From: Horticoccus luteus | Lineage (GTDB): Bacteria; Verrucomicrobiota; Verrucomicrobiia; Opitutales; Opitutaceae | DNA: 32,000 bases | Direction: 5' to 3' | Assembly: GCF_019464535.1 (NCBI RefSeq) | Contig: NZ_CP080507.1 | Span: forward strand, 3,810,001 to 3,842,000 | Shown: piece after piece, positions 1-32,000 of the stretch | How positions within the stretch are numbered: position 1 is the stretch's first letter | Layout of the letters: the number at the start of each line of letters is the position of its first letter | Notes under the pieces: model-generated | The model's input: only the letters and a program-made list of their open reading frames with translations | Databases searched by the model: none | Told to the model about the DNA's origin: nothing | Position numbers and translations under genes: made by a program

Positions 1-1
1 C

Positions 2-463
2 GAGCCTGACCACTATCGCATCGCCGCCACGCGCCTGCCGTTCGTCAACGGCTACCACACCCCTTCCGTGTGGTATGAGCCGGGCGCCGGCCTCTACTGC
101 GTCAGCGCCACGATGCTGCAGGCCGACTACCTGCCCGGCCGCGGTGACTGGACCGCCGATACCGAACGCGAGTATCAACAACTCCGCGCTCTCGCGCCCG
201 CTTTCGCCCGCTACGCGCAGGACCCGGCCGCGCGCCCCGCCCTCGATCGCGACGCTTCTCCGTCGCAATGGCACACCGCGTGGGGCCGGTTCGACGCCCT
301 GCGTTTCGTGCGGCTCTGTCACTACTTGCGCGTGAAGCCACCCCTCGCGCAAATCGGCGGCTCGATCTTCGTCTACCGCCTCAGCGCCGACGAAGTGAAC
401 ACCGCCTGCGACGGCGATCTCCACGCGTTGCTCCGCCTCATCGAGACGCAGGCGCGCCGCTGA
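2..463 (+). CDS. C-terminal fragment of a hypothetical protein (5' end outside the window)
   Basis: The frame of listed ORF 68..463 stays open back to nt 2 (EPDHYRIAATRLPFVNGYHTPS...). Codons are GC3-rich and the stop is TGA at 461-463. The ending ...IGGSIFVYRLSADEV loosely recalls C-termini of ArnT/PMT-like membrane glycosyltransferase-family proteins; this is a weak, memory-based similarity. Confidence 0.55.
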   Translation, partial: EPDHYRIAATRLPFVNGYHTPSVWYEPGAGLYCVSATMLQADYLPGRGDWTADTEREYQQLRALAPAFARYAQDPAARPALDRDASPSQWHTAWGRFDALRFVRLCHYLRVKPPLAQIGGSIFVYRLSADEVNTACDGDLHALLRLIETQARR

Positions 464-511
464 CGCACGCCGCGGCTTCGGGCGCCGCGCGCCTCTCCCG
501 CGGATCCCGAC

Positions 512-1198
512 TCAGTGCCGCACGTGCACGAAATTGCTGCGGGAAAGTTCGTAGCTGCCGCCGACTTTGATGAACGCGATCGACCCGCGGCCCGTCGCCC
601 GCAACGCCGTCAACGTCGGCGGCGAGTCGCCGTCCGCGCTCTTGAAATGCAAATTCGCCTCGCCCGTTTCCAACTGCAGGATCGCCCGCGTCCGCACCGG
701 CTCGCGTAGCCGCACCCACATCTCTTCCAGCGCCGGCTCCTGCTTGTTGACGCGCACGACCACGTAAAATTTGTCGGGATCAATTGACTCCCCCTCCGCA
801 CGCTTGAGCGGCACTTGGTAAAACACCGCGTCGCCTTCCTCGCGTAATCGCCGCGCCGCCTCCACGTCCAATAACTGGCTCAGCGCCTGCGGATCGGTCT
901 GCTGCCGGTGCTTCTCCTGCGAACGCCGGTATTTGCGGATCTGCGACTCCGTCGGCTCCTGCCCATTGATCAGCAACGGCGTAAATTGTTCGTCCTCGGG
1001 CCGCGACGGATCGTAGCGCATCACGACTTCCCGCCGCAGTTTCCCGTCGTTGTCGCGCGATACGGTTTTCTGCGTGTAAGCCCACTCATTCGATTCCGCC
1101 GCGAAGCGGTCGACCGCCGTCGCCAGCACATCGGGACCCGCCGCGTAAGTCGCGAGCGAACCGGTGAGACAAAGTAGAAGGGTGAAAAGTCGGCGCAT
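512..1198 (-). CDS. secreted hypothetical protein (228 aa)
   Basis: An internal ATG (reverse complement of cat at 1196-1198) within ORF 512..1552 gives MRRLFTLLLCLTGSLATYAAGPD..., a typical Sec signal peptide. The 118 codons upstream are Arg/Gly/Ala-rich junk. I recognise no enzymatic motif; the size and charge pattern are compatible with a LolA-like or periplasmic beta-fold protein. Confidence 0.7.
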   Translation of the reverse strand: MRRLFTLLLCLTGSLATYAAGPDVLATAVDRFAAESNEWAYTQKTVSRDNDGKLRREVVMRYDPSRPEDEQFTPLLINGQEPTESQIRKYRRSQEKHRQQTDPQALSQLLDVEAARRLREEGDAVFYQVPLKRAEGESIDPDKFYVVVRVNKQEPALEEMWVRLREPVRTRAILQLETGEANLHFKSADGDSPPTLTALRATGRGSIAFIKVGGSYELSRSNFVHVRH

Positions 1199-1383
1199 TG
1201 AGGGTCGGCAAACTGCTGCCTTTTTCCCGCGTCGCAACCTCCCCGCCGCCCCTCGCCCGGCAGGCTGCACAGCATCAACAAGATCCTGCGCCAAAAATTT
1301 GCATGTGGGTCGCTGGTCGCTCTCCACCGAGCCGGAAATCACGTCCGGATCCGCGCCCCCGAAACGCCTCCTGTGCGTTGTTG

Positions 1384-2283
1384 CTACACCGGCTCGACGT
1401 GCACCGACACGTCCGTGATATGCAACGGCGCCGCCAGCAAAGCATCTTTCACCGCATGCGCGATGTCGTGGCCCGCCCGCACGGACAACGCTCCATCGAC
1501 CCGCACATGGATGTCGACGAGATGGCTCAGTCCGCTTTTCCGCACACGGCATTTGTCGAGCTCGCGCACGCCCGGCACCGCCAGCGCATACGCGCGCACC
1601 CGCTGCTCGATCTGGTCGGGCACCGCTGTATCCATCACATCACGCAACGCCCGCCCGGCCATCAGCACGCCGTTGAACGCGATCACCACGCAGGCAAATA
1701 ACGCCGCCCAATCGTCCGCCGTCTCGAAACCCTTGCCGCCGATCACCGCAATCGCGATGCCCACAAACGCCGCGCCCGACGTCACCGCGTCCGCCCAATG
1801 ATGCATCGCCTCGACGCCGAGTGCCGTGCTTCCCGCCGTTTCGCCCGCAGCGTGCAACCGTCGCGAGAACCAGATCTTCACGGCCACGATGCCCGCGAGC
1901 AGCGGCAACGTCGCCCAATGCGGCCCCCGGTGCGGCGTGACGATCTCGTGCACCGCATGCCAGCCGATCCACAGCGCCACCAGAAAGATGAACCCCGCCA
2001 CCGCAAGCGCCGCGAGCGGCTCCGCTTTGCCATGCCCAAACGGATGGTTCGCATCGGGCGGCCGCCCCGCGACCTTGAAGCCCATCCACACCAACAACGA
2101 GGACAGGATGTCGAGCAACGACTCCGCTCCGTCCGCGATCAACGCATACGTGTGACCAAGGATGCCGCCCGCGAATTTCGCCAGCGCGAGCACCGCATTG
2201 AGGCCCATCCCGCGCAGCACCAGCCGCGCGCTCGCTCGGGCGCGTTCCTGCGTGGCTGCGTGGGCCGGCGTGAGGTTGGTCAC
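1384..2283 (-). CDS. cation diffusion facilitator (CDF) family metal efflux transporter
   Basis: The motifs ...LALAKFAGGILGHTYALIADGAESLLDILSSLLVWMGFKVAGRPPDANHPFGHGKAEPLAAL... and the C-terminal ...DIHVRVDGALSVRAGHDIAHAVKDAL...HVEPV are classic CDF TM2/TM5 and cytoplasmic-domain signatures. The start is uncertain. I chose GTG at 2283 (VTNLTPAHAATQERARAS...). The ORF stays open to another GTG at 2391, which would leave only 14 nt to the divergent ACT gene. Confidence 0.85.
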   Translation of the reverse strand: MTNLTPAHAATQERARASARLVLRGMGLNAVLALAKFAGGILGHTYALIADGAESLLDILSSLLVWMGFKVAGRPPDANHPFGHGKAEPLAALAVAGFIFLVALWIGWHAVHEIVTPHRGPHWATLPLLAGIVAVKIWFSRRLHAAGETAGSTALGVEAMHHWADAVTSGAAFVGIAIAVIGGKGFETADDWAALFACVVIAFNGVLMAGRALRDVMDTAVPDQIEQRVRAYALAVPGVRELDKCRVRKSGLSHLVDIHVRVDGALSVRAGHDIAHAVKDALLAAPLHITDVSVHVEPV

Positions 2284-2405
2284 GCCCCCACCCTGAAGAG
2301 CTTCACCGCCGAGCTCAACGCGACACTCCGGGAATTCGCGTCGTCGGTGAAGACCGACGGCGGCGTTGACCGCCTCCGTCCCTTTCCCCACCGTGCGGCA
2401 CTTCC

Positions 2406-2861
2406 ATGGCGGAATCCAAGACCACGCTCAGCAGCGATCCCATCAAGCAGTTCTCGGTTTTCACGCCGAACCGCGTCGGCCGGCTCTTCGACCTTACCGC
2501 CCTGCTGCGCGATCACAACGTCCACATCATGGCGCTCACGGTCCTCGACACCACCGACAGCGCGATCGTGCGCTTCATCGTCGACGACGTGGAGCAGGCC
2601 CGCGAGCTGATGATCAACAACGATTTTGCCTACACCGAATGCGAAGTGCTCGGCGTGGAGATCGACGACGAGGGCGATTTGAAACGCGTGCTCAGTTCGC
2701 TCCTCGAGGCCGAGATCAACATCCACTACATCTACAGCTTCATCAAACGCCCCGCTGATCGCGCCGCCCTCGTCATCAACGCCGAGGATATCGATGTCGC
2801 CGCGCATTGCCTTAACACCTGCGGCTTCCGCGTCCTTACCCGCCGCGACATCACGCGCTGA
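2406..2861 (+). CDS. ACT domain-containing protein (two ACT-like halves, 151 aa)
   Basis: MAESKTTLSSDPIKQFSVFTPNRVGRLFDLTALLRDHNVHIMALTVLDTTDSAIVRFIVDD... followed by a second ...VLGVEIDDEGDLKRVLSSLLEAEINIHYIYSF... repeat. This is the pattern of small stand-alone ACT regulatory proteins. Confidence 0.75.
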   Translation: MAESKTTLSSDPIKQFSVFTPNRVGRLFDLTALLRDHNVHIMALTVLDTTDSAIVRFIVDDVEQARELMINNDFAYTECEVLGVEIDDEGDLKRVLSSLLEAEINIHYIYSFIKRPADRAALVINAEDIDVAAHCLNTCGFRVLTRRDITR

Positions 2862-2940
2862 TTGCGCTCGCGCGGAGCCGTCCGCTCTCGTGCGCCGCGA
2901 CTGACCGCCCCCTCTCGCCGCCGCGTTCGCGCCAAAAACA

Positions 2941-5900
2941 TTGGCGAACGCCCGCCCCGTCGACAGGCTCGCCGACGTGTCACCTCTTCGCTGTCTGAGT
3001 GCCGCCGCGCTGGCCTTGGCTGTCGTCACCGTCGGCTTTGCTGTGCGCGATCCGTGGTTTCCCGACGGCCCCGTCCAGCCGCCGATCCCGCGCGGCGTGC
3101 CGCTTCCGCCAATCACGCGCACCCTGCAATTCCCCTTGAAGACCGCGCGCACCCTGCACAGCGACGCCGAGATCGCCCAGGCCCGCGCCAACGTGAAGGC
3201 GTTTCCCTCCGCTCGCGCCATCGCCGACAAAATCCTCGCCGACGCCGCCTACTGGACGACGTGGACCGACGACGCGTTGCGCGATCTCGTCACCACCGCT
3301 GACGTCACCCGCGCCGTCGACCTCTGTCCCGACGGCTGCCCCGTTCACGGCCGCAAGATTTTCGAAACCTCCACCGGCACGTCCTACCCATGGATCGTCG
3401 ACCCGCACCACCCTTTCAAGGTCAAGTGCCCAATCGGCGGCGAGACCTATCCCGACAACGACTACGGCGCCTACTACCACAGCGGCTTCAAGGACCGCTC
3501 CTCGCTCACCGGCAAAATCGTCGACGATGGCTGGGGCTGGGTCGCCCCCGACGGCAAACGCTACTGGTTCGTCGCCCATGCCAATCACATGCTCTGGCAG
3601 CGCCTCGAACTCGACGGCCGCTCCATCAACAGCGCCATCCTCACCCTCAGCCGCGCCTACCTCTTGACCGGCGATCGCGCCTACGCCCATCGCGCCGCCG
3701 TCCTCCTCCAACGCGTGGCCGAAGTTTATCCCGCGATGAACTACGAGCAGCAGTCGCGCGAGGGCCAGCTCATGGGCGAGCAGGGCACGCGCTACACCGG
3801 CAAAATCGTCAACGCCATCTGGGAAGCTTACCAAGTCGTCCCCGAACTCGCCGAAGGCTACGACAACATCTGGGAGACGATCGACCGCGACACCGCCCTT
3901 CAAAAATTCTCCGGCCGCACGGGCCCGCAGATCCGCGCCAGCATCGAGGCCAACTATCTTGAGGACGCCATTGATGCGTATTTCGCCGATCAAATCCGCG
4001 GCAACTACGGCACGCACCAACGCGCCCTCCTCCTCCTCGCCGTCGTCCGGCAGCATGGCGACAACCGCCGCTACGTCGACGAAGTGCTCCATCGCGCCGA
4101 CGGCCACTTCCTGCGCGTCGGTTTCGATTACGCCCTCTACGATCTGGTCTTCCGCGACGGCGCCGCGCACGAGTCGCCCGATTACAATTTCGTCTGGCCC
4201 CGTATTTTCGCCGCGTCCGCCGAGCTGTTGAAAAAACTCGGTTACGACATGTCGGTGCTCCCGCGCCTCCACCGCATGTTCGACGAACCGCTCGACTTCA
4301 TCACCACGGGCACGCACTCGCCCGCGCTCGGCGACAGCAAGACCATCGACGCTCCGCTGATCGGCGACGACGCCCTCGTGTATCAACGCGCGTGGCGCCT
4401 CTACGGGGACTCACGCTACGCCGCATTTCTCGCCGGCATCGGCGCCACCGGCGATCACAGCTTCACGAGCTACGACGCGCTCTTCTCCCCCGCCCTGCCC
4501 GTCGCGGCGACCCCCACCGACGGCCGGGCCGTCCCGCCGCAACCCTCGCACGTCCTCACCGGCTACGGCTACGCCCTCCTCAACAATCCCGCCGACACCC
4601 GCTCGCTCGGCCTCTACTACGGCGAACATCTCAACCACTTTCACTACGACCGACTGCACTTCGATCTCTTCGCCTACGGCCGCCCCCTGACGCCCGATCT
4701 CGGTTATCCCGACGCAGCCAACGAATTCAACCCCGGCATCTTCACGTGGTCCAAGACCACCATCTCGCATAACACTGTCACCGTCGACGCCCGCCGCCAG
4801 AACGCCAACCCCGCCGGCACCTTGCGCTTCTTTGCGGATGGGCCGCACACTCGCGCCCTCTCCGTCGATGCGCCCGGCACCTATCCCGCCACCACCACCT
4901 ACCGCCGCACGCTCGTGATGGTCGATCTGCCCGCCGCCGCCCACAGCCCCGACCGCGGCTACGTGGTCGATTTCTTCGACGTCGCCGGCGGCCACCAGCA
5001 CGACTACAGCCTGCACGGTCCGCCGGGTGAGTTCTCCGTCTCCGCCGAGACCAATCTCACTCCGCCCGCGCCCGGCACGCTCGCCGGCGAAAATGTGGCG
5101 CTCGGCGAGATTTACGACGATCCCGTGCTCGGCGCGAAAGATTACAAGGGCAGTTACCTGCGCTACGCCGGCTCCGGCTTCCAACACCTCTTCAACGTCC
5201 AACACGTCCAGAGCGGCTCGGATTTTACCTATGCGCAATATATCGATGCAAAGAATCCGCAGGCCCGGCTCCGCATCCGCATTTTGCCGCAGCCCGGCCA
5301 GGACATCATTCTGGCCGACGCCCACGTTTCCCCCATCAAACATCCCGCGCTGCTCAAATATCTCATCGCTCGTCGCACTGGCCCGGCGGGCGCGCCGCTT
5401 GCGAGCACGTTCGTGTCCGTGCTCGAGCCGTTTCCTGATCAACCCTTCCTCGTCAGCGCAACGCCAGCGCCCGTCGCGGGTCCCGCCGAGGCCCGCGCGG
5501 TCATCGTCCGCCGCGCGCCCGATGCGCAAGGCGGCGTGCGCGACCTCATCGTTCACAGCGCGCATGGCCCCGTCCGCGTCGACTCCGCCGGCCTGCCTCC
5601 ACTCGAGACCGACGCCGAAGTCGCCGTCGTGACGCTCGACGCCGCGCAGCATCCCGTTCGCGTTTTCTTCGCTCAGGGAACCTATTTCCGCCTCGGCGCG
5701 CTGCAATTCTCCGCCGCGCCGCTCGAAGGCCAAATCGTGAGCGTCAACCCCGCCACCAACACCATCGGCGTGCGGATCAACTCCGTCGCCCCGCCCGATC
5801 TCGCGACTCTGACGGGCCGTGTTTTTGCCGTGAAAAACGCCCAACACACCGATGCGTTCACCATCGCCTCCGCCCGCATCGACGGCCGCACGCTGGTGCT

Positions 5901-6195
5901 CGCGATCAAGGAAGACCTCCGCGTCGGTCTCGCCCGCGTCGCCACCGCCACGCCCGATCAGCTCACCACCAATACGCCGCTCTACCTCGCCGCGGTTTAC
6001 CCAGGCACGATGCTGACCACCCGTGCGTTTCAGCCGCTCGGCACCGTCACCCGTTGCCAAGACGGCGTGCTCCAACTTGCCGCGCCGCGACCCGCCCATC
6101 TTCCCGTCAACCCCGGCGATGATGTCTGGCTGCTGGGCGTCGCGCTCGGCGACCGCGTGACTCTTCCGACCGTGTTCAACTGGCAGCAACCGTAA
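2941..6195 (+). CDS. exported heparinase II/III-like polysaccharide lyase family protein (1084 aa)
   Basis: There is an N-terminal hydrophobic anchor or signal (CLSAAALALAVVTVGFA). An alginate-lyase-like alpha/alpha toroid region is present (AEIAQARANVKAFPSARAIADKIL..., RAYLLTGDRAYAHRAAVLLQRVAEVYP). The canonical Hepar_II_III block is GEHLNHFHYDRLHFDLFAYGRPLTPDLGYP...ISHNTVTVDARRQ. The listed start is TTG at 2941, and the exact start is uncertain. Confidence 0.85.
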   Translation: MANARPVDRLADVSPLRCLSAAALALAVVTVGFAVRDPWFPDGPVQPPIPRGVPLPPITRTLQFPLKTARTLHSDAEIAQARANVKAFPSARAIADKILADAAYWTTWTDDALRDLVTTADVTRAVDLCPDGCPVHGRKIFETSTGTSYPWIVDPHHPFKVKCPIGGETYPDNDYGAYYHSGFKDRSSLTGKIVDDGWGWVAPDGKRYWFVAHANHMLWQRLELDGRSINSAILTLSRAYLLTGDRAYAHRAAVLLQRVAEVYPAMNYEQQSREGQLMGEQGTRYTGKIVNAIWEAYQVVPELAEGYDNIWETIDRDTALQKFSGRTGPQIRASIEANYLEDAIDAYFADQIRGNYGTHQRALLLLAVVRQHGDNRRYVDEVLHRADGHFLRVGFDYALYDLVFRDGAAHESPDYNFVWPRIFAASAELLKKLGYDMSVLPRLHRMFDEPLDFITTGTHSPALGDSKTIDAPLIGDDALVYQRAWRLYGDSRYAAFLAGIGATGDHSFTSYDALFSPALPVAATPTDGRAVPPQPSHVLTGYGYALLNNPADTRSLGLYYGEHLNHFHYDRLHFDLFAYGRPLTPDLGYPDAANEFNPGIFTWSKTTISHNTVTVDARRQNANPAGTLRFFADGPHTRALSVDAPGTYPATTTYRRTLVMVDLPAAAHSPDRGYVVDFFDVAGGHQHDYSLHGPPGEFSVSAETNLTPPAPGTLAGENVALGEIYDDPVLGAKDYKGSYLRYAGSGFQHLFNVQHVQSGSDFTYAQYIDAKNPQARLRIRILPQPGQDIILADAHVSPIKHPALLKYLIARRTGPAGAPLASTFVSVLEPFPDQPFLVSATPAPVAGPAEARAVIVRRAPDAQGGVRDLIVHSAHGPVRVDSAGLPPLETDAEVAVVTLDAAQHPVRVFFAQGTYFRLGALQFSAAPLEGQIVSVNPATNTIGVRINSVAPPDLATLTGRVFAVKNAQHTDAFTIASARIDGRTLVLAIKEDLRVGLARVATATPDQLTTNTPLYLAAVYPGTMLTTRAFQPLGTVTRCQDGVLQLAAPRPAHLPVNPGDDVWLLGVALGDRVTLPTVFNWQQP

Positions 6196-6298
6196 CGTCC
6201 CCAGCACACGGGTGTGTTTCGCCGCGGCCATCGCATTCACCGCAACTGCGGGTCGCACGCCTCAAATCAACTTGAGACGCGCAGACGACAGAGACGCC

Positions 6299-7150
6299 TT
6301 ACACTCGGTAAAACGCCTCGGCGTTGCGCACGTAGAGCTTGTGGCATTCGTCCGGCGACGCGCCCGCGAGCGCATCGTCCAGCGTCTGCACCCAGCGCGG
6401 ATAATCCGTCGCCTGCGACGCCACCGGCCAGTCGCCGCCAAACATCACGCGGTCGAACCCGAAACAATCCATCACGTGGTCGATGTAAGGCCGCAGATCG
6501 GCGGCCGTCCATTTCTGGAAATCCGCCTCGGTCACGAGCCCCGACATCTTGCAGACCACATTCGGAAACGCCGCCAGCTCCCGCAACTCCGCCCGCCACG
6601 GATCAAGCAGCCCCGCCTTGATGTCGGGCTTGCCGATGTGATCGAGCACGAAGCTCACATTGGGACACTGCCGCACGAGCTTGATCGTGTTGGCGAGCTG
6701 CCGGTGGTTGACGCAAAGGTCGAACGACAATCCGTGCCGCGGCAGAAGTTGCACGCCGCGCACGAAATCCGGCTGCAGACAAAACGCCTGATCCGCCTCG
6801 AACTGGATGATGCGCCGGATGCCCTTGATCAACGGATTCGCCGCGAGCCGCGCGAGATCCGCCTCCGCGGCGTCGCCTTTTTCCAGCGGCGCCCACGGCA
6901 CGATGCCGCGGATGCGCGGATCGATCGCCGCCATCTCCGTCACCCAATCCGCCTCCTCCTGAAACTGCGCGAAGTCCGCCTCGCACTGGAGAAACACCAT
7001 CTTCGCCACCTGCACCGGCCCGCACACGCGCCGGTATTCGTCGATGAGATGATTCCGGTTCAACATCGGCACGCCCGCCAGCCAGGGATAACGCAAGCGG
7101 TCCAGATTCCAGATGTGCAGATGAGTGTCGACGATGGGGAAGTTGGGCAT
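6299..7150 (-). CDS. amidohydrolase-2 family (COG3618-type) sugar lactonase, L-fucono/L-rhamnono-lactonase-like
   Basis: MPNFPIVDTHLHIWNLDRLRYPWL... (the HxH metal motif at the N-terminus), ...VLDHIGKPDI... and ...VMFGGDWPV... are hallmarks of the amidohydrolase_2 lactonase/LigI group. Substrate assignment is inference. Confidence 0.8.
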   Translation of the reverse strand: MPNFPIVDTHLHIWNLDRLRYPWLAGVPMLNRNHLIDEYRRVCGPVQVAKMVFLQCEADFAQFQEEADWVTEMAAIDPRIRGIVPWAPLEKGDAAEADLARLAANPLIKGIRRIIQFEADQAFCLQPDFVRGVQLLPRHGLSFDLCVNHRQLANTIKLVRQCPNVSFVLDHIGKPDIKAGLLDPWRAELRELAAFPNVVCKMSGLVTEADFQKWTAADLRPYIDHVMDCFGFDRVMFGGDWPVASQATDYPRWVQTLDDALAGASPDECHKLYVRNAEAFYRV

Positions 7151-7202
7151 GAGGGGTGCGGCGTGGAGGGTTGATGCAACGACAGGAAAAATACTCCAAA
7201 TT

Positions 7203-7250
7203 CCAAGCTCCTGATTCGCAGTTGGAAGTTTGATCCTCTCTGGAGCTTGG
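7203..7250. repeat. 9-bp perfect inverted repeat CCAAGCTCC / GGAGCTTGG (30-nt loop) in the AT-richer gap between the 2-hydroxyacid dehydrogenase and lactonase genes
   Basis: The arms are at 7203-7211 and 7242-7250. A competing pairing TTCCAA (7201-06) / TTGGAA (7222-27) shares the left arm. On the minus-strand transcript the structure is followed by ...GGAGTATTTTTCC. Its presence is certain from the sequence; its function is unknown. Confidence 0.5.
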
Positions 7251-7287
7251 CGGTTGGCGCTCGGCGCTTTAGTCGCGATCCGCGCGA

Positions 7288-8247
7288 CTATCGGTTGACC
7301 ACATTCTTCAACGGTTCGCCCTTGAGTCCGCGCACCACTTCCTCGCCCGCGAGCTGCTGCAGCCGCGGGATGCTGCTCTCGCTATACCACGCGAGGTGCG
7401 AGGTGATCAGGAGATTCGGCGCGTTGCGCAACGGATGGTCCGCCTCAAGAGGCTCCTTCTCGAAAACGTCGAGGCCCGCCGCCCCGATCGTGCCGTCGGT
7501 CAACGCCGCCGCCAGCGCCACCGTATCCACCAACGGCCCGCGCGCGGTGTTCACGACAATCGCCGTTTTCTTCATCTGCGCGAGCGTGCGCGCATTCACC
7601 AAATGCTTCGTCTCCGGCGTCAGCGGCGAGTGGAGCGACAGGATGTCGGCGCGCGCAAACAACTGATCGAGCTCCACCTTTTCCACGCCTTCCGCCGCCA
7701 TCGCTTCCGTCGACACGAACGGATCGTAGGCGATCAGCTTGCAGCCGAACGCCCGCATCATCCCATGCGCCGTGCGCGCGATGCGCCCGAAACCTGCCGT
7801 CGCAAACGTCGACGTGCGCAGCGACGGCATCGGCTTGTCCGGGGTGATTTTCCACGTGCCCGCGCGAAAACGCCGGTCGATCTGCGGCAGTTGGCGCGCC
7901 AGCGCGAGCGCCAAGGACACCGCGTGTTCCGCCACTTCATGCACGCCGTAGTCCGGCACGTTGCACACCGGAATTCCGCGCGCCTTCGCCGCCGCGAGGT
8001 CGACGTTGTCCACCCCGATGCCGTAACGCACGATCACCTTGCAACGCGTCAGCGCGGCAATCACCGCGGCGTTGATCGGCGCCCATTGCACCAGCAACGC
8101 ATCGGCGTCGCGGGCGGCTGCGATGACGTCGTCCGCCGTTTTGCATTGGGCCACGACCAGCTCCGCGCCGATCGAGTCAAGCGCGGCCTGCTCGTGCTTG
8201 AGATTGGGAAAACCGTGATCGGTGACGAGGGCGCGTAGTGTGCTCAT
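7288..8247 (-). CDS. D-isomer-specific 2-hydroxyacid dehydrogenase family (CtBP/glyoxylate-reductase-like), NAD-binding
   Basis: ...KVIVRYGIGVDNVDLAAAKARGIPVCNVPDYGVHEVAEHAVSLALALARQL..., the nucleotide loop ...ATAGFGRIARTAHGMMRAFGCKLIAYDP..., and ...IVVNTARGPLVD...GAAGLDVFEKEP... ...ITSHLAW. Confidence 0.9.
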   Translation of the reverse strand: MSTLRALVTDHGFPNLKHEQAALDSIGAELVVAQCKTADDVIAAARDADALLVQWAPINAAVIAALTRCKVIVRYGIGVDNVDLAAAKARGIPVCNVPDYGVHEVAEHAVSLALALARQLPQIDRRFRAGTWKITPDKPMPSLRTSTFATAGFGRIARTAHGMMRAFGCKLIAYDPFVSTEAMAAEGVEKVELDQLFARADILSLHSPLTPETKHLVNARTLAQMKKTAIVVNTARGPLVDTVALAAALTDGTIGAAGLDVFEKEPLEADHPLRNAPNLLITSHLAWYSESSIPRLQQLAGEEVVRGLKGEPLKNVVNR

Positions 8248-8306
8248 GGAATGGTTAAGATAGAAAGATCGATTGTGGTGGAGTGAAGCGGCGCCGCGGC
8301 GGCGAA

Positions 8307-9134
8307 TTATCGCGAGCCCGCGATCTTGCTCGTCTGCCCGAGCCCCTCGGGGCCGATTCCGTTGTAGCCACCGTCCACGGGCAAGTCCGTGCCGGTGATG
8401 AACGATGCGTCGTCGCTCAACAAAAACAGCGCCGGGCCCGCCATCTCCACCGGATGCCCCATGCGCCCGAGCATGTGATACTGGCCCCAGATCGGATCGA
8501 ATTTCGCACGATCACCGCCCGCCGCTTTATCCACCTCGCGCGTCCAAATCCACCCCGGGCTGATGCTGTTCACGCGGATGTTGTCCGGCGCGAGATCGAG
8601 CGCCGCGCAACGCGTGAGCTGCGTCACCGCGCCCTTCGACATGTTGTAGGTCCAGCGGTTGGGCTGCGCGACCCACGACGAGATGCTCGACACATTCACC
8701 ACCGCGCCGCCGCCGTTTTTCTTCATCTCCACGGAGGTGAGCTGGATCATCAACGCGAAACCCAGCGGACCAACTTTCAGCGAATGGAGAAAATCCTCGC
8801 GCGTCGCCTCGAGTCCTTTCGCGATGAACGAAAACGCGTTGTTCACCAGGTAGTCGAGCCGTCCGAACTTCGCGACCGTTTCCGCCACGAGCCGGCGGCA
8901 GAACACCTCGTCCGACATATCGCCCGCAACGACGAGCGGTTCAAAACCCGCCGCCGCAAACGCCCGCCGGCCGTCCTCCGCGTCCACCGGCAAACCACTC
9001 ACCGCCACCTGCGCGCCCTCGCGCAGCAGCTCCAGCGCGATGGCATGGCCGATGCCGTTGGTGCCGCCTGTGACGAGCGCGACTTTACCTTTGAAACGTC
9101 CGGAGACCGGCGAGCGCGTGGGGTTCGTGAGCAT
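8307..9134 (-). CDS. short-chain dehydrogenase/reductase (SDR) family oxidoreductase
   Basis: GKVALVTGGTNGIGHAIALEL (TGxxxGxG), NNAF, and the catalytic S...YNMSK (YxxxK) with ...IRVNSISPGWIWT. Confidence 0.9.
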   Translation of the reverse strand: MLTNPTRSPVSGRFKGKVALVTGGTNGIGHAIALELLREGAQVAVSGLPVDAEDGRRAFAAAGFEPLVVAGDMSDEVFCRRLVAETVAKFGRLDYLVNNAFSFIAKGLEATREDFLHSLKVGPLGFALMIQLTSVEMKKNGGGAVVNVSSISSWVAQPNRWTYNMSKGAVTQLTRCAALDLAPDNIRVNSISPGWIWTREVDKAAGGDRAKFDPIWGQYHMLGRMGHPVEMAGPALFLLSDDASFITGTDLPVDGGYNGIGPEGLGQTSKIAGSR

Positions 9135-9156
9135 AGAGCGAAATAGAGTTACTCAA

Positions 9157-9243
9157 TCAGGAGAGTTCACCGAAAAATAGCGCGCATTGCAAAGCCGCGA
9201 ACGTCGCACAGAAGGCAACCAAGGGGAACGAGGAGTGCTTCAT
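9157..9243 (-). CDS. speculative small ORF encoding a 28-aa hydrophobic peptide (MKHSSFPLVAFCATFAALQCALFFGELS)
   Basis: I translated the reverse complement of 9157-9243 by hand: ATG (cat 9241-9243) to TGA (tca 9157-9159). It sits on the same strand as the flanking operon genes, inside an otherwise unexplained 217-nt gap, with GAAGG 7 nt upstream of the ATG. GC3 is about 70% by my count, lower than neighbouring genes, so coding status is doubtful. Confidence 0.2.
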   Translation of the reverse strand: MKHSSFPLVAFCATFAALQCALFFGELS

Positions 9244-9351
9244 TCCGGGACCTTCGCTTTCTTCGTCACCTTCCGTAAGAGGGATTGAAATTCGAGTTCG
9301 ATGGCGGCCGGTGCAGCGTGGCGCGGTCGTGGCAAAAAAGAGGCCGCCCGG

Positions 9352-10368
9352 TCAGGGCGCGATGACCACTTTGATGTCGTTGCCCTTCGCGGCGAGCGCG
9401 CGGTGAAATCCCGTGACCCCGTCCTCGAGCGGGAAACGTTGCACCCAGCTCAGCGCGTCGACCTTGCCCGCCGCCATGAGATCGAGCGCTTGCTGCAGCT
9501 CCTCGATCTTCGCCGCGTAAGTGCCGAGCACCTGCCGCTCGGGCAACGTGATCGCGTAGGAATCGAGCGTCATCGCGTTTTCGTGCAGCCCGATCCAGAC
9601 CACGCCGCCGCCCGGCCGCAGCGCTTCGATCGACGCCTTCTTGGTGATGCCCGCGCCCACCGCATCGACCGCCAGATCCGCGCCCTCGCCGCCCGTCTCG
9701 GCCTGCATCACCTTCACAATGTCTTCCTCGCGCGGATTGATCGTGCGCGCCGCGCCGAGTTTCCTGGCAACCGCCAGACGCTCGGGACTGAGATCCGCCA
9801 CCAAGACGCGCGCCCCGCGGACAACCTGCAACGCCTGCTGGCAGAACAACCCGATCGGCCCTGCGCCAATCACGAGGGCCGTCGACACCGCGAGATGGCG
9901 CGTGAGATTCGCCACGTGCAGGCCGTTGGCCATCGGCTCCGCCAGCGCCGCCGCTTCCGCCGGCACATTGTCGGGCCACGGAATGAGACAGCGCGCCGGG
10001 ACGTTGACGTAGTCTGCAAACGCACCCGGCCGATGCATGCCGAAAATCTGCCGCTGCGCACACAGGTGCGTGTCGCCGCGCTCGCAACGCACGCAACGCC
10101 CGCACGGCACGAGGGAATTGCTCACGACGCGTGCGCCTTCCCGCCAGCCGCGCACGTCGGCGCCGGTCTCGGCAATCACGCCGCAAAACTCGTGGCCCAT
10201 CACAATCGGCGGGGCTCGCCGCGGGCTGTGATTCTTGAATGTTTCGAGTTCGCTCCCGCAGATTCCGCACGCCGCGACTTGCACGCGCACCTCGTCCGGC
10301 CGCAGTGGCGTGAGGTCCACATCGCGGATCTCCAGTTGGTCGAACGCCGGATAAAAGAGCGTGCGCAT
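9352..10368 (-). CDS. zinc-dependent medium-chain alcohol/polyol dehydrogenase (MDR family)
   Basis: An internal ATG (cat 10366-10368) gives MRTLFYPAFDQLEIRDVDLTPLRPDEVRVQVAACGICGSELE...GHEFCGVIAETG...CGRCVRCERGDTHLC... (catalytic and structural Zn motifs) and the Rossmann loop VIGAGPIGLF. The 66 upstream codons of ORF 9352..10566 look non-coding. Confidence 0.9.
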   Translation of the reverse strand: MRTLFYPAFDQLEIRDVDLTPLRPDEVRVQVAACGICGSELETFKNHSPRRAPPIVMGHEFCGVIAETGADVRGWREGARVVSNSLVPCGRCVRCERGDTHLCAQRQIFGMHRPGAFADYVNVPARCLIPWPDNVPAEAAALAEPMANGLHVANLTRHLAVSTALVIGAGPIGLFCQQALQVVRGARVLVADLSPERLAVARKLGAARTINPREEDIVKVMQAETGGEGADLAVDAVGAGITKKASIEALRPGGGVVWIGLHENAMTLDSYAITLPERQVLGTYAAKIEELQQALDLMAAGKVDALSWVQRFPLEDGVTGFHRALAAKGNDIKVVIAP

Positions 10369-10580
10369 GATAGGCGTTTTCGGTGCCGCGCCCCGCGTCT
10401 GAACGCAAGGGCAACCTTCATGAAATTTCGCGCCTCGCCCGTTTTTCGTCACGCGCATCCTCGACCTTCGCTCGCGACCGGGGCGAACCGTCCGCCCCGA
10501 AGCCGCGCACGCCATCGCGCGCCCTTCATTCCCCACCCCGAGCTTGAGTTTTCCTCGGCGGCGCATTCCGACTGTGGGCC

Positions 10581-12923
10581 ATGAGCCACGTATCCGCCTC
10601 TTTGTCCGCGCTTGGCGTGCGCGCGATCACCTTCCCCACCCGCTGCGACGTCGCCGAGCAAACCGCCGCCGACGAACTTGCGCGCCTCACGGATGCGCGC
10701 GTCGCCTCCGCCAATCGCCCCGGCAAGGGGTTCAACGTCGCTCTTGCCCACCGCGCCTGGGCGCCCGCCGCCGCGAAAGCGGCCGGCGATGCCGCGAGCT
10801 GGATCTGGCTGCGCGTCGACGATCACGGCGCCGGCGAAATCATCGCCACCGAGGGCTCCGGCCTCTTCGCCGCCGCGCGCCTCCTCGCCCACGGCCTCAC
10901 CGGCGCGACGCGCGAAAAACTCGCCGCCGGCCTCCTTCTGCCGCGCAGCTTCTCCATGAACCGCCCGATCTGGGATGGCTCGTTCGCGCAGTATTGGAAA
11001 TCCAACCGCGGGTTTTCCCCCGAGCAATACGCCGCGACGCTCGCCGAAGCCGGCTTCACCCACCTTGAGGTCAACAGTCTGCAGGCGAGTTTTCCCTACG
11101 AGGATTCCGTGCCCGGCGAATACTACTCGCAGTTCTACACCTACTGCCCCGGGTTCAACCACTTCATCGACACGCCGCTCACCCGCGGGTTCTGGCCCGC
11201 GCAATACCTCGATGCCAACCTCGAGCGCTTGCAAAACCTCGCCGCCCTCGCCCGCAAATACGGCCTCAAGCCCTCCGTCTGTCTTTACGAACCGCGCTCG
11301 CTCCCCGAACGATTCTTTCAACGTTATCCCACGCTCCGCGGCGCGCGCATCGATCATCCTTTCCGCTCCCGCCTGCCGCGTTACACGATGGCGCAGGATC
11401 ACCCCGTGGTGAAACATCACTTCCGCCTCGCCACGCAGGCGTTGATGAAGGCCGTGCCCGATCTCGACGCCATGTCGATCTGGACCAACGACAGCGGCGG
11501 CGGCTTCGAACACACCGCCTCGCTCTACATCGGCCGCAACGGCGGCCCCTACATGATTCGCGAATGGCGCAGCGCCGATAAGATTGCGGAAGCTTCCGGT
11601 AAAAGTATCGGCGCCTTCCTTCGCAACGTGCGCGGAGCCGCCGCCGAGGTGAACCCCGACTTCCAGCTCAGTCTTCGCATCGAACCGTTCAAGATGGAGC
11701 ACGACCATCTCAAGTCCGAGCTGGGCCGCGGCGTCCATTGGGAAGGCCCGTCCATGCTCGCGCGCGGTTATGCGCTGCCCTACAGCCATCCGCACTACGC
11801 CGACCAACAGGGCGTCGCCGGCGGCATGTTCCATTGCCAGATGGATCCGCGCGAAAAACCCGAGCTCGCGAAAGAACGCGCGCAGGGCATCGAACCCATT
11901 CTCACCTATTCCCCCGGCCCGGTGTGGAATCAGGAACCGCTCATCGGCATCCCCTGGCCGCGCATGATTCACGCGCGCCTCTCGCAGTTGAAAGAAATCG
12001 GCGCCGATCTCGTCAGCGCGATGGGCGGCCTCGCCAACACCACCGCCACTCCGTTCTGGCCCAATCCCGCCGCCATTCGCGCCGCGCAATTCACACCCGA
12101 ACGCAGCATCGACGACGTCCTTACCGACGAAGCCGTGCGCTTCGCCGGCACCACGCATGGCCCGGCGCTCGCCAAAGCCTGGGCGCTGTTCGAAGAAGCC
12201 GTCACGTGGCAGCCGATCGTGCCGCTGTTCTGCGGCTTCGGCTTCTGCTGGCAACGCACCTGGGACCGCCCGCTCGTGCCCGACATCGAAGCCATCCCCG
12301 CCGCCGATCGTTTCTATTACGAGCGCCACGGCTGCTTCCAGCACAACAACCCCGGGGTGAACGATCTCGGCAAAGACGTGCTCTTCAACCTCATCACCCG
12401 CGAATCCGCCGACAAGATGGTGCCGCGCTTCGACAAGAATCTGTTCCCGCGGATCGCCAAGACGGAAAAATTCATCGCCGGTGTCCTGGCCAAGTGCGGT
12501 GACGATGCCCAAGCCACCGCCGCCTTCGCCGATTTGCGCGACCGCATTCGCGCCTACCGGCATTGGGCCGTCACGCTGCGCAGCGTCGCCGCGTGGTGCT
12601 CCGGCGTCTACGGCTACCTCGAAAGCAAAACCGCCGCGCAAAAGAAAGCGCACGAGAAATTCCTCCAGGCCGCCATCGATCTCGAAATCGACAACGCGCG
12701 CGGTCTGCTCGACCACTTCGAGCATTCGCCCACCGAGTTCATGGTCGTGTCCGCCACCGGCGAAAACACGTTCATCTACGGCAAAAATTTCGGCGAACAC
12801 CTTCGCGCCAAAATCCGCCTGATGGAAAAATACCGGCACAAAAAGCCGCGCATCGACAAAGACATCCTCTGGCGCGCCCCCACCGGCCAGCCCTGGCCGG
12901 AAGGGTTTCCGTTTCAGAAGTGA
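10581..12923 (+). CDS. uncharacterised 780-aa cytoplasmic protein, paralog A (putative alpha/beta N-domain + TIM barrel + helical C-domain; possible carbohydrate-active enzyme)
   Basis: Long GC3-rich ORF with ATG at 10581 and no signal peptide. It is collinear with CDS 14061..16388, and I recognise no characterised family. Motifs include LAEAGFTHLEVN, CLYEPRS, YPTLRGARIDHPFRSRLPRY, NDSGGGFEHT, GRNGGPYMIREWR and LRIEPFK. Confidence 0.85.
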   Translation: MSHVSASLSALGVRAITFPTRCDVAEQTAADELARLTDARVASANRPGKGFNVALAHRAWAPAAAKAAGDAASWIWLRVDDHGAGEIIATEGSGLFAAARLLAHGLTGATREKLAAGLLLPRSFSMNRPIWDGSFAQYWKSNRGFSPEQYAATLAEAGFTHLEVNSLQASFPYEDSVPGEYYSQFYTYCPGFNHFIDTPLTRGFWPAQYLDANLERLQNLAALARKYGLKPSVCLYEPRSLPERFFQRYPTLRGARIDHPFRSRLPRYTMAQDHPVVKHHFRLATQALMKAVPDLDAMSIWTNDSGGGFEHTASLYIGRNGGPYMIREWRSADKIAEASGKSIGAFLRNVRGAAAEVNPDFQLSLRIEPFKMEHDHLKSELGRGVHWEGPSMLARGYALPYSHPHYADQQGVAGGMFHCQMDPREKPELAKERAQGIEPILTYSPGPVWNQEPLIGIPWPRMIHARLSQLKEIGADLVSAMGGLANTTATPFWPNPAAIRAAQFTPERSIDDVLTDEAVRFAGTTHGPALAKAWALFEEAVTWQPIVPLFCGFGFCWQRTWDRPLVPDIEAIPAADRFYYERHGCFQHNNPGVNDLGKDVLFNLITRESADKMVPRFDKNLFPRIAKTEKFIAGVLAKCGDDAQATAAFADLRDRIRAYRHWAVTLRSVAAWCSGVYGYLESKTAAQKKAHEKFLQAAIDLEIDNARGLLDHFEHSPTEFMVVSATGENTFIYGKNFGEHLRAKIRLMEKYRHKKPRIDKDILWRAPTGQPWPEGFPFQK

Positions 12924-12947
12924 TCCCGCCGGCCGCAGGCGCAGCCC

Positions 12948-13928
12948 ATGAATGCTCCCGGCCCTCAACCTCGGCAGCGCGCTGACACCGCGTGGTTCAA
13001 AGCATGCCGGTGGGGCTTGCTCGCGTGTTACCTGGCCGACACCGCGAGCAACCTCCAACCCATCGAGCTGTCCGTGGACGAGTGGAACCGCCGCATCGAT
13101 GCGTTCGATGTCGGCGCGCTCGCCGCTCAGCTCGCCACCGCACGCGTGCCGTATTTCATTCTCACGATCGGCCAGAACTCCGGCTATTATCTTTCGCCCA
13201 ACGCGACCTATGACCGCATCGTGGGCCGCGCGCCCAGCCGGCTCTCGCGCCGCGATCTGATCGCCGATCTCGCCGCCGCGCTTCAACCGCACGGCATCCG
13301 CCTTCTCGTCTATCTGCCCGCCACCGCTCCGCGCAACGACGAGCTCGCCAAAGCCCAATTGCAGGGCGACTCCGGCGAACACGGCCCCGACATGCGGCGC
13401 CACTGGGAGGAGATCTGCCGCGAGTGGTCGCTCCGCTGGGGCCGGGCCATCAGCGGCTGGTGGATCGACGGACCCTACGACGCGCCCGCCTATCAACACC
13501 CGGAGGCGCCCAACTACCGCAGCTACGCCGCAGCGCTGAAGGCCGGCAATCCCGACGCCATCGTCACCTTCAACAACGGCCTGCGCACGCCGATCTATTC
13601 GATGACCGAATACGAGGATTACACGCCCGGCGAAATCGAACGCGACATGACCGTCGCGCCCGGCATGCGCATGGACCCGCCGCGCCTCGATGCTTACCCC
13701 GAGTTCCTGAACGGCGCGCGTCTCCACGTGCTCACCCTCATGGGCGAATGGTGGGGCCAGGGCCCGGTGCGTTTCCCCGACGAAATGACCATCGGCTACA
13801 CCAAATTCATCAACGCTCGCGGTGGCGTCGTCACGTGGGATGCGCCGCTGCAAACCAATGGCACGCTTGACCCGGCGTTTCTTCCACAAATCACCGCCCT
13901 CGGTCGCACCATCTCCGGTTCCGCCTGA
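12948..13928 (+). CDS. glycoside-hydrolase-like TIM-barrel protein, distantly alpha-L-fucosidase (GH29)-like, cytoplasmic (326 aa)
   Basis: The block order resembles GH29: WFKACRWGLLACYL (compare WF..aKFGiFiHWG), VPYFILTIGQNSGYYLSPNATYD (compare aKYvVlTtKHHDGF.lw.S), RRDLIADLAAALQPHGIRLLVYL (compare DlV.el..A.Rk.GlkfG.Y), and ISGWWIDGPY (compare the WfDG nucleophile region). The canonical KHHDGF is not conserved and there is no signal peptide. The family call is tentative. Confidence 0.6.
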   Translation: MNAPGPQPRQRADTAWFKACRWGLLACYLADTASNLQPIELSVDEWNRRIDAFDVGALAAQLATARVPYFILTIGQNSGYYLSPNATYDRIVGRAPSRLSRRDLIADLAAALQPHGIRLLVYLPATAPRNDELAKAQLQGDSGEHGPDMRRHWEEICREWSLRWGRAISGWWIDGPYDAPAYQHPEAPNYRSYAAALKAGNPDAIVTFNNGLRTPIYSMTEYEDYTPGEIERDMTVAPGMRMDPPRLDAYPEFLNGARLHVLTLMGEWWGQGPVRFPDEMTIGYTKFINARGGVVTWDAPLQTNGTLDPAFLPQITALGRTISGSA

Positions 13929-14060
13929 TCGTCTCATCGGCGGTGGACGCGGCACAGCGTTGGTCCCACACGGGGAAGTGTGGTAGATAATCATCTTGTT
14001 CGGCGGTCAGCCTTGCATGTTGCGTCCGAGGCGCATTGGCCGGTGCCCGTCTCTTTCTCC

Positions 14061-16388
14061 ATGAGCCACCAATCTTCGCTCCTCGCCGCGCTCGACATGC
14101 GCACCATTTATTACCCGACCCGGTTTCAACCGGTCGAACAAACCGCCGCCGAGGAACTCGCCCGCCTGACCGGCGCCACCGCGCGCCGCTCCGTCCGCCC
14201 CGGCCAAGGCGTGAATCTCGCCCTCGCCTCCCGCGCGTGGGCCAAGTCCCTCCCCGCCGCTCAGGCCAACACCACCGGTTGGATGTGGCTCAAGCTCGCC
14301 GAGGATGGCACGGGCGAAATCATCGCCGACACCGGCGCGCTGCTTTACGCCGCCGTGCGTCTGCTCGCACACGGTCTCGGCGACGATGCCCGTGAGAAAC
14401 TTGCGCGCGGGCTCTTTTTGCCCGCCACGTTTCCGCACCATCGGCCGCATTGGGATAGTTGCCTCACGCAATACTGGCGCAGCGTGCGCAAATTCGACCG
14501 CGAAAAATATATAGCAACGCTCGCCGAAAGCGGCTTCACACACGTCGAGGTCAACGGACTGCAGGCGCACATGCCTTTCGAGGATACGGTCGTTTCAGAA
14601 TTCTATCCGCAGTTCTATACTTACTGCGCGGGCTTTAATCACTTCGTCGACACGCCGCTGACCGCCGGACTCTGGCCCACCCAATACCTCGAGGCCAATC
14701 TCCAGAACCTTCAGCAACTCGCCGCGCTGGGCCGCAAATACGGCCTCCAGCCCGGCCTGTGCATGTTCGAGCCGCGTTCGATGCCGGAACGACTCTTCCA
14801 GCGTTACCCGACCCTCCGCGGCGCCCGCGTCGATCATCCCTTCCGCTCCCGCCTGCCGCGCTACTGCCTGGCCCAGGATCACCCCGTCACCAAGCAGCAT
14901 TATCGCGCCGCCTTGCAGTCACTGATCAAGACCGTGCCCGATCTCAGCTACCTGAGCGTGTGGAGCAACGACAGCGGCGCCGGCTTCGAGCACACCGGCT
15001 CGCTCTACGTCGGCCGCAACGGCGGTCCTTATATGATCCGCGAATGGCGCAACCACGAGAAGATCGCCGAGGCCGCCGGCCAGAGCATCGTCCGCTACTT
15101 GCGCAACCTCCAACAGTCCGCCGCCGAGCTCAATCCCGACTTCGACATCTTCCTCCGCCTCGAACCTTTCAAGCTGGAACAGGATTATATCAAGGCCGGC
15201 ATGGGCAACCACATCGCTTGGGAAGCGCCCAGCCTGCTGGTCCGCGGCTACAGCCTGCCCTATACCCATCCGAAATATCCCACGATGAGCGGCGTGGCCG
15301 GCAGTCCGTTGCAGACGGAAATCGACGCCAGCGAACGCAAGGTGCTCGCCGAATCCCGGGCGCAAGGCGTTGAGCCCACCCTCCAATACGCCATCGGCAC
15401 CGCGGCCAGTTACGAGCCGCTCCTCGGCATTCCGTATCCGCGCTTGTTGCACAAAAAGCTCACCGCCATGCGCGAGCTCGGCCTCAAGCGCATCAGCGGC
15501 TACGGCGGCCTCAACAACCCCCAGCAGACGCCTTACTGGCCCAACCCCGCCGTCATCCGTGCCGCCCAGTTCATGCCGGACAAGTCCATCGACGACGTGC
15601 TGCTCGACGCCGCCCGCGAGTTCGTCGGCGCCAACCACGCCCCCGCGCTCGTGGCGTGTTGGGATGCCTTTGACGAGGCGTTGAGCTGGCAGCCGCCCGT
15701 CGCGCTTTTCACCGTCGCCTTCTCGTGGCAACGCACCTTCGACCGGCCCTACGTTCCCGACATCGAGGCGATTCCCGCCCAAGAACGCGCTTACTACGAA
15801 CGCTTCGGCTGCTTTCAATATAACAACCCGAGCCTGAACGATATTGGCAAAGACGTGCTCTTCGATCTCGTCACGCGCGAACAAGGTGGACAAGCGCTCG
15901 CCGGCTTCGATCAAAACGTCATTCCCCGCGTCGAAAAACTTCTCGCACGCCTCGCGCAGCTTGAAGCGCAAACCGCCGGCGAACCCAGCGTCCAGGCCGT
16001 GTTCAGCGACCTGCTCGATCGCACGCGCGCCTACCGGGCGCTCGTCGGTTCGCTCCGCATGGTGTGCGCGTGGTGCACCCATGTTTACGGCTATATCGAA
16101 AGCACCAAAGCAACCGACAAAAAGAAACACGAGCGGGCGCTCCAAACCGCCATCGACGACGAACTCGTCAACACCGCGAACCTCATCGCGCTCCTCGAAG
16201 CGAATCGCACGGAAGTCATGATTCTCTCCGCCATCGGCAACAATACGTTCTGTTACGGCGAAGACTTGCCCGATTTATTGCGCGAGAAAATCCGGCTCAT
16301 GAAAAAATACCGCCACCACCCGCCGCGCATCGACCAGAATATCCTCTGGCGCCCGCTCCCCGGGTCGCAGTGGCCGAAATTCGATTGA
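14061..16388 (+). CDS. uncharacterised 775-aa cytoplasmic protein, paralog B of CDS 10581..12923
   Basis: An internal ATG at 14061 gives MSHQSSLLAALDMRTIYYPTRFQPVEQTAAEELARL..., matching paralog A's MSHVSASLSALGVRAITFPTRCDVAEQTAADELARL.... The proteins are collinear to the C-terminus (...KIRLMKKYRHHPPRIDQNILWRP...). The 27 codons upstream in listed ORF 13980..16388 have no counterpart in paralog A. Confidence 0.85.
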   Translation: MSHQSSLLAALDMRTIYYPTRFQPVEQTAAEELARLTGATARRSVRPGQGVNLALASRAWAKSLPAAQANTTGWMWLKLAEDGTGEIIADTGALLYAAVRLLAHGLGDDAREKLARGLFLPATFPHHRPHWDSCLTQYWRSVRKFDREKYIATLAESGFTHVEVNGLQAHMPFEDTVVSEFYPQFYTYCAGFNHFVDTPLTAGLWPTQYLEANLQNLQQLAALGRKYGLQPGLCMFEPRSMPERLFQRYPTLRGARVDHPFRSRLPRYCLAQDHPVTKQHYRAALQSLIKTVPDLSYLSVWSNDSGAGFEHTGSLYVGRNGGPYMIREWRNHEKIAEAAGQSIVRYLRNLQQSAAELNPDFDIFLRLEPFKLEQDYIKAGMGNHIAWEAPSLLVRGYSLPYTHPKYPTMSGVAGSPLQTEIDASERKVLAESRAQGVEPTLQYAIGTAASYEPLLGIPYPRLLHKKLTAMRELGLKRISGYGGLNNPQQTPYWPNPAVIRAAQFMPDKSIDDVLLDAAREFVGANHAPALVACWDAFDEALSWQPPVALFTVAFSWQRTFDRPYVPDIEAIPAQERAYYERFGCFQYNNPSLNDIGKDVLFDLVTREQGGQALAGFDQNVIPRVEKLLARLAQLEAQTAGEPSVQAVFSDLLDRTRAYRALVGSLRMVCAWCTHVYGYIESTKATDKKKHERALQTAIDDELVNTANLIALLEANRTEVMILSAIGNNTFCYGEDLPDLLREKIRLMKKYRHHPPRIDQNILWRPLPGSQWPKFD

Positions 16389-16396
16389 GCCGCGAA

Positions 16397-16419
16397 GCGC
16401 GAATACCGCGCCGCTTTTT
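16397..16419 (+). terminator. weak intrinsic terminator candidate after paralog B
   Basis: gcgcg (16397-16401), loop aatac, cgcgc (16407-16411), then cgc and TTTTT (16415-19). It begins 9 nt after the TGA stop at 16386-88. The stem is only 5 bp. Confidence 0.35.
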
Positions 16420-16452
16420 CAAGCACACGCGCCCGCCCTTCAGCCGATCCCG

Positions 16453-16473
16453 CCGGCCGCCCTTCGCGGCCGG
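16453..16473. other. perfect 8-bp GC hairpin in the convergent intergenic region (paralog B / AraC)
   Basis: ccggccgc (16453-60), loop ccttc, gcggccgg (16466-73). No U-tract follows on either strand. It lies 15 nt beyond the AraC stop on the minus strand, so it could be a 3'-end stabiliser or terminator element. Confidence 0.3.
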
Positions 16474-16487
16474 ATCGATGCCATCGT

Positions 16488-17339
16488 TCACCCGCCGTGC
16501 GCCCGGCGGCGAAACTCCGACGGACTCATGCCCATCACCTGCTTGAACGCTTTCGAAAAGTGAAACACATCGCAAAACTCCAGCTCTTCCGCGAGCGCCT
16601 TGAACCCGTGGCTGCCGTGGTAAATCGCCGCGCCCGCCCGGTCGATTTTCCGACGCTTTTGAAACTGCCCCGGTGACTGTCCCACGCGCGCGGTGAACTG
16701 CTTGCGGAAGTTGTCGTAACTCAAACCCACGGCCGCCGCGACTTCCTGCGGCGTCGCCCAACGGCGCGCCCCCGGACTCCCCAGCAAACGCTGGCTCGCC
16801 TCCAGCCAAGTTGCGGTCGCCGGTCCCTCCGTCGCCTCGACCCGCGCCGCCAGCGCATCGCTCAGCAACGCCGAAAATCGGCCCACCGCCCGCAACGCCG
16901 CCGCCGGCGTATGGCCTTCCTCCGGCGCCACGATTTCCGCCATTCGCCGCCCCCAGTAATCCACCGGCTCCAACCGCCACACCGGCGGCGCCGCCGCGAG
17001 CAACCCCTGCGCCCGCCACAAATCGAACTGCGGCCCGTTGAACACGAAATAGATTTGCTGCCATGACTGTCCCTCCTTCGGCCCGTAAGCGTGCGCCAGC
17101 TCCGGCATGATCAGCACCAAATCTCCGCCGCTCAGATCGCACGCATAACCGTTTGCATCGCGGTAGTAGCCGTCCACCTCCAGCAGGTAAACGAGCGCGT
17201 AGCTTCCCAAAACTCGCATCGTCTTGGGATCCAGCCCGCGCGCGTCCCGCGCCACACCCGCCAACTGCAGCTCGCCTATGCTCGTCCGAAGCGGCGCTTC
17301 CAGCCATGCTTGGCCCAGCGTGGGAGATGTTTCCGGCAT
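16488..17339 (-). CDS. AraC/XylS family transcriptional regulator with N-terminal cupin-like sensor domain
   Basis: The C-terminal HTH pair is ...ATPQEVAAAVGLSYDNFRKQFTARVGQSPGQFQKRRKIDRAGAAIYHGSHGFKALAEELEFCDVFHFSKAFKQVMGMSPSEFRR. The N-terminus (...YALVYLLEVDGYYRDANGYACDLSGGDLVLIMPELAHAYGP...) is an AraC-type ligand-binding barrel. I chose the ATG at 17339 (MPETSP...); a TTG at 17348 is the alternative. Confidence 0.85.
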   Translation of the reverse strand: MPETSPTLGQAWLEAPLRTSIGELQLAGVARDARGLDPKTMRVLGSYALVYLLEVDGYYRDANGYACDLSGGDLVLIMPELAHAYGPKEGQSWQQIYFVFNGPQFDLWRAQGLLAAAPPVWRLEPVDYWGRRMAEIVAPEEGHTPAAALRAVGRFSALLSDALAARVEATEGPATATWLEASQRLLGSPGARRWATPQEVAAAVGLSYDNFRKQFTARVGQSPGQFQKRRKIDRAGAAIYHGSHGFKALAEELEFCDVFHFSKAFKQVMGMSPSEFRRRAHGG

Positions 17340-17488
17340 CGCGCCCAAAATTTACATGCCAAATCACATTTCAACCATTTTTTCTCCAGCCTTCTGCCTG
17401 TATGTTGGAGCCGGTTATTTGTTGTTTCTGCGGGCGGTTGCGACGGTTCCGCGTCGGGCCGCCCGCTTGTTCTCCCCTCTTCAAAATC

Positions 17489-18409
17489 ATGAGCACTGCC
17501 ACCCTCCCCCAAATCTATTCCTACGGCCACGCGCTCGACATGAGCGACGACAAGTTCGGCCTCCTGCGCGACTCCTCCGATGCCGCCACCGACTTCTTGG
17601 AACTCCGCCGGCGGTTTGCCGAAGACGGCTACCTTTACATGAAGGGCTATCTCGACCGCGCCGAAGTGCTCGAAGCCCGCGCCAGCTTGACGGCGCGCCT
17701 CGCGGAAGCCGGCGTCCTCGATGAAAATTATCCCGCCATCGAAGGCGTCGCGAAGAAAGACGCCGGTTACGTTTTCAAACCCGAAATCACCAACGGCAAC
17801 GAGGCCGTGCAACGCCTCCTCTATTCCGGTCGCCTGCTCGATTTTTATCGCCAGTTCTACGGCGAAGACGTCCGCCACTACGATTACACGTGGCTGCGCG
17901 CCATCTCGCCCGGCAAGGGGACCAATCCCCATTGCGATCTCCCTTACATGGGCCGCGGCACGCACAAGCACATGACGTGCTGGGTGCCCTACGGCGATGT
18001 CTCGTTCGACCTCGGTGGCCTCATGGTGCTCGAAGGTTCCCAGAAGCGCATGGACCTGTTGGAGAACTACGTTTACCGCGACGTCGACGCCTACTGCGAA
18101 AACAAGCCCAAGGAAGTGGCCAAAGCGAAGACCGGCGCGTGGTCGTTCACAGGCACGCTGTCCCACAACCCGCCCGCCGTGCGCAACAAGTTCGGCGGCC
18201 GCTGGCTTTCGACTGAATATCAGGCCGGCGACTTCATCACCTTCGGCATGTTCCTCGTGCACGCCTCCCTCGACAACCGCACGGAAAACCGTCTGCGCAT
18301 CTCGAGCGACAGTCGTTTCCAACGCGCCTCGGAGCCCGTCGATGAACGCTGGGTCGGCGCCAACCCGCCCGCCCACGGCGTATCCGGTAAACGCGGTCTG
18401 ATCTGCTGA
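17489..18409 (+). CDS. phytanoyl-CoA dioxygenase (PhyH) family Fe(II)/2-oxoglutarate-dependent oxygenase (306 aa)
   Basis: An ATG at 17489 gives MSTATLPQIY.... The N-terminal region ...ELRRRFAEDGYLYMKGYLDRAEV... has the PhyH pattern. The HxD motif is in GTNPHCDLPYMG, the distal His in FGMFLVHASLDN, and the Arg in LRISSDSRF. The upstream part of listed ORF 17153..18409 overlaps the AraC gene and is rejected. Confidence 0.8.
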   Translation: MSTATLPQIYSYGHALDMSDDKFGLLRDSSDAATDFLELRRRFAEDGYLYMKGYLDRAEVLEARASLTARLAEAGVLDENYPAIEGVAKKDAGYVFKPEITNGNEAVQRLLYSGRLLDFYRQFYGEDVRHYDYTWLRAISPGKGTNPHCDLPYMGRGTHKHMTCWVPYGDVSFDLGGLMVLEGSQKRMDLLENYVYRDVDAYCENKPKEVAKAKTGAWSFTGTLSHNPPAVRNKFGGRWLSTEYQAGDFITFGMFLVHASLDNRTENRLRISSDSRFQRASEPVDERWVGANPPAHGVSGKRGLIC

Positions 18410-18415
18410 CGCCGT

Positions 18416-18435
18416 CGCGCCGCGCGCGCTTTTTT
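18416..18435 (+). terminator. weak terminator candidate directly after the PhyH gene
   Basis: An alternating GC run (cgcg...cgcg, 18416-18429) capable of only a short 4-bp stem is followed by T6 (18430-18435), 7 nt after the stop. Confidence 0.3.
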
Positions 18436-18489
18436 CTCTCGTTGCGTCGGCGAAATGGCGCTCACTCCGCTTCTCCCTCCTTCATGCAG

Positions 18490-18516
18490 GCGGGGTGCCC
18501 TCACCCCGCATTTTTT
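18490..18516 (+). terminator. strong Rho-independent terminator
   Basis: gcggggtg (18490-97), loop ccct, caccccgc (18502-09), then a and TTTTTT (18511-16). This is a perfect 8-bp GC-rich stem with a tetraloop and U-tract, oriented for plus-strand transcripts. Confidence 0.7.
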
Positions 18517-18617
18517 AGCCCCCCATCATCGTAAGAGCACTCCTCTGGCCGTCTCGCCATCGCGCCGCCGCGCCCACCGCCACGCTCTCGCCGCCAATCC
18601 TCCCTTCTTCGCCGCCC

Positions 18618-19952
18618 ATGTCTGCCACCGCTTCCTCGCCCGCCACCTCGGCCTCGACGCCCTCCTCCAGCCGCATGGCGGCGGTCAACGAAATGACGCG
18701 GCTTCTGCGGCTGCTCTTCGAGGTGGAGCGGGAATTTCTGCGCACCGTCACCACGCTCATTTATCGCGTCGGCGAGCCGGAGCTGAAATATCTCATTTGT
18801 CAGCACGCATGGGAAAGCGCCGGACATGCCCGCTTCCTCCGTGAACGCGGACGCGAACTCACTGGCTTTGGCACGTCCGAAAACGTGCGCGATTCCATCC
18901 GCCGCGTCTTCGTCGAAGCCGTCGGCTCCGCGTCCTCGGATGCCCTCGTCTTGACGGCGGGCTTTTATGGCGTCCTCAAGCCCGCGTTGCTCGCCGCGTA
19001 TCGCCACTATCTCAAAGTCACCGATCACCTCGCTGACTGGCCCTCGAAAAAACTCGTCGAAGAATTCATCGGCGACGAAGAACGCCACCTCGCCGAAATC
19101 GCGCCGTTTATCACCGGCATCGAGGCGCGCGCGTGGACCCTCCATCTCACCCAGGCGCTCGACGATCTGGGCGGTTGGCTGGGCCAGGAAACGCGTCTGC
19201 CGCTCCCCGCCGGTTTCGTCTGGCAGCAGGAGAAGACGCCCTACGCGCATCCCCTCACCTGCAACCGCGGCAAGTATCCCGTGTGCTCCAGCATCTTCGG
19301 CTTTGATCCGACCGAGGATCCGATCGTCCGCCCCTGGCTTACCGATCCGAAGACCGATGCCCGCGTCATCCGCCTGATGGTTTACGTTTGGCTGATGATG
19401 GAAATGGATGCCATCGACTACCTCGCCACCGTCTTCATCGAAACGCTATCCGCGCCCTTCGATCTGCACCACGACCTCGCGCGCCACCTCTGGGATGAAT
19501 CGCGCCATAGCCAGTTCGGTTTCCGGCAACTGCCCAAACTCGGCGTCGACCTGATGACCGTGGAGCAGTCGCTGGAACTCTATAATATTCTCATCCACAT
19601 GCCGCCGCATGAGCGCTACGCAATGATGACGATGGAGTTCGAAGCCGGCAGTTTTCCGACGAAGGCCGCCGTGATGGACCGCGTGCGCGAGCTCAACGAT
19701 TTCGAAGCCGACACGCTCCTCGCCTTCGATCGCAACGACGAACAGAACCACGTCCGCTACGGCCACCGGTGGCTGCCGGAGATGATGGCCCTGTTTGGCG
19801 AAACGCGTCCCGTCGCGGAATTTGTCAAAGCCACGCAGGAGAAATTCCGCGAGCTCACGAAAGCGCACGGCAACAAAACACCGCACTCGCTCCCGAAAGA
19901 AAAGCGGCTCACCGGCGAAAAGATCCTCCGCCTCGCCGGCGTCAGCGCGTGA
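18618..19952 (+). CDS. tandem ferritin-like (four-helix-bundle diiron carboxylate) domain protein, function unknown (444 aa)
   Basis: The C-terminal half carries a full E...ExxH...E...ExxH set: LMMEMDAIDYL, HLWDESRHSQFGF, MTMEFEAGSF, DRNDEQNHVRYGHRW. The N-terminal half has a partial set (FEVEREF, AWESAGH, GDEERHLAEI). The first 19 codons (SATASSPATSASTPSSS) are low complexity, so the true start may be the ATG at 18675 (MAAVNEMTRLL...). Confidence 0.75.
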   Translation: MSATASSPATSASTPSSSRMAAVNEMTRLLRLLFEVEREFLRTVTTLIYRVGEPELKYLICQHAWESAGHARFLRERGRELTGFGTSENVRDSIRRVFVEAVGSASSDALVLTAGFYGVLKPALLAAYRHYLKVTDHLADWPSKKLVEEFIGDEERHLAEIAPFITGIEARAWTLHLTQALDDLGGWLGQETRLPLPAGFVWQQEKTPYAHPLTCNRGKYPVCSSIFGFDPTEDPIVRPWLTDPKTDARVIRLMVYVWLMMEMDAIDYLATVFIETLSAPFDLHHDLARHLWDESRHSQFGFRQLPKLGVDLMTVEQSLELYNILIHMPPHERYAMMTMEFEAGSFPTKAAVMDRVRELNDFEADTLLAFDRNDEQNHVRYGHRWLPEMMALFGETRPVAEFVKATQEKFRELTKAHGNKTPHSLPKEKRLTGEKILRLAGVSA

Positions 19953-20037
19953 GCGCCGTCGCGGCGCGCGCAAGGCGTGCCCCAACTCTTCACCGCGGGA
20001 TGATCCGCATCACCGCCGATTCCGCCGGCACTCCGGG

Positions 20038-20712
20038 CTACGCGCGAGCGCGGCGCCGCCACACGGCGAAACCGAGTATCGCGGCCCCCGCCATCATCGC
20101 ATAGGTCGAGGGCTCAGGGATCGCCGAGGCGCCGCTGCCGAGGTTTTGGTAATAGGTATTGTTACCGTCCGCGATGAAGGTGTTATAGTAACCATCGGCC
20201 GGCAGTGCACCCATATAGCCGGCGGACGTGGTCGGCGACCCATCATACCGCAGAGATCCCGCGCTCAATGTGAAGACGTCGCCCGCGGTCAAAAGCGTAT
20301 TAGCCGTATCCGTGGTGGCGTAGAACACCACATCGTCGGGGTGCACCGTGTTAAAATTAAAGTTCGACGCGAAAAAAGTATTGATCGTTTGAGTGCCGTC
20401 GCTGCTTCCGGCCCCCGTGCTCGTGTAGGTCGGTGCTACGCCTCCCACCGCTCCTTGCGTGCTGAAAATAGCCGAGCTCGTGGTGACCGATTGAAACACA
20501 AAAGTGGGATTTACGGCGCCGATGCCCGTGCTCCCAGTGAGCGTGTAAACAATAGGCGAAGACCAGGAAATCTTCACCTCCGATCCGTGGCCGCCCGTAA
20601 ATGTCAGATATACTCCCTGCGCCCGCGTTGTAGCGGCGAGTGTGAACGCGATCAGAGCGACGAGCGAGGCGGCGGCCTTGCGACTGCACGGGACGAGAGC
20701 GATCATTTTCAT
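20038..20712 (-). CDS. PEP-CTERM sorting-domain surface protein (224 aa)
   Basis: An ATG (cat 20710-20712) gives MKMIALVPCSRKAAASLVALIAFTLAATTRAQG (signal peptide). The C-terminus ...AIPEPSTYAMMAGAAILGFAVWRRRARA is a textbook PEP-CTERM motif, TM helix and Arg cluster. The Thr/Ser/Gly/Asn-rich body has no recognisable domain. Confidence 0.85.
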   Translation of the reverse strand: MKMIALVPCSRKAAASLVALIAFTLAATTRAQGVYLTFTGGHGSEVKISWSSPIVYTLTGSTGIGAVNPTFVFQSVTTSSAIFSTQGAVGGVAPTYTSTGAGSSDGTQTINTFFASNFNFNTVHPDDVVFYATTDTANTLLTAGDVFTLSAGSLRYDGSPTTSAGYMGALPADGYYNTFIADGNNTYYQNLGSGASAIPEPSTYAMMAGAAILGFAVWRRRARA

Positions 20713-20938
20713 AGTGCTGGCTGTTTTCTCCGATTCACCGGGACCATTAACGAGTGGTTGATAATGCAAATAACAGAGGAATGAATCCTCGGAGGTGATT
20801 TCACGGTATTTTATTCCCCGCTTCCGCTACCGGAAATCGCCCGTCTGAAGATGTTGCGTTTACGACTGAGTCGAAGACTCGGCGGAAATCACTGACCCTT
20901 CGTCCGCCGCAATAGTGCAAGCCGGACATCGGCCGGAC

Positions 20939-21931
20939 TCACGACGCACCACCGGAGGACATACGGCGACGCCGCCAGCAAGCCAGCCCGAGCGCCGCCA
21001 ATCCCGCCACAGCCGCATAGGTCGCGGGCTCCGGCACGGCGCTCATTGGACCCACCGCGATGCCATAAGGCGAACTGAGGCCGGTGATGGTGGTGAAGCC
21101 CGCGAGTGGAGCGCCGGTCAAAGCATCGAAGCCCTTCACCGTGCCATCGTTGCCTGAGACGAACAAATCAGTTCCATATACCATGATACCCTGGGGTCCA
21201 GTCAGTCCCGAGACCAACGGGCTTCCTGCGGCCGTTCCATCGGTAGCATTGAATGTCCAGATCGTCCCGTCACCCCCGTTCGCCACGTAGAGAGTGTTCC
21301 CCGACACGGCCAAGCCATGGGGAAGATTTAAATTCGCGGTGATCGTCAATGTCGGAGTGTTGCTGAAGGAGCTGATGCTATAGGCTAAAATTTTATTCAT
21401 ACCGGTGCCTGTGGTCGCCTGCGATACGAAGAGCGTATCGCCCGACACGGCCAGACCATACGGATTGGTCGTCCCCGCCGACACGTTCGCGAGCTGATTC
21501 CCGCTCAGGTCATATTTGAAAACATTGCCGCTGTTGAAGTCCGTGATAAACATATTGCTGGCCGTCACCGCGACGCCCCACGGATTGTTGAGTCCAGTCA
21601 TCCCGCCTCCTAAAACGGCCGTAGTGCTGGCGGTCACCCCGCCGGCACCATCAAGTGTGTAGGCGCCGATCGATTTTTCGCTCGCGCCGGACTTGGCGAC
21701 ATAAAGGGTCGATCCCGAGAGGGCGAGCCCCTCGAAGTAAGTGGGCGCGGATCCCGACAGATTCACGAGGGATGAGTTGATGAGTGTGCCATCAATATTG
21801 TAGCTGCTGACGCCATTCGCGCCATTCGGGTCGGCCACAAAGATCGTTTGGGCGCGCAATGCCGCCGGGAGGAGCGCGAATAGCGGCAGGACGGATGCTA
21901 ACAACCAGGAACGGACGGAAACTGTGTTCAT
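20939..21931 (-). CDS. PEP-CTERM sorting-domain protein with six-bladed NHL/YncE-like beta-propeller (330 aa)
   Basis: The signal peptide is MNTVSVRSWLLASVLPLFALLPAALRAQ. Six blade repeats fit the pattern P.G[LI]AV.G.TL[YF]V (FEGLALSGSTLYVA, PWGVAVTASNMFIT, PYGLAVSGDTLFVS, PHGLAVSGNTLYVA, PQGIMVYGTDLFVS, PYGIAVGP). The C-terminus is VPEPATYAAVAGLAALGLACWRRRR. Confidence 0.85.
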   Translation of the reverse strand: MNTVSVRSWLLASVLPLFALLPAALRAQTIFVADPNGANGVSSYNIDGTLINSSLVNLSGSAPTYFEGLALSGSTLYVAKSGASEKSIGAYTLDGAGGVTASTTAVLGGGMTGLNNPWGVAVTASNMFITDFNSGNVFKYDLSGNQLANVSAGTTNPYGLAVSGDTLFVSQATTGTGMNKILAYSISSFSNTPTLTITANLNLPHGLAVSGNTLYVANGGDGTIWTFNATDGTAAGSPLVSGLTGPQGIMVYGTDLFVSGNDGTVKGFDALTGAPLAGFTTITGLSSPYGIAVGPMSAVPEPATYAAVAGLAALGLACWRRRRMSSGGAS

Positions 21932-22087
21932 AGAGATGAGGCGGGGTTATATGATGTAGGGGTTGGAGGCACTGTCGTCGCCAAACGACCGCGAGGGGCT
22001 GGACCGAGCTAATCCCGGATCTGGCCCACCCGCCGCGTCATGCGGTCCGTGTTATTGCCAACCAACGGCGAGTCCATCCGGCGGGGA

Positions 22088-22118
22088 CGAATCGCGGTGC
22101 CCGTGTGGCGAATCGCGG
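22088..22118. promoter_or_regulatory. candidate LytTR response-regulator binding site: perfect 10-bp direct repeat CGAATCGCGG x2 with an 11-bp spacer (21-bp phasing)
   Basis: CGAATCGCGG occurs at 22088-22097 and again at 22109-22118. The site is 19-49 nt beyond the stop of the LytTR regulator gene and 157-187 nt upstream of the ATG of the PEP-CTERM propeller gene on the same strand. The function is inference. Confidence 0.4.
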
Positions 22119-22136
22119 GGCTCGGCCACTGGCAGC

Positions 22137-22889
22137 CTAGGGCTGCAGCCGCAGTGCGCCCAAACGTTCGCGCAACTCGCTCCAGCGATCGCGGCTGGCC
22201 GGAACCGGCTCCCGCGCCCCGGCGACATGGAGCAACGTATGCTCGTCACCGTCCCGCTCATAACGCGTCACCTGCGCGAGGTTGACGATCTGGGTGCGGT
22301 GCACGCGCATGAAATGCGAACCGGGCAGGATGTCCTCCCACGCCTTCAGGCTCTTCCGCAAAAAGACTTTCGCCCCATCCACGAGTTGCACTTCGGAATA
22401 ATTGGCGCGCGCGCCGATCAGGCTGATCTGCGCCACCGGCGCAAAGCGCGCGCGCAGGCCCGCCCGCAGATACACGGTGTCGTCGATCGTGAGCGCACGG
22501 CGGGGCATCTCTTCGGTCGCCGCATCGTCGGCCGCGGGCGTCAGCGCTTCAAGCCGCCGCAATGTTTCCGCCAGCCGCGCGGGCGCGATCGGCTTCAAGA
22601 GGTAGTCGAGCGCATTGATCTCAAACGCACGCAACGCATAGGCGTCATGGGCGGTGGTGAATACAATCCTCGCGCCCGCCCGCACGAGCGGCACCAACGC
22701 GAAGGAGTTTCCGCCCACCAATTGGATGTCGAGAAACACGAGGTCGTAGTCCGGGCGCGCCAGCAATTCCCCTGCGGTCCGCAACGTCCCTGCCTCGGCC
22801 ACCACGACCACCTCCGGATGGGCCGCCAGCCGCGTCCGCAGATCCGCGCGCGCGGCGGCTTCGTCTTCGATGAGGAGCGCTCGGGGCAT
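22137..22889 (-). CDS. LytTR-family two-component response regulator (REC + LytTR DNA-binding domain)
   Basis: An ATG (cat 22887-22889) gives MPRALLIEDEAAARADLRTRL...PDYDLVFLDIQLVGGNSF...VFTTAHDAYALRAFEINALDYLLKP (receiver domain). This is followed by ...LRKSLKAWEDILPGSHFMRVHRTQIVNLAQV... (LytTR). Confidence 0.9.
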   Translation of the reverse strand: MPRALLIEDEAAARADLRTRLAAHPEVVVVAEAGTLRTAGELLARPDYDLVFLDIQLVGGNSFALVPLVRAGARIVFTTAHDAYALRAFEINALDYLLKPIAPARLAETLRRLEALTPAADDAATEEMPRRALTIDDTVYLRAGLRARFAPVAQISLIGARANYSEVQLVDGAKVFLRKSLKAWEDILPGSHFMRVHRTQIVNLAQVTRYERDGDEHTLLHVAGAREPVPASRDRWSELRERLGALRLQP

Positions 22890-22896
22890 CGCCAAT

Positions 22897-25578
22897 TTAA
22901 ATGACCGGCACCGCCCCAAGGTGCAATCTCACCGTGACCCAACCCTCGCCCGGCAACACCTCCAGCGCGTGCGCGTGCGGATAATAGCGCCGGAGCCGCT
23001 CCCGCAGATTGTCCAGGCCGATGCCCAGCGACGGCCGCGCGTGCCCTCCCGCGGGGGCCACCCACACACCCGTGTTGCTCACCTCCAGTCGCAATCCGCC
23101 ATCGTCCGCCCGCGCTGCGACGATGCGCACCCCGACCCGCTCCGCGCTCGTCGCACACCCGTATTTCAACGCGTTCTCCACCAGCGGCAGCAGCAGAAAA
23201 TGTGGCAGTCGCGCCTCTGCGAGCGCTTCGACTCCGACGATCTCCACCGCCAGCATATCGCCCCACCGCGATTGCTCGATCGCGAGGTAGGCGCTCAGCA
23301 ACTTTATCTCCGCCCCCAGCGTCGTCCACTCCTGGTCGTTGTCGCGCTGCAGCGTCAACCGGCAGAAATGCGCCAGTTGCTCCACCATCGCCCGCGCCGT
23401 CGCCGCTTCCGGGGGAAGCGAGCCGCTGATGGAGGCGAGGGTGTTGAACAGAAAATGTGGGTTGAGCTGGTAACGCAGCACTTCGAGCCGCGCCTTTTCC
23501 TCGGCCAGCCGCGCCGCGATCTTTTCCTCCGATTCGAGCCGGTTGAGCCGCGTAAGCTCCCGGTTCTTTTCCGCCAGCTCCCTCGTCCGCTCACCCAGCT
23601 CCGCCGTGCGGGCCGTCACGAGCGCTTCGAGTCGCGCCGCATGTCGACGCAGCGTTCGTGTGCGCCACTGCACCACGCCCACCACCATACCAACCGCCGC
23701 CATCACGTAGGCCGCGACCGCCCACCCGCTCCACCACCACGGCGGCAACACGGAAAACGTGATCGCCGCCGGCGTGCTCAGCACACCATCGCCATCACGG
23801 GCGCGCACCTCGAAACGATACGCGCCCGCCGGCAGCCGTGTGAAGCTTCGCGTGCGTTCGCTGGACCAATCCGACCAACTCCGCTCGAAACCCTCCAAGC
23901 GGCTCTGATACCGGACCGCGTCAGCCATTTGGCATCGCATCGCGACATAATCGAACCGCAGCGGCGCATGCGTCGGTGCCAACTCGTCGCCGGCGTGCAC
24001 ACCCGCCGTCGTTAGCACCACGCGGAAGGGCACCGGCGGGGGAAACGCCCGCGCCAGCTCCACCCGCAAAAGCCCCTGTGCCCCGCCGATCCACAAAATC
24101 CGGTTTCCTGGCGCGCCTTCCTCCAGCAGACATTCCACCTTGCCGGCACTTTTCCGGACGAGAGCCGGCAGCTGGTGCAACGCCCGCCCGTCCGGCGCCA
24201 TCAGCTCTATGCCGCTCTCCCTCGCCACCCAGCGCGCGCCACGCACGCTCGGATCCTGCGCCGCGCACGCCACGGGATCCGCGATGCCATGCTCCCCGCC
24301 GCCGTTTGGACGATCGTCGATCGGCAAGTTGTCCGCCGCCTCGAACCGGGCCGCCTCGCCCTGGGAATTCATCGGCCGCAAGCGAAACCCATCGTCGCCG
24401 CATCTCACATACAGCACGCCGTCGCGCCGCTCCACCCCCGTCACCGCGCCGGCCGCCAGACCGTTGACCGCATCGAACACCGTCACGGCCGACGGCCATT
24501 CAAGCCGGAAGGCGCCTTCCGTCGTGCCCAGCCAGAGCCCACCCTCGCGATCGAAAAACACATCGAGCAGTGTTTTCAGCCAGAGCCCGAGCGTCTCGTC
24601 GATCGGACCGACATACCGGCCGGCCGCATCGAACCGCATCCCGCCGGAGCCGCTCGCGGAATCAAAAACCACCGCCAGCTCGCCGGTCTCCGCCCGCGCC
24701 GCCCGCAGAATGTTCTTCCCGGCCAGCCACCGATTCGCCTCCAACGGCCAGACGCGGATATGACCGTCCACCAGTTCGAAAAACCCATTGTGCTCCGTCA
24801 GGAAGCGCAGCGATCCCGCCGGCCCGGCTTCCATCAGCAGGATCACGTTTTCGCGCAACACTGGATCGTCCGCCACCAACTCGAGCCGGTCGCCCGCGAT
24901 CCGGCATAAGGGCCGGCCCGGCGAGGTGACGTAGGCCACGCCGGCGACGCCGTGCAAATGCGTCGTCCGCGCATACGGAGCCGCGCGGCACGGGATCACG
25001 GTGAACGTCGCATCCTGCCAGCGCAGGATCTTTTCGGCGTCCGCGAAATAAACCGCCCGACCCACGGCCAGCACGTCGTGAATCTCGTCGTAGCCAAGTT
25101 CGGTCGCCGGCAGGCGATCAGCCAACGAAACAAATTCCGCCCCCGCGCCGGTGCCACGCAACCAGCCGATCACGCCCGCGCCACCGACAAACACCCGGCC
25201 GTCGGCGGCGCGCGCGAATCGCCGCGGCGCAGCCGATTCCTCCGGCATCACGATCGGTCGCCATTCCGCCCCGTCGTAAGAACGCAGCACACGACCGCTC
25301 GCGAGATACATGAATCCGTCGCGATCCTGCGTCACGGCCTGGTTGGTGTAGCCGATCTTGTCCCGCCCCGGGGAAAACTCCCGGATCAGCGGGTGCCCGA
25401 GTTCGTTTTCCGCCGCCCGACCCGTGCCAACCGGCAGCGCGAACCCGCAGACAAGAACCAAGCGGGAAAGGAGGCGGGCGGGACGCACCAAGGGAAGGGC
25501 TGCGGGAAGGTCGTAAGTGGGAAAACCTTCCCCGGCGAATAATTTTCGCACGCAGCCCGCGGGGTGCCGTGCGCCCAC
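22897..25578 (-). CDS. sensor histidine kinase, LytS/YehU type (PF06580-like), with large periplasmic beta-propeller + Y_Y_Y sensor domain
   Basis: The N-terminal anchor is LLSRLVLVCGFALPV. Long propeller-type repeats are present (GGLWLGTTEGAFRL, ILWIGGAQGLLRV...). The Y_Y_Y block is VRYQSRLEGFERSWSDWSSERTRSFTRLPAGAYRFEVRARDGDG and the TM is WWWSGWAVAAYVMAAVGMVVGVV. These are followed by a coiled coil, LRYQLNPHFLFNTLASISG (His_kinase box) and an HATPase region (...LLPLVENALKYG...LEVSNTG...GIGLDNLRERL). The listed start is GTG at 25578, with an alternative GTG at 25488. The gene ends 7 nt before the regulator gene. Confidence 0.85.
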   Translation of the reverse strand: MGARHPAGCVRKLFAGEGFPTYDLPAALPLVRPARLLSRLVLVCGFALPVGTGRAAENELGHPLIREFSPGRDKIGYTNQAVTQDRDGFMYLASGRVLRSYDGAEWRPIVMPEESAAPRRFARAADGRVFVGGAGVIGWLRGTGAGAEFVSLADRLPATELGYDEIHDVLAVGRAVYFADAEKILRWQDATFTVIPCRAAPYARTTHLHGVAGVAYVTSPGRPLCRIAGDRLELVADDPVLRENVILLMEAGPAGSLRFLTEHNGFFELVDGHIRVWPLEANRWLAGKNILRAARAETGELAVVFDSASGSGGMRFDAAGRYVGPIDETLGLWLKTLLDVFFDREGGLWLGTTEGAFRLEWPSAVTVFDAVNGLAAGAVTGVERRDGVLYVRCGDDGFRLRPMNSQGEAARFEAADNLPIDDRPNGGGEHGIADPVACAAQDPSVRGARWVARESGIELMAPDGRALHQLPALVRKSAGKVECLLEEGAPGNRILWIGGAQGLLRVELARAFPPPVPFRVVLTTAGVHAGDELAPTHAPLRFDYVAMRCQMADAVRYQSRLEGFERSWSDWSSERTRSFTRLPAGAYRFEVRARDGDGVLSTPAAITFSVLPPWWWSGWAVAAYVMAAVGMVVGVVQWRTRTLRRHAARLEALVTARTAELGERTRELAEKNRELTRLNRLESEEKIAARLAEEKARLEVLRYQLNPHFLFNTLASISGSLPPEAATARAMVEQLAHFCRLTLQRDNDQEWTTLGAEIKLLSAYLAIEQSRWGDMLAVEIVGVEALAEARLPHFLLLPLVENALKYGCATSAERVGVRIVAARADDGGLRLEVSNTGVWVAPAGGHARPSLGIGLDNLRERLRRYYPHAHALEVLPGEGWVTVRLHLGAVPVI

Positions 25579-25685
25579 AAAACATTTCCGCCCGCGATCG
25601 CGCTGGCCTTCTCCCGACCTCGCGCCCGCCGTTGGTGCCTCGATCGCGCATTGCGCGCCACGGGCTTGCCGTCATCCTCCCGCGT

Positions 25686-26489
25686 ATGCGGCGCTCGCTG
25701 CTCATTCTTGGACTCGTCTGCGCCCTGCCGTCGGCCTGGGGCGGCCCTCCCGCGCTGGGCGAGAATTTTACCCTCGCGGACCCCGTCCTCCCGATGGTGT
25801 GGATCGCCCCCGGCACGTTTTTGTTAAGCGATCCGGTCGGCGCCAATGACGACACGCAAGTCACGCTCACCCGCGGTTACTGGATCGGGCGCACCGAGGT
25901 CACCCAGGCGCAGTGGCAGACCGTGATCCTGCACCACCCGTGGCTCAAAAACATCTCGCTCCCCAGTTACTTCAGCGGAGCGTCGCGGCCCGTCGAACAG
26001 GTCTCGTGGGATATGGCCATGGAATTTTGCGCCACCCTCAACGCCCTCGAACGCGCCGCCGGTCGGTTGCCGCAAGGTTACACCTACACGTTGCCGACCG
26101 AAGCGCAGTGGGAATACGCCGCTCGCGCCGGCACAACTGGCAAATATCCCGGTGAACTCGATGCGATCGCCTGGTATGACCGCAACAGCGGCGGAGTGAC
26201 GCATCCCGTCGCGCAAAAGCAGCCCAACGCGTGGGGCCTCTACGATGTGATCGGCAACGTCTACGAATGGTGCTGGGATTGGTATGCCCCCTACCCGGGC
26301 GGCCGGGTGCGCGATCCCATCGGGCCGGCCATCGGCGGACACCGCATTATGCGCGGAGGCAACTGCGACGCCGCCGCCGGCTGGTGCTGGGTCGCCCAAC
26401 GTCCGCGCTGGCCCAACTATCTCAAGACTCGCAGCCTCGGCTTTCGTCTCGCCCTCGCGCCGGCACGTCCCGCGGCTTCGCCGCCTTGA
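25686..26489 (+). CDS. secreted formylglycine-generating-enzyme (FGE/SUMF1) domain protein (267 aa)
   Basis: An ATG at 25686 gives MRRSLLILGLVCALPSAWG (signal peptide). Subsequent motifs are ...RGYWIGRTEVTQAQW..., ...PVEQVSWDMAMEFC..., ...YTLPTEAQWEYAARAG..., ...NAWGLYDVIGNVYEWCWDWY... and ...RIMRGGN..., the FGE-sulfatase fold signature. Confidence 0.8.
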   Translation: MRRSLLILGLVCALPSAWGGPPALGENFTLADPVLPMVWIAPGTFLLSDPVGANDDTQVTLTRGYWIGRTEVTQAQWQTVILHHPWLKNISLPSYFSGASRPVEQVSWDMAMEFCATLNALERAAGRLPQGYTYTLPTEAQWEYAARAGTTGKYPGELDAIAWYDRNSGGVTHPVAQKQPNAWGLYDVIGNVYEWCWDWYAPYPGGRVRDPIGPAIGGHRIMRGGNCDAAAGWCWVAQRPRWPNYLKTRSLGFRLALAPARPAASPP

Positions 26490-26614
26490 CGCCGCCCATG
26501 CTTCGCGCCCGCGTCTCCGCGTGGCTCCGACTGATGTGATTGTTCAACGGCTTCGCCGCTTGAAATAGCCATACGGGCTTTGTTTTCTGAACAACTTTCG
26601 TTCACTGACACCGC

Positions 26615-28741
26615 ATGCTTTCGAATTCCCTGCGCCTCCTCGCGATCTTTGTCGCCCTCTCTTTCAGCGTTCATGCTGCGAATCCCGCGAGCGAACCCAC
26701 CACGGCGTCCGCCGGCGATGTGCGCGCGGAAGGTCTTCTGGCCGTCACCACAGAGTCACTTTCGGCCGACGAAGCCGCCCACGCGGTGCAGGCTGCCCCC
26801 AAGACCGAGGTGCCCGGCCTCACCGGCGTGGCCGCCGGGCTCACCCCCCTCGCTTCTCTCACGCGGGAAAACCCGTCCGCCAGCGAGTATCACGACGATA
26901 CCTGGCTGCTCGCTCACGATGCCGCCGGCGCGCAGTCGTGGCTTCGCTATGTGCCCGGCACAGGCTGGGAAAAACGAACGCCTCCCCCCGCTCCCCTGCA
27001 TCCTCCCTTGGTTCCCGCCGGTCAGGCCTTCTTGCTGGGCATCGCCACCGTCCCCGGCTCCGCCACCCTCTACACTTATAACGTCATCACCAACGTCTGG
27101 GCCCAAGTCGGCGTCGCCTCCATCGCCGGCACGCCGACCGACGTCCGCCCCGCGACGGAAGGTTATGTCGTCACCACCCGCACGGATGACGGCGCGATCC
27201 ACCACGAACTGATCGCCATCGCCGCGACGAAACGCCTGCTCAGTTGGATCGATTGGCTCATCATCATCGTCTACCTGGTCTTCACCGCGGGCATCGGATT
27301 TTATTTCTACAAAAAGGAGAAAAAACAGAGCAACGCCGACTTCTTCCTCGGCGGGCGTAACATCCCTTGGTGGGCCGCTGGCGTCAGCCTTTACGCCACC
27401 GGCACCAGTGCCATCAGCTACATCGCCACCCCGGCGAAATCCTTCGCGACCAACTGGCTCTACCTGGCCGCCAATGTCACCGGCATGATCGGCACGATCG
27501 TCGTGGCCATCTGGATCGTGCCGCTGCTGCGCCGGCTCAGCCTGATGTCCGTCTATCACTACCTGGAAATGCGTTTCCATCCCAACATCCGCGTGTTGGC
27601 CAGCGCCCTCAACATTCTCATGCAGCTCGGCGGCCGCATGAGCGTCGTCCTTTTCCTGCCCGCTCTGGCGATGTCCGCCGTCACCGGCATCAACGTCACT
27701 TACAGCATTCTGGCGATGGGACTCGTGACCATTGTTTACACCGTGCTGGGCGGCATGAAGGCCGTCATCTGGACCGATTTCATCCAAGTGATCGTCATGC
27801 TCGGCGGCGCGTTCGTCGCCATCGGTTATGTCATCTTCCATCTCGACCATGGGGCGGCGGATTTCTTCCGCATCGCTTGGGACGACAGCAAATTCCGCAC
27901 CTTCGATTGGAGCTTTAACGTCACCCACGCCACCGTCTGGGGATTCCTGTTCATGGCCATCGTCGGCATCATGGCGATTCCTCAAGATCAGGTGATGATG
28001 CAACGCATCCTCTCCACCAAGTCCGACAAGGAAGCCGGCTGGTCCGTCTGGACTCTCGCCGCCATCGTGGTGCCCGGCAACCTCGTGTTCTACGGCATCG
28101 GCACCGCTCTCTACGTATTTTACAAGCAGCACCCCGCCTCGCTCAACCCGATGCTCAACGTGGACTCGGTGTTTCCCCAGTTCATCGCCGGCCAGCTTCC
28201 GGTGGGCGTCACAGGCTTGATCATCGCCGGCATTTTCGCCGCGTCCATGTCCACGCTTTCCAGCTGCATGAACAGCGTGGCCACCCTCGTCTCCGTCGAT
28301 TTTTACGAGCGCTACGCCAAAGCGCCTTCGCAGGCCAAAAGCGTGAAGCTCGCCGAGATCATCACTGTCCTCGCCGGCCTCATCGGCATCGGCGCCGCCC
28401 TCCTCCTCGCGGCCGTGAACATGAAGTCGGCGCTCGACACCTGGTTCACCCTCGCCGGCCTGCTCGGCGGCGGTTTTGCGGGCTGCTACACCCTCGGCCT
28501 CTTCACGAAACGCACCAACTGGCAGGGCGCGTTCATCGGCGTCGGCGCCAGCATCGTGCTCACGTTTGCGGCCTGGACCGTCAACCTCGTGCACCCTTTC
28601 TTCTATCTCCCGTTCGCCATCCTGACCTGCATCGTCGTCGGCTACCTCGCGAGCTTCTGCTTCCCGCGGCCCAGCCAGTCGCTGCTCGGCCTCACGATCT
28701 TCACGCCGCGCCAGACGCCCATCGTGCCGGGCGATGCTTAA
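26615..28741 (+). CDS. sodium:solute symporter (SSS) family transporter with ~208-aa exported N-terminal extension (708 aa)
   Basis: The core from about residue 209 has SSS signatures: WLIIIVYLVFTAGIGFYFYKK....ADFFLGGRNIPWWAAGVSLYATGTSAISYIATPA, ...VIWTDFIQVIVMLGG... and many TM helices. The N-terminus has a signal peptide (MLSNSLRLLAIFVALSFSVHA) and then a soluble segment. Confidence 0.85.
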   Translation: MLSNSLRLLAIFVALSFSVHAANPASEPTTASAGDVRAEGLLAVTTESLSADEAAHAVQAAPKTEVPGLTGVAAGLTPLASLTRENPSASEYHDDTWLLAHDAAGAQSWLRYVPGTGWEKRTPPPAPLHPPLVPAGQAFLLGIATVPGSATLYTYNVITNVWAQVGVASIAGTPTDVRPATEGYVVTTRTDDGAIHHELIAIAATKRLLSWIDWLIIIVYLVFTAGIGFYFYKKEKKQSNADFFLGGRNIPWWAAGVSLYATGTSAISYIATPAKSFATNWLYLAANVTGMIGTIVVAIWIVPLLRRLSLMSVYHYLEMRFHPNIRVLASALNILMQLGGRMSVVLFLPALAMSAVTGINVTYSILAMGLVTIVYTVLGGMKAVIWTDFIQVIVMLGGAFVAIGYVIFHLDHGAADFFRIAWDDSKFRTFDWSFNVTHATVWGFLFMAIVGIMAIPQDQVMMQRILSTKSDKEAGWSVWTLAAIVVPGNLVFYGIGTALYVFYKQHPASLNPMLNVDSVFPQFIAGQLPVGVTGLIIAGIFAASMSTLSSCMNSVATLVSVDFYERYAKAPSQAKSVKLAEIITVLAGLIGIGAALLLAAVNMKSALDTWFTLAGLLGGGFAGCYTLGLFTKRTNWQGAFIGVGASIVLTFAAWTVNLVHPFFYLPFAILTCIVVGYLASFCFPRPSQSLLGLTIFTPRQTPIVPGDA

Positions 28742-28751
28742 ACACCTTCGT

Positions 28752-29852
28752 ATGAAAAAAACTTACCACGCCGTCCTCGTCGGCACTGGCGGCATCGGCG
28801 CCGCCCATGTGAACGCCGTCAACGCCACCGCCGGCCGCGTGAAGCTCGTCGCCGCCTGCGATATCGACGCCGGCCGCGCGCGCGCGTTTTGCGACCAGCA
28901 CCAGATTCCCGGCGCGCACACCGATTACGCCACGATGCTCAAGGAGACCAAGCCCGACATCGTGCTCATCGCCGCCCCGCCCGGCCTGCACGCCGGCATG
29001 AGCATCGCCGCCATGGAAAGCGGCGCCTGGGTGCTCTGCGAAAAACCGCTCTGCGCCTCGCTCGCTGAGCTCGATCAGATCCAGACCGCGGAGAACGCCA
29101 CCGGACGCTACACCTCGTGCGTCTTTCAGATGCGCTTCGCCACCTCGAACCAACACATCCGCCGGCTCCTCAACGACGGCGTCTTCGGCCGCCCCCTGCT
29201 CGCGTTGTGCAACACCGTCTGGTTTCGCGACGCCGCCTATTACGCCGTGCCATGGCGCGGCAAATGGTCCACCGAGCTGGGTGGCCCCACGATGAGCCAG
29301 GGCATCCACACGATGGATCACCTCCTCCACCTCTTCGGCGAATGGTCGGAAGTGCGGGCCGTCGTCGATACGTTGCACCACAAAATCGAGGTCGAGGACC
29401 TCTCCATGGCCCACGTGAAATTCGCCAACGGCGCCCGCGCGGCGATCGTCAACAGCACCGTCTGCCCCCGCCAGGAAACCTACCTCCGCCTCGACTGCGT
29501 CGATGCCACCATCGAGCTCACCCACCTCTACGCCTACACTCGCGAAAACTGGAAAATGACGCCCGCCGCGCCGGAGAAATCCGCCGCCATGCAGGCCGCG
29601 TGGGATGCGTTTCCCACGCCCGATGTCGGTTCCACGCACGGCGCGCAACTCAACGAAATCGTCGGTCACATGGATGCCGGCACCCGCCCGCTGACCAGCG
29701 GCGACGAAGCCCGCCGCACGCTCGAATTCCTGACCGCCATCTACAAGTCCGCGTTCACCAACCAACCCGTCACGCGCGGCTCCATCCGCCCCGGCGATCC
29801 CTTTTACACCGCCTTGCACGGCGGCATGGCCCCCGCCCGCTCCAAAGGCTGA
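28752..29852 (+). CDS. Gfo/Idh/MocA family NAD(P)-dependent oxidoreductase
   Basis: An ATG at 28752 gives MKKTYHAVLVGTGGIGAAHVNAV...KLVAACDID...TDYATMLKETKPDIVLIAAPPGLHAGMSIAAMESGAWVLCEKPLC (Rossmann fold and EKP motif). It starts 10 nt after the symporter stop. Confidence 0.85.
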   Translation: MKKTYHAVLVGTGGIGAAHVNAVNATAGRVKLVAACDIDAGRARAFCDQHQIPGAHTDYATMLKETKPDIVLIAAPPGLHAGMSIAAMESGAWVLCEKPLCASLAELDQIQTAENATGRYTSCVFQMRFATSNQHIRRLLNDGVFGRPLLALCNTVWFRDAAYYAVPWRGKWSTELGGPTMSQGIHTMDHLLHLFGEWSEVRAVVDTLHHKIEVEDLSMAHVKFANGARAAIVNSTVCPRQETYLRLDCVDATIELTHLYAYTRENWKMTPAAPEKSAAMQAAWDAFPTPDVGSTHGAQLNEIVGHMDAGTRPLTSGDEARRTLEFLTAIYKSAFTNQPVTRGSIRPGDPFYTALHGGMAPARSKG

Positions 29853-29886
29853 GCCCTCCAGCCTCCCCGCCAGACCCGTTCCCGCC

Positions 29887-31650
29887 ATGCGACCTGCTAC
29901 CGCCGAACCCCTGGAGCAGCCCACGCTGCTCTCCTACCTGTGGAGCACCCGCCACCGATTGTGGAAGGGCGTGGGCATCGCCCTCCTGCGCAGTCTCGCC
30001 GCCGCGCCGTGTACGCTGATTTTTCAGCAGATCGTCGACAAGCCGCTGCACGATAAAAACATTCCCGGCATCCTCTGGTTCGCCGCGATCTTTATCGCCT
30101 GCATGCTGCTCCATTACCTGTTCTCCGTCTGGGGCGCCAACGAGATCGCGAAGACGATGGCGCAACTGATGATCGGGATGCGCAGCCGCATTTTCTTCCG
30201 CCTCCAATTCCTCAGCTTCAGCTATCTCGACGGACAAAAAACCGGCCGCCTCCTCTCGAAATACGCCTTCGATACGCAGAAGGTCGAGTCGCTGCTCTAC
30301 GCCGTGCTGAACCAGCTGCTGCCCAATCTCCTGATGGGCCTCTTCATCTTTGCCACCCTCGCGTGGATGAACTGGCAACTGATGCTCATTCTGCTGCTCG
30401 CCCTGCCGATCTACGTCGTCGCCAAATATTACTTTTTCAGCCGCATCAAACGCGTCAACACCGAGGCCCGGCTCGCTCAGGAAAAGCTCACCGGCACCGC
30501 CTCCGAATACATCTCCGCCCTGCGGCTCGTGCGCAGTTTCGGGGAGGAGCAGCAGGCCGAGCGCGTGCTCGATGTTTCCAGCGAATCGTTCGCCCGCTCC
30601 CGCGTCGACCAGTCCTACGTCAACGCCCTCTTCGGCACCTACGTTTACGTCGGCATGCAGGTGCTCTCGCTCATCATCGTGGCGGCAGGTGCGATCTTCG
30701 TCATCCACGGCCACCTCTCGATCGGCACGCTCTTCGCGTTCATCGCCGGCTTCGGCTACATCCTCGGCCCGATCCACATGTTCATCGGCTTGAGCGAACC
30801 CTATTTCGCCGCCGCCGAAGGCTACTTCAGCATCAAGGAGCTCATCGATTCCCGCTACGTCGAAGACTGGCACGGCAAGCGGCGCGAGCAACGCATCCGC
30901 GGCGATATCGTTTACGAGAACGTCTCCTTTTCCTATCCGAGCGCCCCCGAAAAGCGCGTCATCAGCAACTTCAACCTCACCATCCAGCCCGGCGAAAACA
31001 TCGCCTTCGTCGGACCTTCCGGCTCCGGCAAGAGCACCCTCGCCAACCTCCTGCTCGGCCTCTACGCGCCCACCGAAGGCCGCATCCTCATCGACGGCGT
31101 GCCACAGGCCGATTGGGACATGCGCTGGATGCGCCGCCAGATGGCCGTCGTCATGCAGGACAGCATCCTGCTCTCCGGCTCCATCACCGATAACATCCGC
31201 TTCGCGCGCACCGACGCCACCGACGCCGAGATTCGCGAGGCCGCCCGCCTCGCCAACGCCGAGGAATTCATCCTCCGCATGCCCGAAGGCTTCCAGACCG
31301 CCGTCGGCGAACGCGGCGTCTCGCTCTCCGGCGGCCAGCGCCAGCGGATCGCCATCGCCCGCTCCATCCTCCGCAACCCGCCCGTCCTCATCCTCGACGA
31401 GGCGACCTCCGCACTCGATTACCAAAGCGAGAAACTCATCCAGGAAGCGCTCGACCGCCTCGCCGCCGGCCGCACCGTGATCACGATCGCCCACCGCCTC
31501 AGCACGATCAAAACCGCCGACCGCATCATCGTCCTCAAGGACGGCGAAGTGATCGAGCAGGGCAATTTCAAGTCGCTCGTCGCCCAAGGCGGCGTGTTCG
31601 CCGAACTTATTGCCTCGCAATCCACCGGCTCGGAATTCCTCGAAACCTGA
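29887..31650 (+). CDS. ABC transporter, fused permease/ATP-binding exporter (MsbA-like half transporter)
   Basis: There is a six-TM N-terminal domain. Walker A is GPSGSGKST, the Q-loop is MQDS, the signature is LSGGQRQRIAIAR, Walker B is VLILDEATSALD, and the H-loop is IAHRLST. Confidence 0.9.
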   Translation: MRPATAEPLEQPTLLSYLWSTRHRLWKGVGIALLRSLAAAPCTLIFQQIVDKPLHDKNIPGILWFAAIFIACMLLHYLFSVWGANEIAKTMAQLMIGMRSRIFFRLQFLSFSYLDGQKTGRLLSKYAFDTQKVESLLYAVLNQLLPNLLMGLFIFATLAWMNWQLMLILLLALPIYVVAKYYFFSRIKRVNTEARLAQEKLTGTASEYISALRLVRSFGEEQQAERVLDVSSESFARSRVDQSYVNALFGTYVYVGMQVLSLIIVAAGAIFVIHGHLSIGTLFAFIAGFGYILGPIHMFIGLSEPYFAAAEGYFSIKELIDSRYVEDWHGKRREQRIRGDIVYENVSFSYPSAPEKRVISNFNLTIQPGENIAFVGPSGSGKSTLANLLLGLYAPTEGRILIDGVPQADWDMRWMRRQMAVVMQDSILLSGSITDNIRFARTDATDAEIREAARLANAEEFILRMPEGFQTAVGERGVSLSGGQRQRIAIARSILRNPPVLILDEATSALDYQSEKLIQEALDRLAAGRTVITIAHRLSTIKTADRIIVLKDGEVIEQGNFKSLVAQGGVFAELIASQSTGSEFLET

Positions 31651-31721
31651 GGCAGTCCCATGGCACGAAAAAATTGCCTTCGTGTCTCCCTGCGTTCCTC
31701 GTTACCGCAACCACCCTGTCC

Positions 31722-32000
31722 ATGAAACGCTATCTCCTCCTCTTCCTCCTGGCCGCCGGCGTCGTCTCCGCGCAGACGCCGCTCTTTCCCGGCCTCAAGT
31801 CGATCATGACCGCCGAGGAATACGAGCGTTCGGGCCTCGCGCAGCTCACCCCCGAACAACTCTCGTTCATCGATGCCGCCATCATGCGCCACATCACCGA
31901 GCAGACCAGCGTCGGCGCCATGGCCAATCCCCGCAACGCCGACAACATCGGCCTCGACCAGAAGTCCCACTACGGACTGCCCGACCTCGGCGATGACTGG
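31722..32000 (+). CDS. N-terminal fragment of a secreted hypothetical protein (3' end outside the window)
   Basis: Hand translation from the ATG at 31722 gives MKRYLLLFLLAAGVVSAQTPLFPGLKSIMTAEEYERSGLAQLTPEQLSFIDAAIMRHITEQTSVGAMANPRNADNIGLDQKSHYGLPDLGDDW. The frame is open to the window end, has a clear signal peptide and is GC3-rich. It is absent from the ORF track, presumably because it has no stop. Confidence 0.65.
   Translation, partial: MKRYLLLFLLAAGVVSAQTPLFPGLKSIMTAEEYERSGLAQLTPEQLSFIDAAIMRHITEQTSVGAMANPRNADNIGLDQKSHYGLPDLGDDW

Follow-up and report, generated by a model that had tools for sequence, protein, structure and literature searches.

A pair of paralogues of an uncharacterised, glycosidase-like protein family in Horticoccus luteus, and the gene cluster conserved around the family in Opitutaceae

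Glycosidases of families GH138, GH67, GH115, GH20, GH84 and GH89 form a broad structural group of three-domain enzymes. GH138 and GH67 are alpha-uronidases; the GH138 enzyme BT0997 is part of the rhamnogalacturonan-II degradation system of Bacteroides, while the substrates of GH67 enzymes (AguA, GlcA67A) are acidic oligosaccharides (aldouronates) that are imported or cell-associated. Both GH67 and GH115 enzymes form dimers, and GH20 and GH84 work with a D-E or D-D pair in substrate-assisted catalysis. CAZy defines its families by sequence. Horticoccus luteus, a soil bacterium, belongs to the Opitutaceae, a family of polysaccharide degraders common in freshwater, in soil and in association with plants. 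Two of its genes, here called A and B, encode proteins whose predicted architecture is that of the six families named above.

The window analysed is a stretch of 32,000 nt of the H. luteus genome, and its features are given in Table 1. An earlier note on this DNA had described two collinear paralogues of about 780 aa that align end to end, with ~54% identity over the first ~106 residues and a higher value in the centre. Aligned by BLASTP (E = 0), A and B are 57% identical (72% positives) along 774 aa, with one gap of a single residue; identity was 53.8% in the first 106 residues and 60.5% in residues 121-540. All of the motif blocks quoted in that note as shared were found in both proteins, either at the same position (GFTH at 158, EPRS at 237, YPTLRGAR at 249, NDSG at 303, GRNGGPYMIREWR at 318 and EPFK at 368) or one residue apart (VPDIEAIPA at 566 in A and 565 in B, YYER at 579 and 578, KIRLM at 744 and 743). 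Judged by sequence, A and B are anciently diverged duplicates of one uncharacterised family.

A third open reading frame lies between them. The three ORFs are on the same strand, with gaps of 24 nt (A to the middle gene) and 132 nt (middle gene to B), and their start coordinates are all 0 mod 3, in agreement with the strand, frame and spacing noted before. NCBI lists all three products as hypothetical proteins. By inspection, none of the three N-termini is signal-peptide-like, and the proposal that the proteins lack signal peptides and that their substrate is imported into the cytoplasm is plausible. An upstream GTG (13980) was rejected as the start of B in favour of the MSH codon, since it falls inside a conserved promoter-like element and both the homologues and NCBI begin at MSH. 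The minus strand of this region also has long ORFs, one of them of 1181 aa (10449-13994), which were regarded as spurious and put down to a GC content of 65%.

Table 1. Features of the window. Locus counts refer to related Opitutaceae species-level loci.
Feature	Position (nt)	Strand	Details
Heparinase II/III-like protein, 1084 aa	2941-6195	+	Hepar_II_III_C E = 3e-10; hydrophobic N-terminal segment
Divergent operon	6299-10368	-	Pfam; 17/51 loci with at least 5 kb upstream
Amidohydro_2	6299-7150	-	Pfam; best NCBIfam, below cut-off: L-fucono-1,5-lactonase
2-Hacid_dh	7288-8247	-	Pfam; NCBIfam below cut-off
SDR	8307-9134	-	Pfam; NCBIfam below cut-off
Zn-ADH	9352-10368	-	Pfam; start MRTLFYPAF at 10368; NCBIfam below cut-off
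Divergent intergenic region, Zn-ADH operon (-) and A (+)	10369-10580		
Paralogue A	10581-12923	+	K0B96_15510, 780 aa; uncharacterised three-domain glycosidase-like family, deep 'A' clade
GH29-related middle gene	12948-13928	+	K0B96_15515, 326 aa; between A and B in the H. luteus genome only
Promoter-like/operator element upstream of B	13960-14016	+	TTGGT-N9-GGGAA-N3-TGGT-N3-TAAT, then CTTGC
Paralogue B	14061-16388	+	K0B96_15520, 775 aa from MSH start; same family as A
Terminator-like hairpin and T-run	16397-16421	+	GCGCGAATACCGCGC then CGCTTTTTCA; 9 nt past B stop; consensus match
AraC-family regulator	16488-17348	-	HTH_18, HTH_AraC, AraC_binding; conserved immediately downstream of family gene; present in 39/54 loci
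PhyH Fe(II)/2-oxoglutarate dioxygenase	17489-18409	+	PF05721 E = 1.6e-12; 47/54 loci
DUF455 protein	18618-19952	+	PF04305 E = 9e-13; 44/54 loci
Sodium:solute symporter	26615-28741	+	Pfam SSF E = 5e-43; 25/54 loci
GFO/IDH/MocA sugar dehydrogenase	28734-29852	+	Pfam; most constant partner, 47/54 loci

The family had been thought unrecognised, and the database searches agree. Pfam-A returned 0 families for A and B (hmmscan, E <= 1), with no AP_endonuc_2 or xylose-isomerase-like match at that threshold, and 0 families for ten distant members (E <= 0.01); NCBIfam gave no match for A, B or the same ten. Searches of PDB sequences, including the GH138 entries 6hze, 6hzf and 6hzg, with A (phmmer) and with a 34-member HMM gave no GH match at E <= 10. 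These PDB searches returned noise alone, such as designed helical bundles. Literature searches turned up no description of the family or its gene cluster. Homologues amount to 555 cluster representatives (50% identity) at E <= 1e-3; all that have a name are called 'hypothetical protein' and the remaining ones have none, the named members coming from Verrucomicrobiota, Acidobacteriota, Lentisphaerae, Armatimonadota, KSB1 and Rhodothermales. At present the family has no Pfam model, solved structure or annotation.

An AF2 model of A built from a shallow alignment had pLDDT 77; a deeper alignment raised this to 91.8, with pTM 0.93. In the model, residues 1-121 form an N-terminal alpha/beta domain, residues ~126-481 a (beta/alpha)8 barrel and residues ~495-751 a helical bundle at the C-terminus. 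In Foldseek searches with both models, the top 50 matches all belonged to GH138, GH67, GH20, GH89, GH84 or GH115, with full-length alignments of ~780-860 columns, probability 1.0 and E from 1e-15 to 1e-9. Identity in these matches is 8-12% and TM 0.40-0.55, i.e., they point to a broad structural group in which no single GH family is foremost. The domains that had been proposed from sequence motifs are seen in the model: the N-terminal domain of GH20/GH67/GH115 type, a helical C-terminus (predicted as the last ~300 aa, roughly 260 aa in the model), and full-length matches to GH20, GH67, GH89 and GH115, the families named beforehand, with GH138 and GH84 in addition. The central TIM barrel had been left as either GH-like or xylose-isomerase-like; the top matches are all of the GH type, and no xylose-isomerase-like or AP_endonuc_2 barrel occurs in the top 50 matches of either model.

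The best match of both models is BT0997 (6hze, 6hzf, 6hzg; E 1.5e-15 to 5.5e-13, TM (query) 0.51-0.55), in which ~830 aligned columns cover all three domains. The overall fold of GH138 is the same, but identity is 10-12% and the motifs differ from those of A and B; the N-termini of A and B also show no signal peptide on inspection, whereas BT0997 belongs to the Bacteroides system. GH67 enzymes (1mqq, 1gql, 1h41, 1k9d) have the same three domains (E ~1e-12, TM 0.40-0.47, identity 10-12%), but A and B have no GH67 Pfam domain match (E <= 1). Their role on aldouronates is of the same kind as that proposed below for A and B. GH115, GH20, GH84 and GH89 also match over the full length (E 1e-12 to 1e-9, TM 0.38-0.48) with no Pfam match in A or B, and the catalytic pair of GH20 and GH84 has no identifiable counterpart in the A/B family. 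Because the predicted fold agrees with that of known sugar-cleaving enzymes, the family is probably a new glycosidase family. If so, it would be a candidate new GH family of ~555 clusters at 50% identity from at least six bacterial phyla.

In a TIM-barrel enzyme, conserved polar residues are expected mainly after the barrel strands, on the C-terminal face, and several lie there in the model. Those that the superfamily conserves fall within the barrel region: D132, N165, E237-R239 and D304-S305 are 2-3 residues past modelled strands 126-130, 161-163, 230-236 and 297-301, and E373 is seven residues past strand 362-366. Conserved carboxylates in this region are D132, E237, D258, D304 and E373; the arginines R239, R253 and R256 show little or no variation. 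One subfamily (7/34 sequences) has S, N or A in place of E237, and neither E368 nor E388 is conserved outside Opitutaceae. The putative catalytic centre would comprise D132, N165, E237-P238-R239, R253/R256/D258, H280, D304-S305, Y316, N320 and E373, where the clustering of these residues in space, and any catalytic carboxylate pair among them, are read from strand positions alone. Arginine clusters of this kind are also compatible with phosphate or sulfate binding.

All of the conserved residues are kept in both A and B, which speaks against either being a degenerate subunit. In a tree of the family, the A clade branches on a long stem as sister to B plus the single-copy clades, while B groups with single-copy orthologues at the same AraC-adjacent position in other Opitutaceae. 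Single-copy orthologues occur, for instance, in Opitutus sp. ER46 and Oleiharenicola sp. Vm1. The two differ by 17 clade-specific substitutions, and those at 127, 130, 235, 236, 257, 297, 362 and 389 are within or adjoin barrel strands. The retention of every conserved residue, together with these differences, makes it most likely that A and B each have a specificity of their own and are not obligate partners in a heteromer. The earlier note had offered a heteromer as one option, and it would fit the tandem arrangement, kept in 12 of 78 related loci, and the dimers formed by the structurally related GH67 and GH115 enzymes. However, the other 66 loci hold a single copy, A-type genes also occur alone (for example beside integrases in Oleiharenicola lentus), as do B-type genes, and B has a conserved promoter-like element of its own, so that an obligate heteromer is very improbable.

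This element upstream of B has invariant columns in 13 genomes, with variable flanks, and lies 65-95 nt 5' of every B-type gene. The promoter is predicted at 13960-13991. When the element was sought across the window as a possible regulon motif, this was the one site. The idea of a single operon running from A through the middle gene to B is doubtful, because the conserved element precedes every B-type gene; the gene order is not conserved either, as the middle gene is present in 0/78 loci. The middle gene is probably co-transcribed with A, since the gap is just 24 nt. Rfam gave no RNA family match anywhere in the window.

The middle protein is a remote homologue of GH29 alpha-L-fucosidases. 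Its match to PF01120 (E = 1.1e-3, 19 bits) is under the cut-off of 25.2, whereas homologues at 65-78% identity carry this domain, as do many of the 1616 homologues of ~325 aa, and residues 11-213 match the alpha-L-fucosidase 9pnj (E = 3e-10). The protein has WWIDG with D174, which aligns to the 'yiddg' stretch of 9pnj; judged by the motif of human FUCA1 rather than by a curated alignment, this may be the W-x-D-G in which GH29 enzymes carry their nucleophile. The HWG motif that GH29 enzymes usually have near the N-terminus is not conserved, and with just 326 aa the protein lacks the C-terminal beta-sandwich. Weak matches to GH107 endofucoidanases were also seen.

The arrangement A, GH29-like gene, B had been proposed as a unit that might be syntenic in other genomes, but it was found nowhere else: none of the 78 related loci has the middle gene, and the closest orthologue with readable DNA is in a MAG that has an A/B pair (L013), on a different contig, beside a paralogue and CRISPR-Cas genes. 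In that MAG the A-B spacer holds an unrelated 2.8-kb insert, which identifies the spacer as an insertion-prone site. The middle gene is a recent insertion, later than the A/B pair and found in the H. luteus genome only, and the conserved triad was rejected. One could still read the three genes as encoding a set of enzymes dedicated to a glycan that contains fucose. They are contiguous on one strand with short gaps, L-fucono-1,5-lactonase is the best sub-threshold NCBIfam of the Amidohydro_2 protein and L-fucose dehydrogenase stands lower in the SDR list, and on one contig of metagenomic origin the gene just before an 82%-identical orthologue of the middle gene encodes an 821-aa protein that has no Pfam domain. 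Against this are the loci and the MAG just described, the insertion-prone spacer, a promoter-like element before B that is older than the insertion, and the missing HWG motif, and such a system is extremely improbable.

What is conserved is the family gene together with the GFO/IDH/MocA, PhyH, DUF455, AraC and SSF genes, and this unit, not the triad, is the proper target of study. Partners were counted in those of the 78 loci with enough flanking sequence, i.e., 54 with at least 6 kb downstream and 51 with at least 5 kb upstream. The minus-strand sugar-oxidation operon upstream, the AraC gene downstream and the exported-lyase-like protein nearby, all mentioned in the earlier note, were found. 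PhyH directly adjoins the family gene in 10 loci, and the GFO gene in one, being usually several genes away, past AraC, PhyH and DUF455. The best PDB matches of the GFO protein are unnamed GFO-family dehydrogenases (3q2i, 3q2k), followed by DgpA and glucuronide-3-dehydrogenase (E = 4e-13); the PhyH and DUF455 proteins had no match among PDB sequences. The PhyH, DUF455, GFO-type dehydrogenase and MetE-like partners are, like the family itself, without an assigned role in this well-conserved cluster. PhyH, DUF455, MetE-like and CN_hydrolase partners are untypical of known uronide pathways. The N-terminal segment of the heparinase II/III-like protein looks like a signal or membrane anchor, making it a candidate extracytoplasmic lyase that may feed the pathway. 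Hepar_II_III proteins also neighbour distant family members (L088, L089) and members in L021, L034 and L035, the latter being just 3/78 related Opitutaceae loci. Loci of distant members contain TonB-dependent receptors, LacI, MFS or SSF transporters (SSF in L081 and L083), and AGE-like or weakly GH88-like proteins, and in certain lineages the gene set also includes a MetE-like protein or lyases of heparinase II/III type.

Our main reading, to which we give a probability of about 0.55, is that the family represents a new cytoplasmic, exo-acting GH-like enzyme on imported, probably acidic oligosaccharides, both the substrate and the hydrolysis being what we infer. An oligosaccharide or glycoside would be made outside the cell, probably by a heparinase II/III-type lyase here and in several distant genomes, and taken up by the SSF symporter, the probable importer. 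The family enzyme would then cut it, and the freed sugar would be processed by the GFO/IDH/MocA, PhyH and DUF455 proteins (a MetE-like protein would replace or join them in other lineages) and the divergent dehydrogenase/lactonase-like operon, with the AraC regulator presumably controlling the genes. Since Opitutaceae are such common polysaccharide degraders, this unassigned cytoplasmic step would be a concrete, testable gap. Several points weakly suggest that the substrate is most likely acidic, i.e., uronic-acid-containing: the best structural matches (GH138 and GH67) are alpha-uronidases, R239, R253 and R256 are close to invariant, Hepar_II_III-like proteins occur near members in the window and in the five loci named above, and the matches of the GFO partner include glucuronide-3-dehydrogenase.

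The constancy of the GFO/IDH/MocA gene as a neighbour also bears on the chemistry. DgpA and glucuronide-3-dehydrogenase act in oxidative glycoside cleavage, and the family could have the fold of a glycosidase without being a hydrolase, either as an inverting glycoside phosphorylase or as a beta-eliminase/lyase partner of GFO/IDH/MocA in oxidative 3-keto-glycoside cleavage. A cytoplasmic location fits phosphorylases, the three arginines would be phosphate holders, no carboxylate pair is identifiable as catalytic, and one subfamily has lost E237, the candidate acid. Non-hydrolytic chemistry of this sort is possible, although unlikely: the top 50 structural matches are all hydrolases of the three-domain group, with no barrel or Pfam match of xylose-isomerase-like or AP_endonuc_2 type, the five barrel carboxylates are conserved, as a hydrolase would be expected to show, and the GFO gene is usually several genes away.

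Within the hydrolytic reading, a more specific pathway may be considered, although it is improbable as it stands. The family enzyme, PhyH, DUF455 (or, elsewhere in the family, a Zn-type MetE-like alkyl/methyl-transferase) and GFO/IDH/MocA might form an undescribed cytoplasmic pathway in which a modified acidic sugar is freed from an imported oligosaccharide and its modification then stripped. An example would be an O-methylated uronic acid such as 4-O-methyl-glucuronate, the methyl group being removed oxidatively or by transfer. Such a pathway would couple a new glycosidase family to new sugar-demodification chemistry.

Horticoccus luteus is placed in the Opitutaceae (Verrucomicrobiota), and protein A is 100% identical to its K0B96_15510. 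NCBI annotates K0B96_15510 (A), K0B96_15515 (the GH29-like middle gene) and K0B96_15520 (B) as hypothetical proteins with lengths equal to those called in the earlier note; the three ORFs lie in one frame on the plus strand with spacers of 24 nt and 132 nt. As proposed in that note, A and B are paralogs collinear from end to end, being 57% identical across 774 aligned residues in which a gap of one residue occurs once (53.8% over the first 106 residues, 60.5% over residues 121–540), and all the motif blocks described were found in both at matching positions. A minus-strand ORF of 1181 aa (10449–13994) runs antisense over A and the middle gene; nothing independent supports it, and artefacts of this sort are to be expected where GC content is 65%.

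Positions of genes, predicted domains and the promoter-like element
Feature	Sequence	Position	Strand	Remark
A ORF	window	10581-12923	+	780 aa
Middle-gene ORF	window	12948-13928	+	326 aa
Promoter-like element	window	13960-14016		upstream of B
B ORF	window	14061-16388	+	775 aa
PhyH	window	17489-18409
DUF455	window	18618-19952
NHL/PEP-CTERM protein	window	20939-21931	-	in inserted block
Y_Y_Y/His_kinase sensor	window	22897-25578	-	in inserted block
FGE-sulfatase-domain protein	window	25569-26489		in inserted block
SSF	window	26615-28741
GFO	window	28734-29852
N-terminal domain, alpha/beta	protein A	1-121		AlphaFold2 model
Barrel strands	protein A	about 126-130, 161-163, 230-236, 297-301, 362-366, 385-389, 440-443, 477-481		AlphaFold2 model
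C-terminal domain, all-helical	protein A	495-751		AlphaFold2 model
MetE-like gene	related locus L079	8772-9800		adjoins family gene
MetE-like gene	related locus L083	8880-9908		adjoins family gene
MetE-like gene	related locus L084	8956-9993		adjoins family gene
179-aa protein	related locus L079	13630-14169		downstream of GFO; hydrophobic signal-peptide-like N-terminus
287-aa protein	related locus L079	14225-15088		downstream of GFO; 'AHPFF' motif

Neither A nor B matched any family in Pfam-A or NCBIfam (hmmscan, E ≤ 1), and only noise was returned from all PDB chain sequences, whether searched with A (phmmer) or with an HMM from 34 diverse family members. A search of 5.8 billion proteins gave 683 relatives. 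Among the best 120 of these, all at least 58% identical, the taxon-labelled ones come from Opitutae or elsewhere in the Verrucomicrobia; Pfam domains are absent throughout, and wherever a name is given it reads 'hypothetical protein'. When 1.84 billion representatives clustered at 50% identity were searched exhaustively with a profile, 555 proteins came up at E ≤ 1e-3 (143 at E ≤ 1e-30). Among them are full-length relatives, 20–40% identical, and a shorter version (about 600–650 aa) that lacks the N-terminal domain. The distant members (Acidobacteriota/Bryobacteraceae, Lentisphaerae, Armatimonadota, KSB1, PVC group, Rhodothermales) likewise carry either no name or the label hypothetical, and none matched Pfam. 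The earlier description of an unrecognised family is borne out by these searches. Neither the sequence family nor its gene cluster is described as far as the Pfam, NCBIfam and PDB libraries and the literature searched show; a CAZy family created very recently may yet include it.

Three-domain TIM-barrel glycosidases as such are already known. AlphaFold2 modelling from an alignment of 25 sequences gave pLDDT 77 and pTM 0.84; the lowest confidence of the close-homologue-only model lies in the most conserved loops (253–270, 304–329 and 584–599). Adding 38 sequences from a distant subfamily, mostly 21–36% identical to A, gave a 58-sequence alignment and raised mean pLDDT from 77 to 92 (91.8, pTM 0.93), with uncertainty left only at 323–327 and the N-terminus. 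Foldseek searches of the PDB agreed for both models, giving full-length alignments (about 770–860 columns, probability 1.0) to GH138 BT0997 (E 1.5e-15 and 5.5e-13), GH67 alpha-glucuronidases (E about 1e-12) and further to GH20C/GcnA, GH89 NAGLU, GH115 and GH84. The domain order guessed in the earlier note (N-terminal alpha/beta, TIM barrel, helical C-terminus) agrees with the model and these matches, while its alternative of a xylose-isomerase-like barrel was absent from the top 50. The likeness to BT0997 (TM 0.51–0.55) and to the GH67 enzymes is one of full-length predicted fold. Sequence identity to the matches is only 8–12%, and by the sequence-based tests applied A and B belong to none of these GH families. 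On the predicted structure, no single GH family stands out.

A set of polar residues is conserved superfamily-wide: D132, N165, E237-P238-R239, R253-G254-R256-D258, H280, D304-S305, Y316, N320 and E373 (numbered as in A), although one subfamily has S, N or A in place of E237. The set maps to the barrel region of the model, where D132, N165, E237–R239 and D304–S305 lie two to three residues past modelled strands and R253–D258 within a small beta-insertion following strand 4. Active sites of TIM barrels usually show such placement, and the residues mark a predicted site. E368, from the 'EPFK' motif picked out in the earlier note, and E388, the glutamate of 'HWEG', are conserved in Opitutaceae only.

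The preferred reading, held at a little above even odds (about 0.55), is that A and B represent a new family of glycosidase-like proteins located in the cytoplasm, where the enzyme would act on an oligosaccharide or glycoside taken up by the cell, within a conserved catabolic cluster. Neighbouring genes were detected by tblastn with the window's proteins at 78 loci (one genome per species, labelled Opitutaceae or other Opitutae/Verrucomicrobia). Of these, 54 extend 6 kb or more downstream, and there the partners were GFO/IDH/MocA (47), PhyH (47), DUF455 (44), AraC (39) and SSF (25); PhyH directly follows the family gene at 10 loci. The upstream dehydrogenase operon was found at 17 of the 51 loci that reach 5 kb or more upstream. 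The main rival to a hydrolase keeps the fold with non-hydrolytic chemistry, as a phosphorylase or by working with the GFO dehydrogenase to cleave glycosides oxidatively.

The conserved block is divided in the window, PhyH and DUF455 standing apart from SSF and GFO. PhyH-DUF455 and SSF-GFO are contiguous in relatives, and the window has an inserted block of ~6.7 kb (about 19795–26489); GC falls to 0.59 at 20001–22000. Two more conserved genes without Pfam match follow GFO (32 and 38 of 78 loci). The 287-aa protein, by its 'AHPFF' motif, resembles aldose-1-epimerases, and the window's match to the 179-aa protein is partial only (31788–31904).

The distribution disfavours two proposals that join A to its neighbours. 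The GH29-like gene was found at 0 of 78 loci, so A / GH29-like / B is not a syntenic unit among them, and a 'fucoside triad' of the three is improbable. A-type and B-type genes stand in tandem at only 12 of the 78, the others being single-copy, which likewise argues against the suggested A + B heteromer. The middle gene's own family (1616 matches) comprises GH29-related proteins of roughly 325 aa; most taxon-labelled relatives belong to Opitutaceae or elsewhere in the Verrucomicrobia, and PF01120 is matched by many, the middle gene itself scoring under the Pfam threshold. It matched the PDB alpha-L-fucosidase 9pnj (E = 3e-10) and, weakly, GH107 endofucoidanases, and retains a W-x-D-G motif (D174). 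A 70%-identical H. luteus paralogue (K0B96_15625) lies about 23 genes downstream, and the closest orthologue with readable DNA comes from a MAG that encodes an A/B pair as well, though on a different contig. At MAG locus L087, two short GH29-like genes stand in tandem beside CRISPR-Cas genes of type I-C. Insertions tend to enter the A-B spacer: related locus L013 carries an unrelated 2.8-kb insert there.

In a 98-sequence neighbour-joining tree of the family, for which two distant members served as outgroups, the A-type clade is sister, on a long stem, to all other Opitutaceae sequences, and B clusters with single-copy genes at the canonical AraC-adjacent position. Every conserved residue is retained in both A and B, and 8 of the 17 positions with fixed A-clade differences (127, 130, 235, 236, 257, 297, 362, 389) lie in or next to barrel strands or conserved residues. 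This fits diverged specificity rather than a dead subunit, in line with the two specificities offered in the earlier note. Solitary A-type genes exist. One of them, on Oleiharenicola lentus contig2 (L085, 4721–9075), lies apart from the canonical cluster, next to a NACHT protein and three genes for phage integrases; a second copy in that genome lies in the canonical cluster on another contig (L059). The A-type gene may therefore be mobile.

An element of about 57 nt, TTGGT-N9-GGGAA-N3-TGGT-N3-TAAT ... CTTGC, lies upstream of every B-type gene, 65–95 nt from the ATG, and is invariant between variable flanks across 13 genomes. It was noted in the window and, upstream of B-type genes, at loci L001–L013, L030 and L066. 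It occurs nowhere else in the window. From its sequence it is predicted to be a promoter (-35, 18-nt spacer, extended -10), possibly with an operator. B would thus have its own promoter, older than the middle-gene insertion, and the middle gene, so close behind A, is probably co-transcribed with it. A terminator-like hairpin (16397–16411) follows B.

A MetE-like (Meth_synt_2) gene of 342 aa, absent from the window, is present at 21 of 78 Opitutaceae loci; in at least 7 it immediately precedes the family gene on the same strand. It also directly precedes distant family members in a TonB-receptor locus encoding URO-D and PhyH proteins, and in an Acidobacteria MAG, where its 60% identity to the Opitutaceae copy suggests transfer of a two-gene module. 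The motifs H-x-C and PDCG in the protein look like Zn ligands. Because PhyH/DUF455 or MetE-like partners recur, a modification, e.g., an O-methyl group, may be stripped from the released sugar, an idea given only a slim chance.

Gene order in distant contexts varies: LacI, TonB-type receptor, AGE-like, weakly GH88-like, MFS, family gene (a Bryobacteraceae contig); CN_hydrolase, family gene, SSF, 2-Hacid_dh; IclR, family gene, Hepar_II_III_N/C, a 973-aa protein, a beta-helix protein (Lentisphaerae); and AraC, family gene, CN_hydrolase, in the vicinity of GFO, two Zn-ADH genes and a DSE-like_N/Hepar_II_III_C protein. Heparinase II/III-like proteins recur beside family members in several unrelated lineages, the window (2941–6195) and related loci L021, L034 and L035 among them. 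These lyases, the uronidase nature of the two best-matching structural families, three arginines that are invariant or nearly so, and PDB matches of the GFO partner that include glucuronide-3-dehydrogenase weakly suggest an acidic substrate of uronic-acid type. A CN_hydrolase (nitrilase/amidase) gene immediately adjoins the family gene on two unrelated contigs (L081, 8988–9986; L089, 10183–11373), an adjacency that hints at an amide-bearing substrate for the Lentisphaerae/Armatimonadota-type subfamily.

Follow-up and report, generated by a model that had tools for sequence, protein, structure and literature searches.

PhnY/PhnZ reportedly pairs a hydroxylase with a diiron oxygenase. Together with TmpA/TmpB, likewise an oxidative C–P cleavage pair, and MIOX, it resembles the locus analysed here in that an Fe(II)/2-oxoglutarate (2OG) hydroxylase is encoded beside a diiron oxygenase. 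Known substrates of the PhyH family are amino-sugar or osmolyte-like, as in the case of KanJ (aminoglycoside oxidative deamination) and EctD. VlmB, which is responsible for azoxy formation in valanimycin, is a characterised O2-dependent diiron oxygenase (PMC11705231). A literature search for the function of DUF455, the family to which the ferritin-like protein of our locus belongs, returned nothing.

The window, a 32,000-nt stretch of the Horticoccus luteus genome, contains all three genes listed in the first-pass annotation: an AraC/XylS-family regulator (16488–17348, minus strand), a PhyH-family Fe(II)/2OG dioxygenase (17489–18409, plus strand), and a 444-aa two-domain ferritin-like protein (18618–19952, plus strand). 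The three constitute a genuine, selected module, since the PhyH and DUF455 genes are kept adjacent and a conserved operator covaries with the AraC gene. This module of a regulator and two oxygenase-type genes is so far uncharacterised, and the cassette is tightly conserved in Opitutaceae and their marine relatives.

We give somewhat better than even chances to an explanation in which this is a conserved AraC-controlled catabolic cassette whose PhyH and DUF455 proteins act on the same carbohydrate-derived substrate or on successive intermediates. The AraC-type activator would sense a small, probably sugar-derived, molecule via its cupin domain and bind a box at 17353–17380, leading to divergent transcription of the PhyH and two-domain DUF455 genes. 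Both products would be O2-dependent iron enzymes, PhyH a mononuclear Fe(II)/2OG dioxygenase and the DUF455 protein a ferritin-fold diiron oxidase or oxygenase with its active site in the C-terminal bundle. As candidate substrates we consider deoxy-sugars, amino-sugars, or cyclitols that bear a modification (methylation, amination, acylation, or sulfation); the compound would be freed by neighbouring glycan-degrading proteins, imported by an SSF symporter, and further oxidised by a Gfo/Idh/MocA dehydrogenase.

The regulator, its operator, and the PhyH dioxygenase

The 286-aa regulator has an N-terminal cupin sensor domain (Pfam AraC_binding, E 4e-5, 23.7 bits against a cutoff of 21.1) and a C-terminal double HTH (HTH_18 and HTH_AraC, E 3e-16). 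Its gene lies divergently upstream of PhyH in 68 of 73 species-representative loci. The gap between the two genes measures 140 nt (17349–17488), not the 149 nt given by the first-pass annotation. It contains a 28-nt operator-like box on the plus strand (17353–17380; TACATG-N5-TCnCAnTTCAACCATTT), which we predict to be the probable AraC binding site. The box is unique within the window, where zero chance matches are expected, and had no off-target matches. It is present in 122 of 127 AraC-containing loci, including the marine clade, and in 0 of 12 AraC-less loci, and lies 80–100 nt upstream of the PhyH ATG. A second box on the same strand (17398–17406; consensus GTGTATCTT, CTGTATGTT in the window) has columns more than 90% conserved in an alignment of 77 intergenic regions, and is a candidate −10-like promoter element.

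The PhyH gene starts with an ATG at 17489 and encodes 306 aa that match Pfam PhyH (PF05721, E 6e-13). The motifs NPHCDLPY, FLVHASLDN, and RLRISSDSRF are present, and the residues H148-x-D150, H258, and R270, as well as R276, are invariant in 39 homologues, which confirms the earlier observation of an intact triad and Arg. Homologues 77–94% identical cover 100% of the protein, and the orthologue group is confined to Opitutaceae-like bacteria. The PhyH-family structures PtlH (2RDN) and SnoN (5EP9) share the Pfam family and the HxD…H triad; the distal His/Arg region, with the C-terminal Arg motif, aligns to PtlH. The search against solved structures gave nothing better than E ~0.05, no NCBIfam equivalog was matched, and the structure model was unusable, with a pLDDT of 43.6.

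Adjacency of the PhyH and DUF455 genes

In 78 of 78 testable GTDB species representatives, the DUF455 gene is immediately preceded on its own strand by PhyH. The pairing was also found in approximately 65 metagenome loci. All metagenome loci with sufficient upstream flank have it, except a P0242-type lineage at 48% identity. In the marine clade (65–70% identity) the adjacency is kept while the flanking genes differ, and the flanks are otherwise scrambled between loci; the paired loci all fall within a single order-level lineage. The PhyH and DUF455 genes are the most conserved of the cluster, with median identities of 79% and 82%, respectively, compared with 61–67% for AraC, SSF, an ~800-aa family, and Gfo, and 75% for an MsbA-like ABC transporter; this suggests purifying selection. 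The co-occurrence of the two families, which the first-pass annotation asked to have checked, held within these clades and did not extend to distant two-domain DUF455 relatives (24–50% identity), where an adjacent PhyH was found in 0 of 7 contexts; one relative has a PhyH ~6 kb away. These distant relatives indicate that the diiron protein can work without a PhyH partner and that the partnership is clade-specific, and it could be inherited synteny.

In that case the two genes would share no pathway, and the DUF455 protein would be an independent iron-handling or oxidative-stress protein, similar to ferritin or rubrerythrin, located beside a catabolic dioxygenase. We consider this improbable. 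The unrelated contexts around the distant relatives are consistent with it, and very high conservation could reflect a housekeeping role; however, the adjacency persists in two clades whose other neighbours have been reshuffled.

The spacer between the two genes bears on the same point. In the window it is long (208 nt) and carries a strong intrinsic-terminator-like hairpin on the plus strand (18490–18516), the best match of the terminator scan, with 8 bp, 7 of them GC (GCGGGGTG-CCCT-CACCCCGC at 18490–18509, and T6 at 18511–18516). A weak terminator-like hairpin followed by T6 (18416–18436, plus strand; hairpin 18416–18428) lies directly 3' of the PhyH stop and is not conserved among relatives. 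No sigma-70-like promoter for the DUF455 gene was found in the window. The strong terminator reported earlier is real, and together with the long spacer it favours inherited synteny. Among 86 loci, a canonical terminator is present in this spacer only, with none comparable in the other 85, and is thus specific to the lineage of the window. The spacer is hypervariable, as short as 3 nt and no longer than 30 nt in 18 of the 86 loci. The unique terminator and the short spacers argue against synteny alone and largely remove the concern about the terminator, and the PhyH and DUF455 genes are probably co-transcribed.

The two-domain ferritin-like protein

The start ATG of the 444-aa protein is conserved in relatives. 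Its C-terminal domain (residues ~240–420) belongs to DUF455 (PF04305; COG “uncharacterized ferritin-like protein”), the Pfam match being limited to residues 261–417 (E 9e-13; 48.8 bits against a gathering threshold of 34.3; model positions 73–230 of 247). In common with DUF455, this half carries E/ExxH/E/ExxH on a four-helix bundle. The diiron ligand set described in the first-pass annotation is complete in the C-terminal half only (E262, E294xxH297, E340/E342, and E375xxH378), and the corresponding positions do not vary among 66 distant members of the family.

Unlike DUF455 as defined in Pfam, the protein has an additional degenerate N-terminal ferritin-like bundle (residues ~15–183). The AlphaFold2 model contains two four-helix bundles (pLDDT 86.9, pTM 0.87), and profile comparison of the two halves (87% probability, E 4e-6) supported an internal duplication, which upholds the “tandem ferritin-like” description. 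The N-terminal bundle is a degenerate ancient duplicate in which the helix-3 Glu is missing and the first ExxH is replaced by ExxxH. The protein joins the 66 distant two-domain sequences (hhalign 100%, E 4e-68), and the architecture occurs in many 50%-identity clusters from several phyla. The extra bundle together with DUF455 defines a separate subfamily. Many homologues carry the JGI name “rubrerythrin”.

The HMM assignment to DUF455 does not place the protein in a characterised non-catalytic family. Foldseek matches were all ferritin-like (bacterioferritin, Dps, and YciF bundles only), and these matches and the JGI name point to an iron-handling role. In contrast, the two-domain architecture is unlike the 24-mer or 12-mer storage ferritins, and the wider family profile favours an enzyme: the VlmB homologue 6D9F was matched at E 4e-9 over ~190 residues, including both DE(x)RH/DExxH ligand motifs, whereas bacterioferritins were matched at E 1e-5 or weaker. 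Neither the window protein by itself nor the close-clade profile retrieved 6D9F.

The N-terminal domain is highly conserved although its canonical ligands are lost. This, and the strict association of the protein with a single PhyH orthologue, would fit a DUF455 protein that is an accessory of PhyH, serving in iron delivery or repair, O2 or peroxide management, or substrate presentation via the degenerate domain. We regard such a role as highly improbable, as in all phyla, PhyH-less lineages among them, the C-terminal domain retains every ligand of a catalytic-type diiron site, and we know of no 2OG dioxygenase with a partner of this kind.

Carbohydrate context and comparison with known systems

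Upstream of the cassette lies a gene for a ~775–802-aa protein of an undescribed family (13980–16388, plus strand; likely true start M28 at 14061), with a 57% identical paralogue at 10581–12923. Searches of Pfam, NCBIfam, and PDB, profile search included, gave no match for this family. The gene occupies this position in 45 of 57 loci and is directly co-directional with PhyH in AraC-less loci; a remote homologue adjoins GH88 in Subdoligranulum. In most relatives, the SSF sodium:solute symporter and Gfo/Idh/MocA dehydrogenase genes directly follow the DUF455 gene, whereas in the window (26615–28741 and 28734–29852, plus strand, both identified with Pfam) a 6.6-kb insertion lies in between. SSF is directly downstream in 41 of 73 loci, and Gfo is within 4.3 kb downstream in 62 of 63. 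The window also encodes heparinase II/III-like and L-fucono-lactonase-like enzymes, an SDR, and a Zn-ADH, and its Gfo is IolG-like. The marine-clade downstream operon encodes a creatininase-family amidohydrolase, an aldo/keto reductase, a different Gfo, and a class-V aminotransferase, and these loci also carry AP_endonuc_2 and heparinase-like proteins. The 47–50% relatives neighbour GH78, RhaM, a WbsX-like protein, a sugar ABC transporter, and an AraA/FucI-like isomerase. Every informative context is thus carbohydrate catabolism (glycan, deoxy-sugar, amino-sugar, or cyclitol). The substrate class suggested above is inferred only from such neighbours, and these are not the same in the two clades.

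Among solved structures, the Gfo protein is closest to the WlbA UDP-GlcNAcA 3-dehydrogenases 3Q2I (E 1e-34) and 3Q2K (E 1e-31), and an MsbA-like ABC transporter follows the Gfo gene in 41 of 54 loci, after a 35-nt gap in the window. These observations, and the near-core, highly conserved genes, would suit a biosynthetic or envelope cassette in which a nucleotide sugar or lipid is modified by PhyH, DUF455, and the WlbA-like Gfo and then flipped by the exporter. We find this very unlikely, because control by an AraC/cupin sensor with its own operator is typical of catabolic genes, the SSF importer gene and the Gfo gene share 8 nt, the marine clade has a different Gfo and no ABC exporter, and glycosyltransferase and nucleotide-sugar genes are absent from the cluster.

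A more specific version of consecutive action, raised in the first-pass annotation, is that PhyH would hydroxylate a C–H beside a heteroatom and the diiron protein would oxidatively cleave the adjacent C–C, C–P, C–N, or C–O bond, in functional analogy to PhnY/PhnZ or MIOX but with a ferritin fold. The strict pairing in two clades with different flanks fits consecutive steps, the marine amidohydrolase and aminotransferase suggest a heteroatom-bearing substrate, and diiron relatives such as VlmB perform multi-electron oxidations. However, the 47–50% relatives work in sugar operons without PhyH, the sequence gives no sign of reaction order or bond cleavage, and O-demethylation, hydroxylation, or oxidative deamination fits equally. 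We therefore judge this version unlikely, and favor the catabolic cassette in its general form.

PhnZ, TmpB, and MIOX are HD-domain proteins, whereas the diiron protein of the cassette is of the ferritin fold; neither HD-domain nor phosphonate genes, whether for transport or metabolism, were found in the window or related loci, and the neighbourhood is one of carbohydrate catabolism. Among proteins of solved structure, the two-domain family profile comes closest to VlmB-type diiron oxygenases (6D9F/8WVR, “putative VlmB homolog”), but VlmB acts together with VlmO, a membrane protein, in an N–N natural-product cluster, and nothing similar is encoded at the cassette. Rhizopine/inosamine catabolism provides an analogy only: it is regulated by MocR instead of an AraC protein, and the oxygenase families also differ, MocD belonging to neither PhyH nor DUF455. 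The moc gene set includes the Gfo-type dehydrogenase MocA, the TIM-barrel protein MocC, and the MocDEF oxygenase (PMC10107442). An oxygenase step and a Gfo/Idh/MocA dehydrogenase are common to both systems, and in the marine clade the parallel extends to an aminotransferase and to a TIM-barrel protein resembling xylose isomerase.

Conservation and predicted regulation of the cassette

Our analysis revealed that the cassette of an AraC-family regulator, a PhyH-family dioxygenase and a DUF455 protein is real and strongly conserved; its members belong to known superfamilies, and the PhyH–DUF455 pairing is not described in the searched literature. Literature on DUF455 contained incidental mentions only, many of them of DUF4553, and nothing relevant was found on phytanoyl-CoA dioxygenase in Opitutaceae. 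Close homologues of the window genes occur in Opitutaceae (Verrucomicrobiota). When one genome per GTDB species was scanned, 265 species proved to have relatives, and the best 80 of these 265, all Opitutaceae or Opitutales, showed 72–89% identity. The gene order was counted in these best 80 loci, with the testable loci as denominators. The neighbourhood analysis of PhyH and the ferritin-like gene, suggested by the first-pass annotation as a check on co-occurrence, placed PhyH directly 5′ of the DUF455 gene on the same strand in 78/78 loci. AraC was divergent and 5′ of PhyH in 68 of 73, and a Gfo/Idh/MocA dehydrogenase gene lay within 4.3 kb downstream of the DUF455 gene in 62 of 63. An SSF symporter gene was directly downstream of the DUF455 gene in 41/73 loci, an MsbA-like ABC transporter gene further downstream in 41/54, and a gene of the ~800-aa family upstream in 45/57. 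The median identity to the window was 82% for the DUF455 protein, 79% for PhyH and 75% for the ABC transporter, and 61–67% for Gfo, the ~800-aa family, SSF and AraC. The outer flanks of the cassette vary among genomes.

A marine clade with a GC content of 50–54% (59–69% in the window) provides a second context. Its identity to the window is 65–70% for the DUF455 protein, 65–71% for PhyH and 40–49% for AraC. The divergent AraC gene and the PhyH–DUF455 pair are followed, co-directionally, by genes for a creatininase-family amidohydrolase, an aldo/keto reductase, a different Gfo/Idh/MocA dehydrogenase and a class-V aminotransferase; upstream lie genes for a xylose-isomerase-like TIM barrel, a heparinase II/III-like protein and a distant member of the ~800-aa family. 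The metagenome scan was queried with an alignment closer than the 66-sequence distant one described below, and the loci with enough upstream flank had the same arrangement in all but one case. The six-gene co-directional array spans 9321–14304 of the marine locus L143, and was also seen in at least 12 other marine metagenome loci, including L098, L110, L115, L137–L141, L146, L157 and L172. Its gene content is a hint that the substrate may bear an amide or amine. The second context indicates that the three-gene cassette is the constant unit and that the peripheral genes vary. Judged from gene order, the constancy of the cassette amid varying flanks speaks most strongly for possible cooperation of PhyH and the DUF455 protein, as against an adjacency inherited as synteny with an unrelated iron-handling protein, which we regard as quite improbable.

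The terminator between PhyH and the DUF455 gene had been taken as a reason to doubt their co-regulation. The site at 18490–18516 is real and is the strongest within 13.5–21 kb; a weaker terminator-like site lies at 18416–18436, just after the PhyH stop codon. The PhyH–DUF455 spacer is hypervariable, with a median of 94 nt, a range of 3–325 nt and a length of 30 nt or less in 18 of 86 loci. With the criteria of the scan tool applied throughout, terminator-like sites were found in 4 of the 86 spacers, and a strong one solely in the window. The survey thus indicates that the strong terminator is a peculiarity of the window's lineage, where it might attenuate the second gene, and it carries no argument against co-regulation at the family level. 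Unrelated GC-rich perfect hairpins of 7–9 bp, followed by no T-run, were observed in 14/86 spacers (for example, in the related loci L008, L011, L013, L014 and L004). Such hairpins may act in RNA stability or attenuation, or may represent small inserted repeats.

The AraC-family regulator (16488–17348, minus strand) has the layout of AraC/XylS activators, with an N-terminal cupin AraC_binding domain (23.7 bits; cutoff, 21.1) and a double HTH at the C terminus (HTH_18 and HTH_AraC, E = 3e-16). Its divergence from PhyH was borne out, with an intergenic length of 140 nt instead of the 149 nt given in the first-pass annotation. This spacer contains an operator-like box, TACATG-N5-TCnCAnTTCAACCATTT (17353–17380), that is unique in the window, and a second conserved, GTGTATCTT-like box (17398–17406). 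When up to 4 mismatches over 21 fixed positions were allowed, the first box was found 80–100 nt 5′ of the PhyH ATG in 122 of 127 AraC-bearing loci, marine clade included, with zero off-target matches across the loci searched. It was missing in 12 of 12 loci without AraC, in which the ~800-aa gene runs directly into PhyH. Since the box covaries with AraC, it is the probable, predicted AraC operator.

Properties of the two predicted iron enzymes

The PhyH gene (17489–18409, plus strand) encodes 306 aa, and its start was confirmed by full-length homologues. The protein matched PF05721 with 49.9 bits (cutoff, 22; E = 6e-13) over residues 40–264 and model positions 1–209 of 213. The motifs read from the sequence in the first pass were all present, and H148, D150, H258, R270 and R276 were invariant in 39 homologues. 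The facial triad, H148-C-D150 plus H258, is of the HxD type, not the halogenase-type HxA/G. The distal-His/Arg segment aligned to PtlH (2RDN), a solved PhyH-family hydroxylase, with H258 in the distal His region and RISSDSR (R270 and R276) opposite RMSMDTR of PtlH. An Arg of RISSDSR, R270 or R276, is the probable basic residue for the C5 carboxylate of 2OG. The AlphaFold2 model of PhyH, built from a shallow alignment of 39 close homologues, had a pLDDT of 43.6, too low to bear on the double-stranded beta-helix fold of the family.

The DUF455 gene (18618–19952, plus strand; ATG conserved in relatives) encodes a two-domain ferritin-like protein of 444 aa. Assignment by HMM, as had been proposed, gave DUF455 as the only Pfam match, at residues 261–417 alone (48.8 bits; cutoff, 34.3; E = 9e-13) and covering just model positions 73–230 of 247. 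AlphaFold2 predicted two four-helix bundles (pLDDT 86.9, pTM 0.87). Foldseek against the PDB returned generic bundles (bacterioferritin, Dps and YciF; target TM 0.5–0.73, E ≥ 0.05) and no two-domain relative. BLAST detected no similarity between the N-terminal and C-terminal halves; profile–profile comparison aligned them over 133 columns with 87% probability (E = 4e-6), and this likeness indicates an ancient internal duplication. A Ser/Thr/Ala/Pro-rich tail makes up the first ~19 residues (18618–18674); relatives differ in its length and sequence, and keep the ATG and the GRMAAV motif after it.

The C-domain ligand set, E262, E294xxH297, E340/E342 and E375xxH378, lies on the predicted helices 248–275, 281–307, 330–359 and 362–392. 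It was invariant in 31 close sequences, and its equivalents were also invariant in 66 distant sequences of 19–30% identity. The N-domain has E35, E66xxxH70 and E154xxH157, and its second ExxH is kept in few distant family members. Since the N-domain has an ExxxH motif and lacks the helix-3 glutamate, the protein has only one canonical diiron site; its description as tandem ferritin-like is correct. An iron-storage ferritin, bacterioferritin or Dps reading was rejected, as 444 aa in two fused bundles differ from the single bundle of ~160–180 aa that assembles into a 12- or 24-mer shell. Similarity to bacterioferritin was at E ≥ 0.16 for the 444-aa protein and 1e-5 for the wide-family profile.

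An exhaustive search for relatives (E ≤ 0.001) gave 438 clusters (clustered at 50% identity), of which many were full-length with 24–50% identity, from Actinomycetota, Limnochordia, Alicyclobacillus, Hydrogenedentes, Chloroflexota, Armatimonadetes and Acidobacteria. The Opitutaceae clade aligned with the wider family with an hhalign probability of 100% (E = 4e-68). By sequence, the two-domain proteins constitute a distinct family that extends over several phyla. Among plasmids, the DUF455 protein matched nothing but a canonical single-domain DUF455 in Geobacillus. The best solved relative of the family profile was a “putative” VlmB homolog (6D9F/8WVR; E = 4e-9), with both ligand motifs matched; it was not reached by the window protein alone or by the close-clade profile. 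VlmB itself, a diiron oxygenase, forms the azoxy group of valanimycin from a hydrazine (PMC11705231). No VlmO-type membrane partner or N–N natural-product cluster was found in any context looked at. This remote relation supports a putative catalytic role for the DUF455 protein, and no specific reaction; that the protein is an accessory seems highly improbable.

Genomic surroundings and distant relatives

In most relatives, the SSF–Gfo–ABC genes are directly 3′ of the DUF455 gene. In the window, they are present at 26615–31650, and a 6.6-kb block (19953–26614) intervenes. Its genes encode two PEP-CTERM proteins, of which one has NHL/beta-propeller repeats, together with a LytTR response regulator and its kinase, of the Reg_prop/Y_Y_Y type, and an FGE-sulfatase-like protein. 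The GC content drops to 0.59 at 20–22 kb, and a lineage-specific insertion or rearrangement is the apparent origin of the block. The SSF symporter (26615–28741) has an N-terminal extension of ~215–240 aa without a family match, and its gene overlaps the Gfo/Idh/MocA dehydrogenase gene (28734–29852) by 8 nt, suggesting translational coupling. The dehydrogenase resembles IolG and WlbA 3-dehydrogenases, and an MsbA-like ABC exporter gene follows 35 nt after it. Despite the exporter and the WlbA likeness, we consider an envelope-biosynthetic role of the cassette highly improbable.

Upstream of the cassette, the window encodes a heparinase II/III-like protein, an L-fucono-1,5-lactonase-like amidohydrolase, a 2-hydroxyacid dehydrogenase and an SDR resembling L-fucose/L-rhamnose dehydrogenases. 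A Zn-ADH gene (9352–10566) resembles those of threonine or scyllo-inosose dehydrogenases; its ORF is 404 aa and the orthologues in related contigs are 338 aa, and the true start is probably ~65 codons downstream. Two tandem paralogues of about 780–800 aa (10581–12923 and 13980–16388), with 57% identity, represent the ~800-aa family. Between them lies a 326-aa ORF (12948–13928) with a weak, sub-threshold match to GH29 alpha-L-fucosidase (E = 1e-3). The ~800-aa protein had no match in Pfam (even at E ≤ 10) or NCBIfam, neither it nor its 15-sequence profile matched anything in the PDB, and no signal peptide was found in the paralogues. The family has many invariant residues, for example, in FEPR, NDSGxGFEH and EPFK. 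Its sole remote homologue in the plasmid collection, from Subdoligranulum, is flanked by a sugar ABC transporter and a GH88 unsaturated glucuronyl hydrolase, and an AraC-type regulator is close by. The ~800-aa proteins may constitute an undescribed carbohydrate-active enzyme family.

The contexts of the distant DUF455 relatives were also examined. Among the contigs of the 24–50% relatives, those from Alicyclobacillus and Hydrogenedentes and three metagenome contigs had no adjacent PhyH; one of them carries a PhyH at a distance of ~6 kb, on the far side of a sugar ABC transporter, GH4 and PfkB. The 47–50% relatives lie in sugar loci with no PhyH. One of them has a CBM-like gene and a SulP transporter as neighbours, and another, itself the DUF455-like gene of its locus, lies between a sugar ABC transporter, a WbsX-like protein and a 951-aa unknown on one side and RhaM and an AraA/FucI-like isomerase on the other. 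The closest outgroup is P0241, a relative with 50% identity (8001–9338 of locus L090) that neighbours a GxGYxYP protein, Gfo, SSF and a GH78 rhamnosidase. Its diiron ligands are replaced, with R at the E262 position, D for E375 and L for H378, and it may represent a paralogue without catalytic function or with a new purpose. Because the ligands are lost, P0241 is not a reliable orthologue, and its position beside Gfo was rejected as a sign of a deeper DUF455–Gfo link. These contexts suggest that the DUF455-type diiron protein is recurrently tied to carbohydrate, especially deoxy-sugar, catabolism. The relatives without PhyH indicate that it can function without this PhyH. It is unlikely that PhyH and the two-domain DUF455 protein form an obligate pair in which PhyH hydroxylates a sugar, amino-sugar or cyclitol derivative and the diiron enzyme follows with an oxidative bond cleavage or demethylation.

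Proposed pathway and comparison with known systems

We somewhat favor the interpretation that the cassette is an AraC-controlled operon in which two O2-dependent iron enzymes contribute to a single pathway for the catabolism of a carbohydrate-derived small molecule. The combination of the marine amidohydrolase and aminotransferase with the freshwater symporter and IolG-like dehydrogenase suggests a modified amino-sugar, deoxy-sugar or cyclitol. DUF455, a ferritin-like family that is widespread, has no assigned function, and the cassette offers an unusually clean way to find one, with a dedicated sensor-regulator, an identifiable operator and a fixed 2OG-dioxygenase partner. Furthermore, the two alternative operon contexts, a sugar symporter with a dehydrogenase versus an amidohydrolase, reductase, dehydrogenase and aminotransferase, constrain the substrate. 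Verrucomicrobiota are major polysaccharide degraders of freshwater, soil and sea. If the two iron enzymes cooperate, glycan or amino-sugar turnover would gain a new, O2-dependent step; if not, the locus is still a clearly delimited target for de-orphaning two enzyme subfamilies and the ~800-aa family.

KanJ is a PhyH-family enzyme that catalyzes the oxidative deamination of an aminoglycoside, and in the rhizopine moc system an oxygenase occurs alongside MocA and MocC. Both are analogies for the cassette, not memberships. The moc gene set of the rhizopine system has been reported (PMC10107442). The first-pass annotation had proposed a PhnY/PhnZ-like sequence of hydroxylation and bond cleavage on one substrate. 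In that system, the second enzyme is an HD-domain mixed-valent diiron oxygenase; here, in contrast, it has a ferritin fold, no HD domain and DUF455 as its only Pfam match. No phosphonate uptake or metabolism gene was present in the window or in the ~170 related loci annotated or searched; a phosphonate substrate was therefore rejected. The PhnY/PhnZ-like model is distinctly unlikely. If PhyH and the DUF455 protein did form an obligate pair, the HD-domain enzymes PhnZ and MIOX would have a ferritin-fold counterpart in the DUF455 protein, whose role would be the first function assigned to DUF455.
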